This document shows, one piece after another, positions 1 to 64,000 of a stretch of DNA of 64,000 bases. The stretch spans positions 21,801 through 85,800 of the forward strand of contig JBMOPW010000003.1 in NCBI GenBank assembly GCA_049322915.1. Direction: 5' to 3'. This DNA is from Candidatus Zhuqueibacterota bacterium (GTDB taxonomy: Bacteria; Zhuqueibacterota; Zhuqueibacteria; Thermofontimicrobiales; Thermofontimicrobiaceae). Numbering within the stretch: position 1 is the first letter of the stretch; the number at the start of each line of letters is the position of its first letter. The notes beneath the pieces were generated by a model. The model was not told the origin of the DNA, did not search any database, and was given only the letters and a program-made list of their open reading frames with translations. A program made the position numbers and the translations under genes.

Positions 1-2091
1 GGTGACGATTTTATACTCGCCGGGATTGATGGGATAGTCGGTCCCTGTCCCCGGAAATTGCCAGATTGAAGAAATTCCATCGATATCCGAAGTCAATCGG
101 CAGACAATTTTACCATCGAGGTATTCTGTGGTTGCGCCAGCATTGTACAACTCGATGTATTGGCATTCCAATTCGGTCATGGCGTAAGCGTTATAGAAAA
201 TTTCATTCATCTTCACCATGCTTGTCGTGACATAGGCGTCGTCCACATATTTCAGGATTCTCCCACCATAGGCCGCAGCCCAGAGAACATAATTGTTTTT
301 GGGAGCGATGCCTTTGATGAAATCACCGTACAAACCGACAGCCTGCAACGTCCAGTTCGTTCCACCGTCCGTCGTGGTGAGAATTGCGCCGTCATCGCCG
401 ACGATCCAGCCTTCCAATGGATTTTTGAAATAGACAGCTTCCAATTCTTCGGTTGTTGGAGAAGTTTGAAGCGTCCAGGTGGCGCCGCCATCGCCGGAGA
501 ATTGAATGACGCCATTTTCACCAACAGCCCAGCCATGAGTTGCGTCCAGGAAATATGCGCCATTGATGTCCCTCTCGCCACTCACTGTGAATGTGGATAA
601 ATTCCATGTTGCGCCGCCATTGGTGGTGTAATACAATGTATTGTCGGCGCCGCCGATGAAGCCGTTGTTTTCGTCCAGCATGAAAATTGTGTACAGCGTC
701 TCATTGGGCAGGCCAGTCTGCGCAGTCCAGTTGAGACCGGCATCGGTGGTTTTAAAAACTATCCCTTTTGCTGCTATGATCCAGCCAGTGGTATCATTGA
801 CAAAATCCACTTTGCGCAACCATTCGCCGGTCAGACCCTTACCCTGCAAATGCCAGGTAGCGCCGGCATCCTCAGTCCTGGCAATGAACCCGCCGGTTCC
901 GACAGTCCAGCCTGTGTCAGAGTTCACGAAATCCATACCCCACAATTGCGTGGCAATGGTGTTGTCCGCGACGAGGTATCGCGATTTCCAGGTGTATCCG
1001 CCGTCTGTGGTTTCCATCAGCGAGCTGTTATAACCCATGGCAATGGTGTGGCCTTCGTCGATGGTATAAATATAATACAGATTATGACCAAAAATATCGA
1101 CCAGTAATTCCCAGGTTTGGCCCAGGTTGTTGCTGTAGGCAATCGTCTCGTACTCGGCGACCCATGCTTGTTGGCCCACCAGAGCGACGCAGTTGGGACC
1201 GATGCCCAAGGCTACAGGTTGTTGAATCCAGGTACTGCCATCGGTCGTGGAAAACACTGTCCCATCATCGCCAACAGCGATGCCCGTGGTGTCATTAGAA
1301 AAGTCGATATCCCACATATTTTCATAGGTCTCTTCGGTTGGCGTGTACAGTGTCCAGGTATCGCCGCCGTTTTCAGTCCAGGCGAAGACGCTTTTCAGGA
1401 GGGATGTGGGGAAACCATCGCCGACCAACCAGGCTTTCGTGGCAGAGACCATTTTTACCGCATTATAATCTTTTGCCTGAATCTCGGCCACGGTCGTTGC
1501 CGGGGTCCAGGTAGTTCCCCAGTCGGAACTGTGGATAATGGTTTGCGCCTTTCCAACGGCAATGACTTTATCCATGCCAAAGTTGGAAGCGCCGTACAGG
1601 TCGTTGGCAGTGCCGCTTGTCTGCGTCACCCAGGTCTGGCCGTCGGTGGTTGCGCCAATTTTGCCGCCGTCAGCGACAGCGATGGCATGCATTTCATCGG
1701 CGACCACGATGTCGTTCATATCGGCTGTGGCGTCAAACGGCGTTTGGGTGACCCATGTTTCGCCGCCATCCGTGGATTTCAAAATCGTTCCATTTTCTCC
1801 AACGATCCATCCGGTCGTCTCATTAATGAAAACAACTTTGTTCAGGGTTTGGGATGTTCCGGACAGTCCCAATTCCCGCGTGATACCGCCATCCAGTGTT
1901 TTGAGGACCATACCATTCAGTCCTACAAACCAGCCGGTTTTTCCATCGGGCAGGAAAAATACATCGGTCACGGTACTGGGGACATCCGTCCGCGTCTCGA
2001 TTGTCCATGTCCCACCGGCAAAAGAAATTTCCGCGGAAATCAATAATGCTAAACAACTCAAGAGAACAAAAAACGTTAGCCCTCTCTTCAT
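1..2091 (-). CDS. Secreted BNR/Asp-box (Ycf48-like) beta-propeller repeat protein with C-terminal lamin-tail-like segment; partial, 3' end beyond window
   Basis: Manual minus-strand translation from ATG at 2091-2089: MKRGLTFFVLLSCLALLISAEISFAGG (signal peptide), then repeated xxDGGxTW units (KSTDGGETW, TTDGQTW, SSDWGTTW, TENGGDTW, STTDGSTW). Frame stays open to position 1; last codons read ECQYIELYNAGATTEYLDGKIVCRLTSD. Absent from ORF track because there is no stop codon in the window. Confidence 0.7.
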   Translation of the reverse strand, partial: MKRGLTFFVLLSCLALLISAEISFAGGTWTIETRTDVPSTVTDVFFLPDGKTGWFVGLNGMVLKTLDGGITRELGLSGTSQTLNKVVFINETTGWIVGENGTILKSTDGGETWVTQTPFDATADMNDIVVADEMHAIAVADGGKIGATTDGQTWVTQTSGTANDLYGASNFGMDKVIAVGKAQTIIHSSDWGTTWTPATTVAEIQAKDYNAVKMVSATKAWLVGDGFPTSLLKSVFAWTENGGDTWTLYTPTEETYENMWDIDFSNDTTGIAVGDDGTVFSTTDGSTWIQQPVALGIGPNCVALVGQQAWVAEYETIAYSNNLGQTWELLVDIFGHNLYYIYTIDEGHTIAMGYNSSLMETTDGGYTWKSRYLVADNTIATQLWGMDFVNSDTGWTVGTGGFIARTEDAGATWHLQGKGLTGEWLRKVDFVNDTTGWIIAAKGIVFKTTDAGLNWTAQTGLPNETLYTIFMLDENNGFIGGADNTLYYTTNGGATWNLSTFTVSGERDINGAYFLDATHGWAVGENGVIQFSGDGGATWTLQTSPTTEELEAVYFKNPLEGWIVGDDGAILTTTDGGTNWTLQAVGLYGDFIKGIAPKNNYVLWAAAYGGRILKYVDDAYVTTSMVKMNEIFYNAYAMTELECQYIELYNAGATTEYLDGKIVCRLTSDIDGISSIWQFPGTGTDYPINPGEYKIVT

Positions 2092-2129
2092 AAAAACCTC
2101 CGTTTGTATTGAGTTAAACATAAAAAAAA

Positions 2130-2159
2130 TGAATATATGAGAGTCGCTTCATATATTCA
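2130..2159. promoter_or_regulatory. Perfect 11-bp inverted repeat (tgaatatatga-N8-tcatatattca) about 40 bp upstream of the BNR gene start; candidate operator or 5' stem-loop
   Basis: Arms are exact reverse complements, read directly from sequence. Confidence 0.3.
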
Positions 2160-2652
2160 GGTCAAAGTTTAGCTACATAATTAGACAGATAAATGATTTT
2201 TGATAACCGTGATTCACGTTTTGATTTGTCTGAGAGTGGAAGTCATTAAATTTATGTTGAAAAGGAAGCATTAATAATATAAAAATATTATTCATTATGT
2301 CAAGAAGTATTTTTAATCAGGAACAGGCTTACACCAAAAGTGGACGCTCATACGTCGGATAAAATAGGCAATTTGAGCATGAAAGGGAAGCTCTGCCCCG
2401 GTGTGCATCAATGTCGGCGATAGATTGTATCAGAATTCGATGCGTGATCCGATCTCCTTTTGTCCGTCCGCCGATGTCATTAAGTGCAGCTGTACCAGCG
2501 ACGTTTTCGAGCGCCAGCCTCAGATCAATGCGCGTACCGGTTGTGGGCTCGATTTGTGCGAACACGTGATTGCGCCTGGTGTTGAGTTTAGCATTTAGCC
2601 TGAATTTCTAAGATGAAATGTCAAATGAGCGTACAGCATATTATTTTAGTAT

Positions 2653-2681
2653 GGAGTGAATTGACACAATCAATTCACTCC
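2653..2681. other. 12-bp perfect palindrome (ggagtgaattga-N5-tcaattcactcc) followed by a T-rich run; terminator-like hairpin of unknown role
   Basis: Read directly from sequence. Confidence 0.3.
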
Positions 2682-2997
2682 ATATATTTTTAGAAATTAA
2701 ATAGAGTCTGTCCGAAAACTGCTATTATTGACCTCACCCGAACCCTCTCCGAAAAGGCTTACCCTTACCCATATCTTTTCTAACGCAGAGACCGCAGAGG
2801 TACGCAAAGTTTTGGTATTGAAAAAAAGCTGTTTGCAAATTTATGAAACCATGTATTTTCCTGGTTATTCTGGTCTTCTGTGACTATGGGTGAACATGAT
2901 TTTCAATGTTTGATTGAAAATTTTAAAATCACTCTGGCCAATTCAACGCGGATCTTTTCTCTGCGCCCTTCGCGACCTCTGCGTTTCATTTGATGTG

Positions 2998-3105
2998 TTA
3001 ACCCTACTACGTCACATAGATTTTTTATCGTTGTATATTGTATTTTTGATAGATGAAAAACTCAACATAGTGTGATAAATTTACTAAATGACGTTGTAGG
3101 GTTAA
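2998..3105 (+). mobile_element. MITE family B copy 1 (108 bp, 17-bp terminal inverted repeats ttaaccctac[t/a]acgtca)
   Basis: 107/108 identical to the reverse complement of 40419-40526; ends are mutual reverse complements; no ORF. Confidence 0.7.
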
Positions 3106-3248
3106 TATCCCCCAACTTATGGGCAAGGGTAAGCCCAAAAGGCGAGGGAGAACAGATGGTCCCCTTCTTGCCCGCAGGGTAAGAAGGGGTTTTGGGGATG
3201 AGCTCTGACGTAGTGAAGTTTGAAAATATCACCCCCATAGCTAATTCA

Positions 3249-3410
3249 GCCTGCATTATTCATAGTATTTTTAGAGGAGGCTGGCTAACCTGAATGGTGC
3301 TCTTTTTAGAATAAACGTATAAAAACTGAGTTTCAAAATAGCTTAGCCTTTAGCTAATTGAAAATCTCAATGTTGACTCAAATTCTGAGCAAGTTCATGA
3401 ATAATTCAGG
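3249..3410 (-). mobile_element. MITE family A copy 1 (about 160 bp, terminal inverted repeat gcctg[a/c]attattcat), inverted relative to the other two copies
   Basis: Near-full-length reverse-complement match to 53139-53298 with a few mismatches; TIRs present. Confidence 0.7.
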
Positions 3411-3494
3411 TTAGGTGTTTTCGGACAGACTCTATTGAGCTAAACTTGATTATAAAAATCCATTTTAAAAATTTAGGTTTAGTAAAAAATAAAC

Positions 3495-4880
3495 TTATCT
3501 TCGTGCCGAATTGGCTACAGCGGCGAACATCTCTTTTGTGAACGCCACTTCTTTTTTGTGGTCAACAAGGCATGCCGGGTAGTCGGACAGCCCTTTCCCC
3601 GACTCCAGGCCGTGAATGGTCGCCGGGGTAAAATCTGACAATTCAGAGACCCATTTTCGAATGTAGCGGCATTCCCCGTCAAATTTTTTTTGCTGATTCC
3701 AGGGATTGAAAATGCGGAAATAGGGCTGAGCGTCGCAGCCAATGGATGCTGCCCATTGCCAGTTTCCGTTGTTGACGCAAGGATCATAATCCAGCAGGTG
3801 ACGCGCAAAATAGGCCTCGCCCCAGCGCCAGTCAATGCGCAAATCCTTCACCAGAAAGGACGCGACAATCATGCGCAGGCGATTGTGCATGAATCCGGTT
3901 TCATTCAACTCGCGCATGCCGGCATCCACAATGGGATAGCCGGTTTGCCCCTGACACCACGCCTGGAATTTATCAGCGTTGTTTTCCCAGACCAGCCCGT
4001 CGTATTTTCGTTTGAACGCATGCCCGAAGACATGGGGGAAGAAGTACCCGATCAGCGTGAAAAAATCCCGCCAGTAAAATTGCCTGATGAGCGGATGGTG
4101 TTCGCCCAACTGCTGAAAGACGCTGTAGTAGGCTTCCCGGATGGAACAGGCGCCAAATTTGAAATGCACTGAAAGTCGTGTGGTGGCGTCCAGTTCAGGC
4201 ACATCGCGCTCTGTCTCATACTGCCGGAACCGCTCAAGGCCGGATAGAATTTCCATTGCGCGGGATCGCCCTGCCGGAACCGAAGCAAGCTCGCTGTCCG
4301 GGGGTAAAACTTTCCCGAATATTTCGTCGTGAGACTGTCCCGGGCGCTTTGCTGATAAATTGGTAGGCACAGAAGAATTGGGCAACGGCACGGCCAGTTT
4401 CGAGGCATGATTGAAAAATGGCGTGAAGACTGTGTACGGGAAACCATCTTTTTTTAACGCAGCGCCGGGATCTGTCAGCAACGCATCGTGCAAGCCGATG
4501 AAAGGGGTATTTAACTTTTCACAGGCGGCGTTCAACTGCGCGTCGCGCTGCCGGCTGAATGGGGTGTAATCGTGATTGAAAAACACGGCATCGATGGCAT
4601 GCCCGGCCAGAATCTGCTCCAGCACACGGGCCGGGTCGCCGAAGAACAGAGATAAGCCACTGTCCATGTGAGTCAATTGAACATGAAGGTCTTGCAGCGC
4701 TTTCACCATGAAAAGCAGGCCCGGTCTGCTCCGATAGGGATGCGGTTCAACCTGTCGCGGATCAAAAATAAAACAGGGAATCACTTCCCGCGATCGCAGG
4801 AGCGCCTCGCGCAACCCGGAATTGTCTTCGAGCCGGAGGTCGCGTCGGAAAATAAACAGGGAGGTGTTGAATTTTTTCAT
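3495..4880 (-). CDS. phr: Deoxyribodipyrimidine photolyase / cryptochrome family protein
   Basis: 461-aa ORF; N-terminus FIFRRDLRLEDNSGL and C-terminal FAD-binding region (WRWGEAYFARHLLDYDPCVNNGNWQWAAS) typical of the photolyase family; ATG with GGAG upstream. Confidence 0.9.
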   Translation of the reverse strand: MKKFNTSLFIFRRDLRLEDNSGLREALLRSREVIPCFIFDPRQVEPHPYRSRPGLLFMVKALQDLHVQLTHMDSGLSLFFGDPARVLEQILAGHAIDAVFFNHDYTPFSRQRDAQLNAACEKLNTPFIGLHDALLTDPGAALKKDGFPYTVFTPFFNHASKLAVPLPNSSVPTNLSAKRPGQSHDEIFGKVLPPDSELASVPAGRSRAMEILSGLERFRQYETERDVPELDATTRLSVHFKFGACSIREAYYSVFQQLGEHHPLIRQFYWRDFFTLIGYFFPHVFGHAFKRKYDGLVWENNADKFQAWCQGQTGYPIVDAGMRELNETGFMHNRLRMIVASFLVKDLRIDWRWGEAYFARHLLDYDPCVNNGNWQWAASIGCDAQPYFRIFNPWNQQKKFDGECRYIRKWVSELSDFTPATIHGLESGKGLSDYPACLVDHKKEVAFTKEMFAAVANSARR

Positions 4881-4982
4881 AGTCAGGTCGTACTCCTGTC
4901 GAATCGAGTGGATACTATGACTTGAAATGCAGCATGGATGGGTTCGAAGGAACCATAGCGACGATTGATCGACTCAATGGCA

Positions 4983-5198
4983 TTAAATTTTGTTGCGAAT
5001 GAACCAGGAGATGATCAAATAGCCCAGCCAGAGAATCACAAACAGCCGCATGCCCAGCCAGAGCTGCTGGCCGATGTCTTTGAGGATGCCTTTGAACGCA
5101 CCGGGCTTGAACAATTGGCCTTTTATGGCCAACGAGAGCGCGCGATCGCCAATGACGAACAGGAAAAAGAAGAGAAGCAGGTAAGTCAGAAATTTCAT
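4983..5198 (-). CDS. Small hypothetical membrane protein (two predicted hydrophobic helices)
   Basis: 71-aa ORF, co-directional between photolyase and acyltransferase; hydrophobic helix pattern; no family recognised. Confidence 0.4.
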   Translation of the reverse strand: MKFLTYLLLFFFLFVIGDRALSLAIKGQLFKPGAFKGILKDIGQQLWLGMRLFVILWLGYLIISWFIRNKI

Positions 5199-5248
5199 AG
5201 TCCGGTCGATTCAACCTTTTCATTGTTGTGAAGTGACGGGATTTCAAT

Positions 5249-6373
5249 TCAAAACGCCATGCGCACCTGATAGACATTATCTTTCGAAAGGATGGCGGCT
5301 GCATTTTTCTCGATGGTCAATGGAAATATCAGGTCCGGCGTGCCTGCGCCGAAATTCAATGTATCAGCGGGCATTCGGGATAAATTGGTCACCAGACAGC
5401 CGGTGTCAGGATCAAAAGGTCGCAAGTCTTGAAATTCCCTGTTTTGTATGACCGCTTCAATCCTCTCCAAAAAGAACAGATAGCTCTCTCTGGTGATGGT
5501 CGGCCTGGCTTCGCGGATGGCAATGGCCAATTCTGCCACGGTTGCCGTCTCAACCGTCTGTTTCCTGAATGTGGCTGTGTGAAACATGATGCCGTTGCCC
5601 AAAAATTTTGGCCCATAGTGCGGAATCTGTTTTCTCACATCGATGGGCATGGTGAGCGAAACCCTGTCTGAAAAGTGTCCGGCTCGAACCTGTACGGCTT
5701 TTTTCAGGAAAACGGCTGAGAGAAAATCATTGGCGGAAATTTGTTGGCCGGCGTCAGCATTGATGGCATGCACCGCGTTACGCACTTCCTCTCCGGGAAT
5801 TTCCTGGCACTGAACTGTCGCATCATTTTGTGATGGAGGAGTTGGCAAATTCGTTTCCGGGAAATGAAATTTTTTGAGAATCGTACGGTGATAATTCGGC
5901 TTATAAAATGGGCGGATGAGATGCACCTTCAGCGGCATCAAATGGCTGCGGGACAGTGCTGCCCAGGTGGCCAGAAAATAAAAATAGCTGTAGCCGTCCC
6001 CGGCGAGGTGGCGCAACGAAGGGATGATAACCGTGCCATTGGTGAATTGGATGACCGTCACCCGAAACAATCGCGTCATAGCCGAGGAATGGATGTCTTT
6101 GTACTCATTCAAAATTGTTTCAATGGCAGCGCTGGCATCGAATGCTTCCGGGACGATCCTCTCTTCGAAGCAGGCAGCTTCCTCAAATTCAGCGCTGTGG
6201 ATTTTGCCAGCCTGATATGTTCCGAACAATGGCCAGAAGTCCGCTGCGACTTTCGCCAGAGCGGACAGGACTCGCTTCGTTGGGATTGTGTTTTTGAAGT
6301 ACAATAAAAACTCAATGGTATAGCTGCCGTTTGCAAAGACAGCATCGACCTGAGAAATAGATAGCGATTTCAT
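5249..6373 (-). CDS. HxxxD-motif acyltransferase (condensation/CAT-like superfamily)
   Basis: 374-aa ORF with SLRHLAGDGYS matching the HxxxDG catalytic motif of CAT/condensation/BAHD-type acyltransferases; ATG start. Confidence 0.55.
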   Translation of the reverse strand: MKSLSISQVDAVFANGSYTIEFLLYFKNTIPTKRVLSALAKVAADFWPLFGTYQAGKIHSAEFEEAACFEERIVPEAFDASAAIETILNEYKDIHSSAMTRLFRVTVIQFTNGTVIIPSLRHLAGDGYSYFYFLATWAALSRSHLMPLKVHLIRPFYKPNYHRTILKKFHFPETNLPTPPSQNDATVQCQEIPGEEVRNAVHAINADAGQQISANDFLSAVFLKKAVQVRAGHFSDRVSLTMPIDVRKQIPHYGPKFLGNGIMFHTATFRKQTVETATVAELAIAIREARPTITRESYLFFLERIEAVIQNREFQDLRPFDPDTGCLVTNLSRMPADTLNFGAGTPDLIFPLTIEKNAAAILSKDNVYQVRMAF

Positions 6374-6642
6374 CTCTCTTTCAAATTTTGTTTGGAGTCC
6401 ATGCGGCGCGCACCTGGCGAGCCGTCAATGACTGTAATAAGAAAAATGCAAGCCCTGCGTTGTGTCCGTGATTCATCTTTATCAGAAAAAGCGTACGAGC
6501 CATGCCATGAATATCCAGTGATTGCCGATGAAAAAGATGATCCGACAGCGTCATTCCTGGCGCAGGAGGAACAAAGCCCCGGATACTGGCATTTGTCCGG
6601 ATGGGTTGCGTCCTTCAAGTTGCAACGGGTGCAATTTAACAT
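6370..6642 (-). CDS. Small Cys-rich hypothetical protein (90 aa), translationally coupled to the acyltransferase
   Basis: ATG at 6642-6640; stop TGA overlaps the acyltransferase ATG (ATGA on minus strand at 6373-6370); motif NCTRC...CQYPGLCSSC; no SD seen, so real expression is uncertain. Confidence 0.35.
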   Translation of the reverse strand: MLNCTRCNLKDATHPDKCQYPGLCSSCARNDAVGSSFSSAITGYSWHGSYAFSDKDESRTQRRACIFLITVIDGSPGARRMDSKQNLKER

Positions 6643-6912
6643 AAATTTATTTTTGAAGCAAGAAGATTATTGCCAGAATTTGGATGCATCTTTCCGCCAG
6701 CCGGGATGTGTGACTTGATTTACGGCTCCCCTTCTCCGCAGCGCAATGGCCGGAGAGACCCAAAGGCCGAATCATCGCGAGGGATCATTCCGGTCGACCT
6801 GTTGAGCGCGGATTTTCCCGGGTCGAAAAGCTCCTGCAGCGGACACAGTCGGATTGTTCGCGCACACTGCGTCCGGGATTTTCAGGACGAACGAACGGAT
6901 TGTGTTCTGTTT

Positions 6913-7275
6913 TTATTTGAAAGAGTCCCTGTTGCGAAAGAGGATGAGCGAATAGACGCCAATGCCAATCCACACGGCATTGACAAACGCTGAAGGGAGG
7001 GCGTGGTAATAGCCGGCATTCAAAACCAGAAACGAGCTCCCGACAATGTTCATCACCTGGTACAGGGTGGATGTCGCTTCGATCCGCTTTGACGAGACCA
7101 GAAAATAGGCGGCCAGCAGCAGCACTGCGCCAAGCCAGCCGAGAATATCAATGAGAAGTTTGAGGTGCAATATCAATTTCCAATTTTGGGATTTAAAAAT
7201 TCTGTCACTGACGGCATGTGATCCGCGAAGCGGCAGGTATCGGCGCAGCCACACGGAGAGCGAATCCCGGATCAA
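6913..7275 (-). CDS. Small hypothetical membrane protein; start uncertain (TTG in track)
   Basis: C-terminal two-thirds strongly hydrophobic (LGWLGAVLLLAAYFLV...NAVWIGIGVYSLILF); true start may be internal. Confidence 0.4.
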   Translation of the reverse strand: MIRDSLSVWLRRYLPLRGSHAVSDRIFKSQNWKLILHLKLLIDILGWLGAVLLLAAYFLVSSKRIEATSTLYQVMNIVGSSFLVLNAGYYHALPSAFVNAVWIGIGVYSLILFRNRDSFK

Positions 7276-7468
7276 CGTTCGTCTTCAAATTTCGGGGAAT
7301 CATCGGCAACGGCGATGCGTCTCAAGGTTATCTACATTTGGGAAGAACTCCATTCCGGGCATGGATCAATTCGAACGCTGCGCCCAGTGAAAGGAAGAAC
7401 CACGCGCTGTTCAGGTCGTGCTGTCGCTGACTTACTTATTTTCATCAGAACTATGGCCGGGTGCGTTG

Positions 7469-10180
7469 TTAATTTGCATGGGAGTCATGGACTCCAATTT
7501 TTTTTCGAAGTTCAATCGCTGCAAAGATGATGACGCCAATTCCGACGGCAATCCCCAAATCCATGAGCGACAACGGAGTGGTTTTAAAGAACGCCTGCAT
7601 CGGACCAAGGTACATCACCAGCAGTTGCAGCCCGGCCACCACAATCACCAGCACCATCATCAGCGGATTGGAGCGCAACCCAATGGTGAAGAGAGAAGCA
7701 TGGCTCGAACGGGCGGCGAGCGCCTGGCCGATCTGGGCAAACGCCAGAGAAGTGAAGACCATCGTTTGCCACGTGGCGCGACCATTGAAATAATACAGGG
7801 CCCCGACGATCAAAACAAGCGCACCGATGAGAGCGCCAATCCAGGCGGTCTGCTTGCCGGCGCCCCGGCTGAAAACTCCCTCCCGCGGTGAGTAGGGCGG
7901 CCGTCGCATAGTATCTTTTTCAGCGGGTTCGACGCACATGCCGAGTCCCAGCAAGCCGTCCGTGAGCAGGTTCAACCATAAAAGCTGAAGTGGCAGAAGT
8001 GGGATGGGCTTGCCCAGAAACGGCGCGAGCACCATGACCAGCACTTTGCCGATGTTGCCGGCGACAGAGAACTGCACGAATTTTCGAATATTGTCGTAGA
8101 TAGTGCGGCCTTCCTGCACGGCCTCCACAATCGTAGCGAAGTTGTCATCGAGCACCACCAGATCCGAGGCCTCTTTGGCCACATCCGTCCCGGTGATGCC
8201 CATGGCCACACCAATATCGGCCTGACGCAGGGCCGGCGCATCATTGACCCCGTCGCCGGTCATGGAAACAATGTCCCCGTTTTCCTGGAACGCCTGAATG
8301 ATGCGAAGCTTATGCTCCGGAGCCACGCGCGCGAAGATATTCACATCGCTCAGTTCTTTGCGCAATTCATCGTCACTGAGTTTTTCGAGATCAGCGCCGG
8401 TCAGCGCCCGACCGTTGTCGGAAATTCCCAGTTGCCGTGCGATTTCGACCGCGGTCAGCGGGTGATCGCCGGTGATCATTACCGTGCGGATCCCGGCGGT
8501 TTTCGTGAGGCGCACCGCATCGCGCACCTCCGGCCGGGGTGGGTCGATCATTCCGAACAGCCCGACAAAGATGAGGTCGCTTTCTTCGTCAGTGCCCGGG
8601 CTATCAGGGAGCCGACTCAGGGTCCGATAGGCCACACCCAGGACGCGCATTCCTTTTCGCGCAAAGCCTTCATTGGTATCCAAAATACGCTTCCGCCACG
8701 TGTCGTTCATGGTTTCAATTTGATCACCTGTCTGAACGCGGTTGGCAATATTCAACAAACCATCGGCGCTGCCTTTGGTGAAAGCGATGTAATGATCGCG
8801 ATGAACATTCACGCCGACCAGATTTTGGAGCCGATCGTGATTCAATTGGTGAATGGTAGTCATCCGCTTGCGCGAAGAGTCGAAAGGCAATTCAGCGATT
8901 CGGGGGAATTCGGCGTCGAGCGATGATTTCCAGTAGCCCATCTGAGCCGCAGCAGCCACCAGCGCGCCCTCGGTGGGGTCGCCGATCGTGTGGTAACTGG
9001 AGTCATTTTTCTCTATCAGACGGGCATCGTTGCAAAGCGCGCCGCCCAACACCAGCAATGAGAGAGGCGACTGGACCGGAATGCCCTGGCTGCGGGAAGT
9101 TTGAACCGAATCGCCTTTCATTTCTTCGGTCAGGTCCAATTCATGGCCGGCGACGTCCAACACGACGACGGTCATTCTGTTCTCCGTCAGCGTGCCTGTT
9201 TTGTCGGAGCAGATGACAGTGACAGAGCCCAGGGTTTCGACGGCCGGCAGTTTGCGGATCAGCGCATTGCGATGCAGCATGCGTTGCGCGCCCAATGCCA
9301 GCGTAATGGTGACGACTGCCGGCAGGCCTTCCGGCACAATGGCAACAGCGACCGAGACGGCCGTCAGCAGCATGTGCTGAATTTGGTCGCCGCGCCAAAT
9401 TCCCAGGATAAAAACAAACGCAGCGATGGCGGCTCCCACGCCAGCCAGCATTTTGCCCAATTGATCGAGACGCCGCTGAAGGGGCGTCTGCTCTTTGCCA
9501 GCCTGCTGAATGAGATTGGCGATTTTCCCCAATTCGGTCTGCATGCCGGTGGCCACCACGAGCGCGCGGCCGCGTCCCTGAGTGACCACGGTGCCCATGT
9601 AGCCCAGATTGCGACGATCGCCAAGGGGAAGGCCATTGCCAATCATCACCTGGGTCTGCTTTTCAACCGGTTCGGACTCCCCGGTCAGCGTGGCTTCCTG
9701 AATTCTGAGATTCACTGCCTCGATCAATCGAACATCGGCCGGGACGACGTTGCCGGTTTCGAGTTGTAACACGTCGCCGGGGACGAGTTCGCGCGCGGAG
9801 ATTTCCAGCAGTGCGCCGTCCCGAGTCACCCTCACTGTGGGCGTGGACATGCGTTTGAGTGAAGCGATCGCTTTTTCAGCCCGATATTCCTGAATGAATC
9901 CGAGAATCGAATACAGCACGACAATGGCGAAAATGGCGATGGCATTTTTAGAATCACCGAGAATAGTGGCGGCGACAGCCGCGGCGATGAGAATCAGCAC
10001 CATAGTGGCCGTGAGTTGTTCCCAGAGAATCCCGAGCGGAGTTCGGCCGCCTTTTTCAATGAGTTCGTTATGACCAAGTTGTGCCAGGCGGGATTGCGCC
10101 TCAGCGGCGCTCAGGCCATTGCGCTCGTGCGAATGTAGTTCGTGGATTGCGTGTCCGATTTCAGTGAGATGCCAATTCAT
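7469..10180 (-). CDS. Cation-transporting P-type ATPase (P2-type, Ca2+/Mg2+-like)
   Basis: 903-aa ORF with phosphorylation motif DKTGTLT and hinge motif [11 protein letters not shown]; N-terminal cation-ATPase region; ATG with GGAG upstream. Confidence 0.9.
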
Positions 10181-10333
10181 TGTGACTCCGGATTTTGTGA
10201 GAATTATCGTGGTCGCTTATATCAGTAACAGGTTGAGGGAGAAAGCGCCCGCGGCTATAGCCCGGGTTCTCTTCGCCAAATCGACTCACCACTCTGAACA
10301 GCGCGCTATTCAGATTATAGCCGAGACAGAAAA

Positions 10334-12220
10334 TCATTTTATGACTGTCAGTTTATACCACTGAGCACCCCTGCAAGTTTCGATGCGATACAGGTAAACG
10401 CCGGAAGCGACAGATTGACCTGCGTTATTTTGCCCGTTCCAGAGCACGCGGTTCCAGCCGGGATTCGCGATGAGATTGGGCCAGGATTTTATCAGTTGGC
10501 CCAGCGGATTGAAAATCTGCACGTTTGCCGGGCCCGGTCGTTCAGCATAAAACTGAATGGTCGTGGCGTTGTTGAGCGGATTGGGATAGTTGAAGCTGGT
10601 CTCATATTTTTCAGGCAAGGCATCAGGAACAATTTCCACGGCCGTTGAATTGGGCAACCATTCCATCAGTTTTTCCCGCTCCATCTCGCCGCCGCTGGAG
10701 CTATTGGCGACATTGTACGTCCACCACATCCCGGTGACGCCGCCGCCGCTGATGGTGGTTGAAAACGCCTGGTTGGACATGGCGCCGAAATAACGCGCCT
10801 GGTTGCCGGGATATTCTTTATCATCCCAGGTGCAGTCAATCGGAACCCATCCGTAATTGGGAAAATAGACCTGCTGCCAGCGATGAAAGATGCGGTCTTC
10901 GTACGGGAGGTCGTCGCGAAGATGCCCGCCAGCTTCCATTCGCGCCGGGATGCCGGCGGCGCGGCACAGCGCCACAAACAAAAACGTGTATTCAGAACAG
11001 GAGCCGGTGCCGCGGCTGAGCACTATCGGAGCGGTGTCCCAACTGCTGTCGTTGATGTATTCGATGTGCGAAATCACGTAATCGTGGATATTGCGCACCT
11101 GCCAGTACAGATTGCTTTCATCGCCAATGGCCTCTTGCGCTGCATTACGAATGACAGGATGGGTTATGTCGTAATACTCGCCGTCCGGCGTGTACATGGT
11201 GATGATGGATTGCGGAATGTCCGTCAATTCGCCAACACTGTCAGGGTGAAGGAAATAGCGGATGTTGTACAGCGTGGCCGGCACAGACCACTGGTACAAT
11301 TTTTCTTCGCCCGCCGGAACGGACTCTTCGTAATAGGCAATTTGTTGACCGAAGTAGTCAGTATAAAAAGTGTGCGGTTCATCCCTGAACTGAAGCGTAT
11401 CTTCCAATTGCTGGTAGACGGCTTCGAACGGGCAGGCTAAGTAGGTCTGCAAATTCATCACGCTGGAGCCGACATTTTTGATGGTGACAGTGTACCTGAT
11501 TTTCACCAGAAATGGATCGGTGATTTGATATTTTTCTGTTCCGGCGATGGAGATTTTATAAATCCGGTCGTGCTCGTAATCGGCATTCCAGAGGAAATGG
11601 CCGTCGAAAGCCAGTCCGTAGGAATAGGTACCCGGCGCATTCAGGATAGTGAAAATCCTGCCGCGATCTGTTTCCAGCCGGTAGATTTCATCTTTATCGT
11701 AATCCGCGCACCATAGATATTCGCCGTCCCAGGCTAATCCGCGATTGTAGCCGCCGGGCGAAATGAGCGTGTCGGCGTAGCTGCCGGTTTCCGGGTTTAG
11801 TTTGAAGATGCGCTTCGCCTGGCTGTCCACGTACCAGAGAAACTCGCCGTCCCAAGTTAGCCCGCGGGGATTTTCGGTTCCCACCGGAACAATTTTGGTG
11901 ATGGAACTATCTTCGACGTCGATTTGGCAGAGCTGGTCGTGCCCGTTATCCGAGCACCAGAGGAACTGGCCGTCCCAGGCCAGGCCGTTTATCGTGGCGT
12001 TTGCCGGGCTGGGCAGGGAATAGAGTACCTGTCCGGTCTGCGGATCGATCTTGTAAATTTGGTTTGTGCCAATATCCGCATTCCACAAAAATTCGCCGTC
12101 CCAGGCTAACCCGGTGGGGCGACTCCCGGGCGAAGGGAAAAAATCCAGGACAGCACCCATCTGGGCGTGACCAGTTGAAAAGAGAAAAAGAATAATCCCG
12201 ATGAGCTTCATTGGTTTCAT
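10334..12220 (-). CDS. Secreted beta-propeller repeat / transglutaminase-like cysteine protease-fold protein with T9SS C-terminal sorting domain
   Basis: Signal peptide; 5-6 repeats of GLAWDG(E/Q)FLW; transglutaminase-like core GSCSEYTFLFVALCRAAGIPAR with downstream H and D (HRWQQVYFPNYGWVPID); C-terminus NYPNPLNNATTIQF...GVYLYRI. Confidence 0.75.
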   Translation of the reverse strand: MKPMKLIGIILFLFSTGHAQMGAVLDFFPSPGSRPTGLAWDGEFLWNADIGTNQIYKIDPQTGQVLYSLPSPANATINGLAWDGQFLWCSDNGHDQLCQIDVEDSSITKIVPVGTENPRGLTWDGEFLWYVDSQAKRIFKLNPETGSYADTLISPGGYNRGLAWDGEYLWCADYDKDEIYRLETDRGRIFTILNAPGTYSYGLAFDGHFLWNADYEHDRIYKISIAGTEKYQITDPFLVKIRYTVTIKNVGSSVMNLQTYLACPFEAVYQQLEDTLQFRDEPHTFYTDYFGQQIAYYEESVPAGEEKLYQWSVPATLYNIRYFLHPDSVGELTDIPQSIITMYTPDGEYYDITHPVIRNAAQEAIGDESNLYWQVRNIHDYVISHIEYINDSSWDTAPIVLSRGTGSCSEYTFLFVALCRAAGIPARMEAGGHLRDDLPYEDRIFHRWQQVYFPNYGWVPIDCTWDDKEYPGNQARYFGAMSNQAFSTTISGGGVTGMWWTYNVANSSSGGEMEREKLMEWLPNSTAVEIVPDALPEKYETSFNYPNPLNNATTIQFYAERPGPANVQIFNPLGQLIKSWPNLIANPGWNRVLWNGQNNAGQSVASGVYLYRIETCRGAQWYKLTVIK

Positions 12221-12504
12221 GGTGATATCTCAGTTTTAAGCCCACGGAACACACGAAAGAGCACGAAAAAATTGACATCAATGGGTTCAATTTAAAAAGG
12301 GGCTAAAGTCCAAAATAACGGAAGAATTCTATTCCCCGACTTAAAAGTCGGGGCTATTCAAATTGTCCAACATTTAAATATTCAATAGAATAGCCACGTC
12401 ATTTATGACATGGAAGCCTTTTAATGCTTTTTAAAGTAGACGCGTAAATCTTCAGCGTTCTTTCGCGTGTTCAGCGGGCAATAATTTTGACTTTAAATTA
12501 AAAT

Positions 12505-12553
12505 CGCCAATTACACACGGTGTGAAAAAGGCTTTGTGCAATTGGCGAATGCG
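12505..12553 (-). terminator. Candidate intrinsic terminator downstream of the BNR T9SS gene
   Basis: Stem cgccaatt(12505-12512)/aattggcg(12540-12547) with structured interior, followed on the minus strand by an A/T-rich tract. Confidence 0.35.
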
Positions 12554-12579
12554 TATTTAGCGTAATACATTCCGGCAAA

Positions 12580-14280
12580 TTACTTCATCAACACCATCCG
12601 CTTGGACTGCGTCATGCTGCCGGCGGTGAGTTGATAGAAATAAACACCGGACGGCAGATTGGCTGCGTTCCAGGTAACGCCTTTGAATCCTGCGTCCATG
12701 GGTTTATCGATCACAGTAGCCACTTCCTGTCCCATTTCATTGAACACCTTCAGCGTCACATGCGCGCGCTCAGTCAGGTCGAATGTTATGCTTGTTGTCG
12801 GATTGAACGGATTGGGGTAGTTCTGATGCAACTGGAAGCTCTCCGGCGTCAGAGTGGTGACGTTCTCTTTCACACGGGTAGCGCGGGCTTTGACGGTGTC
12901 GGTCGGAACGCCAAGATACATTCCCATATCTGCATCCTCTGTATGATGGCGGTAAAGAATGTGCAGTTTATCCGTTGCATATTTTGCCATACCGTTGGGT
13001 GCATGTCCGGACCATTGATCCAATACAGAAACCGGGCCGTGCCAGGTCGATCCGTTATCATCGGAATAGATGACCATGATGTTATAATTGAAATTGGCTT
13101 CGTCGCCCATGGCGCCTGTGGTATCTACTACATCGAAATAAGCGTAGTAGAGCGTCCCGTCCGGGCCGATGGCAGGTTCATTCATTTCATACTCTTCCAC
13201 GTCTGAAGGCCAATCACCCCAGGCTGCTATTCCATTGGGTAGCAATGTTGGAATTGCGATTTTGGTAACATCCCAGGTACTGCCATCGAAACGGAAGTCG
13301 TAGCCATAATAAGGAACCGGGAATGTGCCATCGCTCTCCAATGTATCGTAAGAGACGGCAAAGATGTGCCAGTTACCGGCCCCATCGACCATAGGTGAAC
13401 TGAAATTGCGATAGTTATCGGCATCGGAATTGTATAGAGTTTCTGCTCCGGGGATAACCGCCGGGGCTGTCCAGGTCTGGCCCAGGTCGTCGGAGAAGCA
13501 GTAAATATTGGTCCAAATATCTGTTTCCAATAATTTCGCGCCGGCAGAGACCATCACTGTGTTGTTGGGTCCCATTCCAACTCCTAAACCACGGGAAGAG
13601 AAATCAAAAACATAATTTGATTTGCCCACATCGTCCGTATCTTCGGAAATGGGCACTTTGGGCCGGGACCATGTCATACCGGCATCCTTGGTGACGTAAT
13701 AATACAATCCATCCCCTGGCTCGCCGGTATGCCATCCGCCAACTCCCCAGATATTTTCGTCTTCTGGCGAAACCGCAATGGACAGATAGCTTGAGTGAAG
13801 TACAGTATCTGCCGTGCCAACATCGTCAATAAAATAATTGACGAATGCACCGCCACCCCAACCGGCGACGTCTGTTGCCACCACAGGTATACGAGTTTTG
13901 TTAACAGAGGCATTTCGATCCTCGTAAGCAACAATTGGCGTAGTTGAGATACCACACACCGAAGCGTAACGGGCGTCCATAATAGGACCAACCCCGAAGT
14001 TAAGCATTTCGTGAATCTGCCAAGTGGCTCCGCCATCGATCGAAGTTGCGGCTGTTATTTTTCGTGGATCCGGATCGGTGCTATTATAACGATACCACGC
14101 AACAACCAGGTTTCCTGTTGTCGGATCACAGTAAATCTGATTCTGAACACCCCTGTAAATACCGTTATAGAGTGTAGTGTCCACCCGAACCGGTTCAACG
14201 ATGGGCACAGGTTGTGCCATCACAAAGCCCACGCAGAGCACGCTTAAAACAAAACTGAGGATTGTAACTTTTTTAATCAT
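12580..14280 (-). CDS. Secreted BNR-repeat (sialidase/exo-alpha-sialidase-fold-like) protein with T9SS C-terminal sorting domain
   Basis: 566-aa ORF; signal peptide; Asp-box repeats SIDGGATW, SDDLGQTW, SDDNGSTW; C-terminus QNYPNPFNPTTSITFDL...GVYFYQL; AGGAGA RBS. Confidence 0.75.
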   Translation of the reverse strand: MIKKVTILSFVLSVLCVGFVMAQPVPIVEPVRVDTTLYNGIYRGVQNQIYCDPTTGNLVVAWYRYNSTDPDPRKITAATSIDGGATWQIHEMLNFGVGPIMDARYASVCGISTTPIVAYEDRNASVNKTRIPVVATDVAGWGGGAFVNYFIDDVGTADTVLHSSYLSIAVSPEDENIWGVGGWHTGEPGDGLYYYVTKDAGMTWSRPKVPISEDTDDVGKSNYVFDFSSRGLGVGMGPNNTVMVSAGAKLLETDIWTNIYCFSDDLGQTWTAPAVIPGAETLYNSDADNYRNFSSPMVDGAGNWHIFAVSYDTLESDGTFPVPYYGYDFRFDGSTWDVTKIAIPTLLPNGIAAWGDWPSDVEEYEMNEPAIGPDGTLYYAYFDVVDTTGAMGDEANFNYNIMVIYSDDNGSTWHGPVSVLDQWSGHAPNGMAKYATDKLHILYRHHTEDADMGMYLGVPTDTVKARATRVKENVTTLTPESFQLHQNYPNPFNPTTSITFDLTERAHVTLKVFNEMGQEVATVIDKPMDAGFKGVTWNAANLPSGVYFYQLTAGSMTQSKRMVLMK

Positions 14281-14571
14281 GTCGCTCTCCTTTCAAAAAA
14301 GAATTGTTGCTACCCGGGCCAGATCCGGTTCGACAGTTTGCTGAAACGTCATTCGATGGAATTCGGGATGGATGGCATAATCAAGCTGTTCGAAAATCGG
14401 GCGTGCCGCAATTTTGTTTGACCCGAGAATCAATTTCTTCAATGAACAGAAATTGAAGAAATCCGAATTTACAGTTCGGGCAGCCTGTTTTGAATCCGTT
14501 CTTTGCGTCGATCTGATTTGACCTGGTAGTATGAATTTAAGTGAATTGTTTATCTAAAAAAAATAGACATC

Positions 14572-15984
14572 TCAACTGCCGGCGATGGTTTCATCATCTC
14601 GGATTTTAGGTGCAATAGCAAAGCCGGTGAATCCATAAATCAATGCGAAGATCAGTCCCAGATAACACATAATCGCCCAGGGCGCATAGGCAGTGGTTGG
14701 CACGTCCAGTGTCCCGGCCATAAAAACGCCGGCCATGCTCCAGGGAATGAGCGGCACAACGACGGTGCCGGAATCCTCCGTGGTTCGGGATAAATTTTTA
14801 GCCGCCAATCCTCGCGCCCTGAACGCCGGTGCGAATAATTCACCCGGTATGAGAATTGAGAGGAACGAACTTCCGGTCATCAGAGCGACTGCAATACATG
14901 AACTGACAACAGCAGCGATGAGCGCGCCGGTGCTTCTGGCCACTTTCAACAGGCGATCTAAAATCACATCCAGCATGCCGGCTTTCTGGACGATGCCGGC
15001 GAAAGAAAAAGCGCAGAATGCAATGAGCGTCACATGCATCATCCCGGCCATACCACCTCGGCTGAAAAGATTGTCCACGGATTCCACGCCAGTCCGGGAT
15101 TCATAGCCAATCGTGATGGCCGTTGCGACCTGTTTCAAAGTGATGTCCTGAAAAATGAGGGCCAGGATCGTCGCCAGCAGTGTGACGATGAGCATTCCGG
15201 GGATGGTCGGTTTTTTTCGAATCGCAAAATAGAGAATCCCTATCGGAGGCAACAACAATAGCCAATGAAAATGGAAATGAGTCTGAATGGTATTTGAAAT
15301 CAGATCCATTTGATCGGATTTCAAAATGCCGCTATCGAAAGATCTGCCCAAAAAATAATACACAACGAGACCGATAATCCATGCTGGCGTTGTTGTCCAC
15401 AGCATGTGTTTAATATGATCGAACAGATTGCTCTTCGCGGCAATGGGCGCTAAATTGGTCGTATCAGAAAAAGGCGAAATTTTATCTCCGAAATAGGACC
15501 CGGCGACGATGGCGCCGGCAGCCTGAGCCAAGGGAATGCCCATCCCCTGAGCTATGCCCATGAATGCCACCCCCATGGTCCCGACTGTTCCCCATGATGT
15601 CCCGGTAAGTGCAGAGATAACGCTGCACACGAAACAGGCTGTCACCAGAAATAATTTCGGAGAGATCGTTTTCAACCCGTAATAGACGAGCATGGGAATG
15701 GTGCCGCAGGCGATCCACGAGCCGATGAGCAATCCCACACAAATGACGATTAACATAGCAGGCATGGCTTTGGAAATGCTGACCACGATTCCTTCTTCCA
15801 ATTCTCGCCAGGTATATCCCAGCCGAAGCGCGATCAGTCCCGAGACAAACGCAGCGGCAATGAGGAGTATCTCCGCATTGAGCCTGAATATTCCATACCC
15901 GATTCCTAAAAAAAGTGCTATGAAGTTAAGCGGAAGCAGCGCTTCAAAAAAAGTAGGTTTCCGTTTGGTGCTCGTGGATGTCAT
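14572..15984 (-). CDS. nhaC: Na+/H+ antiporter, NhaC family
   Basis: 470-aa polytopic membrane protein with length and helix pattern characteristic of NhaC-family antiporters. Confidence 0.75.
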   Translation of the reverse strand: MTSTSTKRKPTFFEALLPLNFIALFLGIGYGIFRLNAEILLIAAAFVSGLIALRLGYTWRELEEGIVVSISKAMPAMLIVICVGLLIGSWIACGTIPMLVYYGLKTISPKLFLVTACFVCSVISALTGTSWGTVGTMGVAFMGIAQGMGIPLAQAAGAIVAGSYFGDKISPFSDTTNLAPIAAKSNLFDHIKHMLWTTTPAWIIGLVVYYFLGRSFDSGILKSDQMDLISNTIQTHFHFHWLLLLPPIGILYFAIRKKPTIPGMLIVTLLATILALIFQDITLKQVATAITIGYESRTGVESVDNLFSRGGMAGMMHVTLIAFCAFSFAGIVQKAGMLDVILDRLLKVARSTGALIAAVVSSCIAVALMTGSSFLSILIPGELFAPAFRARGLAAKNLSRTTEDSGTVVVPLIPWSMAGVFMAGTLDVPTTAYAPWAIMCYLGLIFALIYGFTGFAIAPKIRDDETIAGS

Positions 15985-16015
15985 GAAAATTCCATTTCAT
16001 CTTTGTGAAAGATAC

Positions 16016-17629
16016 TCATTCGAGCGGTGACCATTCACCGTATTGTTCGATGTAAATGCGACATTTATCTTTGGATGTCCATCGATTATTGAAGTTGTAT
16101 GTCCAGTCGAGATAATCGGAGCCCCCGCCGCCAGTGGTAGTAATGATATAGCGGCAGGCGATATTGCCAATGCCGGCTGCCTGTTCGCCGGGTCTGGCTT
16201 TGTCGCCTTTGTTGGCGTCGAAGGGGATCCAGCCGTAATTTGGCAGATACACCTCGCACCATCGATGATAGACTTCGTCGAGGCTGGCGTCGTCGCCCCG
16301 TTGCGATACAGCGCCGACATAACGGGCAGGAAGCCCTGCGGCGCGGCACAGCGCGATGAATGAAAATGAATATTCGGAACAGGATGCCGTGCCTCGTTTC
16401 AAGACGGTCGTTGCAGTGTTCCACCCGCCGACTGGCTTTAAATTGTACGTGAGATTTTCGATGAGATAATTAAAAATCTTCCGCGCCATCCAGTAGGGAT
16501 TCTGCTCGTCCCCAACGATTTTTTTTGCCAGGTTCTGAATGAAGGGTTCGTGGACGTTGAGTTTCTTTCCATCAGCAAGATACGTTTTCAATATTTCAAC
16601 CGGCACACTTTCGAGTGCGCCCACTTTAACCGGATCAATGAAATATTCGGCCGCCCAGATCGTGGCATCAATGGTCATCGTCGCCCGAAAAAATTCCCCG
16701 CTTTTAAGATTTTTCACATTGAAATAAGCGACCTTTTGGCCCCATTGGTCAGTCAGGATTTTTTCCGGTTCAGGGACAAATGTGACGGGGCGAGACAGTT
16801 GCTGGTTATCCCTGTTTTCCGGGATGGCGAGATACACATCTGCCGAGATGACGGTGCCTGGTCCGTAATTTCTGAAATCGATGGTATTCTCCAGCCGTTG
16901 TTTCTTGGGGGACAACTTTGTCAGAAACACCGGATCATCGATTTTTATCCTATAAATTTTGTCCGCTTGATAATCCACATTCCAGAGAAAAGCGCCATCC
17001 CAGGCGAGTCCGCGGGCGTATTGGTCCGGTGCGTGAATGGACCCGATGACCATGCCGCTGTTCCGATCCATGCGATAAATAGCATTCTCGCCCCGATCGG
17101 CGATCCACAAACAGTGCCCGTCAAAAGCCAATCCGTCAGGATCGTCGGCTGGCGATGGGAAATTGTGAATCATCATGCCGTCCTCAGGGTCAAGACTGAG
17201 CACCAGATCCAGTTTGTCATCGACGACCCAGAGCAATGTACCATCCCAGCAAATGTCTTTGGGATTATCGGTGCAGGCTTCGATCACGCGTTCAGCGATT
17301 CCGGTTTCAATATTCATTCTGTAAAGAAATCGCTCCTTATCATCCATCGCCCAGAGATGCGTGCCATCCCAGGCCAAACCCGTCGGACTGAAACCGGGCG
17401 CGGGAAAAGTGTGAATGACGAGGCCATTATTCGGATCGATCTGATACAGATTATCAGTTTTTCGGTCAGCAACCCAGAGGTATTTTCCGTCAAACGCAAG
17501 CCCCGTCGGATGGTCTCCGGGTGAATTCATTGTGTATACGATTTCACCAACAAAAGCAAAACTCACCTGTGAGCAAAGGCTCATCCAACTGAGGAAGCCA
17601 AGCATAAACCATATTCTCAAGGTTTTCAT
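16016..17629 (-). CDS. Beta-propeller repeat / transglutaminase-like protein, paralogue of 10334-12220 lacking the T9SS C-terminal domain
   Basis: 537-aa ORF; signal peptide; GLAFDGKYLW/GLAWDGTHLW repeats; core GTASCSEYSFSFIALCRAAGLPAR plus HRWCEVYLPNYGWIPFD; GAGGAG RBS. Confidence 0.75.
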   Translation of the reverse strand: MKTLRIWFMLGFLSWMSLCSQVSFAFVGEIVYTMNSPGDHPTGLAFDGKYLWVADRKTDNLYQIDPNNGLVIHTFPAPGFSPTGLAWDGTHLWAMDDKERFLYRMNIETGIAERVIEACTDNPKDICWDGTLLWVVDDKLDLVLSLDPEDGMMIHNFPSPADDPDGLAFDGHCLWIADRGENAIYRMDRNSGMVIGSIHAPDQYARGLAWDGAFLWNVDYQADKIYRIKIDDPVFLTKLSPKKQRLENTIDFRNYGPGTVISADVYLAIPENRDNQQLSRPVTFVPEPEKILTDQWGQKVAYFNVKNLKSGEFFRATMTIDATIWAAEYFIDPVKVGALESVPVEILKTYLADGKKLNVHEPFIQNLAKKIVGDEQNPYWMARKIFNYLIENLTYNLKPVGGWNTATTVLKRGTASCSEYSFSFIALCRAAGLPARYVGAVSQRGDDASLDEVYHRWCEVYLPNYGWIPFDANKGDKARPGEQAAGIGNIACRYIITTTGGGGSDYLDWTYNFNNRWTSKDKCRIYIEQYGEWSPLE

Positions 17630-18166
17630 CCTTCTCTCCTCAAAAAATGAAAATCAAAGCGATTCTTATAACAGGTATTGGGCCATGCGCGTTGCAAAGA
17701 AAGTAGTGAATGAATTATATGTAAATCGAGTTGGTTCACACTCAAAATACAAGTCAATCATCGTATGCGTTTTCAATGATGATGCCAAAATGTATGGCTG
17801 GGTAAAACAAAAAAATATCCAGGGGAAGAAGTCGCTTCGCTAACCGGGAGCTATTAGCGACAACCTGAATCCCATCTCATCCGGATAGTCGAGGTCGAAT
17901 AGTCCAGGTCGGAAATTGGCTGCCTGTATTTAAAATCCAAAGAGCATCATTTCATTCAAAAACGATTCGTATCATTCAAAGGAACGAAAATTTTCAGGTT
18001 TCCCCGGTAAAATAATATTGAAGTGAAAAGTTACCTGGTTGTTGAGATTTTATGCAGGCATTATCAAAAAAAAATAATGCTAAACAAATTGAAATATAAG
18101 CCGATTAATTAATAGTAATACTATATACTTAAATTGGCCCACGATGCGTGCGAAGAAAGGTATTGT

Positions 18167-19042
18167 CTATCTAAAGTAATCGGTGTGCACATCGAAATCA
18201 AAATTTGTCTTGATCCCTTCGAGTGAAGATAAGACTTCGAGAGAATGGGACCGATCTTTTAATCCAATCCCCGTTGCCAATGCGCACACAAATGTTAGAA
18301 TAGCGCTGGCAGTATTGATGAAGACAATATTTTCAGACGAAACTGGAAACACAACATCCGAGAATTCTGCGATGGGTGCGACCAATTTATCTGTAATCGA
18401 AATGACCCTAACGCCTTTTGAATGGGCCATTTCAGCAGCTTCGATCGTGGCTAACGTGTATGGCACCAGGCTGATAGCAATGATGGTATCTTCCTTTTTG
18501 ATGGCGAGAATTTGTTCATGAAAGCTGAATCCACAAGAAGTAAACGCTGCCGCTTTCAAGGTGATCCGATTCAGAAAATAAGCAGTCAGTTGTGATAGAT
18601 GCATGGAAATCCCGGCGCCTATAGTATAAATTTTGGAAGCGGAAACGCACAGATCAACTGCCTTATCAAAAGAGGCTCGGTCGAGTTTATCAAACGTAAG
18701 ACGTATATTTTCTATTTCATTGTTGGCAATGACGGACACAAAATCTGATTTAAGGGGTGCATTATCCAACACGTCCTTGAATTTTTTGGTTGCAGTAAGA
18801 TTATCGCGAAGCCTATCTGAAAGTTCTGCTTTTAATTCAAGGAATCCTTTGTAGCCTAATGCCTGTGCCAAACGAACAATTGTCGCTTTACCAACTTTCA
18901 ATTTATCGGCTATTGTATCGATCGATGAAAAGGCAATTTCTTCAGGATGGTCAATAAGGAACTGGGCGATTTTTTTTTGATTCTTTGTGAGTTGCGAAAT
19001 ATTATTTAGGATGAGTTGCTTATAGGCAGAAATTTCAGGCAT
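18167..19042 (-). CDS. RpiR/MurR-family transcriptional regulator (HTH_6 + SIS domain)
   Basis: 291-aa ORF; N-terminal HTH (IDTIADKLKVGKATIVRLAQALGYKGFLELK) and C-terminal SIS sugar-phosphate binding domain. Confidence 0.85.
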   Translation of the reverse strand: MPEISAYKQLILNNISQLTKNQKKIAQFLIDHPEEIAFSSIDTIADKLKVGKATIVRLAQALGYKGFLELKAELSDRLRDNLTATKKFKDVLDNAPLKSDFVSVIANNEIENIRLTFDKLDRASFDKAVDLCVSASKIYTIGAGISMHLSQLTAYFLNRITLKAAAFTSCGFSFHEQILAIKKEDTIIAISLVPYTLATIEAAEMAHSKGVRVISITDKLVAPIAEFSDVVFPVSSENIVFINTASAILTFVCALATGIGLKDRSHSLEVLSSLEGIKTNFDFDVHTDYFR

Positions 19043-19450
19043 TTAATTCTCTTGAGCTAAACAATTATTTCATTACAAAATTATAATGAAACTATTTTCT
19101 CAAAAATGTATTAAATATTTTTTAAAATGTCAAGGTATATTTTTATATTAACAAGAATTTGGCAGTTAACGATCTCGACATGATTGTGAAGTTGTATGAA
19201 TAGGCTTCGTTAGTCTCGTCAAGAATTAAAGAATGAAATAGTTTTAATTATAATTGGAGGAACGTAAGTATTTCAGAAGTGACTATCTGTATTAGATTGC
19301 AAAAAAGTAATCTAAGATTTTGCCATTGAATAAAATTAAGATAATTAAAATTAATTTTTTAGATAATAAACCACCAATGTATTTCAATGAAAAAATGAAT
19401 TCAAAATTCAATATGAGTCTCGGAGGTGAAATAGCCAGCAGACATTTCTC

Positions 19451-19479
19451 TTGACATAGACAAAAAAAATATTTATATT
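19451..19479 (+). promoter_or_regulatory. Consensus sigma70-type promoter (TTGACA-N17-TATATT), distal copy upstream of the M23 peptidase gene
   Basis: Exact -35 at 19451-19456, 17-nt spacer, -10 at 19474-19479. Confidence 0.5.
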
Positions 19480-19579
19480 TATCCTTCATCAAATCAGCTG
19501 AATGTGAATGTTTTTTTTAAAGTAAGCTGATAATGCAGGAAGAAATAGTGATGACTTTTACAAAAAATTAATTTTTCTC

Positions 19580-19608
19580 TTGACAAACGGTGATTTAGTT
19601 TGTATATT
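19580..19608 (+). promoter_or_regulatory. Consensus sigma70-type promoter (TTGACA-N17-TATATT), proximal copy about 110 nt upstream of the M23 peptidase ATG
   Basis: Exact -35 at 19580-19585, 17-nt spacer, -10 at 19603-19608; shares the preceding tctcttgaca context with the distal copy. Confidence 0.55.
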
Positions 19609-19725
19609 TCTCGTTGCCCAATTTTTAACTCACCAAAATAATTATGTTTCCCTGCCCGGTATGAGGTAATTTATGCTGCTCCCTTTGGTAAAGTCACCAC
19701 TATTAATCAAAACGAGGAGATTGAT

Positions 19726-20649
19726 ATGCGTGACAAGCGTGTAAAGCTGATCTATTTCTCTCTAAGGGGGTCAGAGGTTAAGGACATTGATCTTGGTTGG
19801 AAGAAAGTCTTTCTTTATTTTTCAATGTTATCGGCAATATTGATCATTCTTGTTGCCTTAGCGATTTCACTTTTCACAGATATTTATCATGATACTCGTT
19901 TATCTTCACTCAAAAAGACGAACGAAGTATTGAAATCGCAATTGGGAGAAATGCGTCAGTCGATCGACGTTATCGAAAATAAGGTAAAAAAATTAGAGGC
20001 GAATGCTGACGAAGAGAGAATGATTGCCGGTCTTGACCAAATCGATAAAGAGACGCGGAATTTAGGGGTTGGTGGTCCAAAGGCTGCAATTTTGGATTAC
20101 GAATCGGATGTCCTTCCGCGCGATTTAAGAAAGGATGTTTCTGAAACCCGATCCCTGATTGAGCAGATTGAGAGAAAAATTCAGCTAGTAGAAGAGAATA
20201 AAGAGGAAGTTGAGCATACGCTCGAAACGAAATCTGAAGGCGTCAAACGTCTTCCAACGATCAGACCTGTGCAGGGAGGGAGGATAACTGATCGGTTTGG
20301 AACTCGTATTGATCCTTTTACAGAAAAACCAAGACCCCATAGGGGAATTGATATCGCTGCAAAAATAGGTACTCCAGTTCTTGCAACAGCATATGGGGTT
20401 GTTACAAAAACAGTGCATAGCTATTTACCCAATAAGAATTTTGGGAAATATGTTGAAATTGATCACGGCAATGGTTATATAACGATGTACGCACACCTTG
20501 ACGAGATTTATGTCCGAGTGGGTCAGAAAGTAAAAAGGTGGGAAGAAATTGGAGCAGTCGGTAATACCGGTCGATCGACGGGGCCTCATTTGCATTATGA
20601 AGTAAGAATAAATGATGTTGCGGTTAATCCGTTGAATCACATTTATTAA
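19726..20649 (+). CDS. M23-family metallopeptidase with N-terminal membrane anchor and coiled-coil (EnvC/NlpD-like)
   Basis: 307-aa ORF; LytM motifs HRGIDIAAKIGTPV, VEIDHGNGYITMYAHL, GNTGRSTGPHLHYEV; GAGGAG RBS. Confidence 0.9.
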   Translation: MRDKRVKLIYFSLRGSEVKDIDLGWKKVFLYFSMLSAILIILVALAISLFTDIYHDTRLSSLKKTNEVLKSQLGEMRQSIDVIENKVKKLEANADEERMIAGLDQIDKETRNLGVGGPKAAILDYESDVLPRDLRKDVSETRSLIEQIERKIQLVEENKEEVEHTLETKSEGVKRLPTIRPVQGGRITDRFGTRIDPFTEKPRPHRGIDIAAKIGTPVLATAYGVVTKTVHSYLPNKNFGKYVEIDHGNGYITMYAHLDEIYVRVGQKVKRWEEIGAVGNTGRSTGPHLHYEVRINDVAVNPLNHIY

Positions 20650-20723
20650 TTCATCATCAGATCAGGCTCTTGACCTTTTTCAACGCCTTTTACCTGGCAA
20701 AAAAAATTTTTGGTGATTCGAAA

Positions 20724-20751
20724 ACCCTCTGAATTTTCAGGGGGTTTTTCA
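20724..20751 (+). terminator. Rho-independent terminator after the M23 peptidase gene
   Basis: GC-rich stem ccctctg/caggggg with short loop, followed by ttttt. Confidence 0.6.
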
Positions 20752-20905
20752 TTGAATGTTATTAATAACAAGGCTAACTTGAGATTTGCGTTCCGGGTAG
20801 CGGTGCATTCCAGACAATAATCAATGACAGCCTTGCCGGACGATTCGCCAAAGAGAAATATCTGCTTCAATCACAAAAAAAACTATGTTATCCTGATTCG
20901 AGGAA

Positions 20906-23089
20906 ATGATGAAATTGTCAATCTATTCGATCTTTGTAACGTTGACAGTATTACTCGTATTACCAGATGCGAAGGGGAGTTCTATCGATAGTCATGTTAC
21001 AAGGCCTGTTGGCCCGGGGATCTTTTATCATGAAATCTATCAAAATGAAGGCCCATGGAGCATACGGGTTTTGGAGATTGATCTGACAAATCAATTCGTT
21101 TCTTTAGAGACAATTAAAGCGAATAGCATTGTGGCGGGTAGGGAGAAATTATCCCGAATGGCGAAGTCGGCCAGTTCGGATGGGCATTGGGTCGTCGGTG
21201 GTATAAACGCCGATTTTTTCTCGTCTTCAGGGATCCCACATGGCATCCAGGTCATTGACGGGAAACTACTTACCGATCCGTCAGGATGGTCGGTATTTGG
21301 ATTAACCAGGAATAGAAAACCATTCATCGATAAAATGTCATTACAAGCGAGCGTCGTTGCAGATGAAGGCGTATCCCATCCGATCCATCATATCAATAAA
21401 ACGGGTGCCATAAATGAAATGACGTTATTTTCGAGTCACGTGGGGCCGCATCGTGTAGCCGCTGAAAATTCCATCGAACTTATCCTGCGCTCCACCAATG
21501 GGCAGTTGCACTTGTGCAATACCCTTATTGTCGTGGTGGATAGTATCCTGTCCACGTCGAATGGCTTCGCAGTTCCCGAATCCGGATTTATCCTTGCTGC
21601 GGATGGCAGAGCTCAAAAATTTATTGAGAGCTATGCCGCAGTGGGTGACACCTGGAAAATCTTCATTGCCTTTCAGCCTTCGTACGACATCCTTGAAGCG
21701 ATCAGTGGAGGACCACGGATCATCCGGAACGGAGGCATTTCCGTGGAGAACGCGGATGAAGGGATTTCCGATGCGTTTGCAACTGCACGTCATCCTCGAA
21801 GCGCCATTGGTTTTAACAAGGAGGGCACGCATATCTATTTTATCGCAGTGGATGGCCGTCAGCCGGGATATAGCGTAGGAATGTCGCTGTATGAATTGTC
21901 GGATCTTATGATACAGTTTGGAATTACGGAAGCAGTGAATTTGGATGGTGGTGGTTCTACGACCCTGGTCGTGCGCGATTCTGTTGTCAATCGGCCTTCT
22001 GATGATTCAGGCGAAAGGACGGTTGCAAATGCAATACTCGCTGTGAGCACTGCTCCCCTGGGTCCGCTCAGCACGATTGAAATCGAACCGGAACGGGCTA
22101 AGATCGTTGCCAATTCAGAGTTCGATTTTCGCGTGCATGGTTACGATCAATATTTCAATCCAATCCCAGTCGATCAGAAATCAATTGTGTGGGAGGTCAA
22201 GCCTGGCTCATTTGAATCGAGTAAAAACGGGCTTATTTCTTTTAACTCCAATATTGGACCGCACATTATTATTGCCCATAATAATGACTTGGTTGATACA
22301 GCCTACGTCGACCTTGTGAATATCTCAGCGATTGAATTGCAACCGAACCCCATTGTTTTAGAATTGGGAGGGTGCCAGCAAATGCTGATAAACATTTATG
22401 ATAATGAAGGCTTTAAAATTAACCAGAAGTTAAGTTATAACGCGATCGTTTCAAATGCGATCGGGACGCTGGATTCAAATTTTGTTTTTCAGGCTCAGCG
22501 ACCCGGACGAGGCCAACTCAAAGTAACGAAGGGCGACGTGAGCGGCAGTGCGAGCATTATTGTCGGTGACAAATCCACAACTATCATCGAAGATTTTGAG
22601 GACATTTCGGACTGGACAGTGAGCACATTGCGGGCAACTCCAGAAGCCTGCCAGTTTGTTCTGTCAGACTCTTTCTTTTATATTGGAAGTCATTCGGGAG
22701 AGCTTCAATACCATCTGGAATCAGGAGGAACGAGCGCTGTTTATTGTCAAACGTCGATTCCCGTGTTTGGAGAGCCGTATGCAATAAGCCTCAGCGTTTT
22801 GGGTGATGCTAAAAGTCATTGGCTGCGCGGTGAATTTGAAGATAGAAACGGTCATTTGTTTATCATGGATTTTACTGAAAAAATTCATGGCATCCACTGG
22901 AAAAATGAATGGAAGCATCTTCAGGCAACATTATCTTCATCGCAACCAAGTTGGACGAATCCCTCCGCAACGATAAAATTTCCTATCACCTGGAAAAAAT
23001 TATATATCGCTGAAACAGATGAGAAAGCTAAAAATAGCGGTATTATTTATTTCGATAATCTGCAGGCGGAATATATCCAGACGCCATGA
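20906..23089 (+). CDS. Secreted phosphodiester glycosidase-family protein with bacterial Ig-like (Big_2-like) domains
   Basis: 727-aa ORF; signal peptide; segment AIGFNKEGTHIYFIAVDGRQPGYSVGMSLYEL...AVNLDGGGSTTLVV typical of the phosphodiester glycosidase (NAGPA-like) family; Ig-like repeats in the middle. Confidence 0.65.
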   Translation: MMKLSIYSIFVTLTVLLVLPDAKGSSIDSHVTRPVGPGIFYHEIYQNEGPWSIRVLEIDLTNQFVSLETIKANSIVAGREKLSRMAKSASSDGHWVVGGINADFFSSSGIPHGIQVIDGKLLTDPSGWSVFGLTRNRKPFIDKMSLQASVVADEGVSHPIHHINKTGAINEMTLFSSHVGPHRVAAENSIELILRSTNGQLHLCNTLIVVVDSILSTSNGFAVPESGFILAADGRAQKFIESYAAVGDTWKIFIAFQPSYDILEAISGGPRIIRNGGISVENADEGISDAFATARHPRSAIGFNKEGTHIYFIAVDGRQPGYSVGMSLYELSDLMIQFGITEAVNLDGGGSTTLVVRDSVVNRPSDDSGERTVANAILAVSTAPLGPLSTIEIEPERAKIVANSEFDFRVHGYDQYFNPIPVDQKSIVWEVKPGSFESSKNGLISFNSNIGPHIIIAHNNDLVDTAYVDLVNISAIELQPNPIVLELGGCQQMLINIYDNEGFKINQKLSYNAIVSNAIGTLDSNFVFQAQRPGRGQLKVTKGDVSGSASIIVGDKSTTIIEDFEDISDWTVSTLRATPEACQFVLSDSFFYIGSHSGELQYHLESGGTSAVYCQTSIPVFGEPYAISLSVLGDAKSHWLRGEFEDRNGHLFIMDFTEKIHGIHWKNEWKHLQATLSSSQPSWTNPSATIKFPITWKKLYIAETDEKAKNSGIIYFDNLQAEYIQTP

Positions 23090-23247
23090 GAAACACTTTG
23101 TCCATTTAACGCTTGATTGAAAATCCTTGTGTAAGCCCATTCTCTTCTTCTTCGGATACAAAATTCCTGTTGCATTTTAAAATCGATTTTTTTAACATTA
23201 GGTGTTTCTTGGCAGGCAATCATGATGATAAAAACGGAGGTCAAGCA

Positions 23248-23607
23248 ATGCCAATTTATGAATATATTTGTGAGGACTGTGGGAAAAGGATAAATTTTTT
23301 AGTCCTGAACAGGGACACTTTTTTTCCCCAATGCAATCGTTGCAACAGCAAGAACCTTCGGAGGATCATGTCTCGTTTCGCTGCTATCCGGTCCGAAGAA
23401 AGCCGGATGGAAAGTTTAGCCGATCCCGGGAAATGGGGATATCTGAATGAGAACGACCCCAAAAGTATGCTGAACTTTGTCAAAAAGATGGGCAAGGAAA
23501 TGGGCGATGAGCTTGGTGAAAATTATGATGATCTTGTCGCCGAGGCGGAGTCCGAAATCGAGAATAGTGAGTCAAAGAAAAAAAATCAAGATGATGACCT
23601 GGTTTGA
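23248..23607 (+). CDS. FmdB-family zinc-ribbon protein
   Basis: Starts MPIYEYICEDCGK...PQCNRCNS (paired CxxC motifs); GGAGG RBS upstream of ATG at 23248; the track ORF begins earlier with TTG. Confidence 0.8.
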   Translation: MPIYEYICEDCGKRINFLVLNRDTFFPQCNRCNSKNLRRIMSRFAAIRSEESRMESLADPGKWGYLNENDPKSMLNFVKKMGKEMGDELGENYDDLVAEAESEIENSESKKKNQDDDLV

Positions 23608-23972
23608 GCCAGAGACTTTCAAGCAAAGTTCCGTTGAAGCGGTTTGAATTTAATGTTAGGCGGCGGCGCCAGCCATTCCTGGTGCAGAATAGATGGACGA
23701 GTACATTGAGTCGAGTCAATAGTGCCGAAAATGCAGGGACGCGCTGGGAGTGGCTCTGTAGAATCAGCGGAGTGGCCGCCCTGACGTTGGGAATACTGTT
23801 CTTGGTCGCAATACTGAGTCTACTCACGGCAAGTCTTCGACCTCGAGCCATAAATGGCTGGTGGTCACTACTTCAGAACAACTAGCTCGTCATACTCTTC
23901 AAACTGAATGCCGGAGACGACAGGGTTCAATTCGATCAATTGTACGGGCCGAATCTCCTCGATCTTGCTATC

Positions 23973-24356
23973 ATGGCGCTCGTGGCTATCATGTACTTCG
24001 GCCTCTACGTTGTGCTCAAGAGAACCAGTAGAATCTGGTCCATCGTTGCTGCGGTCATACCCTTTCTGGGGATGGCGCTCTTCATTGTCACCAAACTGGC
24101 AGGCCGCAGCGGGGTAATGGGTGCGGGAGTAGTAATCTCATTCGTCATGCTGCAGAGCAACATCTTTGGCAAAGTCATTGCCTTTGTGGGGGTTCTGGGA
24201 AGCGTGCTCCTGTTGGTAGGTGACTTTGGCACGACAGCAAACTCTCCCTCGACTGTCGTTGCCATCCTCGTAGGTATTGGGTACGTACTTATGATGACGT
24301 GGTTCTTCTTGATTGCTCGAAGGCTCTTCCAATTGAGGCAGAACACATCTAAGTAG
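23973..24356 (+). CDS. Hypothetical small integral membrane protein; start uncertain
   Basis: Three to four hydrophobic helices; no family recognised; no clear RBS. Confidence 0.4.
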   Translation: MALVAIMYFGLYVVLKRTSRIWSIVAAVIPFLGMALFIVTKLAGRSGVMGAGVVISFVMLQSNIFGKVIAFVGVLGSVLLLVGDFGTTANSPSTVVAILVGIGYVLMMTWFFLIARRLFQLRQNTSK

Positions 24357-24425
24357 GATATGCAATCTAACTATCGTGGAAAGGAACGCCGCCCAATACA
24401 AGAATTATCTGTCTGAAGAGTAGGT

Positions 24426-25043
24426 ATGGGATTTACCGAGAAACTGATGGAACAGGGGCGCAAGCCTTACGGTGTGCCGGGCAGAATCATTGGATATTTA
24501 ATGAATCTCAGTCACAGAAGTGTCTACAAATGGGGTCTTGGTTGTATTTCACCCGGGAACAAAGCCATCGTCCTCGATATTGGCTGCGGTGGTGGAGAAG
24601 TAGTCAAATCATTAGCGATGAACACACCAGAAGGGAAAATATATGGGCTTGATCATTCTTCGGAAATGGTAGGTCTGGCGCGGAGAGTGAATCAGACATT
24701 TGTAGACAGCGGCCGGGTTGAAATCAATCACGGTATAGTGTCATCTTTACCATACTCGGATAATAAGTTTGATATTGTTACCGCGTTTGAGACAATACAG
24801 TTTTGGCCGAACCTGGATGCGGATTTAAGGGAAGTGAAACGGGTACTAAAGCCGTTGGGGGAGTTATTGATAGTAAACAGGTATCCTGATTTGGAAGGAC
24901 GGAATGCGGACTGGGCAGAGTTTTTGCAGATACGCTCATCAAAAGAATATCAAGAACGCTTGAATAATGCAGGGTATAGAGATATTTCAATTGATGATGG
25001 TTCGAAAGCGGGATGGATTATGGTGTCAGCGAAAAAGCCTTAA
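24426..25043 (+). CDS. Class I SAM-dependent methyltransferase
   Basis: 205-aa ORF with SAM-binding motif VLDIGCGGGE and downstream acidic-loop region. Confidence 0.85.
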   Translation: MGFTEKLMEQGRKPYGVPGRIIGYLMNLSHRSVYKWGLGCISPGNKAIVLDIGCGGGEVVKSLAMNTPEGKIYGLDHSSEMVGLARRVNQTFVDSGRVEINHGIVSSLPYSDNKFDIVTAFETIQFWPNLDADLREVKRVLKPLGELLIVNRYPDLEGRNADWAEFLQIRSSKEYQERLNNAGYRDISIDDGSKAGWIMVSAKKP

Positions 25044-25646
25044 ATGCCGTTTATCGCTGGTATGCATTCTGGTCAGGCCAGGGCGCTGTCTCCCCTCAAG
25101 GCCGCCCAACAAGCGTATGCACCCGCCTGCCTGCCGCCAGATTTATTAAAGGTTCTGCGCCGGCGAAGAAGCTTGTAAGTGAAGGAAGTCTTGCTGGCCT
25201 TGCAACGGAAGCTGCTCACCATGTTGAAATGGGAGCCGCTGAAGCGGCTCAATTCTTGATCGCGTATCTAAAATCACCAAACTGAAGCATGGTTTTGGTT
25301 CAAAATTGTACTAACACCACGATGTATCGTGATGTTTAAAAATCAACCAGATAGCTAACCAGCCGCTTCAGCGGATTCGGGAATACATGAGCTGATTCGT
25401 TATCATTTTTCCTCAAAAAATTGTGAACAAAATTCATGGTTTTTGAAAGTTAGGCTCTTATATTCATGACACACAAAGGCGGCGGTTTTACGACCCGGAT
25501 CACGCGGGAAGGGCATTGGCCTTCAAATTTAAAACGTTTGTACTCTGACATCGCGCTATCTTTTTTCTTCTCTCAGATAAAAAATTCATTCTCAGACCCG
25601 GATGTATTGTTTCTTTGATGGATTACCGCACCATCCCCACTCCCGA

Positions 25647-26801
25647 TCATTTAATTTTAAACTGCATCCCGGCCATGATAAAATAGTTATCAAACTGATA
25701 GTAGCTGGCATTGGATTCATTCACCAGGTAACCGCCTTCAAGGGACAGGCCGATGTTTTTAACGCCCCAGTTGATGGCAAAGCTTCGGCTCAACCCGCTC
25801 CAGAAAAGAGCTCGCTGGTCTTTGCGCAGGTCGCCGGATACATCCAAATTTCCTTCCAGATCATAAATCTGGCGGCTGTGATAATTTTTCCAATAATAGT
25901 AGGAGCCTATCTCCCATTTAATATAGGCTGGTAAAAAGTGCGTGAAACTTAAAGAAACCTCATGGCCGCTGTAACCGTACCGATCGTCGAACAATTCATC
26001 TTCAGTGAAAAGGTCTTCGCTGTCCATCACCGTCGCGGAGCCGCTCACCAATCCCGGCTTAAATCGGTTCACATAATTGAAACTGATTGATGTTTTCATG
26101 CCCAGGGATTGCGCCAGTTTCACGTTACTCACCAATTGATCCACCGCGGGCATTCTCGAATAATCCACCACCAGGTTTCTTCCTCTCCCCTGCATCGATT
26201 GCAGCGGGATATAATCTTTCAGGCCGTAGTTTACGGACATCGTGATGGACGTTCCTGTTTGAAAAAACGTATTCATCTGAAAATAGACCAGATGCTCCCA
26301 ATAATTGAATTCCGGTAAATTCGAATAACTCCGGTTATTGATGACGTAACCAACGCGTCCGATCAAATTATGATACATGTAAAATTTTGCATTGACGTAC
26401 GCCTGAATTTTGAAATAATCGAACACATCATAATCATCGCGGCCATCGTGCCAATACCAGTTACCGCCAAAAAAATAGGTCGTTCTATGATTCGAAGAAG
26501 CAGCAATGCCATCGTATCCCAGCGATTGGGTATGGTAGAACCGATCCAAATACTTTTTGAATACGTTTAAATCACCCTGGTAATACAACTGGGATTGCAC
26601 TTTTTCACCCTCGATGACATGGCTCAGGGATAATCCCACATTGTCATTCAAATCCGGCAGTTGTTTGTAGTTATAGAATGAATTTGAATAATAGGACATC
26701 TGCTGTGAAACAGTCACCGATGTCTGAGAATGGGCTGTGACACTGAACAGGGCCACTGTGAATAACATCATTAAATAGGAAAGATACCATTGCCGTTTCA
26801 T
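25647..26801 (-). CDS. Putative outer-membrane beta-barrel protein
   Basis: 384-aa ORF; signal peptide MMLFTVALFSVTAHSQ; alternating aromatic/hydrophobic pattern rich in Y/F/W/N; no specific family assigned. Confidence 0.45.
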   Translation of the reverse strand: MKRQWYLSYLMMLFTVALFSVTAHSQTSVTVSQQMSYYSNSFYNYKQLPDLNDNVGLSLSHVIEGEKVQSQLYYQGDLNVFKKYLDRFYHTQSLGYDGIAASSNHRTTYFFGGNWYWHDGRDDYDVFDYFKIQAYVNAKFYMYHNLIGRVGYVINNRSYSNLPEFNYWEHLVYFQMNTFFQTGTSITMSVNYGLKDYIPLQSMQGRGRNLVVDYSRMPAVDQLVSNVKLAQSLGMKTSISFNYVNRFKPGLVSGSATVMDSEDLFTEDELFDDRYGYSGHEVSLSFTHFLPAYIKWEIGSYYYWKNYHSRQIYDLEGNLDVSGDLRKDQRALFWSGLSRSFAINWGVKNIGLSLEGGYLVNESNASYYQFDNYFIMAGMQFKIK

Positions 26802-26830
26802 TTTATCACCTCTATGCTATTTCTAACCGG

Positions 26831-26889
26831 GGAAAAAACAAAAGCAGTGACACATTTTATTGGAATCAGGATGTAGTGCCACTGCTTTT
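26831..26889 (-). terminator. Candidate intrinsic terminator after the Ca-binding repeat gene
   Basis: 10-bp stem aaaagcagtg(26840-26849)/cactgctttt(26880-26889), followed on the minus strand by gttttttcc. Confidence 0.45.
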
Positions 26890-26916
26890 GCAACACGTGA
26901 TTTGCTACAAAGAGAA

Positions 26917-27408
26917 TTACTTACCGGAAGCTTTCAGTTGTTTCTGTGCACCTTTGGGGCCTGTTCCGTCGCATACGCCGGTTCCACCATCAACGCCCAG
27001 CTTGCTTCCTCCGAAGCCCAGTTTTTGGCTGTTGAGTCGGTTCAATGCTTTCTGACCATATTTGTTGCCGGTACCATCCTGGGGTTTCACATAATCGGGA
27101 TCCTGGCAATTTGGGATACCATCGCCATCCGCATCCTGCATGCGATCATTGATGCCATCGCCATCTTCATCGATGAAGCCAAAGCGTTTGCCCTGGTCCG
27201 GGTTGACCGGAACATAGTCAGGATCCTGACCATTGGGGATACCGTCGCCATCGCTGTCCGGGGCGTTGTCATTATAGCCGTCCCCGTTTTCATCGACAAA
27301 ACCGATTCCGTGATTCACGGTTTGAGCATAGGTGTTGCCGCTGTAGAACGCGAATGTGAGTACTGCAACCGCGAAGGCTGCGATCGAGAGTTTCAATAAG
27401 TGTTTCAT
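26917..27408 (-). CDS. Secreted calcium-binding protein with thrombospondin type-3-like Asp-rich repeats
   Basis: Start MKHLLKLSIAAFAVAVLTFA (signal peptide) with GGAGG RBS; two copies of DxDGDGIPN(G/C)QDPDYV; upstream extension in the track is discounted. Confidence 0.7.
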   Translation of the reverse strand: MKHLLKLSIAAFAVAVLTFAFYSGNTYAQTVNHGIGFVDENGDGYNDNAPDSDGDGIPNGQDPDYVPVNPDQGKRFGFIDEDGDGINDRMQDADGDGIPNCQDPDYVKPQDGTGNKYGQKALNRLNSQKLGFGGSKLGVDGGTGVCDGTGPKGAQKQLKASGK

Positions 27409-27738
27409 GGTAAACCTCCAAAAAAGTGTAGTGAATGATGATGATGATTTAGTTACTTTATTTTCAATTTCACATCTGTTCAAGCAACTGACGTGCCACT
27501 TTTTATTACACCTACTTAACTTAATGTAATTTCAAATAGCTAAATTAAATTTCGATTTTTTAACTTTGCTCCGTTCCACAAGTTAATTCGACCTGATAGT
27601 CGAATTTGTCGACCATTTTGTTTTGTCGGACAATGGAAACGATGTGAATTTGGGATATTCTGATTTCGGAAGAGATAGAAACATCCTCGAAGGAATGAGC
27701 GCAGGGTGAATATTTAATTCGATATTCATAAAAATAGA

Positions 27739-27767
27739 TTGACACTTTCAGAATTCTTTGCTATATT
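27739..27767 (+). promoter_or_regulatory. Consensus sigma70-type promoter (TTGACA-N17-TATATT) for the ArsR-family operon
   Basis: -35 at 27739-27744, -10 at 27762-27767, about 40 nt upstream of ATG 27809. Confidence 0.55.
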
Positions 27768-27808
27768 TGCTTCGACAATTATCGAACCAATTCACGGAGA
27801 ATCATTAT

Positions 27809-28483
27809 ATGAACGTCGATGAGAGCATACAAATCATGAAAGCCCTGGCGGACAGTTCGCGATTGATGATTGTGAACTCTCTCATGGAGAAGGCGCAATG
27901 CGTTGAGGAGTTAGCCGAGCGATTCAATCTGGCAGCGTCCACTGTGTCGTTCCATCTCAAAAAGCTCGAGAATGCGCGCTTGCTCCACAAAGAGAAAAGG
28001 CAGTACTATGTTTTTTTCTCGCTCAATCCTGAAATTTTTACATCCACCCTGCAACAGCTCATTTCATTCGAGAACATCGGGAAGTACGTGCAAGAAGAAC
28101 GCATTCTAAAATATAAGGAGAAAGTGATTCATACGTTTTTTGAAAAAGGCAAACTGCGTCGATTGCCTTCTCAGCACAAGAAGCGCTGGATTGTACTGGA
28201 GCAGATCGCACAGAGATTCGAGACAGGAAAAGAATACAGTGAGGCCGACGTCAACGCGACGATTTCCACGGTGTTTGATGATTACTGCTCCATCCGCAGG
28301 GAACTGGTTGACGAAGGAATCATGGAGCGCGACGGGCAGCGCTACCGACTCTCCGAGCGAAAATTTGATGAATCGCCAAAACTTCGTCCCAATAGCCTGC
28401 AACATAGTTATCAGCAAAGTATAAGTCACCGTTCCCGACCGGGCAAAACGACGAAAGGAGTTGAGTCGAATGATAGATCGTAA
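27809..28483 (+). CDS. ArsR/SmtB-family HTH regulator fused to a DUF2087-type C-terminal domain
   Basis: N-terminal winged helix (ALADSSRLMIVNSLMEKAQCVEELAERFNLAASTVSFHLKKLENARLL); GGAG RBS; start taken at ATG 27809 rather than the track TTG. Confidence 0.8.
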   Translation: MNVDESIQIMKALADSSRLMIVNSLMEKAQCVEELAERFNLAASTVSFHLKKLENARLLHKEKRQYYVFFSLNPEIFTSTLQQLISFENIGKYVQEERILKYKEKVIHTFFEKGKLRRLPSQHKKRWIVLEQIAQRFETGKEYSEADVNATISTVFDDYCSIRRELVDEGIMERDGQRYRLSERKFDESPKLRPNSLQHSYQQSISHRSRPGKTTKGVESNDRS

Positions 28484-28823
28484 ACAGGCCAGGCAGCATT
28501 ACAAGCAAACGCCCCGACCCGCCGGGGTTATTCTGATCAAAAATTTAGTCAATGGAAAAATGTTCATCGACAGCAGTCCCAATCTGAACGTCGCTTTTAA
28601 CAAGCACAAAGCCCAACTCAAATTCGGTTCGCACCGGAATCAACGGTTGCAGCAGGATTGGAACCAGTTCGGTCCGGACAATTTTTCATTCGAAATTCTG
28701 GAACAATTGAAACTGCAGGAAGACGTCAATTACAATTACACCGATGATCTTAAAATTTTGCGCCAGATCTGGCTGGATAAATTGCAGCCCTTTGACGACA
28801 GGGGATACAATAAAAAAACATGA
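28470..28823 (+). CDS. Small GIY-YIG nuclease-like domain protein with degenerate catalytic motifs
   Basis: Aligns by eye to the I-TevI/Seg-type GIY-YIG core (GVILIKNLVNGKMFIDSS...NKH...FEILEQ...GYN) but has GVI for GIY, FID for YVG, and A at the conserved Arg position; overlaps ArsR gene end by 14 nt; AAAGGAG RBS. Confidence 0.5.
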   Translation: MIDRKQARQHYKQTPRPAGVILIKNLVNGKMFIDSSPNLNVAFNKHKAQLKFGSHRNQRLQQDWNQFGPDNFSFEILEQLKLQEDVNYNYTDDLKILRQIWLDKLQPFDDRGYNKKT

Positions 28824-29005
28824 TTGAACCATTGCAGACCGAATGGCTGGCCCGACAAATGCCGATCCAGCCATCTCAATATCCCCGATGTCTTCCACCA
28901 CGCTTTTACTGAAATAATCTGCACCGCTGCGGACTGATGCATACATGCCCCTCATTTTCCCGCCGGCCTGACCGCTGTATTTTTTTAATCAGAAAAAAAA
29001 TTCCC

Positions 29006-29033
29006 TTGACTTTTTGAAATATTCTTATATATT
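29006..29033 (+). promoter_or_regulatory. Sigma70-like promoter (TTGACT-N16-TATATT) upstream of the GntR gene
   Basis: Read from sequence about 70 nt upstream of ATG 29102. Confidence 0.45.
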
Positions 29034-29101
29034 ATTATTGTACTATTCAAATAGTACAATAATCATCTAACACAAAAATCGTCTTTTGAGAGGGATCTAT
29101 T

Positions 29102-29482
29102 ATGATTGATTTTAAATTGGATCCGAAAAGCGGCGTTCCTTTTTATCGCCAGATCATCGACCAGATTCGCTTTGGGATTGCCACCGGCAGTCTCACCGTG
29201 GGCGAGCAGTTGCCCACCTCGCGGGCGCTGGCAGTGCAATTGAAAGTGAATTTGAACACAGTGACAAAGGCATACAAGGAACTGGAAATCCAGAAGATTT
29301 TGGAGACGCAACAGGGCACAGGCACATTCATTGGCTCTGTCAAAATTCAAATCGCCGCCAAAGAGCGCCAGGGAAAATTGGAAAGTATCTGCGCCGAATT
29401 TTCAAATATAGCATCCAGCTATGGTTTCAGCATCGATGAGCTAATTGACCAATTAAATAAAAGTAAAGGAGTGCAAAAATGA
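29102..29482 (+). CDS. GntR-family transcriptional regulator (short YtrA-like subfamily)
   Basis: 126-aa ORF; HTH PFYRQIIDQIRFGIATGSLTVGEQLPTSRALAVQLKVNLNTVTKAYKELE with short C-terminal helix. Confidence 0.85.
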   Translation: MIDFKLDPKSGVPFYRQIIDQIRFGIATGSLTVGEQLPTSRALAVQLKVNLNTVTKAYKELEIQKILETQQGTGTFIGSVKIQIAAKERQGKLESICAEFSNIASSYGFSIDELIDQLNKSKGVQK

Positions 29483-30363
29483 ATCTCAGTATTCAGCAAA
29501 AAAACATGTTCAATCCAATCGCATTGACCATTTTTAGCCTCGTCATTCTGATCGATGCCCTTCTCGTTGTGTTCGATATCATCTCGCTCCCGGTCAGCTT
29601 TGCCGGGGTTGTGTTAGCCTCTTTTTTAGCAGCAACCATTAAAATCGCTGACCAATGGGAAAAGGCCGTGGTGTTGCGCATGGGTAAGTTCATTGGTTTG
29701 AGGGGGCCCGGGCCGTTTTTCATCATCCCAATTCTCGACCGCGTGGATAATTACATTGACCAGCGCGTGCGAGTCACCGATTTTAAAGCAGAGGAGACGC
29801 TGACCAAAGATACCGTGCCGGTGAATGTTGATGCTGTTGTTTACTGGATGGTTTGGGATGTGGAAAAGGCGGCGCTGGAAGTTCAGGAATATACCAGCGC
29901 AGTGGCCTACATTGCTCTGACAGGCTTGCGCGACATTATCGGCAAACATGAATTGGCGGACTTGCTGCAGAATCGGGAAAAGATAGCCGAGGCATTGCAG
30001 ACCACACTCGATGAGCACACCAATCCGTGGGGAATTACCTGCCAGAATGTGGGCATCAAAGACATTGTCATCCCTGCGGCATTGGCCGATGCCATGAGTA
30101 AACAGGCTCAGGCTGAGCGGGAGCGGCAGGCCAGAATTATTCTGGGAACCGCTGAGACCGAAATCTCAGAAAAATTCAAAATCGCCAGCCAGAACTATCA
30201 GAACAATCCTGTGGCGCTTCAACTGCGCGGCATGAACATGCTCTTCGAAGGATTGAAGGAAAAAGGCTCACTGATTATCGTCCCTAGTTCGGCGCTGGAG
30301 TCCATGAATTTAGGCGCTATTGGCGGACTTTCCGCGCTGGCGAGGACAGAAGCTGAGAAGTAA
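29479..30363 (+). CDS. SPFH/band-7 (stomatin/prohibitin-like) membrane protein
   Basis: 294-aa ORF; N-terminal TM helices then band-7 core (VVLRMGKFIGLRGPGPFFIIPILDRV...); AAGGAG RBS; ATGA overlap with GntR stop. Confidence 0.85.
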   Translation: MNLSIQQKNMFNPIALTIFSLVILIDALLVVFDIISLPVSFAGVVLASFLAATIKIADQWEKAVVLRMGKFIGLRGPGPFFIIPILDRVDNYIDQRVRVTDFKAEETLTKDTVPVNVDAVVYWMVWDVEKAALEVQEYTSAVAYIALTGLRDIIGKHELADLLQNREKIAEALQTTLDEHTNPWGITCQNVGIKDIVIPAALADAMSKQAQAERERQARIILGTAETEISEKFKIASQNYQNNPVALQLRGMNMLFEGLKEKGSLIIVPSSALESMNLGAIGGLSALARTEAEK

Positions 30364-30583
30364 CGAGCGGCTTTCCGAGTCAATTCAGTTCTTCAATATA
30401 TGGATAATCCTTGCGAAGGCCCGAAACCTTCGCAGGGATCATTATGTCTCATTTGGAAAACGATTCGGTTCGAGAATATCAATGGACTCGTGCTTTCGGG
30501 CGCGGGCGTTTTTCAAAAACATCTTGCTTTTCTACTAAAAAGGATTTATCATTTATTGATTCAATACAAAGGGGAAGGGACCC

Positions 30584-30811
30584 ATGGATTCATCGAAAAT
30601 TACAGTACATTTGCCGGAAGAATTGAACCGCTTGCTCACAACCTACAGCAACGACATCGGGTGTTCCAAAGCGCGTCTCATTCACAAAATTATTTCAGCC
30701 TATTTCGCAGACATGAAAAATGTTGAGATCAGTTTTTCACCAAAGCTCGATTCATCGGATAGAAATAGCATTCTGAATAATTTCAAGAGGAAAATCGTTC
30801 ATCTGGTATGA
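30584..30811 (+). CDS. Small ribbon-helix-helix-like (CopG/Arc-like) protein, tentative
   Basis: 75-aa ORF; N-terminal ITVHLPEELNRLLTTYSNDIGCSKARLIHKIISAYF resembles an RHH beta-strand plus helix; GGGGAAGGGA RBS. Confidence 0.4.
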   Translation: MDSSKITVHLPEELNRLLTTYSNDIGCSKARLIHKIISAYFADMKNVEISFSPKLDSSDRNSILNNFKRKIVHLV

Positions 30812-30871
30812 TTCCTTAAAATTCCCCCTTGCCACTATTTTGCTCAGGAGTAATTGCGAAGGGATTGTCAA

Positions 30872-32764
30872 ATGATTAAAACGCTAAGACTCGCGCTGCT
30901 GTTCTCTTTGTTAATGGTTCCAGTGTCGCTGGCTCAACTCTCCTCCAGGTATTTCATTGATTATTCAGAAAGTGGAGAACACCTTTTCTTTCACGATGCC
31001 GGCGCCAACCATATTTTCATCGATGTGAATCCGGCGTCGCGGGACAGAGAGTCCATCTTTTTTATCTCGCGGTACGCAGATGTTGATACCGTGCACTTTT
31101 CCGTCTCAACACCATGGCCCCAGCCGCTGTATTCCTATGATAAAATCCACTGGTATCCAATCGACACCGGAAAGAACGCGGACGGGCGTTTTCATTTCCA
31201 ATTCAAATTCAGGAAAGATCATGTCTACGTCGCTCTGAACCCGCCGCCCGGTTACGAGCGTCCCGGCGCGCCGCTCGTCCAGAACCTCCCTACATTTCCT
31301 CCGTACTACACCTACGACAAGATTGTCAATTACGTGAACTCGATTGCCGGCCATCCATTCATCGAGCGGGTGATAGTGGGACAGAGCATTCAGGGTCGCG
31401 ATATTTTTATGCTCACAGTTACGGATCCCTCCATCCCGGACTCGCTGAAGAAATCGGTCTGGCTGCAATTTCGGGTACACGGCGATGAAATGGCGCAGAG
31501 TTATATTTTCGAAGGGCTGGTGAATTACCTGCTATCCGGGGATTCGGCTTCGGTTGCGCCGCAGGCATTGCAGCGCATTGTGTTCAAACTCATCCCGGTC
31601 ATCAACCCGGATGGCGTCGTGAATCGAACCCGCGGCAATTCCAATGGCGTGGACATGAATCGGATCTGGGTGGATTCCACCAATCACGAAGCTGAGGAGC
31701 CGGAAGTGCGTCTCGTGCACGACGTCCTGGACGACTGGATTTTGAATCACGGGCATAAGGTTAATTTTGCGCTCGACAAGCATGGCTGGGGCAGCGGCCA
31801 CGACGGAGGGTACCGCACTCTGGCCAGCGTGGCCGGCAATCCCTACGTTTTCGATCAAGTCACATTTCTCCGGCATTTGATCAATTACGATCCCTGGCAG
31901 CGATGGAACGATTGGACGTTCAGCGAAGGCGCCTGGGGGATGTTTCGGCTGGCCCTGTTCCGGCAGCATGGGCTGAACATCCTCACGTGGGAGACAACCA
32001 GCGGCCTTCGTTACGATGGCTCGGAGACCACCATCGACGATTTGAAGGAAGAAGGCGCGGCGTTCATCGACGCGCTGTATCGGTATTTGTTCCATGTCTA
32101 TTTCATCGATGGGAAGAAAAATGACGTCAGCGTTTACTCGCCGGGGGACTCGGTCTTCATCCGTCTCGAAGAAGCAGACGCCGCCAATCAGATCGAAAAA
32201 GACAAATGCCGCGTCATCCTCACCAGCTCGCTGAATGACACCGAGACGGTCGCGCTCAGTTTTGATCCCGGTGCACCCGGCGTGTATTACAGCCCTTCGG
32301 GGCTTCCGTTGAGCCCGACAACGCCTGTCCCGGAAGACGGCCTGTTGCAGATCGAACCGGAGAAACCCATTCGTGTCACGTACCAGGATGTGGATTTTCC
32401 CGGCGATTCGTGCAGCCAGGATATTCTCGTTTCTGCCTATTCCAGCGTCGCTCCGCGCCATGATTCGCCACTGCCCCAAGCGTTCGCGCTCTTCCAGAAT
32501 TACCCCAATCCATTCAACGGCGGAACGACGATTCAGTGTTACATTCCGGCATGGGCGCAACCCTCTCCGTTCACGCTGGCCATTTTCAATGTGCTGGGAA
32601 AAGAAGTGACGCGGCTTGCTGACCAAACCCTGGCGCCGGGGTATCACACTTTTCGCTGGGACGGCCGCGATGCCAATGGGATCAATGTCGCCAGCGGCCT
32701 CTATTTCTATTCGCTGAGCCACGCGTCCCAAACGTCGGTCAGGAAGCTGCTGCTCATCCGGTAA
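30872..32764 (+). CDS. Secreted M14-like zinc carboxypeptidase with T9SS C-terminal sorting domain
   Basis: Signal peptide MIKTLRLALLFSLLMVPVSLAQ; zinc-site motif RVHGDEMAQSYIFEG (HxxE); C-terminus FQNYPNPFNGGTTIQ...GLYFYSL; the 442-aa antisense ORF is discounted. Confidence 0.65.
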   Translation: MIKTLRLALLFSLLMVPVSLAQLSSRYFIDYSESGEHLFFHDAGANHIFIDVNPASRDRESIFFISRYADVDTVHFSVSTPWPQPLYSYDKIHWYPIDTGKNADGRFHFQFKFRKDHVYVALNPPPGYERPGAPLVQNLPTFPPYYTYDKIVNYVNSIAGHPFIERVIVGQSIQGRDIFMLTVTDPSIPDSLKKSVWLQFRVHGDEMAQSYIFEGLVNYLLSGDSASVAPQALQRIVFKLIPVINPDGVVNRTRGNSNGVDMNRIWVDSTNHEAEEPEVRLVHDVLDDWILNHGHKVNFALDKHGWGSGHDGGYRTLASVAGNPYVFDQVTFLRHLINYDPWQRWNDWTFSEGAWGMFRLALFRQHGLNILTWETTSGLRYDGSETTIDDLKEEGAAFIDALYRYLFHVYFIDGKKNDVSVYSPGDSVFIRLEEADAANQIEKDKCRVILTSSLNDTETVALSFDPGAPGVYYSPSGLPLSPTTPVPEDGLLQIEPEKPIRVTYQDVDFPGDSCSQDILVSAYSSVAPRHDSPLPQAFALFQNYPNPFNGGTTIQCYIPAWAQPSPFTLAIFNVLGKEVTRLADQTLAPGYHTFRWDGRDANGINVASGLYFYSLSHASQTSVRKLLLIR

Positions 32765-32878
32765 TTCAGGGACTCGGTATTCGGCTGAAGTTCGGAGCGC
32801 TTCATTCATTCGAAATCCGATCCGCTGCACAACCGCGGCAGCAGAAATTTTCATGCCCAAAACAAGCGAGGTGGCTTC

Positions 32879-34858
32879 ATGAATTCAATTCGCTCCCGAC
32901 GAACCGTCTGCGCGGCGATGGTGATTGGTTTTTTTCTCATCCATGCCGGAATCGCCCAGGAAAAACGCTCCCTGCTCAGCAGCGCCTATCCACCGTCTGC
33001 ATTGCCCAATCTGCTGCTTCAGAAATCCGATTGGCTACCATTCCCCACTGCGGCGCAGCGCGATGTCTGGCTCAACTTGCCGGACACGTTGCGCGCGGAT
33101 TTGCTGAAGCGGGGAGAGCGGTTGTTAAATTACCAGTGGCAGGCGCTTCCGGCCACCGTCTTTTTGGAATTCTCCCGAAATGGCAATCGAAGCCATTATC
33201 AGAATTTGCGCGATCAGCGGCGTCATGCGCTGGCCGATCTGGTGCTTGCTGAATGCATCGAACGTGACGGCCGATTTTTGGACGATCTGGTGAATGGCAT
33301 CTGGACAATTTGCGAGGAAACCTACTGGGGTGTGCCAGCCCATCTCAGCATGCAGCGACGCGGCTATGGGCTGCCGGATCCCAACGAGCCAACCGTTGAT
33401 CTGTTTGTAAGCGAGACCGCAGGTCTGCTGGCCTGGACCTATTACCTGCTTCACGAGCCACTCGGGGACTATTCGCCGCTCATTCAGGAGCGGATTGAAT
33501 CAGAAATTCAGCGGAGAATTCTCACACCGTGTCTGGAGCGCGATGACTTCTGGTGGATGGGATTCAAACCGCAGCATGCTGTCAACAACTGGAATCCCTG
33601 GATCAATTCAAACTGGCTGACGTGCGCGCTCATCATCGAAAAAGATGAGCAGAGAAGGCAGCAATCCGTTGCCAAAATCATGCGGAGCCTTGATGTCTTT
33701 ATCGACAGCTACCCGGAGGATGGCGGCTGCGATGAAGGGCCGGCGTACTGGAACCGCGCAGGGGCGTCCCTGTTCGACTGCCTGGAACTCCTCCATTCCG
33801 GCAGCGCAGGCCGAATCGATATTTACGATCAACCGCTCATTCGGGCCATGGCGCGATACATCGTTCACGCGCACATCGCTGAAAATTATTTCATCAATTT
33901 CGCCGATGCCCCGGCGATTGTGAATCTTGAGGCAGACCTCACGTATCGTTTTGGCCGCCGCATTCACGACGACCAGCTTGCCGATTTCGGCGGCTATATC
34001 GCTGACTTGCAGCGAAAGCGCGGGCATGGTATTTCAGGGAGTTTGGGTCGGCAATTGCCGGCCATTTTCAATGATGAAACGCTCGCCAATGCGCTGGCAA
34101 AGCCACCGCTATTGCGGGATGTCTGGATGGAAGGCAATCAGGTGATGGCAGCGCGATCCGAGGCAGGGTCAGCTCGCGGATTGTACGTGGCGGCCCAGGG
34201 CGGGCATAACCAGGAGAGTCATAATCACAACGATGTCGGAAATTTTATTGTCTATCTCAATGGCAAACCCATGATCATCGATGTCGGCGTGGAAACATAT
34301 ACCCGGAAGACATTCAGCGACGAGCGGTATGAAATATGGACCATGCAATCCGGCTATCACAATCTGCCAACGGTCAATGGCGTCATGCAAAAAGATGGTC
34401 GCCAGTTCGCTGCCCGGGATGTCGTTTACGATGCCAATGACGACTTTGCTCAACTGACGCTGGATATTGCCGGAGCGTATCCGGAAGAAGCGGGCGTCAC
34501 GTCATGGATTCGCTCCATCCGTTTGAACCGCGGCGATAATGTCGAGATTACCGAACGCATTGAACTGAACGCGCCGTCCGCCGATGTCGTCCTGAATTTG
34601 ATGACTGTTTGCCGCGTGGAGAACAAGTCCGACGGCGCTTTGGTGTTGTGTCATCCTGATTCGCAGCCACCGAATCACAAGCTTCAGCTCCATCTTGTAT
34701 TCGATGCGGAAAAATGGACAGCCAGTTCCGAGACGATTTCCATAACAGATTCTCAGTTGCAGGCGTTCTGGGGTGACACAATTTCCCGGATTCAATTGAA
34801 GGCGAACCATGCCATCAGCCGGGAAACCGCCGTCTATCGGCTGCGGCCTGTGAATTAG
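32879..34858 (+). CDS. Heparinase II/III-like (polysaccharide lyase-like) protein
   Basis: 659-aa ORF; signal peptide; C-terminal segment GGHNQESHNHNDVGNFIVYLNGKPMIIDVGVETYT resembles the heparinase II/III family; GAGGTGG RBS. Confidence 0.7.
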   Translation: MNSIRSRRTVCAAMVIGFFLIHAGIAQEKRSLLSSAYPPSALPNLLLQKSDWLPFPTAAQRDVWLNLPDTLRADLLKRGERLLNYQWQALPATVFLEFSRNGNRSHYQNLRDQRRHALADLVLAECIERDGRFLDDLVNGIWTICEETYWGVPAHLSMQRRGYGLPDPNEPTVDLFVSETAGLLAWTYYLLHEPLGDYSPLIQERIESEIQRRILTPCLERDDFWWMGFKPQHAVNNWNPWINSNWLTCALIIEKDEQRRQQSVAKIMRSLDVFIDSYPEDGGCDEGPAYWNRAGASLFDCLELLHSGSAGRIDIYDQPLIRAMARYIVHAHIAENYFINFADAPAIVNLEADLTYRFGRRIHDDQLADFGGYIADLQRKRGHGISGSLGRQLPAIFNDETLANALAKPPLLRDVWMEGNQVMAARSEAGSARGLYVAAQGGHNQESHNHNDVGNFIVYLNGKPMIIDVGVETYTRKTFSDERYEIWTMQSGYHNLPTVNGVMQKDGRQFAARDVVYDANDDFAQLTLDIAGAYPEEAGVTSWIRSIRLNRGDNVEITERIELNAPSADVVLNLMTVCRVENKSDGALVLCHPDSQPPNHKLQLHLVFDAEKWTASSETISITDSQLQAFWGDTISRIQLKANHAISRETAVYRLRPVN

Positions 34859-34876
34859 CCGGACGGGAGAGGCGGT

Positions 34877-36661
34877 TCATCGCGGCCGGGAAGGCTGTTT
34901 TTGTTTCAGGCAAAAATCTTCCAGACCGTTGAAAATTGCCAGCGCCAGTTTATCGAGAAACGCATCGTTCATCAGCAGCATTTCATCTTCCGGATGAGAG
35001 AGAAATGCGCCTTCCACCAAAACGATGAGCATATCGGTCTGACGGGTGACATAATAATCCGATTGGATTCTGCCAAATGGCTTCAGCCCGATTTTCAACA
35101 GACGGGGATAGATGGTCCAGGCGAGGTCCTGATTCTGGGGAATGGTGAAATAGGTGCTTGTGCCGCGCACTGCCAGCGGATCGGACGCGGCGCCGATCGA
35201 ATTGTTGTGCAGCCAACAAAAAATGTGAGCATTGCCTTGCCTGGCAATTTCCATTCGTTTGGCCAGCGTCATAGTCGTATCGACCTGCCGGGTGAGAATA
35301 ACCCGCGCTCCGGCAGAGTCCAGCAACGCCGCCAGTTTCTTTGTGTAGCGCAGGTTTACATCCTTCTCCATCAATCCGGTTGGGCCAATGGCGCCCTCTT
35401 CTTCGCCGCCGTGACCGGCGTCCAGAGCGAATGTCAAACCGGCTACAGGGCTTGCTGGCGGATCTGCTATCTTCGGCGCTTTCCGAATTTCAAGTATCAA
35501 ACGGCCCTGCTCCAGCGAAACGCGATGTCCCCATTGCTGTCTTTGTTTTAAGTCGACCCACAATTTGAACACGCCGGCGGTTGGCTGTGCCCATCGGATC
35601 ATTTTAATTGTCGTATCAAATTCCGGATATGTGATCCACTGGGAGAGCAGATACGCGCCGTAAACGGTCAATTCCAATCCGGGCGGCTCGACGGTCTGCT
35701 GCACCTGAAACGGGCATGCTGTCCGGATCTGCATGGTCAGCCGAATCCAGTCGCCAGCATAGCTTATGGATGGCAGACTGATGCTCGTGTGGGGGATCGG
35801 CGTTCCCTCCGGCAGCACTGTGACAGCGTCGCTCGGGATGTACGCATAATCGCTTTGTGACAGCCGGACTTTATAATGATTCCCGCGCGCGCTGATGATA
35901 TTGACCCGAACTCCTGCCGGCAAAAGGGACATCACGCCCAATCCAAACGGCGATGTTTTCAAATACGTGGGAATTTTTGTTTCCCCAATCATGGGGATAT
36001 TGCCGGTCATCACTGTCACCTTGGCTGTGGAAATTGCTTTCACATGGCTCCCGTCTTTGCCGCGCAATTCAAATTTGACCGGCTTGCTCAGGATTTTTTT
36101 ATCGGGTTCCAATCGAATGATGCCGCCATAAATTCCCTGCATTCCCGATGCATCTTCCGGCGGAAGTTCTATCATCGGGATATTTTTGCACAGCTTATCG
36201 ATGCTGAATTTCGCGGCGCCGCCGGGGCTTCCTTTGAAGCGCACCTCCAGCACTTCGCCTGAAAACAACGTGATGTCCTCGTCCGGCCACATCAGCTGTG
36301 TATCAATTTCCAGAGGCGTTTCCGGACTCACCGCCAACGGCGGGATTCGGTAAATGGTCACTACTTTTTCCTCGGTCCGCGATGTGTCCTTCCCCGCAAT
36401 GAGGATGGAATTCATTCCCGGCGATAAGGCGACACGCCCGACAAACGCGCCGGAAGGGAACACACGGGTGCTGTCCCCGTTAATAGTGACTCGCGCGCCG
36501 GGCTGGGTGCTGCCGGCGATTCGAATTCGGGTCACAGTGACAGAATCTCCATCGACAGGGAAAACGAGTTTAATGAGAGGTTGATTGTTCACATCCGGTT
36601 GCGCAACGATTTGTCCAATGCAAATCAGGACGGCAGCGAAGACAGTTCGCCCGTGTATCAT
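34877..36661 (-). CDS. N-acetylmuramoyl-L-alanine amidase (Amidase_3 family) with N-terminal Ig-like domains
   Basis: 594-aa ORF; signal peptide; Amidase_3 core LTFALDAGHGGEEEGAIGPTGLMEKDVNLRYTKKLAALLDSAGARVILTR; GAGGAA RBS. Confidence 0.85.
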   Translation of the reverse strand: MIHGRTVFAAVLICIGQIVAQPDVNNQPLIKLVFPVDGDSVTVTRIRIAGSTQPGARVTINGDSTRVFPSGAFVGRVALSPGMNSILIAGKDTSRTEEKVVTIYRIPPLAVSPETPLEIDTQLMWPDEDITLFSGEVLEVRFKGSPGGAAKFSIDKLCKNIPMIELPPEDASGMQGIYGGIIRLEPDKKILSKPVKFELRGKDGSHVKAISTAKVTVMTGNIPMIGETKIPTYLKTSPFGLGVMSLLPAGVRVNIISARGNHYKVRLSQSDYAYIPSDAVTVLPEGTPIPHTSISLPSISYAGDWIRLTMQIRTACPFQVQQTVEPPGLELTVYGAYLLSQWITYPEFDTTIKMIRWAQPTAGVFKLWVDLKQRQQWGHRVSLEQGRLILEIRKAPKIADPPASPVAGLTFALDAGHGGEEEGAIGPTGLMEKDVNLRYTKKLAALLDSAGARVILTRQVDTTMTLAKRMEIARQGNAHIFCWLHNNSIGAASDPLAVRGTSTYFTIPQNQDLAWTIYPRLLKIGLKPFGRIQSDYYVTRQTDMLIVLVEGAFLSHPEDEMLLMNDAFLDKLALAIFNGLEDFCLKQKQPSRPR

Positions 36662-36927
36662 CTTTTTCCTCGATGGATAAAGTGAAAGTCAGGTAATTGA
36701 ATTTGTAAAGAAGATGTCTTGCAGATAGATTTCCGGTTCACATGGAAATTTCGAGTCACATGTACCCCAACCGAAAAAGAGGGAGTTTGAAATCAATGTG
36801 CCGGCGCTGAAGGCAGTCGTGTCAAAGCAGGAAAATCTCTGTTGCCTTTGAAATAAAAACTGGATGAATCAGGATAAGGCAACAGTCACCGCGCCGGCAT
36901 TTTTTATTCAGCAATAAATCAGCTATG

Positions 36928-37266
36928 TTACGCCAACCAGTATAAAATTCGACCGCATCCTTCGCAGTAGAAGACAGTGCTGTCGGTGCGACCCACGGTC
37001 GATATGGACGTCGGAAGTTTGATAAAACAGCCCAGGCAGATATTATCTTCCTGAACCGGAACGATGGCTCGTTTGTAACGTTTTTTCAGTTTCTCGTAAC
37101 TGTACAACAAGGGTTTACTGATTTTAGAGGCCAATTCATCACGAGCCTTCACGAGCTCTTCTTCGCGTTCCGCTACAAACCCAAGACGTTTCACTTCCGA
37201 AATTTCTTCGATCATCATGTCCAGGTCCTGCAACGCAACCAGCTTTTCTATATCTTTTTTTTCCAA
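36928..37266 (-). CDS. Small zinc-ribbon protein with N-terminal coiled-coil segment
   Basis: 112-aa ORF (TTG start, AAAGGA RBS); CxxC...CxxC at C-terminus (CLGCFIKL...YCEGCG). Confidence 0.5.
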   Translation of the reverse strand: MEKKDIEKLVALQDLDMMIEEISEVKRLGFVAEREEELVKARDELASKISKPLLYSYEKLKKRYKRAIVPVQEDNICLGCFIKLPTSISTVGRTDSTVFYCEGCGRILYWLA

Positions 37267-37270
37267 CGTT

Positions 37271-37732
37271 CTATCCTTTCAAAAGAGTCTCGATGAACTC
37301 AGAATATGAATCCGTTGACATTAGTTTACTTCGGACTTTGGACTTGCTGAGTATTTCCACCATCTTTCCCAGAATAGGCAGATACATATTATTTTCATCC
37401 TGCGGCGGGGCGATGATCATGAAAATGAGGTGCACCGGTTTTCCATCAATGGCATCGTATTCAATGCCGGCCTCGGAACGTCCGAAGGCAATAATGATAT
37501 CTGACGCCGATGTAGTGCGACCGTGAGGGATAGCGATTCCCTTGCCGATGCCAGTGCTACCCAGCCGTTCGCGCTGATAGAGCATTTCAAGCACGATATC
37601 TTTATTTTTAAGATACTTCACATCAACAAAATGCTCGACGATTTCTTCTAACAGTTTATCCTTTGTCTTCGCTTTTAAGTTTGGCAAAAATAGGTGTTCG
37701 TCAAAATAAATCAATAAATCATCCTTATCCAT
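37271..37732 (-). CDS. ptsN: PTS EIIA-Ntr-type nitrogen regulatory protein PtsN
   Basis: Start MDKDDLLIYFDE with AAGGTGG RBS; PTS_EIIA_2 active-site region GSTGIGKGIAIPHGR. Confidence 0.8.
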   Translation of the reverse strand: MDKDDLLIYFDEHLFLPNLKAKTKDKLLEEIVEHFVDVKYLKNKDIVLEMLYQRERLGSTGIGKGIAIPHGRTTSASDIIIAFGRSEAGIEYDAIDGKPVHLIFMIIAPPQDENNMYLPILGKMVEILSKSKVRSKLMSTDSYSEFIETLLKG

Positions 37733-37754
37733 TTCACCCACCTTAGTTGTACTT

Positions 37755-38009
37755 TTATACGATACTCCCGTCCTCAATTATTTTTCTCAACACAGGACGG
37801 ATATAGATATGGTTTAATTCCATTTGTCTCAGTTCGGCAGCAATGACCTTAATCTTGTTTTCCGTCGGTAGCTTCGCATTGATGATCATGATATTTTTGC
37901 CGGGCATTCGACACAGCCCGCCGGCGAAGTCGCCCTTCTCGTAGCGCAAATCAATCGAGAGGTGCTCAATCAGGTTTTCAAAACCCTCTAAAATGTTTTG
38001 TGGTTTCAT
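37755..38009 (-). CDS. Hypothetical 84-aa protein upstream of ptsN
   Basis: ATG start; no recognisable motif; co-directional and tightly spaced with ptsN. Confidence 0.4.
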   Translation of the reverse strand: MKPQNILEGFENLIEHLSIDLRYEKGDFAGGLCRMPGKNIMIINAKLPTENKIKVIAAELRQMELNHIYIRPVLRKIIEDGSIV

Positions 38010-38185
38010 ACGGTATGACCTGTATTATACAAATGAAATTTTCTTGTGATCTCACTTCAGGAATTGATAGCAAAACATCCGGCCGCACACCGTTCGTCCG
38101 GAGTTCAGATTGGGATTTTCTGAACTCATGAAAAAAATCGCCGTACCCATTTTTCGATCACCGGCAGCACGCCAGCAATCAAACG

Positions 38186-39256
38186 CTACAAATAATCTTC
38201 CATCTGTTTTCGTTTCATGGCATCGACGAGATCTTTTACCTTCTGCGCCATATCTTTCCTGCAGATCAACAAGGCATCCCCGGCGTCCACGATGAGCAAA
38301 TCCTCCACACCGAGCGTGGCGATCATCCGGTAGGGCGAATCGATCAAACAATTGCGCGTGTCCTTGGGGAAATGATCGCCAATGATCACATTGTTGTCTT
38401 TGTCCTTGGGCGAAATTTTGTACACTTCCTCCCAGCTTCCGACATCGTTCCAGTCAAATTCGCCCTTTAATACGCACACATTATTGGAATTTTCCATCAC
38501 CCCGTAATCAATGGAGATGCTTTTAATTTGGCAGTACACTTGATTTATCACTTCTTCCTGCCGATTTGTTCCCGCGTATTTCCCAATCTCCATCAGTCCT
38601 TCATACAATTCAGGGATGGATATTTCGATTTCATTCAATATCGACTCCGCCTTCCACACGAACATCCCGCTGTTCCACAGAAAATCCCCGCTTCGGATGA
38701 AGCCGCTCGCTGTTTCGAGATCCGGTTTCTCGGCAAATGTTTTGACTTTGTAGACCGGAATGGAGTTGACCTCGTCAATCATGCCGTTATATTGGATATA
38801 ACCATAGCCGGTGGATGGATATGTGGGAATGATACCGATCGTCACCAGGCAGCCCCTGTCCTGCGCTACCAGAGAAGCAGCCGCCAGTATTTTTTGGAAT
38901 TCAGCTTCATTCTTGATCCGATGATCCGCCGGTAACACCGCCATCACCGCCTCCGGGTCGCGTTTCTGCAGAATCACTGCGGCCAGACCGATGCACGGCG
39001 CTGTATTTTTCCCCTTGGGCTCAATGATAAAATTTTCCGCTTTCAGAGCCGGCAGTTGCTTCGCCAGTTCTTCCCGCTGCGGCTCTGTTGTTACAATATA
39101 TATTTGATCGTCCGTCACCAATTTTTTCAATCGGCCAACGGTCGCCTGTATCATCGTTTGATCATCCAAAATGGACAGCATCTGTTTGGGACGTTTAAAA
39201 CGACTTCTCGGCCAAAATCTTGTTCCAACACCACCTGCCATTATTACAGCATACAT
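38186..39256 (-). CDS. Mannose-1-phosphate guanylyltransferase (GDP-mannose pyrophosphorylase-type nucleotidyltransferase)
   Basis: 356-aa ORF; N-terminus MYAVIMAGGVGTRFWPRSR; GGAGGA RBS. Confidence 0.85.
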   Translation of the reverse strand: MYAVIMAGGVGTRFWPRSRFKRPKQMLSILDDQTMIQATVGRLKKLVTDDQIYIVTTEPQREELAKQLPALKAENFIIEPKGKNTAPCIGLAAVILQKRDPEAVMAVLPADHRIKNEAEFQKILAAASLVAQDRGCLVTIGIIPTYPSTGYGYIQYNGMIDEVNSIPVYKVKTFAEKPDLETASGFIRSGDFLWNSGMFVWKAESILNEIEISIPELYEGLMEIGKYAGTNRQEEVINQVYCQIKSISIDYGVMENSNNVCVLKGEFDWNDVGSWEEVYKISPKDKDNNVIIGDHFPKDTRNCLIDSPYRMIATLGVEDLLIVDAGDALLICRKDMAQKVKDLVDAMKRKQMEDYL

Positions 39257-39738
39257 TCACGTTCCTCCACTATTAACCTCAGGCGAAAACTCGTTTTAAT
39301 TAGAATACCGCCGGTCACAAATCTTTGCATAAAAAAAGCCCCTGGCACCTCACAAATGGTCTGCCAACGGCTCTACAATTTCTCGGAAAATTTTAATCAT
39401 AAAGGTATCTAATGACATACGCCTTGTTTGTCTCAGATAGTTAATTTTTCCCTCCCAGGTCATTCTGCTCATCTCAAAATTTAATATGGACAAAAATATA
39501 GAAAATTTAAATTTAAAAATCAAGTAGATTCTTAAAAAATAATTGTAATTTTCTCTGCGCTGCATGGTCTGCCTGACGCACTTATTCCAAACTTGCCCAT
39601 TCGTCACTGCCGGCATTTTTTCATTCCTGACCATCATAACTATTGCAATTTTATTTTAATTTTTTTATCTTTACCTGCAATCTCGCAACGCGTCTGGGTT
39701 CAGCGAATGATACAGGAATTTGGGTAAAGGGTCAAGCT

Positions 39739-40161
39739 ATGTCTTCGCAAAAATTCATTCAGTTAGACCATACCGGCGATTTAAGGGTGATGGTTTTTGG
39801 AAAATCATTAAAAGAACTGTTTGAAAATTCTGCCATCGCATTGTTCAGCCAGATTACGGACATCTCCCGGGTCAATCACGATTCCACGGACTCACTCCAC
39901 GTCACCGGTATCGATAAAGAAGAACTGCTGGTGAGCTGGCTTTCGGAATTGAATTATATGCATATAACCGAAGGAAAGTTGTTCAGTAAATTCGATATCT
40001 CCCATATCAGCGACACAAAGCTCACAGCCATCGCCTTTGGTGAAAAATATAATCCCTTCCGGCATTCGTCAGGTTTTGAAATCAAGGCGGTGACTTTTCA
40101 CGACCTGCAAATTGAGAAAAAAGACGATCTGTGGCAGACCAGGATCGTATTTGATATTTAA
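39739..40161 (+). CDS. Archease (RtcB activator)
   Basis: Start MSSQKFIQLDHTGDLRVMVFGKSLKELFENSAIALF (archease DHT(A/G)D N-terminal motif); 140 aa; immediately upstream of rtcB; the track ORF begins earlier with TTG. Confidence 0.75.
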   Translation: MSSQKFIQLDHTGDLRVMVFGKSLKELFENSAIALFSQITDISRVNHDSTDSLHVTGIDKEELLVSWLSELNYMHITEGKLFSKFDISHISDTKLTAIAFGEKYNPFRHSSGFEIKAVTFHDLQIEKKDDLWQTRIVFDI

Positions 40162-40418
40162 GCATTCACCGATTCATCGCGATGTGTTTCTGATCTGAAG
40201 GAAATGTCAGTAATGGGCGGGTCCGCGGCTCGGATATCGCAGCGCGTTCACGGCGCGCCGACTTGAATGCCACAGGCGCTCTTCAGTCGTGCCATCGGCA
40301 GATTGAGCAGCAGGATTGTAAATTTTTCGGCGCCAAGCCCGGTTCGATGGAATCCATCGAAGCAATATACATGCTGGCGCCTGGCGCAAACTAAACTGTG
40401 TGATATTAGAACTGAAAA

Positions 40419-40526
40419 TTAACCCTACAACGTCATTTAGTAAATTTATCACAATATGTTGAGTTTTTCATCTATCAAAAATACAATATACAACGATAAA
40501 AAATCTATGTGACGTAGTAGGGTTAA
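40419..40526 (-). mobile_element. MITE family B copy 2 (108 bp), inverted relative to copy 1, 18 bp upstream of the rtcB ATG
   Basis: Reverse complement of 2998-3105 with a single mismatch. Confidence 0.7.
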
Positions 40527-40544
40527 TGTAACAGGGCATACTCC

Positions 40545-41987
40545 ATGTCAGACGTGAAATTGAAAAAGATCAACGATTATCTCTGGGAAATTCCCAAGGA
40601 AGATAAAATGCATGTCCCCGGCCGGATTTACGCGACGCAAAAAATGCTGTCCCATATTCAGGAGGAGGATGCGCCGAAGCAGGTGCAAAATGTCGCGCAT
40701 TTGCCGGGCATTGTGGATTGGTCCATGGCCATGCCGGACATCCATTGGGGCTATGGTTTTCCCATCGGCGGCGTGGCTGCGTTCGATGTCGACGAGGGCG
40801 TGATTTCGCCCGGCGGCGTTGGTTATGACATTAACTGCGGGGTACGGCTGCTCAAAACACAATTGGTACGGAGCGACATTCAATCCAAAATCCAGTTGCT
40901 GGTCGCCAGCATGTTCAAATATATCCCGAGCGGCGTCGGTTCTTCCGGCCCATTGAAAACCAGCGATAGCGAATTGAAAAAGGTCATGGTGAAAGGAGCG
41001 CGCTGGGCGGTTCAGAACGGTTATGGCGACGAGGACGATCTCGATAAAATCGAGGAAAATGGAGAGATGCCGGGAGCTGACCCATCGACTGTCAGCCAGA
41101 AAGCCATCACGCGGGGCCGGCCGCAATTGGGCACTCTGGGCTCTGGCAACCATTTTGTTGAAATTCAATACATCGATAAAATTTTCGACGCGGAGCTGGG
41201 CCAGCGCCTGGGACTTTTCGAAGGCCAGATTACGGTGTCCATCCATACCGGATCGCGCGGATTTGGCTATCAAATCTGCGATGATTCCATTCACAAGATG
41301 ATTCTCGCTTCTCAGAAATACGGCATTGAACTGCCGGATCGGCAACTCTGCGCTGCGCCCATCACGTCGCCGGAGGGCAAAGAGTATTTTGCTGCCATGG
41401 TCTGCGCCGTCAACTACGCATTTGCCAATCGCCAGATCATCTCGCACTGGGTGGAAGAAGCATTCATCCGCTCGTTGAAATCAACTCCCAACCAGGTTAA
41501 ATTCAGCACGGTTTACGAAGTCGCCCACAATATTGCCAAATTCGAAACGCATATCGTGCATGGGAAAAAGCGAATGCTGTGCGTCCATCGAAAAGGCGCC
41601 ACCCGCGCATTTGGACCGGGCCGGGTTGAACTGCCGGAAATGTACCGCGACATCGGCCAGCCGGTGTTGATCCCCGGGGACATGGGCCGCAGTTCCTACG
41701 TGCTGATCGGCACCGAAGCAGCGATGGAACAGACGTTTGGTTCCACCTGTCACGGCGCCGGCCGGCTGATGAGTCGCAATAAAGCCATTCAACTGGCGCG
41801 CGGCCGATCGATCCAGAATGAACTGGCGCAGCAGGGAATTGAAGTGATGGCAGCGAGCCGGGCGACCCTGGCGGAAGAAATGCCCGAAGCCTACAAAGAT
41901 GTTTCCGATGTCGTCGAGGCTGTTGTCGGCGCCGGAATCTCGAAAAAGGTGGCCAGATTGCGCCCTATGGGCGTGATCAAAGGCTGA
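40545..41987 (+). CDS. rtcB: RNA-splicing ligase RtcB (long, archaeal/eukaryal-type, 480 aa)
   Basis: Motifs HWGYGFPIGGVAAFD, GYDINCGVRLL, GSGNHFVEIQ, CHGAGR; ATG start. Confidence 0.95.
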   Translation: MSDVKLKKINDYLWEIPKEDKMHVPGRIYATQKMLSHIQEEDAPKQVQNVAHLPGIVDWSMAMPDIHWGYGFPIGGVAAFDVDEGVISPGGVGYDINCGVRLLKTQLVRSDIQSKIQLLVASMFKYIPSGVGSSGPLKTSDSELKKVMVKGARWAVQNGYGDEDDLDKIEENGEMPGADPSTVSQKAITRGRPQLGTLGSGNHFVEIQYIDKIFDAELGQRLGLFEGQITVSIHTGSRGFGYQICDDSIHKMILASQKYGIELPDRQLCAAPITSPEGKEYFAAMVCAVNYAFANRQIISHWVEEAFIRSLKSTPNQVKFSTVYEVAHNIAKFETHIVHGKKRMLCVHRKGATRAFGPGRVELPEMYRDIGQPVLIPGDMGRSSYVLIGTEAAMEQTFGSTCHGAGRLMSRNKAIQLARGRSIQNELAQQGIEVMAASRATLAEEMPEAYKDVSDVVEAVVGAGISKKVARLRPMGVIKG

Positions 41988-44141
<2,154 letters not shown>

Positions 44142-44332
44142 CGGATTGGAACGGCGCTCATCGGAAACGTCGGCAGATCTGCATTTTTTAAAATCCGAAA
44201 TGGACGGGGAAAGCGCCCGGCGGGAGGCGCTGCTTCAATCCGATCCGGGATTCAAATGAAATCGCCGGACTGTGCTGAACAGGCCAATTACGATTCACGT
44301 CAATTCACAACTCGGAGAGAGAGAATATCGCC

Positions 44333-45190
44333 TTGGAATCAGTGCTGAACTATGTCGTGCAGGTTGGTTTAATCTCCAGCAAACTTCTGCTGGGTCTCTT
44401 TTTCCCCATTGTTTTTTCATGCTTCATCTTAAATCTATTAGCCAAAGAACAGAACCGGCGGCTCTATTACATTGGCGGCTGGAAAGCACTGCTGGCAACG
44501 GCATGGATCGGCACGCCCATCCACGAACTGAGCCATTACCTGGCCGCCGTCGTGGCCAGTCACAAAGTCGTTGAAATTCAGCTATTCAAACCGGACAAGC
44601 ACACCGGGTCCATGGGTTACGTCACGCACAGTTTTCAGTCGGACAATTTTTATCAGGCGGTCATTGGCAACACGTTCATCGCCATTGCTCCGTTCTTCGG
44701 CGGCGCAGGCGTCATTTATCTCATCAGCACGCTGGTCTTTCCTGATTTTTCGCTGTTCACCCGGGACGTGCCTCAAATTTACTACCTCACTCTGGACAAC
44801 GCGTTGCAGTGGAAAAGTTACCTGATGTTCGGGCAATCCGCCTATTACTTTTTCGACCACCTGTTCGATACGATGTTTGCCCCGGCCATGCTGGGCGATT
44901 GGAAGCTTTACGTTTTTCTATTTTTAATGCTGGGCATCGCCAACCATTTATCCCCCTCAGGCTCTGATTTCAAATATTTCTGGACGCCTCTCCTCATCTT
45001 CGTGTTCACAATTTTTCTGCTCAACCTCATCATCTACCCGCTCGTCAGGGAGCCGGAAGCCATCATCACCACGGCGTCGAGATACGTGTTCGTCTTTTTG
45101 CCAATTCTGTATCTTTCAATTTTCATCAGCGCCCTGGGACTGCTGGTCACGTTCATCCTGTCCATGATTGTGTGGGTGTTCAAACGATAG
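44333..45190 (+). CDS. Hypothetical polytopic membrane protein with HExxH motif (possible M50-like intramembrane metallopeptidase)
   Basis: 285-aa ORF, TTG start in track; HELSH embedded in a hydrophobic segment; multiple TM helices. Confidence 0.4.
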   Translation: MESVLNYVVQVGLISSKLLLGLFFPIVFSCFILNLLAKEQNRRLYYIGGWKALLATAWIGTPIHELSHYLAAVVASHKVVEIQLFKPDKHTGSMGYVTHSFQSDNFYQAVIGNTFIAIAPFFGGAGVIYLISTLVFPDFSLFTRDVPQIYYLTLDNALQWKSYLMFGQSAYYFFDHLFDTMFAPAMLGDWKLYVFLFLMLGIANHLSPSGSDFKYFWTPLLIFVFTIFLLNLIIYPLVREPEAIITTASRYVFVFLPILYLSIFISALGLLVTFILSMIVWVFKR

Positions 45191-45199
45191 ACCGTTCTG

Positions 45200-46234
45200 C
45201 TATCCGAACAATTGCGCCAGCGCTTTTTTTGTCATTTCGATATCGTCGCGTCCCACTTCCAGGCTGGTCACCGCCCGCACCAGCTTTTCTCCGAATCCAA
45301 TCATGAGAATACCGCGCTCCGCCAGCTTGCTCAGTACTTGCGGCACTGTCAGCCCGGATTCAGCCACATCGAACACGATGATATTGGTCTCCACATGATT
45401 CGGATGGATGCGGAATCCTTTGATTTCCCCGATGGCCTGGGCCAGCATTTTCGCATGGGCATGGTCGTCGGCCAGGCGCTCCACGTTGTTTTCCAGCGCG
45501 TACAATGCGGCAGCGGCCAGAATACCCACCTGTCGCATTCCGCCTCCCAGCATTTTGCGGAATCGATGCGCCCGCCGGATGAACTCGGTCGAACCAGCCA
45601 GGATCGATCCCACCGGCGCGCCCAATCCTTTTGAAAAACAGAACATCAGCGAATCGAAATGCCGGGCATAGGTCGCGGCGCTGACGCCGGTGGCGACGCA
45701 CGCATTGAACAATCGGGCGCCATCCAGGTGCATGCGGATGGAATGTTGCAGCGTCAACTGCCGAATGGCCGCGATGTCATCGAGTGGGTAAATTGCGCCG
45801 CTGCCGCGGTTGTGAGTGTTTTCCAGACAAAGCAGCCGCGTTGCCGGAATGTGCACGTTGGGCTCGCGGATAGCCTGTTTAATCTGCGCCGCAGATAAAA
45901 TGCCGCGATTGCCGGGAATGGGATTCAATTGCACGCCGGCCAGAGCGCCGGCGCCACCGACTTCGTAATTGTAGGTATGGGACTCGCGCTCAACGATCAC
46001 CTCGTCCCCTGGCTGCGTGTGAGTTAAAATCGCGATGAGATTGGCCATAGTCCCGGACGGCGTGAACAGGGCAGCTTCCTTGCCCAGCAGGTCCGCCACT
46101 TTCGCCTGTAATTTATTCATCGTGGGATCATCGCCAAACACGTCGTCTCCCACTTCAGCTTCGGCCATGGCGCGCCGCATGGCCGGGGATGGTTTGGTCA
46201 CGGTATCGCTTCGGAGATCAATAATTCGTTTCAT
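45200..46234 (-). CDS. ltaE: Low-specificity L-threonine aldolase
   Basis: 344-aa ORF; N-terminus [38 protein letters not shown]...[11 protein letters not shown] characteristic of LtaE-type PLP enzymes. Confidence 0.9.
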
Positions 46235-46405
46235 GGGCTTCCCTCATAAAAGTGTTTTTTAACTCTGCTCTTCTGCGGCGGTCTCTGCCACAGGACTTTT
46301 TCACTATCATTCGCACCGTTCAATTCACGACGCGGCCGGCAATTCCCCGTCGACTGGCGAGTTGTCCCAACAATGCGCCTTTGCTGCTATCGGATTTCAA
46401 CCCGG

Positions 46406-49400
46406 CTAAATCGGCCGTTCCAGGATCATCATTTTGAACTCATCCCGAAAGCCCGCTTGTTTGAGATAGCCGGCGATCTCGGATTTGCGAACCGGCGCGC
46501 CGTTCCATTCTTCAACCCGAATTCCCCGAATGCGACGCCAGTTGCCGGGGTCGAACAAAATATCCGGCAGGAGTGAAATTGCGCTCTGCTTTTCTTCGTG
46601 CGACAAGTCGCGCAGCGGGGTCAGCCGTTCGCCTCTGGCTTCGATGGCCAGGATGGGAACGCCGTTCTGCAGCACCAGAAAATTATTGGGATGCCGCAGC
46701 AGCCGCCAGTCCGGAAAGAACGGATGCAGCACCGGCAATGGCGAAGCGGCTCCGTACAGATTGGCCGGATCGCAGGTATTGATCAACGCCATGTGTCCGT
46801 TCGATTCCCTGCGACCGTCGGACCGAAGCAGATCAGCCGCCTCCGGCAGGGCGAATTGCATGCCGGAAAATCCCCGCACAAAATAGCCGCGCCGGATTTC
46901 GCCGCGCCACTCCAGTTGCACCAGCTTCTCGTACAGCGAACGCCACGGCACAGGCCAGTTTTCCAATTGAAAGATCTCCCGACTCACCATCCCGTATCGC
47001 AGCAGGATCTGCCGGGCGAGCGCCTCCAACATCGCGGACGACCCAATCGCGGCGGCATCGCGTCCCGGCAGCAATGCCCAGCGGCCGGAACCGGCCACCG
47101 GCCGATACCGATGTGTGCGGCCGTAGCGTTTTCTGGAAGCCTGGTCTCGGGCAGGGTCATCCGCGCGCTCCGCCGGCTGGGCCGGTTTCCCGGCCCGAAC
47201 CGCGGCCAGGGTGTCGTTGTTCACTTCTCCGCGCCAGATCAATTCCCACAGCGAGGAGCTGACCAGCGACGGCGGCAGCCCGGTTTCGGAGGCAATATCG
47301 CTGACGAAACAGGCGCCCAGTTTCCGCATCGCAGTTTTGATTTTCGCGTGGATGGGCGCGTCCTCCGTGGTTTCCGGGTTGAACTGAAAAATCGGGAAAT
47401 CCTCGCGGAACAGAAACGACAGGTTGCCGAAATCGCCGGTTGCGCTTGCCGTTCCCTGCCATACCACTTCTCCCCGGCGACAAAGATCGTCGATCCATTC
47501 CGGGCGGTAGTCTTCCACGCGCCGGCCGAAAATTTCACTCTCCCACAGATACGCCGGCAGCGATATGCCCTGGAATTGCTCCAGAATCGCGATCAGTCCA
47601 TCGGCGCCGGCGAGCCGCGACGCCCGCGACCGATGCTGCCATTTCAGCAGAAATTCGACGAACTGCGCTGTGTCGCATGTCTGAATTTCGTTCCGCTGCT
47701 GCCGGATGGTGATGCGCCGGATCCGCTCCAACGTCTCCCTGAACGCCCAATGCTCCGGGCGATCCGGCGTTTGCGATGGTACCCGGACGAGATTCTCCTC
47801 TCCCTGAGCGCGATTGAGGAATTCCAGTACGGCCGTCTCTTCAAATCCATAGCGCTGCTGAAGGTGCGCCACAGTCACCAGGGCCTGATGGCGGACGAAG
47901 CGCAGCATAATTTTCCAGCGCGCCTCCTCGGGAGTTACGTCTGTTGGGCCCGGCTCGCTCCAATCGATCCCTTCAAATGCAGCGCGGAATTCCGGCAAGA
48001 GGTCCGCAGCGATCCATCGCTCCGGATCCGTGGCGTTCGGAATTTGGAACTGCACGACGCGCTGCTGCCCGGTCAGTTCCCTGAGCATCGCCTCCCCATC
48101 GCTGCTGATGCACTGCGAAATTTCCGCCGGAGTGAGGTCGCCCATTCGCAGCAGCAGCTCCGCCAATTCGCTGGGAGTCCGCGCCTGATAGCCGGCCAGG
48201 CGATGCTGCAATCGCGCCTCCAGCTCTTCAATGGCCGTTTCGTCCAGCAGATGCTGCACGTTGTCCGGGTGCAGCAGCTCAGCCAGACTGTCTTTGTCCA
48301 GCGAATCAGGGCTTCGATCCTCGGCTTTGGGCGCATCGTATTCGTACATGTACCCGGTCATGAATTCGAACATCATGGACGCTGCGAATGGCGAAGGCGA
48401 TGAACTGCGGCGGATCACCAGGCTCACGTCGCCCCGCTCCAGACGGCCGAGGAATTGTTTCAGTTCATCCAGGGCCAGGAAATCCTGCAACGATTCGCGA
48501 TACGTCTCCATGACAATGGGGAATGACGGGTACTTGCGCGCCACTTCCAGCAGGTCCCGGGAGCGAATCCGTTGTAACCATAACGGCGCGCGCTTCCCGG
48601 GTTGCGGCCGCGGCAGCAGCATGGCGCGATTGGCATTCTGCCGAAACCGCAGGCCAAAGAACGCTGAGTTCGCCAATTCCTCGATGGCCAGCGCTTCCAC
48701 ATTTTCCGAGGTGACGCTCCGAATGACGCGGACGATGGTCTCGAATTTCTCCACCGGGTAGCGAAATACCAGGCCGGCGTCCGAATGCAGCGATTCCGGT
48801 TCAATGCCGAGCTGTCGCCGGAACTGGGCCAGAATGGCTAACTTCCACGGCAGATGCAGCCGTCCTCCGAATGGCGTGAGCAGCGTGACCCGCAAATCGC
48901 CCATTTCATCGGTGAATCCTTCGATGAGCACGGTGCGGTCATCCGGGATGACGCCGGCTTCCCGTTTCTGATCGTTCAAAAATTGAGATAAATTCCGGGC
49001 GGCTGTCTCGTCCAGACTGAATTCGTTTTGAAGCCACGCCAGGAAACCGGGCTGTTCCATTTTATCAGCCACCACGCGGCAGAATTCGCCGTGAAGCTGG
49101 CCCAGATGATAACTGCGACCGAGCATTTCGCCCTTCCAGAACGGCATTCGCGCCGGCTCCCCCGGCGCCGGCGTGACAATCACCCGGTCGTGCGTGATTT
49201 CTTTGATGCGCCAGTTATTCGTACCGAGGATGATGACCTCGCCCAACCGACGCTCGAAAATAAATTCCTCCTCCAGTTCACCGATTTTGGTGGCATTGTC
49301 CTCCAGATAACAGCCGTACTGGCCGGTGTCCGGGATGGCGCCGGCGCTCATCAGCGCCAGCCGTTGACTGCCCGGCAGCGCGTGCATCACCTGATTGACG

Positions 49401-50875
49401 CGATCCCACGAGATCCGCGGCCGCAACTCGCGGAACGTCTCTGCCGGATACCGGCCGGAAATCATTTCAACCACGCCGTAGAAATGCGCTCTGGGCAGAT
49501 TTTGGAACGGATAGGCCTGACGCACCAGATGATACAACGCATCGACCGACCACGGTTGCAGCGCGACCATGGCAATGATTTGCTGAGCCAGAATATCCAG
49601 ACAGTTGCGGGGAATTTTTATGGGCGACACATCGCCGCGGCGCATGGCCCGCGTGACCACCGCCATTTCCAGCAGGTCGGAGCGCATCTTGGGCAGCAGT
49701 CGGCCTTTGCTGGCGGTTTTGTACAAGTGGCCGGCGCGACCCACTCGCTGCAAACCGCGCGCGATGTCCTTGGGCGATTCCACCTGACACACAAGATCGA
49801 TGGCCCCCATATCAATGCCCAACTCCAGTGTGGCCGTGGCGACCAACGCTGTCAATTCGCCCCGCTTCAACTGCGCCTCGATGTCCCGACGCGCTTCTTT
49901 GGACACGCTGCCGTGATGCGCTTTGGCCAGTTCATAGCCGGCGCGCTCGTTGATCTCAGCGGTGATCCGCTCCGCTGCCGCGCGGCTGTTGGTGAAAATC
50001 AACGTGGACCGATGCTGCTGAATGAGTTCCAGTAGTTTTTGGTAAATGTCCGGCCAGACCGTATCTTCCGGCAAATCCCGGAAATCGTCCACCGGGGAAA
50101 CGATGCGGAGATCCAGTTCCTTGCGAATGCCGGCGTCCACGATGGTCACCGGCCGCGCCTTGAACTGCGTTTCACCATCCGTCTCAATCCGATCGCACCC
50201 GGCCAGGAATTTGGCGATTTCTTCCAACGGCTTTTGCGTAGCCGATAAGCCGATGCGCACCAGCCTCTGCGCCGCGATCTGCTGGAGACGCTCCAGCAGA
50301 ATGCTGAGAAAAGTACCCCGCTTGTTGTCGGACAGGGCGTGGATTTCATCGACGATGACGAACTTCACCGTCCTCAGAATTTCGCGGGCGCGCTGCGAGG
50401 TGAGCAGCAGATGAAGCGATTCCGGCGTGGTGATTAAAATATGCGGCGGCCGACGCAACATGCGCTGGCGTTCCTTTTGAGGCGTGTCCCCGGTGCGAAC
50501 GGCCACTTCAATCCGGGGGATGGTCATTTCCAATTCGGTGAGTTTTTGCCAGATGCCGGCCAGCGGCTGCCGGAGGTTTCGTTCGATATCGTAGTTCAGC
50601 GCCTTGAGAGGAGAAATGTACAGCGTGTGAACGCCGGCGTCCAGTGCCTGTGGATTTTCCGCGAGCTGTTTCAGAATGTCATCCATGCAGACTAAAAACG
50701 CGGCCAGCGTTTTCCCTGAGCCGGTCGGCGCCAGGATGAGCGTGTTTTCACCCTGCGCAATGGCAGGCCAACCGTTCACCTGGGGCGGCGTCGGCTGCTC
50801 GAATTCAGATTTGAACCACTGCTGGATGGCCGGGTGGAAGGAGTCGAGGGGGTTGATTTTCTCATCTATTGCCAT
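46406..50875 (-). CDS. lhr: Lhr-family ATP-dependent DEAD/DEAH-box helicase (large helicase-related protein)
   Basis: 1489-aa ORF; Walker A ILAPTGSGKTLAAFL, motif II VIVDEIHAL; long C-terminal extension as in Lhr proteins; several long antisense ORFs are discounted as GC-rich artefacts. Confidence 0.9.
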   Translation of the reverse strand: MAIDEKINPLDSFHPAIQQWFKSEFEQPTPPQVNGWPAIAQGENTLILAPTGSGKTLAAFLVCMDDILKQLAENPQALDAGVHTLYISPLKALNYDIERNLRQPLAGIWQKLTELEMTIPRIEVAVRTGDTPQKERQRMLRRPPHILITTPESLHLLLTSQRAREILRTVKFVIVDEIHALSDNKRGTFLSILLERLQQIAAQRLVRIGLSATQKPLEEIAKFLAGCDRIETDGETQFKARPVTIVDAGIRKELDLRIVSPVDDFRDLPEDTVWPDIYQKLLELIQQHRSTLIFTNSRAAAERITAEINERAGYELAKAHHGSVSKEARRDIEAQLKRGELTALVATATLELGIDMGAIDLVCQVESPKDIARGLQRVGRAGHLYKTASKGRLLPKMRSDLLEMAVVTRAMRRGDVSPIKIPRNCLDILAQQIIAMVALQPWSVDALYHLVRQAYPFQNLPRAHFYGVVEMISGRYPAETFRELRPRISWDRVNQVMHALPGSQRLALMSAGAIPDTGQYGCYLEDNATKIGELEEEFIFERRLGEVIILGTNNWRIKEITHDRVIVTPAPGEPARMPFWKGEMLGRSYHLGQLHGEFCRVVADKMEQPGFLAWLQNEFSLDETAARNLSQFLNDQKREAGVIPDDRTVLIEGFTDEMGDLRVTLLTPFGGRLHLPWKLAILAQFRRQLGIEPESLHSDAGLVFRYPVEKFETIVRVIRSVTSENVEALAIEELANSAFFGLRFRQNANRAMLLPRPQPGKRAPLWLQRIRSRDLLEVARKYPSFPIVMETYRESLQDFLALDELKQFLGRLERGDVSLVIRRSSSPSPFAASMMFEFMTGYMYEYDAPKAEDRSPDSLDKDSLAELLHPDNVQHLLDETAIEELEARLQHRLAGYQARTPSELAELLLRMGDLTPAEISQCISSDGEAMLRELTGQQRVVQFQIPNATDPERWIAADLLPEFRAAFEGIDWSEPGPTDVTPEEARWKIMLRFVRHQALVTVAHLQQRYGFEETAVLEFLNRAQGEENLVRVPSQTPDRPEHWAFRETLERIRRITIRQQRNEIQTCDTAQFVEFLLKWQHRSRASRLAGADGLIAILEQFQGISLPAYLWESEIFGRRVEDYRPEWIDDLCRRGEVVWQGTASATGDFGNLSFLFREDFPIFQFNPETTEDAPIHAKIKTAMRKLGACFVSDIASETGLPPSLVSSSLWELIWRGEVNNDTLAAVRAGKPAQPAERADDPARDQASRKRYGRTHRYRPVAGSGRWALLPGRDAAAIGSSAMLEALARQILLRYGMVSREIFQLENWPVPWRSLYEKLVQLEWRGEIRRGYFVRGFSGMQFALPEAADLLRSDGRRESNGHMALINTCDPANLYGAASPLPVLHPFFPDWRLLRHPNNFLVLQNGVPILAIEARGERLTPLRDLSHEEKQSAISLLPDILFDPGNWRRIRGIRVEEWNGAPVRKSEIAGYLKQAGFRDEFKMMILERPI

Positions 50876-51054
50876 GCGCCACTGCTAGAAAAATATATGC
50901 GTTTGTGATTAGAACACAATGGATTATTTCTGAGGAAGCGCGGCCCGGTCGCAGCAGCAGACAGGAGATATCGCATCTCCCCGGTTATCTCCATCGGGAC
51001 GAACCTGATCGCGCTGGAAATGTATCCAGCGCAGAGACGGGACTTGAACCAGCC

Positions 51055-52419
51055 TTACTCTAATTTCGCAATGACATTTTCCAGCGTGGTTGTCGTCTGC
51101 TCCCCTGAAATCATGTTTTTCAGCATGACCTCATTTCTCGCCACTTCATCCGGCCCGAGAATGATGACGTAAGGGATTCCCTTTTTATCCGCATATTTGA
51201 ACTGCTTTTTCAGTCCGCCGGTCTCGAAAAAAACTTCAGTATTGATGCCTGCGTCGCGCAGCCGCCGGGTAATTTGCAGGCTCAGCTTTTTCGTGTCCTC
51301 GTCGAACATGGTCACCAAAACCTGGGTGGTCGTTTTGGTCTCCGGCAGCATATTCAGCTCGGTCATCACGTCTATGATGCGCTCGATGCCGATGGTGGTT
51401 CCTGTGGCCGGGATATTCCTTCCCAAAAACATGCCGACCAGTTCGTCGTACCGGCCGCCGCCGGTGAGACTGCCAATTTTTGGCCTTTCCACCACGGATT
51501 CGTAGATCGGGCCGGTGTAATAATTCAGCCCGCGCGCCAGGTACAGATCCAGCGTGTAATTATCTTCGGACACGCCCAGATCGTGAATGAGCGGAATCAA
51601 CTCTTCGAGTTCCAGAACGCCGGCCATGCCGATCTCCGAAACTTGCAGCAATTGGGTGATGTCGGAGAGAATCGTGTCCATTTCCCCGCTAATTTCCAAT
51701 ATGGGCAAAATCTTATCGATGCTCGGCTGAGGGATTTCCCGTTTCACAAGCTCTTCTTTCACACCATCCAGCCCGATTTTCTCCAGCTTGTCGATGGCGA
51801 TGCACACCTCCGTTCCCCGATCTGCCTGGACCCCGGCATATTCGACAATGCCGGAAAGGACTTTCCGATTGTTGATCCGGATTTTAAATTGCTCAAAGCC
51901 CAATGTCGACAGGATTTCATTGATGAGCGAAATGATCTCCGCATCGGCCATCATGGATGCGCTGCCTACGGTGTCGGCGTCGCACTGAAAGAATTCCCGG
52001 TAGCGGCCTTTTTGCGGTCGCTCGGCGCGCCATACCGGCTGGATCTGGTAGCGCTTGAACGGCAGGGTGATTTCGTTCTGATACATGGCAATGACGCGGC
52101 TGAGAGGCACAGTCAAATCGTAGCGCAGCGCATAATCGACGATGTCTTTGTAATCCCGAAATGTGAACTCGCTGATCTCCCGACCCACCTTCTCAATGTC
52201 CGTGCCCCGTTTCAGAATTTTGAAAATGAGTTGGTCGCCTTCATCGCCGTATTTGCCGGACAGAACCTCCAATTTCTCAATCGCCGGCGTTTCCAGCGGT
52301 TCATAGCCATGCTTCTCGAAAACGCGCTGAATGGTCTCCATCACCAATCTCCGCTTCAGCATTTTCTCCGGCAAAATATCGCGCATGCCTCTCGGCGTGC
52401 TCGGTTTGATAATTTCCAT
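51055..52419 (-). CDS. hisS: Histidine--tRNA ligase
   Basis: Class II aaRS motifs; N-terminus MEIIKPSTPRGMRDILPEKMLKRRLVMETIQRVFEKHGYEPLETP; start taken at ATG 52419 (GGAG RBS), though the track ORF starts with GTG at 52434. Confidence 0.9.
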   Translation of the reverse strand: MEIIKPSTPRGMRDILPEKMLKRRLVMETIQRVFEKHGYEPLETPAIEKLEVLSGKYGDEGDQLIFKILKRGTDIEKVGREISEFTFRDYKDIVDYALRYDLTVPLSRVIAMYQNEITLPFKRYQIQPVWRAERPQKGRYREFFQCDADTVGSASMMADAEIISLINEILSTLGFEQFKIRINNRKVLSGIVEYAGVQADRGTEVCIAIDKLEKIGLDGVKEELVKREIPQPSIDKILPILEISGEMDTILSDITQLLQVSEIGMAGVLELEELIPLIHDLGVSEDNYTLDLYLARGLNYYTGPIYESVVERPKIGSLTGGGRYDELVGMFLGRNIPATGTTIGIERIIDVMTELNMLPETKTTTQVLVTMFDEDTKKLSLQITRRLRDAGINTEVFFETGGLKKQFKYADKKGIPYVIILGPDEVARNEVMLKNMISGEQTTTTLENVIAKLE

Positions 52420-52879
52420 ACCTGATGTCTCCACAGTTGATTTTCAATCGCGAAAAAACCCCATCATCCACTGACAACAGGGTGTGGCGCTGCGTTTTTC
52501 AGCCAACACCGTGACTCATGACTGCGTCCCATCGACTCGGGCGTCTCCATAATTCCGCCCATCAATCGGTTTTTTTGCTGGTTAAAGTAAATATTTTTTT
52601 CTTATGATGCAAGAGATTTTTCCGGCAGGTTCCCCTTCTTTCAAAACCATGTTGCGGGAACATCAGCGCGCCGTCAGTGAAGCGCCCGTTGTCCCGGCTG
52701 CTGACCGGACATTCACCCGATACCTTCGGAAAAGTTATCAGGAATTTCATCTTCTCACAAATCCGGTCTTGCTTTTTTCAAGAAAATTATTATCTTATTT
52801 GGTGCGTTTTTCAAATGCGCAATCCCGAAGCTCCGTACGAGCTGCGAAGATAGTCACCCTCAATCCAGGGAGCTATTCC

Positions 52880-53602
52880 ATGAGAGCAACTATCCTTTTC
52901 CTGACGGTCGCCATCTTGCTGGCCGGTGCTCTGTCAACTTCGAACGGACAGGAAGCAGGGGAGATGAAGCGATCGGACTATGGCGTCTTCAGCTTCTGGC
53001 AGAGCGTGACGCTGCCCGGCGCGCCGGGGATCATCTACGATGCCATCACCGGGGATATCAGCGGATGGTGGGATCACACCTTCTCCGGAAAGCCGGCGCG
53101 TTTTTTCATCGAGCCCAAACCCGGCGGCGGCTTCTATCCTGAATTATTCATGAACTTGCTCAGAATTTGAGTCAACATTCAGATTTTCAATTAGCTAAAA
53201 GCTAAGCTATTTTGAAACTAAGTTTTTGTACGTTTATTCTAAAAAGAGCACCATTCAGGTTAGCCAGCCTCCTTTAAAAATACTATGAATAATGCAGGCT
53301 ATGAAATTTTTGATGAAAGCGGCGATGGCGTGTTACACGCCACGGTCATTTATGCCCAGCGCGGCAAACTGCTGCGGTTCGAGGGCCCGCTCGGCCTTTC
53401 CGGCAGAGCCGTGACGCTCGTGTGCAGCTATTCTTTCGCTGCGGTCGGCGCCGATTCCACAAAACTGATATTGGACGTCCATATAGCCGGTGAAATCGAT
53501 GCCGCCACAGCGCAGATCGTGAAAAGCGTCTGGCATCATTTCATCATCGAACAATTTAAACCCTACATCGAATTGGGCAAGCACCTGAAGAAAAAGGACT
53601 GA
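52880..53602 (+). pseudogene. Secreted SRPBCC (AHSA1/CalC-like) protein gene interrupted in-frame by a MITE insertion
   Basis: ORF 52880-53170 (MRATILFLTVAILLAGAL... IIYDAITGDISGWWDH ... KPGGGFY) and ORF 53285-53602 (EIFDESGDGVLHATVIYAQRGKLLRFEGPLG...) share one frame; removing 53139-53300 joins them into a single SRPBCC-like reading frame. Confidence 0.7.
53139..53298 (+). mobile_element. MITE family A copy 2, flanked by TA dinucleotides (candidate target-site duplication)
   Basis: TIR tcctgaattattcat / atgaataatgcaggc; TA at 53137-53138 and 53299-53300; matches 3249-3410 (inverted) and 56464-56616. Confidence 0.7.
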
Positions 53603-53605
53603 GTC

Positions 53606-56299
53606 ATGGTAAAGAAGCAGGTTCATGTCATCTCCCACACCCATTGGGATCGCGAATGGTACATGACGTTTCAGCAGTATCGTCTGAAACTGGTCGACCT
53701 CATCGACACCCTCCTCGATCTGCTGGAGAAAAATTCCGACTATCGCTATTTTCATCTGGACGGTCAGACGGTTGTGCTGGACGATTATTTTGAAATTCGG
53801 CCGGAGAACAGGCCGCGACTGGAAAGCCTTGTGCGGCAGGGGCGCGTTTTAATCGGTCCCTGGTATGTCCTGTGCGACGAATTCCTGGTCAGCGGCGAAT
53901 CCATTGTTCGTAATTTGCTATTGGGACATGCCATGGCCGGCGCCCTGGGAAAGGTCATGAAAGTCGGGTATGTCATCGATGCCTTCGGGCATATTTCGCA
54001 GATGCCCCAGATTTTTGCCAACTTCGAAATCGACAATGCCATCATGTGGCGCGGCGTGGGCGGCCCGGATTTCAAATCTGAATTTTACTGGCGTTCCCCG
54101 GATGGCTCCACTGTCCTCACTTACAAGGTGCAGGATGTGGGCGGCTATTGTTACGGCGTGTTTCTACCTTCAGAACCGGAGGCGTTGCAGCAGCGACTTG
54201 CCGCCATTTTGCAGGAGCGGCAGCGCCACGCCACCACCGACCATCTCGTGGTGATGAACGGCTGCGACCATATCGAACCCCAGCCCAATTTGCCGGCCAT
54301 CATCGAATTGGCCAACCAGATCGAACCGGACGCGAATATTTTTCACAGCACCATTCCGGAGCTGTTCGCCCGCCTGAAAGAGGACGTGAAAGGAATTCCC
54401 ATGTTGAAAGGCGAGCTGCGGGACAATCAGCATGTCAATCTCCTGGCTGGCACGATTTCCTCGCGCATGTATTTGAAAAAAGCGAACAACGACTCCCAGA
54501 CGCTGTTGGAGCGATTTGTCGAGCCGCTCGCCGCAATTGCCTGGACGCTGAGCGGCCGCTATCCTCAGGCGCAAATCTGGCAGTCATGGAAATATCTCAT
54601 GCAAAATCAACCTCACGACGACATCTGCGGTTGCAGCGTGGATGCGGTCCACGAACAGATGCAGACGCGATTTGCCTGGTCCCGGGAAATTGCCCATGAT
54701 CTCATCGACCGCAGTTTCTACACCATTTTTAATACGCCGGATCTGAACGCGCTTGATGCCCGGCAGGCGGATATCATCCTGTTCAACCCGTTAGGCTGGA
54801 AGCGGAGTGAAGTGGTGACCGGCCGCGCAGATTTCCCGGCCGACACGGAAATCTTCTCCATCGCTGTATCGTCTGCCGATGCAGCAACTGTTCCCTGTCA
54901 GGTGGAGAGCATCCGCGTCGTCGAAAAATTGCAGGTCGACCCGCGTTTCGGGCCGATGTCGGTGATGGTGAAGCAGGTGACTTTCTCTTTTCTGGCTGAA
55001 AATATTCCATCGTGCGGGTATAAATTGTACCATGTCATTCCGGCGGCGGACCTGGCCGAACCAGCCACGGATCTGGTCGTTGAAAATTTCTCCGCGGAAA
55101 ATACATTCCTCAAAATACGATTCCGCCCGGAGGGGACATTTGATGTGCTCAATAAAACGACGTCCCAGACCTATTCCAATTGCAATCTGTTCGAAGATGG
55201 TGGCGACAGCGGGGATGAGTACACCTATTCGTTTCCGATGAAAGATCGGCTCATTTATGGATTTGAAACACCGCCGCAAATTTCCATCGAGCAGCAGGGG
55301 CCGGTGAAGGCTGTCTTCATGATCAAGGGAAATTTGAAACTGCCGGAGTCGCTCAATCCGGATTTTCAGTCCCGAAGCGATGCAGAAGTTACCTGCCCGG
55401 TCATCAGTCGAGTCGCGATCCATTCCAAAACCCGATACATACAAATTTCCACGGAGATCGATAATCGCGCAAAAGATCACCGGCTGCGGGTCCTGTTTCC
55501 CAGCCAGATTCGCGCGGAATTCTCATTCGCCGGCGGCAACTTCGATGTGATCAGCCGGAAAATTGCGCTGCCGCCCAGGAAGGGGTGGATGGAAGACCCC
55601 ATTCCCACGCATCCATTCCAGCATTTTGTTTCCATCAACGACGCCGGCCGCGGTCTGACCATTGCCAGCCCGGATGTGACGGAGTTCGAGGTGAAGCGGA
55701 CGCCGGAAAGTCCCATAGCCCTCACTCTGTTGCGCTGCGTTGGGTCTCTGGCCAGGTTCGATCTCATGACGCGCAAAGGCCGGGATGGCTGGCGTTTCAA
55801 AACGCCCGGCGGGCAATGCCCCGGCGTCCATCAATTTTCATACGCCATCATTCCCCATGCCGGCAACTGGCTCAGCGACGAAAGCCACACCCTGGCGTTC
55901 AACAACTCCACGCCGATGCTCACGAAACAGATTCGGAAGAAGCCGGAGCAATTGCCGGAGACTGGGGCCTTTCTCACTGTTCAGCCGGCGGAACTGGTGC
56001 TGTCCTGCCTGAAACGCAGCGAACACAACGATGCCATCATCATTCGCATGTACAATATTTCCAACCGGGATGTGGCCGGACGAATACACTTCTTCCAGCG
56101 GATTTCCACCGCGCGAATCGTGACCATGGCCGAAGAGCCGGTGAGCCATGGGGAACTGGTGATTGACAACAACCACACCCTGTCGGTGAATTTCCCGGGA
56201 AACAAAATTTTGACAATTGAGCTGTTCATTGCTGAAACCGAATTGCGCAAGGAAGAGTTTTTCCCGCCCATTCATAAAATTATGGAGATGCAGGGATAG
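53606..56299 (+). CDS. Glycoside hydrolase family 38 alpha-mannosidase-like protein
   Basis: 897-aa ORF; N-terminal GH38 signature VHVISHTHWDREW; AAGGA RBS. Confidence 0.9.
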   Translation: MVKKQVHVISHTHWDREWYMTFQQYRLKLVDLIDTLLDLLEKNSDYRYFHLDGQTVVLDDYFEIRPENRPRLESLVRQGRVLIGPWYVLCDEFLVSGESIVRNLLLGHAMAGALGKVMKVGYVIDAFGHISQMPQIFANFEIDNAIMWRGVGGPDFKSEFYWRSPDGSTVLTYKVQDVGGYCYGVFLPSEPEALQQRLAAILQERQRHATTDHLVVMNGCDHIEPQPNLPAIIELANQIEPDANIFHSTIPELFARLKEDVKGIPMLKGELRDNQHVNLLAGTISSRMYLKKANNDSQTLLERFVEPLAAIAWTLSGRYPQAQIWQSWKYLMQNQPHDDICGCSVDAVHEQMQTRFAWSREIAHDLIDRSFYTIFNTPDLNALDARQADIILFNPLGWKRSEVVTGRADFPADTEIFSIAVSSADAATVPCQVESIRVVEKLQVDPRFGPMSVMVKQVTFSFLAENIPSCGYKLYHVIPAADLAEPATDLVVENFSAENTFLKIRFRPEGTFDVLNKTTSQTYSNCNLFEDGGDSGDEYTYSFPMKDRLIYGFETPPQISIEQQGPVKAVFMIKGNLKLPESLNPDFQSRSDAEVTCPVISRVAIHSKTRYIQISTEIDNRAKDHRLRVLFPSQIRAEFSFAGGNFDVISRKIALPPRKGWMEDPIPTHPFQHFVSINDAGRGLTIASPDVTEFEVKRTPESPIALTLLRCVGSLARFDLMTRKGRDGWRFKTPGGQCPGVHQFSYAIIPHAGNWLSDESHTLAFNNSTPMLTKQIRKKPEQLPETGAFLTVQPAELVLSCLKRSEHNDAIIIRMYNISNRDVAGRIHFFQRISTARIVTMAEEPVSHGELVIDNNHTLSVNFPGNKILTIELFIAETELRKEEFFPPIHKIMEMQG

Positions 56300-56463
56300 C
56301 TCCGCGTTTTGACCTGTTGAACCGGTGATCCGTATCGTGTCTGTGGCTGTTTTGGCCTGATTTTTTAATCTCAAATAAAGCAATAGAAATTTGAAGAATT
56401 ACCACCAGGACTCGAAGTCGCTACGTATCACTAATGAAAACAGAAGCTGTTTAGCCTGAATTA

Positions 56464-56616
56464 TTCATGAATTCTCCAATAGGCCAACTTAACATTATGT
56501 TTTCATAATGTGTGAATGTATATGCAAAATCAAACTCAGTTTTATATTCAAATTTTAAATTTATGCACCATTCAGGTTATCCCGCTTCCTTTAAAAATAC
56601 AATGAATAATGCGGGT
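56464..56616 (+). mobile_element. MITE family A copy 3 (diverged interior), about 140 bp upstream of the ABC ATPase gene
   Basis: Both termini match copy 2 (gcctgaattattcatgaa ... caccattcaggtta.cc.gc.tcctttaaaaatac.atgaataatgc.gg); TA flanks at 56462-56463 and 56617-56618. Confidence 0.55.
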
Positions 56617-56756
56617 TAGAAATTTTTAGACAAAAAAATGAAAAAGTTTTCTCATAAAGTTGATAATAACATTTTGTAAATTCATTCTTTGAGTCTTAGC
56701 GCCTTTGTGGCTATTGCATTATCCGGGTTGATAACCTATTCATCCGAAAAGCGACC

Positions 56757-57734
<978 letters not shown>

Positions 57735-57946
57735 ACGATTGGTTGGGCCGATTCCTGACCTGATCTTTCACCACCTTTTCTCCTGTCGATGGACGCTGAA
57801 ATGCTGCGCGTTCGCGGAAATCAGCTCCGCCACAGCATCGCCGGCCCAAGATATTCGCGCGTTGTGAGGACTAAAATTTGAACAGGAACCGATAACTAAA
57901 ACGCCCTGGTTTGGGAGTAATGTTAAATGAAAAAGATGAACGTGTT

Positions 57947-58741
57947 ATGACCGAAAAACAAACTGCAATTCATGCAGCGACCGAAGCTGCAAAGTACTTC
58001 AAACAACATCTGGGCAAGATTTCCAGCCTGGATATTTCGAATAAAAGCCCCTTTGATTTCGTGACTGAGATCGACAAGCAGTGCGAGCAACGCATCATCG
58101 AAATCATTTCGCGGGAATTTCCGGAGCATGAAATTCTTGCAGAAGAGACCGGCGCGTCCGTCCAGAAAAATTCGCATCGGTGGATTATCGATCCGCTGGA
58201 TGGCACGACCAATTTCATTCACGGCTTGCCCCACAGCGCGGTGTCCATTGCTCATGAAATTGACGGCAGCGTCGTGCTGGGCGTTGTCTACGATCCCTAT
58301 CGGGATGAGCTTTTTTTTGCAGAAAAAGGCTGTGGCGCGTATTGTAACAATGCTCGTCTGCACGTATCTGCCCGGAATGATTTAACTCAATGTCTCATTG
58401 CCACTGGCTTTCCATTTCGCAACAAACATCTGCTGACAAGCTACTGGGAGGCGCTATCGAAAATTTTCCTCGCAGTCAGCGGCATCCGCCGGACCGGTTC
58501 GGCGACGCTGGATTTAGCCTATGTCGCCTTTGGCCGATTCGATGGATTCTGGGAATTGAGGCTGAGCCCGTGGGATATCGCTGCCGGCCATCTCATCATC
58601 AAAGAGGCGGGAGGGATGATCAGCGATTTTAACGGGGATCAAAATCACATCCGCGAAGGAAATGTGGTGGCGGGCAATGCATGCGCCCATGCATTCATCC
58701 TTGAGACGGTGCAATCCGTATTTGGCGACAGCCGAATTTAG
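57947..58741 (+). CDS. Inositol monophosphatase family protein (SuhB-like)
   Basis: Motifs WIIDPLDGTTNF and metal-binding region; start placed at ATG 57947, but ATG 57921 or the track TTG 57911 are possible. Confidence 0.85.
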   Translation: MTEKQTAIHAATEAAKYFKQHLGKISSLDISNKSPFDFVTEIDKQCEQRIIEIISREFPEHEILAEETGASVQKNSHRWIIDPLDGTTNFIHGLPHSAVSIAHEIDGSVVLGVVYDPYRDELFFAEKGCGAYCNNARLHVSARNDLTQCLIATGFPFRNKHLLTSYWEALSKIFLAVSGIRRTGSATLDLAYVAFGRFDGFWELRLSPWDIAAGHLIIKEAGGMISDFNGDQNHIREGNVVAGNACAHAFILETVQSVFGDSRI

Positions 58742-58780
58742 TGACAAAATGCTCGGGACCTGAACCAATGCAGATTATTC

Positions 58781-60148
58781 ATGCGTGAAAAACCAATTCT
58801 TCTGATTATCGATGACGACTCTGTGTCGCTACGCTTTTTCTCTGATCTCTTCACGGCCTCCGGTTACGATGTGTTGTCAGCCGATTCCGGTGAAAAAGGG
58901 CTGAATCTGTTTCGCGAGAGAACGATCGATGTCATCATTCTCGATCTGAACATACTGGATTATCACGGTCTTGACGTCGTCGATTCAATCCTGCAGTTGA
59001 ACCCGAGGCAGCCGATCATCATCATTGCCGGACATGGCGCCATTGAAAATGTCGTCCAGGCGACCAAATCCGGGGTTTTTGATTTATTGGAAAAACCGGT
59101 GGAGCCGGAGCGGATTTTATTGTCTATAAAAAACGCAATTGAAAAGACGCGGCTGCTGCACGAGCGGAATCAGCTCATCCGACAGCCGGAGAGACGCTAC
59201 AAAATGGTGGGCGTCAGCGCGGCCATGCAGCACATTTTTCAGATCATCGACAGAGTTGCGCCCACGGATACCAGGGTCCTGATCTCCGGCGAGAGTGGGA
59301 CAGGCAAGGATCTGGTGGCGCAGGCCATTCACCTGAACAGCCTCCGCGCCGATAAAAATTTTCAGCCTGTGAATTGCGCATCGATACCGAATGAACTGGT
59401 CGAGAGCGAGTTATTCGGGCACACAAAAGGCTCGTTCACCGACGCCCGGAATGAAAAAATGGGCACCTTTCAGTTAGCTGATAAAGGCACCCTGTTCCTG
59501 GATGAAATCGGTGATTTGAGCCTCATGGCCCAGGCAAAGGTGCTGCGGGCGATCGAACACGGTGAATTCTCCCCAATCGGCGGCACTTCAACCATCATTG
59601 TGGACGTACGAATTATCTGCGCTACCAATAAAAATCTCGATGACATGATCAAGGCGCATTCGTTCCGGGACGATCTTTTCCATCGGATCAACGGCATGGC
59701 CATTCACATCCCTCCGTTACGAGAACGGCGGGAGGATATCGCTCCGCTTTGCGCTCACTTTTTGGACCAGATTTTGAAAAAAAACAATCTGCCGCCGAAG
59801 CGCTTCACGCATGATGCTATCGAACTGATCAGCGACCAGCCGTGGAACGGTAATGTCCGGCAATTGAGAAATTTCATGGAGCAGATTTGCGTGCTGTCCG
59901 ACGCCGAAGTGATCACAGCCCAGATAGTTGCGAAACTGCTGAATATAAAAAATCTCTATTCCGAGACTATGGAAATAGAAAATTTTCAGGAAGCCCGGGC
60001 GAATTTTGAAAAAAATTATCTGCTCAAAAATTTGATAAAATTCAATTGGAATGTGACGGTAACAGCGGAGAAAATCGGGCTGGAACGGACATCGTTGCAT
60101 CGAAAAATGAGACGATACGGGATAAACGATCGAGGCGAATCCCGCTGA
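58781..60148 (+). CDS. Sigma-54-dependent response regulator (NtrC family: receiver + AAA+ + Fis-type HTH)
   Basis: Receiver LLIIDDD...VIILDLNI; AAA+ Walker A GESGTGKDL; sigma54-contact region ESELFGHTKGSFTDA (GAFTGA variant); C-terminal HTH. Confidence 0.9.
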   Translation: MREKPILLIIDDDSVSLRFFSDLFTASGYDVLSADSGEKGLNLFRERTIDVIILDLNILDYHGLDVVDSILQLNPRQPIIIIAGHGAIENVVQATKSGVFDLLEKPVEPERILLSIKNAIEKTRLLHERNQLIRQPERRYKMVGVSAAMQHIFQIIDRVAPTDTRVLISGESGTGKDLVAQAIHLNSLRADKNFQPVNCASIPNELVESELFGHTKGSFTDARNEKMGTFQLADKGTLFLDEIGDLSLMAQAKVLRAIEHGEFSPIGGTSTIIVDVRIICATNKNLDDMIKAHSFRDDLFHRINGMAIHIPPLRERREDIAPLCAHFLDQILKKNNLPPKRFTHDAIELISDQPWNGNVRQLRNFMEQICVLSDAEVITAQIVAKLLNIKNLYSETMEIENFQEARANFEKNYLLKNLIKFNWNVTVTAEKIGLERTSLHRKMRRYGINDRGESR

Positions 60149-60270
60149 GCATTGTCCAGCCGAAACGCCTTCCCTGATCCGATGAAGCAATTTTACGAAT
60201 GCCCGGCGCAGGCGCACGAGAACTGCCCAAATGGGATGATTTTCATTTATCACAAATCAAGGAGTGACCC

Positions 60271-61542
60271 ATGAATCGATTAGCCACAATCGAGCACACC
60301 TATCAAATCGCAAAAGAACTCTATGCCGAAAATGGCGTTGATACCGACGCTGCTCTGGACAAACTCAATCGCATCGCCATTTCGCTGCATTGCTGGCAGA
60401 CCGATGATGTCGTTGGACTGGAATCGCCCGAAGCGCAATTGACCGGCGGCGGCATTCAGGTGACCGGGAACTATCCCGGCAAGGCCAGAAATATCGACGA
60501 AATACGGATGGATCTGAAAAAAGTAGTGTCGCTGCTCCCCGGGACATTTCGGTTGAACCTCCATGCGATCTATGGTGAATTCGGCGGGAAGAGAGTCGAC
60601 CGCGACGCCGTTGTGCCGGAGCACTTTCAGGGGTGGATCGATTGGGCGCGGCAGAATGACTTCAAACTGGATTTTAACGCCTCCTGTTTTTCTCATCCGA
60701 AATCGAATGATGGCTTCACATTGAGCAGCAAAAATGACGCATACCGGCGATTCTGGATTGAGCATGTGAAACACTGCCGCGAAATCAGCGCGGTGATGGG
60801 CCGCCAGCAGAACTCACCGTGCGTCCATAACCTGTGGATCCCCGACGGCTCCAAAGACAACACTGTGGATCGTTGGACGCATCGGAGCCTGTTGAAAGAA
60901 TCGCTGGATGATATCTTCGAAACGCGCTACATGCCGACCGAAATGAAAGACTCGCTGGAGAGCAAATTGTTCGGCATTGGCAGCGAGTCCTTCGTGGTCG
61001 GCTCATTTGATTTTTACCTGGGATACGCCATGTCCCGCGGTCACATGATGTGTCTGGACATGGGGCACTTTCATCCTACTGAATCCATCGGCGATAAAAT
61101 TTCCTCGATTATGCAATTCTCGGACGAGATGCTTTTCCATGTCAGCCGCGGCGTGCGCTGGGATAGCGATCATGTCCCGACGCTCTCCGATGAGCTGCGC
61201 TGCGTTGCCGAAGAAATTGTGCGGGCCGATGTGCTGCATCGGGTTAACTTTGCGACTGACTTTTTCGATGGGAGCATCAATCGGATCGGCGCGTATGTCA
61301 CCGGCGTGCGGTCGTTGCTCAAAGCGCTGCTCATCGCCCTGCTGGAGCCGCGAGCCGCTCTGCTGACCGCAGAAAATAATCAGAACCATTTTGTCCGGCT
61401 GGCTTTGCTGGAAGAAGCGAAGGCATTGCCATTCGGCGCGGTGTGGGATTTTTACTGTCTGAAAAAAGATGTCGCCCCGGGCAATACATGGATCAACGAC
61501 GTGCTTCAGTATGAGAATGAAGTCCTGTCAAAGCGATCCTGA
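60271..61542 (+). CDS. rhaA: L-rhamnose isomerase
   Basis: 423-aa ORF collinear by eye with E. coli RhaA (SLHCWQ, TGNYPGKARN, RLNLHAIY, CLDMGHFHPTE, VRWDSDHV); AAGGAG RBS. Confidence 0.95.
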   Translation: MNRLATIEHTYQIAKELYAENGVDTDAALDKLNRIAISLHCWQTDDVVGLESPEAQLTGGGIQVTGNYPGKARNIDEIRMDLKKVVSLLPGTFRLNLHAIYGEFGGKRVDRDAVVPEHFQGWIDWARQNDFKLDFNASCFSHPKSNDGFTLSSKNDAYRRFWIEHVKHCREISAVMGRQQNSPCVHNLWIPDGSKDNTVDRWTHRSLLKESLDDIFETRYMPTEMKDSLESKLFGIGSESFVVGSFDFYLGYAMSRGHMMCLDMGHFHPTESIGDKISSIMQFSDEMLFHVSRGVRWDSDHVPTLSDELRCVAEEIVRADVLHRVNFATDFFDGSINRIGAYVTGVRSLLKALLIALLEPRAALLTAENNQNHFVRLALLEEAKALPFGAVWDFYCLKKDVAPGNTWINDVLQYENEVLSKRS

Positions 61543-61917
61543 AATTTCAGTCGGACCATTTTGTGATACGAACAGGCTGGCAGAGCCCAACGCGGCGCTG
61601 TGTTCTGTCGGCCACTGTTCATGAAACGCAATACGGCCGGCGCGGTCTGAGCACAATTTTATACGCGCGCGATTGCCCGACTCCATCGCATTTACCGCGC
61701 TCGATTTGCCGTATCGAACTTTCTTTTCCCTCAAACCTGCTGCACTATCAAGTCCGCACTCTGAACAAACGGACAGTTGTATTCCACCATCAGGTTTCGA
61801 CTGAAATGAAATTTAAATTTTTCCAATTTTTGTGAAACTTTCAAACTGTGTCGGGCGTAAGAGTAGCATTGTTTTTTCATGAAAGGATATACCGACCGGT
61901 AAGTAAATAAAAATATT

Positions 61918-62517
61918 ATGAGTGATCTGAAAAAAAATTTAAATAGCAATACGCGGAAGAAAATATTCCAGGTCTCGGCCAGGCTATTCGCCGAAAAAGG
62001 ATACAATGGCGTATCCATGCGGGAAATATCCGAGCATTCGGGCGTTACCAAACCCACGATTTATTATTATTTTGAGAATAAAGAGGGAATATACAAAGCC
62101 CTGGTCGAACGAGGTTTATTCGAAGCCGTGCGCGCAATGGAAAAAGTCGATCGGTTGGAAATCCCGGCCAAACAAAAATTGATTGAATTGACCAAATTGC
62201 GGTTTCGCTCGGTTTTAAAACATCCCGAGTTTTCCAAGTTTTTCATGTCGCTGATTTTCACAGTCGAGCAGTTGCCTTTTCTGGAGCGATATACATTTCT
62301 CGTTGAGCAACACAGACAGCGGTTTCTCAACATCATTCAGGATGGCATCAACTCCAATGAGTTCGGCGCAAGCGCCAAACCGGAGCTTGCTGTGGAAATC
62401 ATTGGCGGCGTTATTTTCTACTATGTCATTCAGCAATTGAAGAGCGAAAAAAAAATCCTGACCGATCAACTGGCCGAGGATATCATCGATTTAATTTTCA
62501 AAGGTTTGAACGAATAG
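61918..62517 (+). CDS. TetR/AcrR-family transcriptional regulator
   Basis: N-terminal HTH KKIFQVSARLFAEKGYNGVSMREISEHSGVTKPTIYYYFENKEGIY. Confidence 0.9.
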   Translation: MSDLKKNLNSNTRKKIFQVSARLFAEKGYNGVSMREISEHSGVTKPTIYYYFENKEGIYKALVERGLFEAVRAMEKVDRLEIPAKQKLIELTKLRFRSVLKHPEFSKFFMSLIFTVEQLPFLERYTFLVEQHRQRFLNIIQDGINSNEFGASAKPELAVEIIGGVIFYYVIQQLKSEKKILTDQLAEDIIDLIFKGLNE

Positions 62518-62603
62518 GATCACGAGAAAATCTTGCTCAGTTTTAATTATACTCTTTACAGAACTTATACTCAATGACGAGGATTTTAATAATGGAGGCT
62601 GCG

Positions 62604-64000
62604 ATGCATATTTTGAAAAAGATTCATGTCGCCGTAATCACAATATTTTTGATTGTCCCGGTTTCAATGTTTGGTCAGGAGAAGATGACCTTGACTCTCG
62701 ACAGGAGCATTGACCTGGCTCAAAAAAATAATCCCGAAATCAAGATGGCGGAAAAGGAATTGTCAAAAGCCAAAGCCAGTATCTGGGAGGCTTATTCCAA
62801 TATTCTGCCCCAGTTAGACGCTTCGGCTTCGTTCCAGCATTCATGGGAAATCCAGACCAGCATCATTCCCAACTTCATCAAGCCGATGATTGAGCCGTTA
62901 GCGTCCTACATTCCTGAACTTGCCGATGCCCCGGATTTTATCCCTATTTCATTCGGGCTGGAAAATACATTTGTCTATGGCGCCACTGTCTCGCAGCCGC
63001 TGTTTCTTGGCGGAGCCGGTATTGCCGGGATTCAGACGGCCTATTCAGTGAAAACCGCCGCCAAAGAAAATCTGGAGGAGAAAAAGCAAGAGCTCATTTA
63101 TCGCACCACCAACGCTTTTTACCTGTGCCTCCTCACGAAAGAGTTGATCAACGTACAGGAAGAAGCCTTTGAGCAGGCTAAAGCGAATTTCGAAAACGTC
63201 GCCAAGAAGTTCGAAGTCGGCAACGCTTCAGGATTTGATAAAATGCGGGCCGAAGTGGAAGTCGCCAACATGCGGCCGGAAGTCATCACCGCGCAGAATA
63301 ATTATAAGTCAGCCCTGACTCAATTGAAAACGATTCTGGGTCTGAATCGGGATACGGCCGTGGAAATCGAAGGTAGATTTCAATTCACTGAGGACAATTT
63401 TGGCAGCATGACGCTGGAAGAGATCCAAAAGATGGCGCTGACCAACCGCCCCATCATTTTGGCGATTGAGGCGCAAAAGAACATTTCCCGGAAGGGCATC
63501 GCGTTAGCGAGGAGCAATTTCATGCCCAAGTTATTCTTCCAAACGGATCTTTCATACATGTCCATGAAAAATGATTATGAACTGGCTCAGGATGACTTCA
63601 GCAAAGGTCTCACCTCTGCGTTCAGCCTGCAGGTACCGCTTTTCCATGGATTCCGTTCCGCCAAGCAATACCAGAAAGCCAGATTGGACTACAAGATCAT
63701 GCTGGATACTGAGAAACAGGTCTTCGACGGGGTGTCCGCCGAAGCCGAAGTGAGTTACAATAAATTTAAAGAAGCCAGACAGAAATATCTATCCGCCAGT
63801 CAAACGGTGGATCTGGCAACAGAGGCGCTTCGATTGGCCAATTTGATGTACGAAGAAGGCGCGAACACCCAACTGGATGTGCTGAATTCCCAGTTGGCGC
63901 TGACGCGGGCCAAACTGAGTCACGTCAATTCGCTGTATGAATACGAAGTCGCCCGATATCAACTGAGAAAAGTGACTGGAAAATTAAAGGGAATTCTGAA
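62604..64000 (+). CDS. TolC-family outer-membrane efflux protein; partial, 3' end beyond window
   Basis: Manual translation from ATG 62604 (GGAGG RBS): MHILKKIHVAVITIFLIVPVSMFGQE then OEP-family coiled-coil/beta-barrel repeat pattern; immediately downstream of the TetR gene. Confidence 0.8.
   Translation, partial: MHILKKIHVAVITIFLIVPVSMFGQEKMTLTLDRSIDLAQKNNPEIKMAEKELSKAKASIWEAYSNILPQLDASASFQHSWEIQTSIIPNFIKPMIEPLASYIPELADAPDFIPISFGLENTFVYGATVSQPLFLGGAGIAGIQTAYSVKTAAKENLEEKKQELIYRTTNAFYLCLLTKELINVQEEAFEQAKANFENVAKKFEVGNASGFDKMRAEVEVANMRPEVITAQNNYKSALTQLKTILGLNRDTAVEIEGRFQFTEDNFGSMTLEEIQKMALTNRPIILAIEAQKNISRKGIALARSNFMPKLFFQTDLSYMSMKNDYELAQDDFSKGLTSAFSLQVPLFHGFRSAKQYQKARLDYKIMLDTEKQVFDGVSAEAEVSYNKFKEARQKYLSASQTVDLATEALRLANLMYEEGANTQLDVLNSQLALTRAKLSHVNSLYEYEVARYQLRKVTGKLKGIL

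Follow-up and report, generated by a model that had tools for sequence, protein, structure and literature searches.

The repeat block at positions 2575-3436 of the window, the 64-kb stretch of Zhuqueibacterota DNA that was analysed, is probably a nest of non-autonomous transposable elements (MITEs) and small palindromic repeats that is specific to this lineage and lies within a dead gene. The preliminary description of this DNA had offered two views of the site, a repeated insertion target or a larger composite non-autonomous element. The first view agrees with our results, as three independent families (MITE-A, MITE-B and a family bounded by a 20-mer) as well as palindromes are present here and three relatives have none of them.

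The block lies between a photolyase gene and a BNR gene, in an interval of 1.4 kb that had been described as gene-free. This was incorrect. A tblastn search with the intact DUF4287/DUF5655 gene of the closest relative (L012, photolyase 85% identical) matched a remnant in the window with 71% amino-acid identity (E = 1e-22), and the block replaces the 5' part of this gene. The main features of the locus are as follows.

2276-2303, minus strand: likely native promoter of the BNR/PSII_BNR surface-protein gene, TTGACA-16-TATATT (11/12), outside the repeat block.
2401-2574, minus strand: pseudogene remnant of the DUF4287/DUF5655 gene, residues 127-184 of 197 (174 bp).
2575-3436: repeat block, lineage-specific, 38% G+C compared to 50% for the window, missing at the orthologous loci of relatives.

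The 5' 378 bp of the DUF4287/DUF5655 gene are gone, with the repeat block in the corresponding position, and the 3' end is gone too. In L012 the photolyase gene is followed by the intact gene (197 aa) and then by the BNR gene. The blastn homology between the window and L012 ends at 2574 and restarts at 3501, and 926 bp of repeats in the window correspond to 436 bp in L012. In L013 and L014 (69% identical) the photolyase and BNR genes are separated by 284 bp. No inverted repeat of ≥16 nt and no 20-mer-like site was detected at the orthologous loci of L012, L013 and L014. The whole block is missing in all three, a presence/absence polymorphism in which the exact empty site is obscured by a deletion. 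The likely promoter of the BNR gene belongs to a 54-nt block (2264-2317) with 83% conservation in L013/L014, and the same sequence occurs in L012. The BNR orthologues carry a Por_Secre_tail domain.

The perfect 20-bp inverted repeat pair noted earlier, AATAGAGTCTGTCCGAAAAC, is borne out and defines an outer unit of 737 bp.

2700-2719, plus strand: left outer arm, with identity of up to 24 nt to the left end of foldback elements in the MAG CAJVYQ01.
3417-3436, minus strand: right outer arm, a second 'left-end-type' copy (AATAGAG...).

These are the only two occurrences of AATAGAGTCTGTCCGAAAAC within the window, and the arms are perfectly complementary (20/20). In an ungapped inverted-repeat scan of 2575-3500 with 100 dinucleotide shuffles, the pair scored 20 compared to a shuffle maximum of 13, and the 20-mer itself was found 0 times in 100 shuffles even with 3 mismatches permitted. 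As had been proposed, the pair encloses one copy of each MITE family (MITE-B1 at 2998-3105 and MITE-A1 at 3247-3413), together with a significant inverted-repeat pair (2756-2773 / 3118-3135) and a hairpin. The inverted repeats of the block are strictly nested, and as single-stranded DNA 2690-3446 folds into a nested structure (-122 kcal/mol, z = -8.5). The outer unit is larger than usual for a MITE; ~460 bp are left after subtraction of MITE-A and MITE-B, compared to 116-165 bp for the MAG copies. It is present in one copy in the window, contains no internal ORF with a Pfam match and has no readable target-site duplication, its flanks (...aaatta / gagcta...) showing no direct repeat.

The two enclosed MITEs have further copies elsewhere in the window.

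2998-3105: MITE-B1, 100-bp core 3002-3101, 13-17-nt terminal inverted repeats (CCCTACNACGTCA), TTAA on both sides.
40419-40526: MITE-B2, second copy, between the archease and rtcB genes.
3247-3413: MITE-A1, 163-bp core 3249-3411, CA/TA flanks, 3 nt inside the right outer arm.
53135-53301: MITE-A2, 160/167 (96%) identical to A1, intergenic, TA/TA flanks.
56452-56618: MITE-A3, ~80% identical to A1, intergenic, TA/TA flanks.
2594-2606, plus strand: solo MITE-A-type terminus TTTAGCCTGAATT, 20 nt from the gene breakpoint.

MITE-B1 and MITE-B2 are identical at 107 of 108 positions (99%), and their flanks beyond TTAA are unrelated. The terminal repeat of MITE-B1 scored 14, above the shuffles. It begins with CCC, and both copies are flanked by TTAA / TTAA, suggesting that MITE-B is a TTAA-targeting element, presumably piggyBac/IS1380-like or IS5-like; since the family is known from 2 copies only, the TTAA could also belong to the terminal repeat. 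MITE-A has terminal inverted repeats of the form NCCTG[C/A]ATTATTCAT, with a 14-nt terminal repeat CCTG[C/A]ATTATTCAT, and MITE-A1 deviates from A2 and A3 by having CA instead of TA on one side. The TA duplication and the terminal repeat point to a derivative of the Tc1/IS630 type, judging by the target sites of IS630/Tc1. No candidate for a parent DDE transposase gene with MITE-A-matching ends was found in the available sequence. With three and two copies in the window, respectively, at unrelated intergenic sites and with sharp TA or TTAA borders, MITE-A and MITE-B are independent mobile units. The solo terminus agrees exactly over 13 nt with the end of MITE-A3 (56450-56462), where ~0.1 matches are expected with one mismatch allowed, in support of the earlier suggestion of a short MITE-A-like terminus near 2596-2606.

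The rest of the block consists of smaller repeats and hairpins.

2603-2698: small foldback unit, weak 18-nt arms 2603-2620 / 2681-2698 (78% complementary) around the palindrome 2650-2684.
2661-2688, plus strand: promoter-like site TTGACA-16-TATATT inside the palindrome, 11/12 in the promoter scan.
2743-2773, plus strand: left arm of the second-level inverted repeat, G+C-rich, CCCTCTCC...CTTACCC type, partner 3118-3148.
3118-3148, plus strand: right arm of the second-level inverted repeat, partner of 2743-2773.
2782-2808, plus strand: arm of a weak third-level inverted repeat, CGCAGAGA-type octamer repeats, partner 2956-2985.
2956-2985, plus strand: partner arm of the third-level inverted repeat, pairing with 2782-2808.
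3161-3189, plus strand: hairpin, 13-bp G+C-rich stem followed by TTTT, terminator-like on the plus strand only.

The palindrome had been described as perfect over 12 bp (2653-2681). It exists but was undersized, as the perfect arms are 15 nt long (2650-2664 / 2670-2684) around a 5-nt loop, with a score of 15 that is above all shuffles; the region also has a terminator-like site. The further partial inverted similarity reported between 2738-2776 and 3116-3150 is likewise real. Its 31-nt arms are 77% complementary, and the 18-nt core (2756-2773 / 3118-3135) scores 15 compared to a shuffle maximum of 13. The third-level repeat (19 nt, 79% complementary) is not above shuffles as an inverted repeat and has short matches to hairpins of the MAG (L003 2851-2925 and L006 2402-2487) with the arm order permuted. 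The hairpin at 3161-3189 fell under the terminator-scan threshold because it is followed by just 4 T.

Outside the window, a search of 596 Gb of species-representative genomes gave five exact copies of AATAGAGTCTGTCCGAAAAC in one other FCB-group MAG (CAJVYQ01). There the 20-mer is the left end of at least six foldback elements of 116-165 bp. The partner arm lies 116-165 bp away in four of the five exact copies and in a diverged sixth; the fifth (L002) is without a right end. Identity between the window and the CAJVYQ01 ends reaches 22-24 nt (TTAAATAGAGTCTGTCCGAAAACT). Three copies (L002, L003 and L004 7584-7699) have the left end and ~100 nt of interior in common and unrelated flanks, and this common interior at unrelated loci indicates a dispersed MITE-like family. 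The preliminary description was to be abandoned if the relatives had no repeats and the 20-mer occurred nowhere else; the former is the case and the latter is not, as the 20-mer ends this dispersed family. The 20-mer matches in L005 and L009 were rejected as chance matches inside ORFs. The interiors of the window unit, L004 4784-4924, L006 and L007 are mutually unrelated, which is unusual for a classical MITE family. No consistent target duplication was found across the seven copies compared. Three MAG copies have TAAATA on both sides, but since the sequence is identical each time, it may be part of the element. Both arms in the window are of the left-end type and three MAG copies have a distinct right end; the 737-bp unit is possibly two head-to-head left ends.

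Two inverted copies of a single 20-nt end could have allowed a transposase to move the whole 737-bp segment together with its passengers, which corresponds to the composite element of the preliminary description. The perfect, left-end-type arms and the occurrence of the same ends around quite different interiors in the MAG are consistent with such an event. However, searches of the window, of 185,579 species-representative genomes and of JGI metagenome contigs turned up neither the unit nor any part of its non-MITE interior a second time, and no genome or metagenome contig searched had two exact 20-mers at such a spacing. A flanking target duplication is absent, family members elsewhere are only 116-165 bp long, and MITE-A and MITE-B are demonstrably mobile on their own. 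Neither the window nor the fetched loci contained an autonomous relative with the ends of the outer unit. Together, these results make joint movement of the unit unlikely.

Known invertons have a ~20-bp perfect inverted repeat that brackets a few hundred bp in front of a surface-protein gene, and the anatomy of the unit resembles them. If the 20-bp repeats were invertase sites, flipping of the 697 bp between them would toggle a promoter or terminator located between the photolyase gene and the downstream T9SS-type BNR surface-protein gene, whose orthologues have the Por_Secre_tail domain. In agreement with this, identical ends surround variable interiors at several MAG loci, five of the six MAG loci sit 40-300 nt upstream of a gene start, and the unit includes a strand-specific terminator-like hairpin (3161-3189). 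We nevertheless regard an invertible switch as very unlikely. The 43 window ORFs scanned include no recombinase, and the BNR gene retains its own conserved promoter outside the unit, with the pseudogene and a terminator-like site in between. In most MAG copies the arms differ at 2-5 of 16 positions with a fixed left/right asymmetry, which argues against ongoing exchange between arms, and the three copies with a common interior at unrelated loci are dispersed repeats. In addition, a contig from an independent short-read assembly (L001, SRR32167788) crosses the right arm without branching there and runs 29 nt into the unit in the orientation of the window.

The same contig bears on the accuracy of the assembly. 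The MAG assembler might have threaded repeats from elsewhere into a gap, given that the block is made of repeats and that L001, from another sequencing run, is 100% identical up to 3388 and then breaks inside MITE-A. Such a break is expected of a multi-copy repeat. Moreover, both flanks are syntenic with the relatives, L001 is 100% identical over the right arm and the 29 nt of the unit, and MITE-A1 has 7/167 differences from A2 and ~80% identity to A3, showing that it is not a collapsed copy of either. An artefact is thus extremely improbable.

Exact matches to the 20-mer in soil contigs revealed a separate structure, a leader RNA that precedes speH-speE in Anaerolineales, is supported by covariation and appears to be undescribed. 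The leader is conserved, promoter-proximal and structured, and has no Rfam match. The 5' arm of its closing stem has 21-22 nt identical to the window arm, and Anaerolineales are present in the same sequencing run as the organism of the window. The soil metagenome matches (L008, L010 and L011) were rejected as members of the window family, since 16 orthologous loci show a vertically inherited leader RNA. The leader stem appears merely to coincide with the 20-mer in one lineage. Because of the arm identity and the co-occurrence in one sequencing run, the foldback family and the riboregulator might share an origin, either through a MITE domesticated as a cis-regulatory RNA or through a mobile hairpin derived from an RNA element. 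There is a very slim chance that the 20-nt arm is more than a transposon end in this way, with a common origin of the FCB foldback family and the leader and perhaps a transcribed structured RNA in the window unit.

A further reading takes the arms as the closing stem of a structured non-coding RNA, akin to the speH leader and transcribed from the near-consensus promoter-like site at 2661-2688. Only 11 nt separate the end of this promoter (11/12) from the left arm, in L008/L010/L011 the covariation-supported leader is closed by the identical 21-22-nt arm directly after its promoter, and the terminator-like hairpin at 3161-3189 is on the plus strand. In contrast, the interior consists of MITEs that have independent copies, the block is missing in all three relatives, and the MAG copies have no upstream promoter and arm mismatches that are not wobble-compatible. 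The leader covariance model gave no match to the window unit; in the MAG elements it matched nothing but the stem, with E = 0.002-1 and on either strand. About one chance match to a 20-mer is expected in a database of this size, by our estimate. The Rfam covariance-model scan suggested in the preliminary description came back empty, with no match to Rfam 15 at the gathering score in the whole window and nothing credible at an E-value threshold in 2050-3550 and nine related loci; at E up to 5 there were only generic hairpin (miRNA-precursor) matches far under their cut-offs. Collectively, these results make an RNA highly improbable.

Returning to a nest of MITEs, we found no source of its mobility in the sequences searched. 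A Pfam scan of the 43 window ORFs detected no transposase, RAYT (Y1 transposase) or recombinase, and the small ORFs inside the block had no Pfam matches; the elements are therefore non-autonomous here. For none of the three families did we find a parent insertion sequence whose ends match. Scans of viral contigs for the three end types returned nothing or chance matches only: those of MITE-A covered just 17-21 nt, and the sole MITE-B match is taken as chance since it lies inside an 875-aa ORF. Distant-mode blastn of three block pieces against a plasmid database gave no match. The literature on mobile elements in Zhuqueibacterota and on nested bacterial MITEs yielded nothing usable, and a paper on this phylum says nothing of such elements. 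Two other element types were rejected: an integron attC would have its RYYYAAC/GTTRRRY cores at the outer ends, and here AAAC/GTTT are read at the inner ends, and a retron or DGR would have a reverse transcriptase gene, which is absent.

We propose that the block was built up downstream of the photolyase gene, at a dispensable site that in the closest relative holds the DUF4287/DUF5655 gene, and that insertion may have caused the loss of the 5' part of this gene. The outer unit would be a member of a foldback MITE-like family with an end defined by (TA)AATAGAGTCTGTCCGAAAAC, and its interior would have been inflated by later insertions. MITE-B would have inserted at a TTAA site, MITE-A at a TA-type site 3 nt inside the right arm, and at least one further inverted-repeat element (2743-3148) inside the unit, with other repeats in its centre. 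The elements have no coding capacity, and transposases from other parts of the genome would have had to move them in trans. The nesting may reflect either a preference for particular targets (TA and TTAA within AT-rich palindromes) or the mere tolerance of dead DNA to insertion.

Several known systems are similar to this arrangement. The Correia elements of Neisseria are intergenic, ~100-155 bp long, with 26-nt terminal inverted repeats and a TA duplication; they are co-transcribed as hairpins, and some have outward promoters. Like these and other bacterial MITEs, the elements described here are short, non-coding, intergenic and multi-copy, with ~20-nt terminal inverted repeats, long-hairpin folds, TA-type flanks in MITE-A and a presence/absence that varies among related genomes. 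Unlike Correia elements, they have unrelated sequences and occur in a different phylum, and the outer family has heterogeneous interiors and a target duplication could not be read for it. A parent element or transposase for these elements was not found in the sequences searched. MITEs inserted into MITEs are reportedly well described in plant genomes, and here too several unrelated small terminal-repeat elements are stacked at one site, with younger elements (96-99% identical to other copies) inside an older frame. In contrast to the plant nests, this one is in a compact bacterial genome, is contained within 0.9 kb and replaces part of a gene. Clustered intergenic palindromic hairpin units also recall the RAYT-mobilised REPINs, BIMEs and REP elements, and G+C-rich hairpin modules are found inside the MAG copies and the window unit. 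However, the 20-mer arm is not itself palindromic, the scanned ORFs include no RAYT, and the terminal inverted repeats of MITE-A and MITE-B are of the classical kind, flanked by TA and TTAA. The invertons of Bacteroides and others share with the unit a ~20-bp inverted repeat that frames a few hundred bp ahead of a surface-protein gene, as well as the use of one repeat at several loci of a genome (CAJVYQ01). They differ from it in that no invertase was found in the window, the arms of the relatives' copies are decayed and asymmetric, and an interior is common to unrelated loci.

For annotation, 2401-2574 should be treated as a pseudogene and the small ORFs of the block as spurious; the block also marks a region where short-read assemblies break. 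The speH-speE leader is a candidate new cis-regulatory RNA for polyamine genes, a by-product that may outweigh the main finding. The general biological importance of the nest is modest, as it is an ordinary kind of bacterial genome clutter and of a kind already known. For the recently named and uncultured phylum Zhuqueibacterota, it adds three previously undescribed families of small mobile repeats and a clean example of gene decay beside nested MITE insertion.

We scanned positions 2575-3500, between the photolyase and BNR genes, for ungapped inverted repeats (match +1, mismatch -2), with 100 dinucleotide shuffles as the control. Four pairs scored above all 100 shuffles (shuffle maximum 13).

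2700-2719 / 3417-3436, outer pair bounding the 737-bp unit, score 20
2756-2773 / 3118-3135, inner pair, score 15
2650-2664 / 2670-2684, palindrome, score 15
Ends of MITE-B, score 14

The perfect 20-bp pair and the partial inverted similarity within the unit, both noted in the preliminary description, were confirmed. The palindrome that it placed at 2653-2681 is present, but has perfect 15-nt arms rather than 12-bp ones. The outer 20-mer, AATAGAGTCTGTCCGAAAAC, lies on the + strand at 2700-2719 and on the - strand at 3417-3436; no further site was found across the window with 3 mismatches allowed, and shuffles gave 0 matches. Folding 2690-3446 as single-stranded DNA gives a single structure that is strictly nested (-122 kcal/mol, z = -8.5); that the unit is a structured RNA is considered highly improbable. 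A promoter-like site at 2661-2688 (+) (TTGACA-16-TATATT, 11/12) lies within the perfect palindrome and is directed into the unit, and the same strand has a 13-bp G+C-rich hairpin, then TTTT, ~500 nt farther 3' (3161-3193). Judged from sequence, the two could define a ~0.5-kb transcript antisense to photolyase read-through.

To locate other copies of the small non-coding repeat families MITE-A and MITE-B, 2100-3500 was compared with the window by blastn. The copies are listed below, together with a short terminus at 2594-2606.

2998-3105, MITE-B1, 107/108 identical to 40419-40526 (MITE-B2)
3247-3413, MITE-A1, 160/167 identical to 53135-53301 and ~80% identical to 56452-56618 (MITE-A3)
2594-2606, TTTAGCCTGAATT, identical over its 13 nt to the end of MITE-A3

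Both MITE-B copies are bordered by TTAA on either side, with unrelated sequence farther out. MITE-A copies have terminal repeats NCCTG[C/A]ATTATTCAT, and the hotspot copy has CA/TA borders, the other two TA/TA. All copies outside the hotspot are intergenic. These further copies, their high identity and their defined borders indicate that MITE-A and MITE-B are genuine families that move independently and have done so recently, and the unit does hold one copy of each, as claimed. The MITE-A-like terminus reported at 2596-2606 corresponds to the 13-nt match and is probably, from its sequence, the trace of another, truncated insertion. We take the TA flanks to suggest an IS630/Tc1-type transposase, and the TTAA flanks a piggyBac/IS1380-like or IS5-like one. 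A Pfam scan of 43 ORFs across the window found no transposase, RAYT or recombinase, so movement of the elements must be driven in trans; ORFs inside the block gave no Pfam match. MITE-B2 lies in the 383-bp spacer between archease and rtcB, which are usually expressed together, 18 nt 5' of the rtcB start codon. Elsewhere in the window, repeats of 123-bp period (41-residue beta-propeller blades) occur at 11558-12113 and 16952-17374, in two paralogous secreted proteins with a transglutaminase-like core (10334-12220 and 16016-17629).

A Candidatus Zhuqueibacterota MAG encodes a protein 100% identical to the window photolyase, and the surrounding gene order is kept in contigs of three relatives. 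On contig L015 (photolyase 69% identical), the order is not kept and unrelated genes follow the photolyase.

L012: photolyase 85% identical; 56 bp past its stop, start of an intact DUF4287/DUF5655 gene (197 aa), then a 1234-aa PSII_BNR / Por_Secre_tail gene
L013, L014: photolyase 69% identical; 284 bp, then the BNR gene

The relatives' post-photolyase intervals contain no inverted repeat of at least 16 nt and no 20-mer-like site. The 1.4-kb interval of the window had been called gene-free, but 2401-2574 (-) codes for residues 127-184 of the DUF4287 protein (71% identity, E = 1e-22) and is a remnant of that gene. Homology with L012 ends at 2574 and starts again at ~3501; thus 436 bp of L012, including the gene's first 378 bp, are represented in the window by 926 bp of repeats. 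The BNR gene promoter at 2303-2276 (-) (11/12) is untouched, in a block conserved among relatives. Together, the empty orthologous sites and the remnant indicate that the repeat block is a lineage-specific gain coinciding with the death of the gene. It is extremely improbable that the block is an assembly artefact, since its flanks are syntenic with the relatives and an independent short-read contig (L001, SRR32167788) is identical to the window from 9194 down to 3388. L001 breaks off 26 nt into MITE-A, the behaviour to be expected at a multi-copy repeat. Directly 3' of the DUF4287 remnant is a terminator-like hairpin, 2343-2356 (-). This was probably the original terminator of a photolyase-DUF4287 transcript, in which case photolyase read-through would now cross the entire repeat block.

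We then searched for the 20-mer in 185,579 species-representative genomes (596 Gb, both strands), where by our own estimate ~1 chance match is expected. Six loci were found, five in one MAG, CAJVYQ01, and the sixth inside a Bathyarchaeota ORF. The relatives are repeat-free at this position, but the 20-mer is not unique, as it recurs in CAJVYQ01. This MAG is labelled Deferribacteres and its proteins Bacteroidota in another submission, and it was treated as an FCB-group bacterium. At each of its five sites there, the 20-mer forms the left end of a small foldback element. Four of these and a sixth, diverged copy have an imperfect partner arm 116-165 bp away, and the fifth (L002) lacks its right end; all copies fold into a long closing stem enclosing inner hairpins. 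Identity between window and CAJVYQ01 left ends runs to 22-24 nt. Three copies (L002, L003 and L004 7584-7699) have the left end and ~100 nt of interior in common within unrelated flanks, the pattern left by a mobile repeat that has spread through a genome. Interiors are heterogeneous in the family: those of the remaining three copies are unrelated, and every one of them contains a G+C-rich hairpin. The outer unit follows the same plan (arm, short AT-rich spacer, G+C-rich inverted repeat), with further repeats in the centre of its inner G+C-rich repeat. Both window arms are of the left-end type; three CAJVYQ01 copies have a distinct right end. A third-level repeat of the window (2782-2808 / 2956-2985) did not exceed the shuffles when scored as an inverted repeat, and its tie to the MAG hairpins consists of 17-19-nt matches only, with permuted arm order.

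The anatomy of the unit would also fit an inverton, but this is very unlikely given the lack of a recombinase among the 43 ORFs, the absence of a branch at the arm in L001, the decayed, asymmetric CAJVYQ01 arms and the interiors common to copies at unrelated loci. That the unit is a larger composite element moving whole is unlikely: it is single-copy in the 64-kb window, and no second copy was found there, in the species-representative genomes or in the JGI metagenome contigs. No target duplication was found around it.

In CAJVYQ01, L006 2318-2332 reads ATAATTCAGGTTA followed by TA, the same as the MITE-A right end and its flank, which hints that MITE-A or a parent element is present in both FCB-group genomes. 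At 2579-2638, 52 nt 5' of a 587-aa ORF, L006 also carries a fluoride riboswitch, whose 47 bits exceed the gathering score. G+C-rich hairpins (gtcattcc...ggaatgac / gtcattgcgag...gcaatc) recur in this MAG, inside and outside 20-mer elements, and in an Anaerolineales contig (L002 620-700; L004 4815-4840; L006 6650-6710; L007 5150-5180; L010 3200-3330). They give rise to spurious ORFs and look like a separate, widespread REP-like class.

The JGI metagenome scan found the 20-mer on four contigs, in one of which (L009) it lies inside an ORF. The others are a single orthologous locus of Anaerolineales (Chloroflexota), in which speH-speE (genes for AdoMet decarboxylase and spermidine synthase) are preceded by a TTGACA-16-TATAAA promoter and, starting 7 nt past it, the 20-mer. 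A conserved ~105-nt leader is found here and at 16 further orthologous Anaerolineales loci.

L008 310-440, leader
L010 2919-3116 (-), leader
L011 805-915, leader
L022-L037, leader upstream of speH, e.g. L022 1290-1500

Its 17-bp closing stem (AGAGUCUGUCCGAAAAC / GUUUUCGGAUGGGUUCU) is maintained by G-U pairs and compensatory changes (8/32 pairs altered on both sides; 6 distinct sequences), and two inner hairpins precede a U-rich tract. No Rfam match was obtained at E up to 1. The leader is an RNA inherited by vertical descent rather than a mobile repeat, and may be a riboswitch or attenuator that controls polyamine synthesis. The 16 orthologous loci led us to reject L008, L010 and L011 as members of the window's 20-mer family, in which the leader is not counted. 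The leader covariance model contacts the CAJVYQ01 elements via the stem only. The 21-22-nt identity between leader and window arm, in which the limits of the stems coincide, may or may not be due to chance. A chance 20-mer match is expected at this database size, but not one that falls on a stem arm and shares its boundaries. Strain-specific insertions just inside the 3' arm distinguish L010, L008 and L011 (lengths 91, 113 or 178 nt), and one lineage (L030-L037) carries an extra ~190-nt insert with a 'cacagagatcgcagagttcacagagac' repeat-type hairpin between leader and speH start codon. L001, from the window's organism, and L027, an Anaerolineales speH leader contig, both come from SRR32167788, so the lineages share a habitat.

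The independent MITE families, the 20-mer family and the empty sites in relatives support a repeated insertion target. In the history that we consider likely, a 20-mer family member, probably together with a MITE-A-type element, would have inserted in or beside the DUF4287 gene, whose 5' part was then lost; insertions are often accompanied by deletion of neighbouring DNA. The neutral, AT-rich, palindrome-rich DNA would afterwards have gathered more insertions, MITE-B entering a TTAA site and MITE-A a TA-type site 3 nt in from the right outer arm. MITE-A1 and MITE-B1, 96-99% identical to other copies, would be the youngest. Counting against this reading are the single copy of the outer unit in the 64-kb window, the lack of a target duplication around it, its two arms of left-end type, the heterogeneous interiors of the family and the chance-level score of the third-level repeat. 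On this reading the hotspot is a known kind of feature, nested bacterial MITEs beside a decayed gene.

Follow-up and report, generated by a model that had tools for sequence, protein, structure and literature searches.

The insertion sequences of the IS1380 family have ends that begin with CC and, as described in ISfinder, duplicate 4-5 bp of target DNA. ISSsu5, a member of this family, is an element of 1,687 bp (PMC13055272), and the direct repeat of IS1247 is 5 bp long (PMC3281130). ISEcp1 and ISPme1, also of the IS1380 family, are reported to move neighbouring DNA when a repeat-like sequence further downstream is taken as the end in place of the usual one (PMC9330008). In the part of the literature that we searched, we found no description of MITEs with IS1380-family ends, or of the repeat sequences that are reported below.

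Here we describe three small elements found in a 64-kb stretch of DNA (the window, by which we mean the whole stretch that was analysed), compare their ends and their target duplications with those of elements in other genomes, and argue that they were probably moved by an IS1380-type transposase acting in trans.

Results

The window contains three elements of 161 bp, each measured from CCTG to CAGG (CGGG in copy 3), so that the three copies of about 160 bp given in a preliminary description are confirmed (Table 1). That description had placed all three loci correctly, but its borders were off by 1-9 bases and took in one base of the target duplication; the outermost bases that it assigned to the element (g/t...c/t) are part of the duplication and lie outside. 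The terminal inverted repeats, imperfect as it had said, are 14 bp long and read CCTG[A/C]ATTATTCAT. The G+C content of the elements is 30-33%, against about 50% for the window. Copies 1 and 2 are near-identical, as had been noted, with 156 of 161 positions in agreement, and were also detected as an inverted pair (167 nt at 96%). Because these two copies differ at only five of 161 positions, transposition in this genome appears to be recent. Copy 3 can be aligned with copy 2 at its left end (21/27) and its right end (46/51), and the interior that separates these ends, rightly called diverged, shows background similarity (36/83).

We found seven matches in the window to the end pattern CCTGMATTATTCAT with up to two mismatches, where 1.26 were expected, and none of 100 shuffles gave seven. 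The three copies, with two ends each, account for six of these; the seventh (24960-24973) falls within the coding sequence of an ORF (24426-25043) and was put down to chance. BLAST of the copies against the window returned no further copies. The longest ORF inside the elements is 35 aa and is not common to the copies, which agrees with the earlier statement that they lack coding capacity, and the view that they are non-autonomous, needing a transposase from elsewhere, is supported by their being non-coding and bounded by terminal inverted repeats. The elements are thus short and non-coding, have terminal inverted repeats and target duplications, and occur in several copies, as is characteristic of MITEs. 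We conclude that the window element is a genuine MITE that has been recently active.

Table 1. Positions of the MITE copies, their flanks and associated features in the window, with the locus handles of full-length relatives.
Feature	Position or loci	Strand	Description
Left flank of copy 1	3246..3249	.	TCAG, degenerate duplicate of TTAG, one mismatch
MITE copy 1	3250..3410	- (inverted relative to copies 2 and 3)	161 bp; terminal inverted repeats CCTGAATTATTCAT / CCTGCATTATTCAT, 13/14
Inner-repeat site, copy 1	3287-3300		Equivalent to the copy 2 site
Right flank of copy 1	3411..3414	.	TTAG, target duplication
5' fragment of interrupted SRPBCC/AHSA1-START-type gene	52880..53137	+	Homology of restored protein
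Target-site duplication left of copy 2	53134..53137	.	CTAT
MITE copy 2	53138..53298	+	161 bp, inside gene; terminal inverted repeat match 13/14
Degenerate inner repeat, copy 2	53248..53261	+	GCACCATTCAGG, then TTAG; subfamily alignment
Target-site duplication right of copy 2	53299..53302	.	CTAT
3' fragment of interrupted gene	53299..53602	+	In-frame continuation after copy 2
Target-site duplication left of copy 3	56451..56454	.	TTAG
MITE copy 3	56455..56615	+	161 bp, interior diverged; terminal inverted repeats CCTGAATTATTCAT / CCCGCATTATTCAT, 12/14
Inner-repeat site, copy 3	56565-56578		Equivalent to the copy 2 site
Target-site duplication right of copy 3	56616..56619	.	TTAG
Full-length relatives, same or one-mismatch ends	L086-L090, L105-L108, L109-L118, L119, L121-L135, L137, L141
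Full-length elements with 5- or 6-bp duplications	L084, L086, L088-L090, L105-L108, L119, L122, L123, L130, L137, L141, L149

The direct repeats that flank the copies are 4 bp long and of the type YTAR (CTAT/CTAT, TTAG/TTAG and TCAG/TTAG). The TA that had been reported on either side of copies 2 and 3 is present there as the core of this repeat, but the real duplication is 4 bp. Copy 2 was said to lie inside a gene, and its excision restores a conserved ORF: deletion of positions 53138-53302, which comprise the 161 bp of the element and one CTAT (4 bp), rejoins the two gene fragments in frame and gives a protein of 185 aa. We found 1659 homologues of this restored protein at E<=0.001, some of which are named SRPBCC or AHSA1/START domain proteins. 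The best of them are 57-71% identical, 170-195 aa long, uninterrupted and colinear across the junction. The junction itself falls inside an invariant motif, PGGGFY/EIFDE (the slash marks the insertion; GGGFYEIF), and the invariant residues that span it are G82-G84, F85, E87 and I88. Judged by these homologues, which supply the empty site at the protein level, copy 2 is a true insertion into a functional gene and not a duplicated motif. It accounts for a pseudogene, the split SRPBCC gene.

A larger inverted-repeat element (2700-3436) carries copy 1 within its right arm, and the repeat hotspot to which this copy had been assigned does hold a nest of other repeats. The larger element is foldback-like, with three nested arm pairs (2700-2724/3412-3436 at 92%, 2743-2773/3118-3148 and 2782-2800/2967-2985), and houses both MITE copy 1 and a second small element (2998-3106), forming a nest of insertions. 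This second element is 109 nt long, recurs at 40418-40526 in inverted relative orientation with 99% identity, and has ends that read CCCTAC[T/A]ACGTCA with TTAA directly on both sides; its CC ends and TTAA duplication are like those of IS1380 or piggyBac elements. No partner transposon for it was found in a scan of viral contigs, where the only match to its end (TTAACCCTAC...) lay inside a peptidase gene and was rejected as chance.

Copy 3 occupies a 457-bp spacer between a GH38 gene, which ends at 56299, and an oligopeptide-type ABC ATPase gene, which starts at 56757; it had been described as lying upstream of the latter, and the distance is 141 bp. Elsewhere in the window, periodic imperfect repeats of 123 nt (62-78% identity) at 11558-12113 and 16952-17374 fall within long minus-strand ORFs (10334-12220 and 16016-17629), and are presumably the coding repeats of a repeat-domain protein present as two paralogues.

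We asked whether the same ends occur in other genomes by scanning a single genome for each species for pairs of ends separated by 115-145 nt, a size range that was imposed by the pattern. The preliminary description had held that finding no other copies genome-wide, together with flanks conserved in relatives, would speak against a mobile element; we found the same ends at at least 65 loci, in many genomes, so that the element is not confined to the window. Among the listed matches, MITE-sized elements with these ends come from genomes whose labels cover at least a dozen phyla, these labels being record titles that may be wrong in the case of MAGs. Labels among the listed loci include Zetaproteobacteria, Gammaproteobacteria, many Bacteroidota, Gemmatimonadota, Aminicenantes, Cyanobacteria and KSB1, as well as Caldithrix, Nitrospira, Lentisphaerota, Ignavibacteria, Deferribacteres, Eubacteriales and Streptococcus suis.

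Within the listed matches, 52 elements had readable flanks. The flanking 4-mers were identical in 26 of the 52, against a chance expectation of 9.2 when left and right flanks were re-paired at random, and they agreed within one mismatch in 39; a 5-bp repeat was seen in one. The identical 4-mers have the consensus YTAR (TTAA 10, TTAG 10, CTAA 3, CTAG 1, ATAC/ATAC 1 and GTAG/GTAG 1). Identical pairs that are non-palindromic, and those that depart from the consensus (ATAC/ATAC and GTAG/GTAG), show the 4 bp to be a duplication rather than an extension of the inverted repeat. When the 14-bp ends were removed, the interiors of 68 elements among the listed matches fell into about 37 groups, each restricted to one genome or to close relatives. 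What these elements have in common across phyla is the transposase recognition end alone, the interiors being lineage-specific, and MITEs with these ends appear to have arisen many times.

One assembly, CAYOLL01 (labelled Gemmatimonadota; L009, L040 and L103), carries MITE-sized elements with these ends and also encodes a protein that, at 66% identity, ranks among the closest homologues of the SRPBCC gene interrupted in the window; the genes around this homologue show no synteny with the window. Lone repeats were seen at L004 and L058, where the adjacent ORFs are ordinary genes and not transposases.

The elements most closely related to the window copies come from loci with the labels KSB1, Ignavibacteria and Cytophagia and from 11 metagenome loci, and all are 160-173 bp long. 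The right end of this subfamily consists, in order, of an inner repeat (TGAATAATTCAGG), TTAT or TTAG, about 20 nt (CCCGCT.CCTTTAAAAATA..) and an outer repeat (ATGAATAATGC[A/G]GG). This inner repeat pairs perfectly with the left end, but in the window copies it is degenerate and reads GCACCATTCAGG; a YTAR-like tetranucleotide follows directly after it, as after a true end. By analogy with ISEcp1 and ISPme1, we infer that the doubled right end may descend from the use by a transposase of a second, downstream end. Alternatively, the inner repeat could be a putative second transposase-binding site. A metagenome scan with the right-end pattern gave the 11 loci mentioned above, all MITE-sized and none a parent of the subfamily, and the subterminal motif had no matches in viral contigs.

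When viral contigs were scanned for TAR followed by the end, 18 loci were returned. In one of these (L068), two perfect CCTGAATTATTCAT ends lie 1649 bp apart with the flanks TTTAG/TTTAG, and the 440-aa ORF between them matches the NCBIfam model NF033539 'IS1380 family transposase' at 388 bits (cutoff 180) and Pfam PF13701 at 476 bits. An IS1380 gene stands beside the end in three more of the 18. The other 14 loci contain a lone repeat with no transposase of any family adjacent, and were set aside as chance matches.

Further relatives were collected from viral contigs, plasmids, phages and the protein collection, with protein similarity as the sole criterion. They are 41-56% identical, and nearly all have the same or one-mismatch ends at a spacing of 1.65-1.68 kb; in two others (L139 and L149) the repeat departs by two mismatches at one end or at both. 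L088, from the group with a one-mismatch end, is 84% identical to the protein named by NCBI 'IS1380-like element ISSsu5 family transposase', and plasmid matches are annotated ISSsu5 and IS1678. The repeat end is therefore a clade-wide trait of one IS1380 branch, which accounts for its being conserved across hosts.

Wherever a transposase was found between these repeats, it was of the IS1380 family. The IS630/Tc1 partner that had been proposed was not borne out, as only IS1380 transposases lie between the repeats and the duplication is 4 bp and not TA; the family assignment is accordingly corrected from IS630/Tc1 to IS1380. The terminal repeats of the window MITEs are identical to those that bound IS1380-family transposase genes, and their ends (CCTG.../CCCG...) and 4-bp duplication fit the CC ends and 4-5 bp of the family. 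An IS1380-family element of 1622 bp on the B. fragilis plasmid pBFO17_1 (L168; NZ_CP036540, 67788-69409) has the divergent ends CCTTAATTCCGCAAC / CCTCAAATCCGCAAC and a 5-bp duplication, TGAAA, and splits a DUF5712 gene. This element shows that ends vary much within the IS1380 family.

The full-length elements and the MITEs differ in the length of their duplications. We found 5-bp duplications of full-length elements (CTAAA/TTTAG, AGATT, TTTAT twice, ATCAA, TTAAA twice, CTATA, TTTAG, CTCAG, ATATT and AATAA) and, in the ISSsu5-like group, 6-bp duplications, whereas no 4-bp duplication was seen among the full-length elements with these ends and readable flanks. P0189-type copies in short metagenome contigs had inconsistent flanks, are probably chimeric assemblies, and were excluded. 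Since the transposase sets the length of the duplication, the source of the MITEs should be a relative of the sampled full-length elements, and none of them. The 5-bp targets TTTAG, CTAAA and TTAAA resemble YTAR lengthened by a single base at its centre, so that the preference is related. Two observations on the ends are in keeping with a source outside the sampled elements. All sampled full-length elements have an 'A variant' (CCTGAATT...), and many MITEs have a 'C variant' (CCTGCATT...). Identical 4-bp flanks were present, among the listed matches, in 23 of 36 MITEs with at least one C-variant end, compared with 3 of 16 A/A elements.

No full-length element with a C-variant end (CCTGCATTATTCAT; CCTGCATT...) was found among those sampled, and viral contigs, plasmids and a few look-ups yielded no cognate full-length element combining a 4-bp YTAR duplication with the same subterminal sequence. 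A profile search of 1.84 billion representatives gave 1386 proteins at E<=1e-30, and a further viral scan with a diverse profile again returned 5-bp elements and no 4-bp full-length partner. In the window, tblastn found no transposase homologue. At L007 5000-5100 (NZ_AHZV01000025.1), in the isolate genome of Anaerophaga thermohalophila, TTAA is followed by a single CCTGCATTATTCAT end that, 100 nt short of the edge of the locus, could be the start of a full-length C-variant element.

Discussion

We put the probability at roughly 85% that the gene-less element is inserted at YTAR sites, with duplication of 4 bp, by a DDE transposase of IS1380 type whose gene lies elsewhere in the genome and which binds the 14-bp repeats CCTG[A/C]ATTATTCAT; that is, we infer mobilisation in trans by an IS1380-type transposase. 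The source transposase would belong to a subgroup of the clade that gives 4-bp rather than 5-6-bp duplications, and in the subfamily with the doubled right end it would have used a second, downstream end. Such a 4-bp subgroup is expected within IS1380, given the 4-5-bp range of the family. Counting against an IS1380 source, the named full-length relatives obtained in protein searches are all from Bacillota, whereas the gene content of the window resembles that of Calditrichota, Ignavibacteriota or KSB1.

Could a different kind of transposase have moved these elements? TA stands beside both ends of copies 2 and 3, as it would around a TA-duplicating MITE of the IS630/Tc1-mariner type, and IS630-family MITEs are common in bacteria. 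The direct repeat is, however, 4 bp, with CTAT on both sides of copy 2. If TA were the duplication, the extra T...C would have to be complementary parts of the inverted repeat, which they are not, and the outer Y and R change together on the two sides, as the excess of identical flanks among the listed matches (26/52 against 9.2) indicates. Together with the finding that all transposases between the repeats are of the IS1380 family, this leaves an IS630/Tc1 origin close to untenable. The length of the duplication would be explained directly if the MITE had been moved by another family with 4-bp YTAR-type duplications, which ISfinder gives for the IS5 group of IS5 and for IS701, and owed its IS1380-like ends to convergence or remote ancestry; the sampled IS1380 elements that have these ends all give 5-6 bp, against the 4 bp of the MITE. 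Such an origin would need all 14 bp (14/14) to agree by coincidence with the ends of an IS1380 clade, and the match is clade-wide and was seen among elements fetched without use of the repeat. In the full-length elements, the 5-bp targets (TTTAG, CTAAA, TTAAA) look as if the same preference had been lengthened by one base, the 14 lone repeats in viral contigs have no transposase of any family adjacent, and the IS1380 family as described in ISfinder has CC ends and duplications of 4-5 bp. We consider an origin from another YTAR family improbable.

A reading without transposition, in which the copies are a regulatory motif that was duplicated, or a gene for a small structured RNA, would account for the position of copy 3 141 bp upstream of the ABC ATPase gene and for the interior motifs (AAACTCAGTTTT; TTATCCCGCT.CCTTTAAAAATA) that are kept among diverged members of the subfamily, and outward promoters can occur in IS1380 members (PMC9330008). 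Rfam has no family at threshold anywhere in the window (0 matches), the consensus fold of 13 subfamily members consists of terminal-repeat pairing only with 0 compensatory pairs, and folding of the single strand gives nothing remarkable (z = -1.89). Around copy 3, promoter-like matches number 4, no excess over the 2.2 +/- 1.4 of shuffles. One copy, moreover, lies within a coding sequence and destroys it. We therefore judge a regulatory or RNA role for an immobile element very unlikely, and retain mobilisation by an IS1380-type transposase.

The mismatch between 4 bp in the MITEs and 5-6 bp in the full-length elements points to an unsampled transposase subgroup, and poses a concrete if small question, namely how the spacing of the target cut evolved in the IS1380/piggyBac lineage. 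A broader and more speculative scenario, which we find possible but would not bet on, is that an undescribed IS1380 subgroup with piggyBac-like 4-bp TTAR/YTAR duplications seeded independent MITE families, all with one 14-bp end, in at least a dozen phyla, and that the doubled right end of the subfamily common to the window and to KSB1- and Ignavibacteria-labelled genomes is a fossil of end misrecognition of the ISEcp1/ISPme1 type. In practice, CCTG[A/C]ATTATTCAT tags a large IS1380 clade and MITE-sized derivatives across very different bacteria, and can serve as a search key for annotating these repeats in metagenome-assembled genomes.

How do the window MITEs compare with known systems? MITE239 and MITE700 of P. 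gingivalis are likewise small, non-coding and multi-copy, share their repeats with a cognate IS (ISPg3), have target duplications and can interrupt genes (PMC2575886), but they have a partner of another family. ISSsu5, IS1678 and their unnamed Bacillota relatives have ends that start with CC and are identical to the MITE ends (CCTGAATTATTCAT) or, in the ISSsu5-like elements, one mismatch from them (CCTGAATAATTCAT), and insert at AT-rich sites resembling T-T-(W)-A-R. These elements are 1.65-1.69 kb long, encode a transposase of 436-445 aa and give duplications of 5 or 6 bp, whereas the window element is 161 bp long, has no gene and has nothing in common with them beyond the 14-bp ends. PiggyBac, a eukaryotic relative of IS1380, has CC ends and a 4-bp duplication centred on TA, TTAA (PMC5718144), and the MITEs described here most often duplicate TTAA or TTAG; piggyBac differs in being strict for TTAA and in having repeats with no sequence relationship to the MITE ends. 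Finally, in the 'transposable modules' of ISEcp1 and ISPme1, as would be the case in the window subfamily, a downstream repeat-like sequence serves as an alternative right end (PMC9330008), but these modules contain kilobases of captured DNA and a transposase gene, while the extra segment in the window elements is about 37 bp.

Follow-up and report, generated by a model that had tools for sequence, protein, structure and literature searches.

Two paralogous propeller and transglutaminase-fold proteins in a Zhuqueibacterota locus as candidate exported amide-bond hydrolases

INTRODUCTION

Transglutaminase-fold proteins are abundant in bacteria, and few of them have a known reaction. What such proteins might do when they occur as an exported pair, and whether the genes beside them take part, is the question raised by a locus of a Candidatus Zhuqueibacterota bacterium, which we analyzed within a stretch of 64,000 nt (the window; all positions are coordinates within it). 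Two paralogues, A (long) and B (short), enclose genes for an NhaC-family transporter and a BNR/Asp-box protein. The initial annotation read this arrangement as a secreted module built on an unusual domain combination.

Here, we describe the architecture, family, and gene neighborhood of A and B, and we tentatively propose that they are exported thiol amide-bond hydrolases, acting at the surface and in the periplasm as parts of an uptake locus peculiar to one lineage. A surface/periplasmic paralogue pair with conserved partners is a concrete, testable system. If the family hydrolyzes part of the buried organic matter, it would put a name to an extracellular enzyme class so far missing from sediment carbon and nitrogen turnover.

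RESULTS

The four genes B, NhaC, BNR, and A are all minus-strand ORFs (Table 1), and profile searches with TIGR04183 and TIGR00931 bore out the earlier statement that the pair brackets a BNR-type T9SS cargo gene and nhaC. NhaC starts 31 nt downstream of B, and the two genes are probably co-transcribed. Terminator-like hairpins lie in the gaps of 291 and 359 nt between NhaC, BNR, and A, which are therefore probably separate transcripts.

Table 1. Features of the locus (coordinates within the 64,000-nt window)
Feature	Position	Strand	Basis
A, long paralogue, 628 aa	10334..12220	-	ORF, Pfam, NCBIfam, BLASTP vs B
A T9SS C-terminal sorting domain, residues 545-628	10337..10588	-	TIGR04183, 33.8 bits
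A catalytic codons C408, H446, D462	10997-10999, 10883-10885, 10835-10837	-	
BNR/Asp-box protein, 566 aa	12580..14280	-	TIGR04183 and four Asp-boxes
BNR T9SS sorting domain, residues 488-566	12583-12819	-	TIGR04183, 37.9 bits
NhaC-family transporter, 470 aa	14572..15984	-	TIGR00931
B, short paralogue, 537 aa	16016..17629	-	ORF, Pfam
B signal peptide, residues 1 to ~25, MKTLRIWFMLGFLSWMSLCSQVSFA/FVGEI	17555..17629	-	Sequence reading
B five-bladed beta-propeller, residues 28-230	16940..17548	-	
B beta-sandwich domain, residues 236-329	16643..16924	-	Structure models
B transglutaminase-fold catalytic domain, residues 344-537	16019..16600	-	PF01841, 85.6 bits
B catalytic codons C417, H455, D471	16379-16381, 16265-16267, 16217-16219	-	
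RpiR/MurR-family regulator (HTH_6 and SIS domains), upstream of B	18167..19042	-	PF01418, PF01380, synteny

A and B share 38% identity across 536 aa (BLASTP, E 1e-126), in keeping with their annotation as paralogues, and have four parts in common: a signal peptide, a five-bladed propeller, a beta-sandwich, and a transglutaminase-fold core. B is 100% identical to the NCBI entry 'transglutaminase domain-containing protein [Candidatus Zhuqueibacterota bacterium].' Its AF2 model (pLDDT 91.3, pTM 0.87) contains a propeller of 20 strands, in which blade 5 is closed by the N-terminal strand. The motif [WF]DG..LW occurs exactly five times in A (residues 37, 79, 120, 161, and 202) and in B (residues 43, 84, 125, 166, and 207), with the consensus GLxWDGxxLW and a period of about 41 aa, in place of the five to six repeats of about 45 aa given originally. 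Shuffled A and B sequences had a mean repeat count of at most 0.001 and a maximum of 1 (20,000 shuffles per protein). In a profile search against the PDB, the blades came out much closer to NHL/PknD/YWTD repeats (E 5e-23) than to glutaminyl cyclases, and the DUF6923 repeat (PF21959, gathering threshold 27) scored 40.9 in A and 33.0 in B. The GLxWDGxxLW repeat is an NHL/YWTD-class propeller blade, in line with its annotation as beta-propeller-like, and the HMM check found no non-propeller motif.

Export of both proteins, also part of the initial annotation, agrees with signal peptides read from the sequence; that of B has a basic N terminus, a hydrophobic core, and a small-x-small cleavage motif, and homologues are laid out alike. 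The profile for the T9SS type A sorting domain (TIGR04183, cut-off 23) matched A with 33.8 bits, and the tail carries the motifs NYPNP...TxIxF and GVYLYRI; Pfam PF18962 gave 24.2 in A, below its cut-off of 27. The TIGR04183 search found no such tail in B, so that the tail belongs to the larger protein only, as had been noted, and B is therefore predicted to be periplasmic. No core T9SS gene was identified within the 64-kb window.

The catalytic domains of A and B matched Transglut_core (PF01841, cut-off 23) with 73.2 and 85.6 bits, respectively, and have the papain-like transglutaminase fold. In residue-level alignments, C417, H455, and D471 of B (C408, H446, and D462 of A) coincide with the catalytic Cys, His, and Asp of PDB entry 3isr and of TgpA, which upholds the previous call of an intact core. 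This triad is invariant in 234 of 234 relatives. Many further charged residues of the catalytic domain are invariant (R412, E419, R429, R436, R444, D446, D451, and R456), and in the propeller conservation hardly extends beyond the repeated structural motif. Such a distribution agrees with a propeller that serves as scaffold or for binding and is attached to a specific active site. The PF01841 superfamily also holds hydrolases, such as PNGase, and the chemistry is thus not fixed by the fold alone.

The closest structure is 3isr, a transglutaminase-like 'putative cysteine protease' of Cytophaga hutchinsonii from structural genomics, to which the sandwich and core of B align together (TMq 0.66-0.68); however, 3isr has no propeller and only 17% identity. 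Stand-alone proteins of sandwich plus core, 300 to 450 aa long, are common relatives. The second-best structural match of the catalytic half (E 5e-8) was Pseudomonas aeruginosa TgpA (PDB 6g49), whose PF01841 domain is exported, as in A and B, and aligns in the Cys-His-Asp triad, but which lacks a propeller and matches much more weakly (TMq 0.39). For TgpA, attachment to the inner membrane has been described (PMC10318531), and its periplasmic domain has transglutaminase activity in vitro (PMC3507681). WbmE, another periplasmic member, is involved in modifying the LPS O-antigen after its assembly (cited in PMC3507681). The order of sandwich and then core is common to A, B, and the animal enzymes TG2, TG3, and factor XIII. 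The glycoamidase PNGase was also among the structural relatives, with a weak match (E 3e-3, TMq 0.23).

Among the partner genes, NhaC scored 498.6 bits with TIGR00931, above the equivalog cut-off of 370, and 336.6 with the ArcD profile NF052307, below the required 650. The BNR protein has a signal peptide (VMA/QPV, sequence reading) and a T9SS tail recognized by TIGR04183 (37.9 bits; cut-off 23) and PF18962 (34.5; cut-off 27). As to its label 'BNR/sialidase-like,' four Asp-boxes (S/T-x-D-x-G-x-T-W, residues 80, 197, 263, and 406) speak for the BNR part, and residues 177 to 271 gave local sequence matches to sialidases (E 2e-5), but BNR_2 (PF13088; 29.6 against 31.4) and BNR (25.9 against 27) stayed below their cut-offs. 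This family is narrow, with about 40 clusters, all of them with a T9SS tail, and its clusters and those of the long form repeatedly share contigs. The regulator matched PF01418 (69.9 bits) and PF01380 (65 bits) and fell below every NCBIfam equivalog cut-off.

The domain combination turned out to be widespread rather than unusual. The propeller-transglutaminase family comprises more than 2,500 length-conserved protein clusters at 90% identity and occurs in at least 552 GTDB species of many phyla, with 50 to 55% identity between phyla. Its members come mainly from uncultured anaerobes that live in sediments, hot springs, and digesters, including Aminicenantes, Zixibacteria, KSB1, Calditrichota, Ignavibacteria, and Bacteroidales. 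The tailed forms make up a near-pure clade that includes A, and mean identity is 57% between short forms, 50% between long forms, and 36% between short and long forms. Tailed and untailed forms are separate ancient clades, and A and B are ancient paralogues.

The idea of a module was sustained within one lineage only. The order RpiR-B-NhaC-BNR-A is shared by the window and four Zhuqueibacterota/KSB1 and Calditrichota contigs (L005, L084, L085, and L087), and it is kept even where the long form is 44 to 57% identical to A. NhaC directly follows the short paralogue in these four and in L003 and L004, which have RpiR-short-NhaC only, and the regulator holds the same position upstream of the short paralogue in relatives. 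Farther along the locus in L084, L085, L087, and L090 come genes for a TonB receptor, a large T9SS cargo, and a PorV-family protein (NF033709, 207 bits); in L088 and L089, this receptor set comes straight after BNR, and no transglutaminase-fold gene is present. tblastn found no match to these receptor, cargo, and PorV-family genes in the window. In 81 loci of other phyla, the five-gene order was absent and no neighbor recurred in more than 9. Outside one lineage, the gene stands alone among unrelated neighbors, so that a locus model cannot explain the whole family.

DISCUSSION

A and B may have a protease or protein-modifying role, as was suggested at the outset, and the reading that we tentatively favor is amide-bond hydrolysis serving uptake. 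B, with a Sec signal peptide and no further sorting signal, would stay in the periplasm, and A would be exported to the cell surface by the type IX route through its type A C-terminal sorting domain. For the reaction, we envisage that His and Asp activate the catalytic Cys, that this Cys attacks an amide carbonyl, and that water resolves the resulting thioester; the enzymes would then be peptidases, isopeptidases, or amidases, and propeller and sandwich would hold a polymeric substrate. An external polymer might be attacked at the surface by A together with BNR, its fragments taken up and trimmed further by periplasmic B, and the product imported by NhaC. Hydrolysis is what we infer over transfer, although TgpA, the nearest relative with measured activity, acts as a transferase in vitro. 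A functional link among the genes is suggested by their conserved order; against an uptake locus stand the lack of tblastn matches to the receptor, large-cargo, and PorV-family genes in the window and the probable separation of NhaC, BNR, and A into different transcripts. A sugar-phosphate signal is suggested by the SIS domain of the regulator and sits poorly with a purely peptide substrate.

The loci of the relatives follow the same logic as Bacteroidota polysaccharide-utilization-type loci. The latter combine surface enzymes, a SusC-like TonB receptor, periplasmic enzymes, an inner-membrane carrier, and a regulator; the former have T9SS surface cargoes, a CarboxypepD_reg-Plug-barrel TonB receptor, a periplasmic paralogue, a transporter, and a regulator. 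In contrast to utilization-type loci, however, A/B-type enzymes are not glycoside hydrolases. The relatives' loci yielded no SusD-like gene, and their TonB receptor scored 56 bits with the SusC/RagA profile TIGR04056, below the cut-off of 368. It is tempting to speculate, at the price of an unlikely proposal, that these FCB phyla outside Bacteroidota (Zhuqueibacterota/KSB1 and Calditrichota) possess a previously undescribed T9SS-coupled uptake system, in which transglutaminase-fold amidases in surface and periplasmic copies would replace glycoside hydrolases as key enzymes. Together with a BNR propeller protein, a TonB receptor, a large cargo, and a dedicated PorV-family protein, they would break down a polymer held together by amide links, for example cell-wall debris or glycopeptides, and the sugar-phosphate-sensing RpiR protein would close the loop.

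If the proteins were instead true transglutaminases, a Gln thioester would be resolved by the amine of Lys or a polyamine, and proteins of the envelope, S-layer, or matrix would be cross-linked, by B in the periplasm and by A at the surface. Transglutaminases have this fold and this triad, the domain order is that of TG2, TG3, and factor XIII, and the TgpA domain offers an in vitro precedent. We consider cross-linking unlikely nonetheless, given that the PF01841 superfamily includes hydrolases, with PNGase among the structural matches, that no candidate substrate protein is conserved beside the gene in the 81 loci of other phyla, and that the adjoining TonB receptor and transporter suit uptake better than envelope building. 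Closer to our proposal, the enzymes might be amidases of glycan-linked or cell-wall amides (peptidoglycan stem peptides, the MurNAc-peptide link, N-glycan-Asn, or uronamides) in a locus that harvests cell-wall or glycoprotein debris. An RpiR/MurR-type regulator with a sugar-phosphate-binding SIS domain, a fixed BNR/Asp-box partner with local similarity to sialidases, the structural kinship to the glycoamidase PNGase, the role of WbmE in O-antigen modification, and an invariant Arg-rich catalytic domain, which would suit acidic substrates, all speak for glycan-linked targets. Such targets seem quite improbable to us even so, considering the weakness of the PNGase match, the BNR_2 score below the Pfam cut-off, and a regulator that fails all specific NCBIfam equivalog cut-offs; the NhaC family, moreover, is not known to transport amino sugars. 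Finally, A and B might act independently, the shared order reflecting close common ancestry of the contigs. The restriction of the order to one lineage, the loci that keep only RpiR-short-NhaC (L003 and L004) or only BNR with the receptor set (L088 and L089), and the long gaps with hairpins accord with meaningless adjacency, which we deem rather doubtful because the order outlasts divergence to 44% in the long form and reaches contigs labeled Calditrichaeota, and because BNR-family and long-form clusters co-occur on contigs repeatedly.

The propeller itself might be thought catalytic, either as a type I glutaminyl cyclase, which would make A and B two-enzyme glutamine-amide fusions, or as a streptogramin lyase or lactonase. 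Type I glutaminyl cyclases (PF05096; PDB 3mbr, 3nok, 3nol, and 2iwa) have a five-bladed propeller as A and B do and were its best structural matches, hhalign put the blades in register with a cyclase at 94.8% probability, precomputed PF05096 matches exist for a few distant relatives, and some relatives bear the JGI label 'streptogramin lyase.' The cyclase active-site residues, however, are not kept in the A/B family. We take these to be, in the papaya enzyme, F22, Q24 (Glu in bacteria), F67, E69, W83, W110, N155, and W169, with numbering checked against the 2faw sequence. In the hhalign register, Q24 or the bacterial Glu corresponds to Thr42 (at least 90% conserved), E69 to T in B, N in A, and E in others, W83 to D96, the invariant Asp of the LWxxD motif, W110 to K/R, N155 to P164, and W169 to R179. 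Neither A nor B matched PF05096 at E <=0.1, and no cyclase was among the 60 profile-versus-PDB matches listed. For virginiamycin B lyase, Vgb_lyase (PF24684) gave 46.7 and 35.3 against a cut-off of 50, and NF000022 gave 27.1 and 21.3 bits against 600; the propeller of this lyase is seven-bladed (PDB 2z2n), whereas repeat count and model give five blades in A and B. A catalytic propeller is thereby largely refuted and, in our estimate, extremely improbable. The C-terminal domain of E. coli YjiK (PDB 3qqz) is a close known structure that differs in having no fusion to a catalytic domain. The automatic labels 'streptogramin lyase' and 'lactonase' are misleading and are corrected here, and a propeller with the shape of a cyclase is not necessarily one.

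Architecture and catalytic domain

The four minus-strand ORFs (see the table) exactly match the initial annotation. A, the long paralog, and B, the short paralog, align end to end (38% identity, E 1e-126), and both carry Sec-type signal peptides. Each contains five copies of the motif GLxWDGxxLW at a spacing of about 41 residues; the motif had been recognized before, with five to six copies and a period of about 45 residues, which does not agree with the observed spacing. Shuffling either protein 20,000 times never produced the motif more than once per shuffle. The Pfam Transglut_core domain scored 73.2 bits in A and 85.6 bits in B (cut-off, 23), and by score, triad, and fold, both are members of the PF01841 superfamily. 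A type A T9SS sorting domain was detected by NCBIfam search in A (33.8) and in the BNR/Asp-box protein (37.9; cut-off, 23) and none in B, bearing out the claim that only the larger paralog carries one. NhaC is a clear member of TIGR00931 (498.6 versus 370). The label of the BNR protein has to be read more softly, as it possesses four Asp-boxes but its BNR_2 score (29.6) is just below the threshold of 31.4.

The AF2 model of B, with 33 homologs in the input, is confident (pLDDT 91.3, pTM 0.87) and consists of a signal-peptide helix, a propeller whose blade 5 is completed by an N-terminal strand, a beta-sandwich, and a catalytic domain. At residue level, the catalytic Cys, His, and Asp positions of the Cytophaga hutchinsonii structure 3isr and of Pseudomonas aeruginosa TgpA are matched by C417 (ASCSEY), H455 (YHRWCE), and D471 (PFDAN) of B, and the triad is invariant in 234 of 234 aligned family members. 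Thus, the earlier assignment of an intact triad at the catalytic positions holds. In TgpA, the conserved triad lies within residues 396-467, and the purified periplasmic domain has transglutaminase activity (PMC3507681). Matches of the catalytic domain to TAL effectors were due to an ALCRAAGL helix and were dismissed as spurious.

A cyclase-shaped propeller that is not a cyclase

Sequence profiles assign the blades to the NHL/PknD/YVTN/YWTD class; the PknD-derived "Pizza" designs match best (E 5e-23), and Vgb lyase and LRP YWTD propellers come next. In shape, the propeller most resembles type I glutaminyl cyclases, which are five-bladed (Foldseek, TMt 0.78). Since two glutamine-amide enzymes joined in one protein would be striking, this reading was tested: cyclase sequences were retrieved from the PDB with an approximate consensus as bait, aligned, and compared by hhalign with the family propeller profile, yielding 94.8% probability with the blades in register. 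The cyclase active-site residues used for the comparison carry papaya numbering, which agrees with the 2faw sequence. In the hhalign register, Thr42, present in at least 90% of members, occupies the position of the catalytic Glu of bacterial cyclases (papaya Q24), and papaya E69 corresponds to Thr in B, Asn in A, and Glu in Aminicenantes members. Papaya W83 is aligned with the invariant Asp of LWxxD, and the places of W110, N155, and W169 are taken by Lys or Arg, by Pro, and by Arg, respectively. PF05096 had no match in A or B; precomputed matches to it exist in a few other family members (P0152, P0160, P0197, and P0211). Because the active-site positions are replaced and PF05096 is absent from A and B, the cyclase reading was rejected despite the strong fold match; the propeller resembles cyclases in shape without being one. 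The names "streptogramin lyase" and "lactonase" assigned by some pipelines were likewise discarded, being below cut-offs and at odds with the blade count of five versus seven; the Vgb lyase propeller has seven blades. A and B lie outside the glutaminyl cyclase and Vgb lyase families, since defining features of each were searched for and are absent.

The catalytic domain contains many invariant charged residues, whereas little besides the repeated structural motif is conserved in the propeller, which argues for a putative scaffold or binding role of the propeller. Both halves also stand alone in the HMMER search, the propeller in tandem and the sandwich plus core as 300- to 450-aa proteins like 3isr. 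Tandem arrays of the five-bladed GLxWDGxxLW propeller were found in giant proteins of 1,000 to 6,000 aa, such as P0378 (2161 aa, 8 stretches matching the propeller), P0443 (4675 aa, 14), P0471 (6267 aa, 10), and P0430 (5914 aa, 7). The transglutaminase-fold half has no match in these four proteins, and such copies without it suggest that the propeller serves as a mobile, possibly adhesin-like, binding module.

Family size and subfamilies

The domain combination had been described as unusual, a view that did not survive database searches: for each paralog, over 2,500 clusters (90% identity) were retrieved, and relatives are encoded in at least 552 GTDB species. When 1.84 billion representatives were searched exhaustively with HMMER, 637 sequences reached E 1e-30 or better. 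Relatives span KSB1 (the former name of Zhuqueibacterota), Aminicenantes, Zixibacteria, Ignavibacteria, Bacteroidales, Marinimicrobia, WOR-3, Calditrichota, and others, and 80 of the 80 loci listed originate from MAGs. Database entries with this architecture already exist and bear generic names; no paper on it turned up in literature searches.

C-terminal extensions of at least 60 residues occur in 43 of the 234 aligned members. These tailed forms make up a near-pure neighbor-joining clade (42 of 43 leaves tailed). Short forms share 57% identity with one another on average and long forms 50%, while a short and a long form average 36%. The short type is spread over many phyla, some of which the cited papers do not name as having a T9SS; the named long forms listed are from KSB1, Calditrichaeota, and Bacteroidales. 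From the clade, the identity pattern, and this distribution, A and B are, as judged from sequence, members of two old orthologous groups and not recent duplicates. B is predicted to be periplasmic, and A to sit on the surface or be released from it.

A lineage-specific locus

Clustering of ORFs identified no family-wide conserved partner, as no neighbor family was present in more than 9 of 81 loci from diverse phyla. The best candidate, a class V aminotransferase with a Tat signal, was rejected in this role, being restricted to 9 of 81 loci, apparently all Aminicenantes-type. This aminotransferase-fold PLP enzyme (MATTRRDFLKGLG...) precedes the Aminicenantes-type short form, at position -1 in 8 of its 9 loci, and its twin-arginine signal peptide predicts a periplasmic location. 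Neighbors were unrelated in Aminicenantes and in one Bacteroidetes long form.

The order RpiR-short-NhaC-BNR-long is kept in the window and in four relatives' loci (L005, L084, L085, and L087) from Zhuqueibacterota/KSB1 and Calditrichota, and it persists in loci whose long form shares only 44-57% identity with A. The proposed module thus holds, as a five-gene order, within this lineage but not across the 81 loci of diverse phyla. In relatives, the locus extends to a CarboxypepD_reg-Plug TonB-dependent receptor, a 940- to 1,060-aa protein with a T9SS-like C-terminal tail and no Pfam domains, and a PorV/PorQ-family protein (NF033709, 207 bits versus 90). In six loci, these three genes lie downstream of BNR and, where there is one, of the long form; a PorV-family gene dedicated to a single cargo locus is unusual. 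Loci L003 and L004 contain RpiR-short-NhaC only, L088 and L089 the BNR gene and receptor set without a transglutaminase-fold gene, and L090 has neither RpiR nor the short form. The BNR family comprises only about 40 clusters, whose members are repeatedly found on the same contigs as long forms. The window holds the five-gene core only, with a P-type ATPase following A, and tblastn detected no TonB receptor, large cargo, or PorV-family gene within these 64 kb.

Features of the window, of the B model, and of related loci
Feature	Location	Strand	Remarks
A	10334-12220	-	ORF, 628 aa
BNR-like protein	12580-14280	-	ORF, 566 aa
NhaC	14572-15984	-	ORF, 470 aa
B	16016-17629	-	ORF, 537 aa
Terminator-like hairpin	14479-14463		between NhaC and BNR
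Terminator-like hairpin	12413-12394		between BNR and A
RpiR-B gap	17630-18166		537 nt, AT-rich
ORF at RpiR-B gap	17532-17843	+	103 aa
M23 peptidase	19726-20649
A-Q signal peptide	12161-12220	-	A
A-Q signal peptide	14212-14280	-	BNR
Gene with A-Q signal peptide	30854-32764		M14 peptidase
Gene with A-Q signal peptide	32879-34858		heparinase II/III-like
Gene with A-Q signal peptide	34877-36661	-	Amidase_3
Signal-peptide helix	B N-terminus		AF2 model
Five-bladed propeller	B 29-229		AF2 model; 20 strands, five four-stranded blades
Beta-sandwich	B 236-329		AF2 model
Alpha/beta catalytic domain	B 344-537		AF2 model
Tat class V aminotransferase	L001 6511-7836		directly upstream of short form; also L009, L012, L014, L016, L020, L023, L024, L028
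Receptor-large protein-PorV trio	L084 10994-17765
Receptor-large protein-PorV trio	L085 8377-15768
Receptor-large protein-PorV trio	L087 13072-19731
Receptor-large protein-PorV trio	L088 10804-17660
Receptor-large protein-PorV trio	L089 11105-17976
Receptor-large protein-PorV trio	L090 13025-19728

Proposed function and alternatives

Directly supported are the exported proteins, the aligned intact triad, the T9SS tail on one paralog only, and lineage-specific synteny with a regulator, a carrier, and another T9SS cargo, plus the TonB receptor set in relatives. We tentatively propose that A, B, and the locus serve uptake and amide hydrolysis, an explanation that as a whole we rate slightly below an even chance; within it, the architecture is held with much higher confidence, and the chemistry and substrate with much lower. 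The propeller and beta-sandwich would bind a polymer, and the catalytic Cys would form a thioester with an amide carbonyl, to be resolved by water as in a peptidase, isopeptidase, or amidase. A and the BNR protein might act at the surface, from which fragments would enter and be trimmed in the periplasm by B; the product could then be imported via NhaC and a downstream metabolite sensed by RpiR.

The precedent of TgpA speaks for true cross-linking transglutaminases, which we nevertheless consider unlikely. Amidases acting on glycan-linked or cell-wall amides would fit the SIS-domain regulator, the BNR partner, and an Arg-rich active site, and this reading appears rather improbable to us, as does the idea that the adjacency of A, B, and their neighbors is meaningless. 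A catalytic propeller, with its cyclase shape and replaced active-site residues, is very improbable. We regard as new the joining of a transglutaminase-fold enzyme to a five-bladed, cyclase-shaped, non-cyclase propeller, the probable split of the family into a periplasmic and a T9SS-displayed clade, and, in one lineage, a conserved locus with T9SS and TonB-receptor genes. The family overturns no expectations; biochemical work on it is reasonable given its size, its conservation, and its confinement to uncultured degraders of organic matter, and the paired paralogs offer a clean experimental design.

Exported proteins, transcripts, and composition of the window

Gln occupies the aligned +1 position of 37 of 43 tailed forms and falls outside the eight most frequent residues at this position in the 191 short forms. 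As a mark of T9SS cargo it was nevertheless rejected, since in a control Gln was likewise exposed by window proteins that are exported without being T9SS cargo and by short forms of the KSB1 lineage; judging by predicted cleavage sites, it is a lineage habit and not T9SS-specific. Signal peptides ending in Ala before an N-terminal Gln were found in five of the seven exported window proteins with a readable predicted cleavage site, the exceptions being B (SFA-FVG) and an NAGPA protein. This "Q-rule" was described as a Bacteroidetes feature not valid across the whole FCB group (PMC5837995); in this Zhuqueibacterota MAG, it applies to T9SS cargoes and non-cargoes alike. The Peptidase_M14 carboxypeptidase, with an Ig-like domain and a T9SS-type tail, is a third T9SS cargo, less than 20 kb from the A/B region; its listed TTG start is probably too early, and the likely start is an ATG six codons downstream (MIKTLRLALLF...). 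The window also encodes an N-acetylmuramoyl-L-alanine amidase (Amidase_3) and an M23 peptidase.

B and NhaC are 31 nt apart, and the longer NhaC-BNR (291 nt) and BNR-A (359 nt) gaps contain terminator-like hairpins, so that three transcripts (B-NhaC, BNR, and A) are likely. A scan for sigma-70 promoters and terminators was near shuffle expectation (21 versus 16.0, SD 4.8; 14 versus 9.2, SD 2.9) and lends weak support to separate transcripts, as its promoter model may be unsuited to this phylum. Rfam yielded nothing above the gathering score in window positions 10000-19700 and no match in the RpiR-B gap, which measures 26-117 nt in L003, L084, L085, and L087 and in the window holds a single ORF.

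GC content is strongly uneven, at about 41% in the RpiR and M23 genes (34.7% in the 18001-20000 bin), about 50% in B, NhaC, and BNR, 53% in A, and 57% in the adjoining P-type ATPase (18001-20000 compared with 7469-12220). This could reflect gene transfer or mosaic assembly; gene transfer is reported to be frequent in Zhuqueibacterota (PMC11683472).

Follow-up and report, generated by a model that had tools for sequence, protein, structure and literature searches.

Why does the gene for a likely cell-wall hydrolase, in an uncultured bacterial lineage, stand behind two consecutive consensus promoters and a long leader? Peptidoglycan endopeptidases are a class of enzymes whose activity has to be kept within tight limits. 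To our knowledge, KSB1/Calditrichota has few or no cultured members, and almost nothing is known of its promoters and gene control. The window analysed here is a stretch of 64,000 nucleotides from Candidatus Zhuqueibacterota bacterium (GCA_049322915.1 JBMOPW010000003.1:21801-85800), and all coordinates are counted from its first letter. An earlier note on this DNA had pointed to two TTGACA-N17-TATATT sites in the intergenic region between an RpiR-family gene and a divergent M23 peptidase gene, and had suggested a duplicated promoter module with long leaders, and perhaps a small RNA or regulator sites for the RpiR-family gene. Here, we report that the locus as a whole is probably best explained by two sigma-70-type promoters in tandem, combined with control of the M23 gene through its leader.

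Results

Tandem promoters upstream of the M23 gene

The genes and promoters of the region are the following.

18167-19042, minus strand: RpiR/MurR-type gene (Pfam)
19105-19133, minus strand: predicted divergent promoter for the RpiR-family gene (TTGACA 19133-19128, N17, TACATT 19110-19105)
19445-19479, plus strand: promoter P1 (T-tract and C 19445-19450, TTGACA 19451-19456, 17-nt spacer, TATATT 19474-19479)
19580-19608, plus strand: promoter P2 (-35 TTGACA 19580-19585, 17-nt spacer, -10 TATATT 19603-19608)
19726-20649, plus strand: M23 metallopeptidase gene, 307 aa (Pfam PF01551, E = 1.8e-34)

The intergenic region (19043-19725) between the RpiR-type and M23 genes is long and AT-rich, as the earlier note had it, with 683 bp and 27% GC versus 50% for the window. 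In the M23 protein, an N-terminal membrane anchor is followed by a coiled-coil-like middle and, at the C terminus, a LytM domain; its nearest named families are the MepM/ShyA-type DD-endopeptidases, at scores below the curated cut-offs; an exact-protein look-up of the window's M23 returned no record. Since the catalytic HxxxD and HxH motifs are intact (HRGID and HLH, read from the translation) and the protein carries a membrane anchor, the product is likely an active endopeptidase that needs dose control. A tRNA/tmRNA scan of the window found neither, and the window holds no rRNA.

Direct reading and a consensus scan both recover the two sites with their -35 hexamers 129 bp apart. Each matches the consensus at 11/12 positions, they are the top two sites of positions 18000-21000, and both have the features expected of sigma-70-type hexamers (A at -11, T at -7, spacing of 17 +/- 1 bp). 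The common preceding context that had been described is also real and amounts to the 12-nt TTTCTCTTGACA, present in P1 (19445-19456) and P2 (19574-19585; repeat family D6). The two spacers are unrelated (5/17 identical, by eye), and the similarity between P1 and P2 is thus limited to the promoter elements and a short T-tract. With transcription starting about 7 nt past each -10, the predicted starts are at ~19486 for P1 and ~19615-19616 for P2, in agreement with the leaders of about 240 and 110 nt proposed before.

Sites of this quality are rare by chance. Among 20,000 first-order Markov sequences matched in length and composition to the intergenic region, 2.9% contain at least one site of 11/12 on one strand and 0.07% contain at least two. 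The 64-kb window has five sites of at least 11/12 and, because all five use TTGACA and TATATT, this combination looks like the preferred strong-promoter form of the lineage.

The layout is conserved in distant relatives

Close relatives of the M23 protein are found only in metagenomes and metagenome-assembled genomes (MAGs) labelled KSB1 or Calditrichaeota, plus one MAG labelled 'Cytophagia'. Our comparison set consists of the window and eleven orthologous loci, with M23 identities of 98% (L011), 82% (L001), 58% (L012), 55% (L014), 53% (L016), 52% (L018), 48% (L020 and L022) and ~50-56% (L025, L027 and L028). In L023, an orthologue further removed (44%), there is just one consensus promoter, 340 bp upstream, and the leader is different and GC-rich. 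Two scans of viral_contigs gave one unrelated chance match and nothing else.

P2 is present in 12/12 loci with a 17-bp spacer and a TATATT -10 (TATACT once), and the distance from its -35 to the ATG is 112-146 bp throughout. Of the 11 loci with enough upstream DNA, all but L025 have P1, and in nine of these ten it lies 129-135 bp upstream of P2; in L028 the distance is 152 bp, and a 24-bp tandem duplication lies between the promoters. Block conservation of P1 is 0.83-0.91 for the -35, 0.94-0.97 for the -10 and 0.66-0.70 for the spacer, and the corresponding values for P2 over the 12 loci are 1.00, 0.98-0.99 and 0.69-0.70, with unconstrained flanks at 0.44-0.60 against 0.83-1.00 for the hexamers. 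The 17-bp spacing is kept in every locus, and so is the T-tract-plus-C context in every lineage. We judge both promoters functional because hexamers and spacing are kept while spacers and flanks drift, and the persistence of the same layout in eleven distant relatives means that P1 and P2 are almost certainly genuine promoters of ancient origin, which supply a conserved long mRNA leader. That they are directed at the M23 gene is upheld as well, given that hexamers and spacing are retained down to 48% protein identity; the comparison supports genuine sigma-70-type promoters aimed at this gene, and it is from sequence and conservation that we infer their use in an uncultured lineage. The base 5' of CTTGACA varies by genome (T, A or G), and in 9/10 genomes P1 and P2 agree in it, which hints at concerted evolution or a common contact.

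The neighbourhood shows to which gene this arrangement belongs. An RpiR gene lies upstream only in the window, L011 and L001. In L012 the upstream gene is transglutaminase-like, L016 and L018 have a Na/Ala symporter there, L020 has an S8 peptidase, L022 and L028 share an inositol phosphatase, and L025 has a RACo-type gene. Because the upstream neighbour differs among loci, the module belongs to the M23 gene and not to RpiR, and the suggestion of regulator sites for the divergent RpiR gene does not hold: P1, P2 and the leader are equally conserved where RpiR is not adjacent. The RpiR gene's own predicted promoter, a context feature, lies outside the tandem pair; it is conserved in L001 and L011, and similar DNA occurs in L012, where RpiR is absent. 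A separate inverted repeat (19067-19091) adjoins the RpiR start.

The idea of a duplicated module, if a recent event is meant, has to be dropped, since the pair is ancient and clade-wide, the spacers are unrelated and the similarity is confined to promoter elements and T-tract. We also considered an invertible promoter (inverton), as inverted repeats flank P2; P2 points to the gene in 12/12 loci from different samples, and this candidate was rejected.

Upstream elements of the promoters

Four features had not been part of the earlier note: an UP-like tract, a far-upstream element, the conservation of the leader, with a possible upstream open reading frame and a hairpin over the start codon, and a 15-nt long-range complementarity. 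The first two are as follows.

19559-19579, plus strand: UP-element-like A/T tract of P2, with the palindrome AAAAAATTAATTTTT at 19562-19576, about -54 to -39
19296-19312, plus strand: element (a), 17-nt core ATTGCAAAAAAGTAATC in the window and ATTTCAAAWNGGTAATC in relatives

The UP-like tract has the form A6-TTAA-T5/6 and abuts the P2 -35. It is nearly invariant in 12/12 loci (0.91-0.92 over 21 nt), which makes it the most conserved non-coding block after the P2 hexamers; P1 has a short T-tract and no conserved UP tract. Position and composition of the tract fit an UP element, and binding of the RNA polymerase alpha subunit is predicted. The tract matches the A-tract/T-tract consensus of UP elements (about -60 to -38), and it resembles the rrnB P1 UP sequence, AGAAAATTATTTTAAATTTCCT. 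The A/T palindrome occurs again at 19346-19360, and this further copy shows no conservation among relatives.

Element (a) occurs in 8 lineages, 152-155 bp upstream of the P1 -35 (140 bp in L020), and is conserved at 0.73-0.79 versus 0.47-0.51 for the unalignable stretch that separates it from P1. The 64-kb window contains a single copy, which resembles the UP-like block of P2 (repeat family D5). Readings of element (a) as a sigma-54, a Bacteroidetes-type or an alternative -35/-10 promoter gave no consistent match by eye. From element (a) to P2 there is no clear helical periodicity (10-11 bp) of AA dinucleotides, and no further occurrences of the conserved motifs in the 64-kb window point to a regulon. 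Judged by its conservation, the whole is an ancient module of ~430 bp: element (a), ~155 bp, P1, ~130 bp, P2, ~140 bp, ATG.

A conserved leader with a candidate upstream open reading frame

The P2 leader (~110 nt) alternates between invariant and free segments, of which the following stand out.

19629-19634, plus strand: leader block CTCACC (CTTACC in distant relatives), conserved at 0.92 with flanks at 0.44-0.60
19651-19666, plus strand: CCTGCC (19651-19656) and GAGG (19663-19666), a candidate anti-Shine-Dalgarno (anti-SD)/SD hairpin, paired by eye
19673-19682, plus strand: conserved leader block ATGCTGCTCC
19673-19744, plus strand: candidate upstream open reading frame (uORF) of 23 codons, MLLPLVKSPLLIKTRRLICVTSV and a stop, with GAGG 6 nt before its ATG

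CTCACC is often in or near the loop of a small hairpin whose register is not conserved, and CCTRCC is conserved at 0.79. Positions 19690-19740 are almost invariant, with the DNA more conserved there than the protein. Two further structures examined by eye, a helix that would close the leader (ACCAAA/TTTGGT and variants) and a hairpin with CTCACC as part of the loop, were rejected, as their register differs among lineages.

The candidate uORF runs 19 nt into the M23 gene in a different frame. An SD-preceded uORF starting at -52 to -57, with GAGG followed by ATG or GTG after 4-7 nt, is found in 8/12 loci, and L027 has a 4-codon uORF; L020, L022 and L028 have none. Its length is 23 codons in the window group, 10 codons in L012, L014, L016 and L018, with the peptide M(L/Q)L(P/Q)xKxHHY and a stop, and 13 codons, in another frame, in L025. 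The chance of such a uORF is 2.5-11% per sequence. There is no coding signature in the form of a third-codon-position pattern, and the lineages use three frames with no conserved peptide, so that translation of the uORF is weakly supported; if it is used, the relevant part would be the act of translation and not the peptide, because neither peptide nor third positions show conservation. The unpaired probability of the upstream SD is 0.00-0.32 in all 9 sequences that have one, with leader means of 0.40-0.54, and in these models it is plausibly paired most of the time, with CCTRCC as partner. A mini-ORF over the P1-specific segment described below (GTG ATG ACT TTT ACA AAA AAT TAA) was discarded, given that it varies at first and second codon positions and lacks its start in some loci.

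Predicted structures around the M23 start codon

Two predicted pairings converge on the M23 translation start.

19693-19734, plus strand: 15-bp hairpin in which GTCACCACTATTAATC (19693-19708) pairs with GATTGATATGCGTGAC (19719-19734)
19544-19558, plus strand: 5' arm AATAGTGATGACTTT, transcribed only from P1 and complementary to 19690-19704
19690-19704, plus strand: 3' arm AAAGTCACCACTATT, overlapping the start-codon hairpin

The M23 ATG (19726-19728) sits in the predicted stem of the hairpin, and the main SD, GAGGAG (19714-19719), lies mostly in its loop, with the last G opening the 3' arm. The hairpin is part of the minimum-free-energy fold in 7 lineages and has -11.9 kcal/mol on its own. Where present its sequence is invariant, with 0 compensatory pairs, and covariation therefore speaks neither for nor against it. 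The five distant loci have other pairings in its place, which cover the SD, and in 10/12 leaders the main SD or main AUG has an unpaired probability of at most 0.26.

An inverted-repeat scan pairs the two arms at 18/21 positions (I2). The long-range pairing is found at 13-14/15 positions in 7 lineages, the same that have the start-codon hairpin, with z-scores of -1.6 to -3.5, and in none of the 5 more distant ones; it is absent from L020, L022 and L028 although P1 is retained there. Substitutions in the arms are mostly A-to-G (three or four) and lead to G:U wobbles. The covariation score of 0.230 exceeds both shuffles (0.145) and slid controls (0.085-0.126), an excess that related sequences alone can give. 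Because the long-range helix and the start-codon hairpin both use GTCACCACTATT, they are mutually exclusive. The two competing folds are within 2-6 kcal/mol of each other; for the P1 transcript of the window the free fold has -51.4 kcal/mol versus -49.5 kcal/mol with the long helix forced, and the long helix is not in the minimum-free-energy fold of that transcript. In single-sequence folds the leader folds no better than shuffles (z = -0.5 and -0.2), and RNAalifold on the 12 leaders gives no consensus structure except a weak hairpin within the coding start. Post-transcriptional control by the leader is thus a model-based inference.

These pairings can be arranged into one mechanism. P2, with its UP-like tract, would be the core or main promoter and give an mRNA with a ~110-nt leader, and P1 would be an accessory upstream promoter whose ~240-nt leader reads through P2. 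The uORF (start 19673) would have its own SD, masked by the CCTRCC anti-SD, and would be translated through the 5' half of the hairpin at 19693-19734 that buries the M23 start codon; M23 translation from P2 transcripts would, as a consequence of this path, be coupled to uORF translation. In P1 transcripts the 15-nt segment 19544-19558 would pair with the same 5' half and open the start codon without the uORF, and uORF translation could relieve the hairpin in both P2 and P1 transcripts. Promoter choice would then set the amount of mRNA as well as the ease of its translation. In its complete form, as a two-promoter translational switch in which P2 mRNA hides the start codon and needs a gated uORF, the anti-sequestering segment of P1 mRNA frees the start and element (a) controls P1, we regard this mechanism as a long shot.

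Alternative explanations

The same arms could act as DNA. They, and perhaps the A/T palindrome and element (a), might be operators at which a protein, bound on both sides of P2 and ~140 bp apart, loops out P2 and roadblocks P1 in the manner of GalR or DeoR; the promoters would still be real and the control transcriptional. In favour of this, P2 has an arm on either side, at about -70 and +80, each arm contains an internal AGT-N4-ACT symmetry, their sequences are invariant rather than covarying, and the leader shows no thermodynamic or RNAalifold signal. The fixed spacings of element (a), P1 and P2 across unconserved DNA suggest a protein-DNA architecture too, and element (a) resembles the UP-like block. 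Against operators, no candidate regulator travels with the module, the neighbours differing by lineage; the A-to-G changes of the arms, read on the plus strand, keep RNA G:U pairs and would break DNA symmetry; the 64-kb window has no other occurrence of the arm motif; and the A-tracts show no clear helical periodicity. We consider this explanation unlikely, if worth keeping in mind.

A separate small RNA of ~60-130 nt, driven by P1, ending before or within the P2 region and not serving M23, is a much poorer fit. In its favour, P1 has a full consensus and the nearest start codon is 240 nt away; downstream of P1 there are a 7-bp hairpin ATCAGCT/AGCTGAT (19493-19532) and a T8 run (19513-19520). 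However, the stretch from P1 to the ATG is free of terminator-like sites in the window and in L012, L018 and L020. The Rfam scan that the earlier note had called for finds no family that reaches its gathering threshold, either on the window or on 12 other loci (the 11 relatives and L023), and Rfam 15 taken up to E = 10 on 18900-19900 yields only chance eukaryotic snoRNA and miRNA matches (E = 0.4-7). The segment from P1 to P2 is the least conserved transcribed part (0.55-0.60), save for the last 15-35 nt of the P1-specific transcript, and what is kept is its length, not its sequence or structure. The sole conserved P1-specific piece complements the M23 translation-start region, which argues for a role in cis. 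The small RNA proposed earlier thereby loses its footing and we find it very improbable; given the missing terminator, the missing Rfam match and the poor conservation of the segment, P1 transcripts most likely continue past P2 and into the gene.

Chance matches in AT-rich DNA or a recent local duplication, with one or neither site used, would agree with the unremarkable number of weaker sites (12 of at least 9/12 in 3 kb versus 10.7 expected) and with the 12-nt common context, which could suggest copying, but this explanation is close to refuted by conservation and hardly credible, as matched random sequences so rarely hold two 11/12 sites, both sites and their exact spacing are kept at 48-58% M23 identity, the spacers are unrelated and the T-tract-plus-C context extends to every lineage.

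Discussion

The closest analogue of the M23 tandem promoters is the rrn P1/P2 pair, whose promoters in E. coli are ~120 bp apart (PMC4696680). Both systems have two strong sigma-70-type promoters on the same strand (129-135 bp apart here), one promoter with an A/T-rich UP element, or at this locus its look-alike, directly upstream of the -35, and further conserved DNA elements far upstream. In contrast to rrn, the M23 pair drives a protein-coding gene for a probable cell-wall hydrolase and not rRNA, the UP-like tract accompanies the downstream P2 instead of P1, the P2 discriminators are A/T-rich and variable where those of rrn are GC-rich, Fis-type sites are not recognisable, and the host belongs to an uncultured phylum of the FCB group. 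The P2 tract also differs from an ordinary UP element: a degenerate UP element would require far less conservation than the 0.91 over 21 nt seen across 12 lineages, and the tract is a perfect palindrome. Because of this strict conservation and symmetry, a dimeric protein could bind there as well.

The proposed leader control resembles ermC/cat attenuation, secM-secA and termination-reinitiation in that a short SD-bearing uORF runs into an arm of a hairpin that hides a start codon, and it shares with them alternative pairings that exclude each other, which at this locus are predicted. Unlike in those systems, the leader peptide is not conserved and has no evident stalling motif, the uORF is missing in 3/12 lineages, and the promoter-specific anti-sequestering segment has no counterpart. 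A candidate cis-regulatory RNA, the M23 RNA motif, has been described in 5' UTRs of M23 peptidase genes (Weinberg et al. 2017, PMC5737381); the present leader has no Rfam match and is not a detectable member. Tandem sigma-70 promoters with an UP element are a known kind of arrangement, and the leader is a candidate for a new cis-regulatory leader.

For KSB1/Calditrichota, the locus provides a footprinted example of a strong promoter, consisting of a T-tract, CTTGACA, N17, TATATT and an UP-like tract, a form that is useful for annotation, start-site prediction and expression tools. It also delimits a candidate cis-regulatory region of a peptidoglycan endopeptidase. If the promoter part alone is true, this is an ordinary but well-supported tandem promoter. 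If the leader model is true, it would be a compact case of promoter choice dictating translatability, and with the full switch the output of a potentially lethal cell-wall hydrolase would be set by the mRNA isoform and not by transcription rate alone.

Surroundings of the tandem promoters

Upstream of the tandem plus-strand promoters of the M23 peptidase gene (P1, 19451-19479; P2, 19580-19608), the window holds two further features.

19296-19312: conserved 17-nt element, ATTTCAAAWNGGTAATC, in a hairpin-like context (19293-19316)
19346-19360: the P2 A/T palindrome in a second, near-perfect copy, TAAAATTAATTTTTT, approximately 100 bp upstream of P1

The distance from the conserved element down to the P1 -35 hexamer is 152-155 bp in seven of eight lineages and 140 bp in the remaining one (L020), and the stretch separating it from P1 cannot be aligned among lineages. 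It is similar to the UP-like block of P2 (TTNCAAAA..TAAT). The palindrome copy shows no conservation in relatives, and in this AT-rich DNA the match is probably due to chance.

The base directly 5' of CTTGACA (19449 and 19578 in the window) is T, A or G depending on the genome among the orthologous loci L001-L028, and in 9 of 10 genomes P1 and P2 share it. The agreement suggests either short-tract gene conversion between both promoters or a common protein contact.

On the side of the divergent RpiR/MurR-type gene, the minus-strand promoter (19133 to 19105) and the start codon of that gene have one repeat between them.

19067-19091: perfect 8-bp inverted repeat, TTTCATTA-N9-TAATGAAA

This repeat may serve as an autoregulatory operator. 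In the relative L012, whose locus lacks the RpiR gene, there is similar DNA, and the same promoter region faces a transglutaminase-like gene instead.

Consensus promoters elsewhere in the window

Consensus promoters also occur at a distance from the M23 gene, two of them, together with inverted repeats, in a 1.4-kb stretch (2050-3495) that has no ORF of at least 90 aa.

27739-27767: fourth TTGACA-N17-TATATT promoter, with an ArsR/SmtB-like ORF (ATG at 27810) starting approximately 40 nt downstream
2303, minus strand: consensus promoter
2661, plus strand: consensus promoter
2650-2664/2670-2684: perfect 15-nt inverted repeat overlying the 2661 promoter
2700-2724/3412-3436: long inverted repeat (25 nt, 92%), nested set
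2743-2773/3118-3148: long inverted repeat, nested set
2998-3050/3053-3105: long inverted repeat, nested set

The promoter at 27739-27767 supports TATATT as the usual -10 of the lineage. The 1.4-kb stretch gave no match in an Rfam search; possible readings are a foldback or MITE-like element and a large structured RNA.

Promoters and leaders in relatives

In the orthologous locus L028, P1 and P2 are 152 bp apart because a perfect 24-bp tandem duplication between them (2385-2432, AAAAGTTAAGCGTATTAATTTTAT twice) lengthens the spacing; the deposited gene call of its M23 orthologue (P0020, 342 aa) begins 105 nt too early, within the promoter region. A more distant orthologue with 44% identity (L023, 2110-2500) carries only one TTGACA-N17-TATATT promoter, located 340 bp upstream, followed by a long, GC-rich leader that is unrelated to that of the window and gave no match in an Rfam search. 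Having a long leader therefore appears typical of this M23 gene family as a whole.

Follow-up and report, generated by a model that had tools for sequence, protein, structure and literature searches.

Two inverted 108-bp sequences, one immediately upstream of rtcB in a Candidatus Zhuqueibacterota contig, are very probably MITE copies with the ends of an IS701-family clade and a duplicated TTAA

In the stretch of 64,000 nucleotides analysed here (hereafter "the window"; contig JBMOPW010000003.1 of a Candidatus Zhuqueibacterota bacterium, all positions counted from its first letter), a 108-bp sequence at 40419-40526 ends 18 bp before the start codon of rtcB (40545), between the genes for archease and the RNA-repair protein, and a second sequence of the same kind lies in opposite orientation at 2998-3105. 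What are these sequences, and does the one next to rtcB do anything for that gene? The first-pass annotation regarded them as two inverted, almost identical copies of a MITE family situated 37 kb apart, one of them 18 bp upstream of rtcB, and took their similarity as a sign of recent mobility or gene conversion. The positions given there are correct, and our analysis places the family: we are confident that the two sequences are MITE copies which carry the ends of a clade of IS701-family insertion sequences and are flanked by a duplicated TTAA. The arguments for this come from the exact boundaries of the copies, from the recurrence of the same termini in many other genomes and metagenomes, and from full-length elements that bear these termini around a transposase gene.

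Alignment of 40419-40526 (plus strand) with the reverse complement of 2998-3105 gives 107 matches in 108 positions, in agreement with the earlier statement that the sequences are reverse complements with a single mismatch; the sole difference is A at 40454 versus G at 3070 (plus strand). A repeat finder run on the window reports the pair as a 109-nt inverted repeat with 99% complementarity. Apart from one extra A, the identity of the copies ends on both sides at the outer TTAA, and beyond it the flanks are unrelated. Copy 1 lies in an AT-rich intergenic stretch past the 3' end of a photolyase gene (3495-4880, minus strand) and consists of TTAA (2998-3001), a 100-bp body (3002-3101) and TTAA (3102-3105). 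Copy 2 is composed in the same way of a left TTAA (40419-40422), a body (40423-40522, plus strand) and a right TTAA (40523-40526). The terminal 17-mer TTAACCCTACWACGTCA has four matches in the window, which are exactly the four ends of the two copies (0.06 expected according to shuffled sequences). Since the two copies differ by one base, their movement appears to be recent, and from the near-identity together with the precise boundaries we infer mobility in the host genome.

The first-pass annotation described the termini as 17-bp TIRs. The inverted ends are indeed present at both ends of both copies, while the length has to be revised: the 17 bp resolve into a 4-bp TTAA duplication and a 13-bp TIR, CCCTAC[A/T]ACGTCA, with one mismatch (A/T at position 7), so that the element proper measures 100 bp. 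In copy 2 the left TIR (40423-40435, plus strand), located by pattern search, reads CCCTACAACGTCA and is identical to ends of IS701-family elements, and the right TIR (40510-40522), found in the same way, reads CCCTACTACGTCA on the minus strand and fits the published IS701 end consensus. Beyond the TIRs a weaker complementarity runs inward, and the AT-rich body as a whole is predicted to fold as a single long hairpin; the fold prediction proposed by the first-pass annotation gives -37.4 kcal/mol for the RNA (z = -9.3), and the corresponding value for the DNA is z = -5.6. The 100-bp body, below the limit of about 600 bp for MITEs, has no coding capacity, and the only open reading frames that extend into it are spurious.

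The window contains further repeats that are distinct from this pair. About 140 bp from copy 1 there is another family with a 167-nt unit (3248-3414, 53134-53300 and 56565-56635), the first two copies of which show 96% inverted identity; the third copy is partial and reaches 83-88%. Periodic repeats with a 123-bp unit, imperfect at 62-78% identity, are found at 11558-12113 and 16952-17374 within two large minus-strand ORFs (10334-12220 and 16016-17629), and are probably 41-residue protein repeats common to two paralogous genes. The 167-nt family also matters for the comparison with Logan contigs: the contig with the photolyase gene ends inside the 3248-3414 repeat (at about window position 3388) and not in copy 1, and is uninformative about copy 1 because it ends in that other repeat. 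The contig that encodes a 100% identical RtcB, from the Logan assembly of run SRR32167788, stops 29 nt inside copy 2, as is expected of an assembly at a repeat.

The TTAA on each side of both copies could be read either as the outermost part of the TIR or, as the first-pass annotation also considered, as a 4-bp target duplication. Loci from elsewhere settle the matter in favour of the latter: the TTAA flank is a direct 4-bp target-site duplication and not part of the TIR. In one locus (L043) two adjoining elements have one TTAA in common (...GTAGGG TTAA CCCTAC...), another (L049) contains one MITE with direct TAAA/TAAA flanks, and four identical copies of a full-length insertion sequence (P0202, discussed below), located on contigs of 367-630 kb, have direct flanks, TTAT/TTAT in two cases and TTAA/TTAA in the other two. 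The TTAT/TTAT flanks therefore represent a direct duplication, as an extension of the inverted repeat would read TTAT...ATAA. A duplication of only the 2-bp TA is disfavoured because insertion sequences that are the same in all other positions would then have to differ in their terminal base. The target preference may be TTAA/TTAW, or a looser NTAN; the central TA is kept in most other flanks seen. In short-read metagenome contigs the outer bases of the duplication are often unequal between the two sides, which for some of them is probably due to chimeric assembly at repeats, or else may reflect the looser NTAN target. The preference for TTAA is in part imposed by the query, because both public scans described below required TTAA on one side. 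For copy 2, joining the flanks through a single TTAA predicts the empty site ...GAACTGAAAA-TTAA-TGTAACAGGG...; no empty site was recovered for either copy in relatives, whose intergenic DNA does not align with that of the window.

To see how far these termini extend beyond the window we scanned public genomes and metagenomes; in the pattern-matched set of ends the 13-mer is followed by Y-T-T. A scan of one genome per species, in which the 17-mer with TTAA on one side was required, yielded at least 95 loci, far above chance and clustered in particular MAGs, and a metagenome scan with the same requirement of TTAA on one side yielded at least 120 loci. Among the genome matches listed, a scripted analysis found 80 elements that have both ends and measure 64-332 bp; in 70 of these 80, TTAA is also present at the end left free by the search pattern. 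The metagenome matches listed are about half short elements and half ends without a nearby partner; they include 63 further short elements, as well as two-ended elements of 1.5-2.1 kb. In total, more than 140 short two-ended elements with the same termini are present in genomes and metagenomes. The commonest length class is 100-101 nt (34 of the 80 listed genome elements and 15 of the 63 listed metagenome elements), to which the window element conforms. According to the labels in the MAG records, the genome-scan hosts belong to Actinomycetota (Ca. Hakubella), Thermodesulfobacteriota (including Desulfobacterales and Syntrophobacterales), Ca. Neomarinimicrobiota, Nitrospirae and Pseudomonadota; with Ca. 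Zhuqueibacterota, the host of the window, the number of phylum-level groups in which the termini occur comes to at least six. Ten or more loci each are present in CAYTUQ01, JAHIOG01 and Ca. Hakubella. A blastn search of a plasmid collection with the element returned low-complexity noise only, and a single match in a viral contig, which falls within a coding sequence, was rejected as due to chance. We also discarded an end frequency matrix built at up to 3 mismatches, which was dominated by chance matches to the 13-mer.

The members of the family have little in common apart from their tips. Between the window element and other members the first 18-23 nt alone match, the best match being 36 nt at 89%, and an internal foldback past the TIR is no general property of the 100-101-nt class, with z-scores between -5.7 and +2.5 when only the interior is shuffled. 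Conserved tips around a drifting interior are the pattern expected of elements whose tips are recognised by a protein, and not of a conserved RNA. Longer members often consist of a 101-nt unit that harbours other small palindromic elements. The nested elements include a second MITE of about 68 nt with the ends GGGGGTGTGATA...TATCACACCCCC and TA flanks, present in several copies of the TTAA-flanked MITE (L036, L039, L045, L046, L049, L063, L089, L095 and L097, mostly from Marinimicrobia-like MAGs); small palindromes are inserted as well, which results in modular composite repeats of 160-305 bp. A separate case is the 1412-nt contig JAGGSD010000387.1 (L012), which has at its two ends perfect inverted repeats of about 43 nt (CCTTAAACATGCTTTGTAAAAGTTAC...) that enclose a copy of the TTAA-flanked MITE and a gene for an MBL-fold protein (Lactamase_B_2). 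These 43-nt repeats either belong to an unrelated family or arose as an artefact of assembly, and a de novo search of the listed genome loci for ORFs between inverted repeats found nothing else.

The family gains a partner from the longer elements. For several of the metagenome ends without a nearby partner, the second end is 1.44-2.07 kb away, and the ORFs of two such full-length elements (L188, 437 aa, and L220, 485 aa) are IS701-family transposases: they score 345 and 354 bits with NCBIfam NF033540, for which the cutoff is 150, and match Pfam DDE_5 (PF13546) with E-values of 9e-52 and 8e-56. Homologues with 46-72% identity adjoin the repeat at no fewer than 21 loci. A protein search with the limit E <= 1e-30 detected 6,882 relatives, the majority of them on contigs of 1.5-2 kb, under generic database names such as "SRSO17 transposase" or "IS701 family transposase". 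As a control we fetched loci solely by exact identity to three of the transposases (P0202, P0178 and P0229), ignoring the repeat, and all nine loci fetched in this way end in CCCTACAACG...; the P0202 element, represented by the four copies mentioned above, is 1539 bp long. The ends can also be compared with the published description of the IS701 family (PMC2266710), in which the consensus for the ends is ---YACT-Y--YR and the duplication measures exactly 4 bp: CCCTACTACGTCA fits 7 of the 7 specified positions and CCCTACAACGTCA fits 6 of 7. IS701 elements with the end CTGTACT... and an nTAG duplication are described from Deinococcus radiopugnans (PMC10017437). No solved structure related to the transposase was found by sequence search. 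A low-confidence structure model of P0202 (mean pLDDT 56) used for a fold search identified Tn5 transposase as the top match (1muh, E = 1e-6), with piggyBac at rank 23; we take this match as supporting evidence only.

Within the 64-kb window, tblastn found no IS701 transposase, and the element may be orphaned in its host genome. Among the listed genome loci, too, no transposase was found beside the repeat, possibly because MAGs usually lose multicopy insertion sequences during assembly and binning. No IS701 seed was found on the plasmids pDGEO01 of Deinococcus geothermalis and pREB1 of Acaryochloris.

The full-length elements show some features of their own. The transposase-proximal end (in L154, L179, L206, L220 and L136) has a conserved CTTGACA about 20 nt inside, with a TA-rich hexamer 17 nt past TTGACA (e.g. 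TTGACA-17-TAATAT in L136), an arrangement that looks like a transposase promoter overlapping the end of the insertion sequence. This end has the tip ACGACA, in place of the ACGTCA found at the distal end and at both ends of the window element. One 1743-nt contig (L183, JGI Ga0307380_10235007) has IS701-type ends about 1440 bp apart with flanks TTAA/ATAA, which enclose no transposase and instead a single ORF of about 456 aa with the Pfam domains RRXRR and HNH that resembles IscB nucleases of solved structure (E = 1e-36 to 1e-46). The distance from the tip to this ORF is only about 55 nt, too short for an omega-RNA in its usual upstream place; the locus could be a captured cargo or a chance juxtaposition.

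The two window copies, read as MITEs of this clade, suggest the following route. A DDE transposase with a Tn5/IS4-like fold, encoded by the insertion sequence and made from a full-length copy elsewhere, would bind both 13-17-nt tips (CCCTACAACGTCA and then YTT) and move the short element in trans. Integration would take place at TTAA, or more loosely at TTAW/NTAN, with staggered cuts 4 bp apart, and repair of these cuts would duplicate the tetranucleotide. Mobilisation in trans, its cut-and-paste or copy-and-paste mode, and the existence of a cognate transposase in the host genome are what we infer from the termini and the related elements.

The position of copy 2 calls for a separate consideration. 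In the window, archease (39643-40161) is followed by rtcB (40545-41987) and then by ligA, and the space between archease and rtcB is 383 bp, the last part of which is taken up by the element. The first-pass annotation placed the element on the ribosome-binding site of rtcB. This proved incorrect: the 18 nt between the right TTAA and the ATG, TGTAACAGGGCATACTCC, lie outside the element and contain AGGG at -12 to -9, and in relatives GAGG-type sites occur at a similar distance before rtcB. The remainder of the intergenic space, 40162-40418, is 257 bp of unique and apparently non-coding DNA with no copies elsewhere and an ordinary fold (z = -1.0).

The comparison with relatives that the first-pass annotation proposed covered the archease-rtcB regions of genomes whose RtcB is 85%, 84% and 77% identical, two of the contigs beginning about 100 bp before rtcB. 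The element was not found upstream of rtcB in the relatives with 85% (L098) and 77% (L101) identity, in which the intergenic DNA is too divergent to be aligned; in the two truncated contigs (L099 and L100), with about 76-101 nt available upstream of rtcB, there is no trace of it. The two genes are 26 bp apart in L101, and in L098, the closest relative in which this interval is intact, a 105-aa MazG-family gene (L098 3650-3967) stands between them. A tblastn search with the MazG protein of L098 found no remnant of it in window 40162-40418.

The most likely interpretation of copy 2 is an insertion into an AT-rich TTAA that was tolerated and is largely neutral. The insertion leaves the ribosome-binding region of rtcB intact; it would add a strong hairpin to any transcript reading through from archease into rtcB, or, less likely, provide an outward-reading promoter. 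Going by its position, an effect of the element on rtcB expression is possible. An explicit form of this idea, namely that the rtcB-proximal copy has been co-opted as a promoter into rtcB or as a hairpin, in the 5'-UTR or between the cistrons, by which the archease-rtcB transcript is controlled in its processing, stability or read-through, is in our estimate unlikely, although it has several points in its favour. The element ends 18 bp short of the ATG, in the space between two genes that relatives have side by side or almost so; a pair of promoter-like hexamers, TTGAGT-17-TACAAT (40459-40487, plus strand), faces rtcB inside copy 2, with a consensus match of 9/12; the hairpin of -37 kcal/mol has no U-run after it, no terminator was called, and it is thus not a canonical terminator; and Correia MITEs carry working promoters (PMC10969869). 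On the other hand, the element region has 4 promoter-like sites versus 3.1 +/- 1.5 in shuffled sequences, which is not above chance, and neither tip is of the type that contains the TTGACA promoter box of the insertion sequences. A nearly identical copy resides in an unrelated intergenic spot, and relatives do without the element altogether. Regulatory co-option is in any case compatible with the identification as a MITE; the dispute concerns function alone.

Other explanations would replace the identification itself. The TTAA target and the termini of the form 5'-CCC...GGG-3' recall a MITE of the IS1380 or piggyBac kind. The ends of IS1380-family members that we collected (ISEcp1, IS1247, ISSsu5 and IS1678) begin with CC and are associated with 4-5 bp duplications, the ISEcp1 end CCTAGATTCTACGTCAGT has CTACGTCA in common with the window element, and IS1678 is flanked by ATAC/ATAC. 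This lead was dropped: tblastn with the ISEcp1 transposase found no homologue at the listed 95 genome loci, whereas IS701-family partners were found, and the protein encoded by the full-length elements with these ends is in every case of the IS701 family. The fold search, albeit with a low-confidence model, also puts Tn5 far above piggyBac. We consider an origin from either of these groups very improbable.

Equally improbable is a conserved structured RNA or a protein-binding operator of the archease-rtcB operon, which is suggested by the strong full-length hairpin and the location directly upstream of rtcB. A conserved RNA or operator at orthologous positions was what the first-pass annotation itself had set against a mobile element, and the relatives do not show one. 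The second copy, at a distance of 37 kb, has unrelated surroundings, the sequences shared within the family are limited to the tips, and the foldback is not general. The window has no Rfam match at the gathering score and no tRNA; an Rfam scan by E-value returned plant miRNA hairpins only, at 20-25 bits against gathering scores of 100-195.

The remaining two readings can hardly be credited. A REP/REPIN-like palindrome spread by a RAYT (HUH/Y1) enzyme via single-stranded hairpin intermediates would resemble the window element in its length of about 100 nt, the whole-length hairpin and the GTAG/CTAC motif in the tips. REPs are not accompanied by target-site duplications. Here such duplications are present, the tips as read from the sequence are not short palindromes, and identical tips bound insertion sequences with a DDE transposase. 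A segmental duplication or gene conversion without transposition, to which the presence of just two, nearly identical copies in the window would lend itself, is contradicted by the identity that stops at TIR and TTAA between unrelated flanks, by the inverted orientation of the copies and by the recurrence of the same bounded unit across many genomes.

The identification as a MITE of an IS701-family clade invites comparison with known systems. The Correia element duplicates TA and is not known to have a transposase partner. Correia elements (NEMIS/CREE) of Neisseria, RUP, ERIC and MITEAba12 likewise are about 100-150 bp long, with TIRs and a TA-containing duplication; the window family differs from Correia in its 4-bp duplication and in having an identified partner family. 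Correia and similar MITEs are intergenic, often situated just upstream of genes, form hairpins in transcripts and in some cases have promoters (PMC10969869). The full-length partners agree with the IS701 family (IS701, ISRso17 and the D. radiopugnans elements) in the transposase profiles, the end consensus and the 4-bp duplication with a central TA, while the window element, as compared with an IS701 insertion sequence, is geneless and 100 bp long. Compared with described IS701 members, which have ends CTGTACTTTGGGG..., the clade has different ends (CCCTACAACGTCA) and is hosted mostly by uncultured anaerobes. A further comparison is with piggyBac, a eukaryotic DNA transposon, which duplicates TTAA and has ends that begin with CCCTAG. 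The TTAA duplication and the CCCTA termini are alike, but the partner transposase is IS701/IS4-like by profile and, as far as the model can indicate, Tn5-like by fold, and the target of the window family is not strictly TTAA, as TTAT duplications occur. Seamless excision is not known for IS701.

In the literature that we searched, the TIR sequence was not found in a relevant context, neither was IS701 paired with TTAA, and IS701-derived MITEs were not found either; a review of prokaryotic MITEs names neither IS701 nor TTAA. The family is apparently undescribed, of the ordinary MITE type, and widespread in uncultured bacterial phyla. A much bolder reading is that of an undescribed IS701 clade that spreads horizontally, the ends of about 17 nt hardly varying over six or more phylum-level groups while the transposases diverge down to about 46% identity, with a TTAA/TTAW target and a Tn5 fold, able to mobilise other cargo (compare the IscB gene between such ends in one metagenome contig), and with the rtcB copy kept for altering the expression of an RNA-repair gene. 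We regard this combination as doubtful. If true, it would amount to TTAA-specific transposition in prokaryotes by a Tn5-fold enzyme that needs compact ends of 13-17 bp.

For annotation, the present results mean that the 108-bp sequences are to be treated as transposon debris or passengers and not as RNA genes or operators, and the element accounts for the breaks of short-read assemblies just upstream of rtcB. The clade is now characterised by a clear-cut end sequence and by its target, TTAA/TTAW, which are useful for repeat masking, quality control of MAGs and annotation of insertion sequences, and which may serve as a starting point for the biochemistry of IS701 transposases, a family without a solved structure according to the sequence search. 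On a broader scale, a large unnamed set of 100-200-bp repeats in uncultured bacteria of sediments and the subsurface, with hosts that include Desulfobacterota, Marinimicrobia, Nitrospirota, Ca. Hakubella and Zhuqueibacterota, becomes tied to one clade of transposases.
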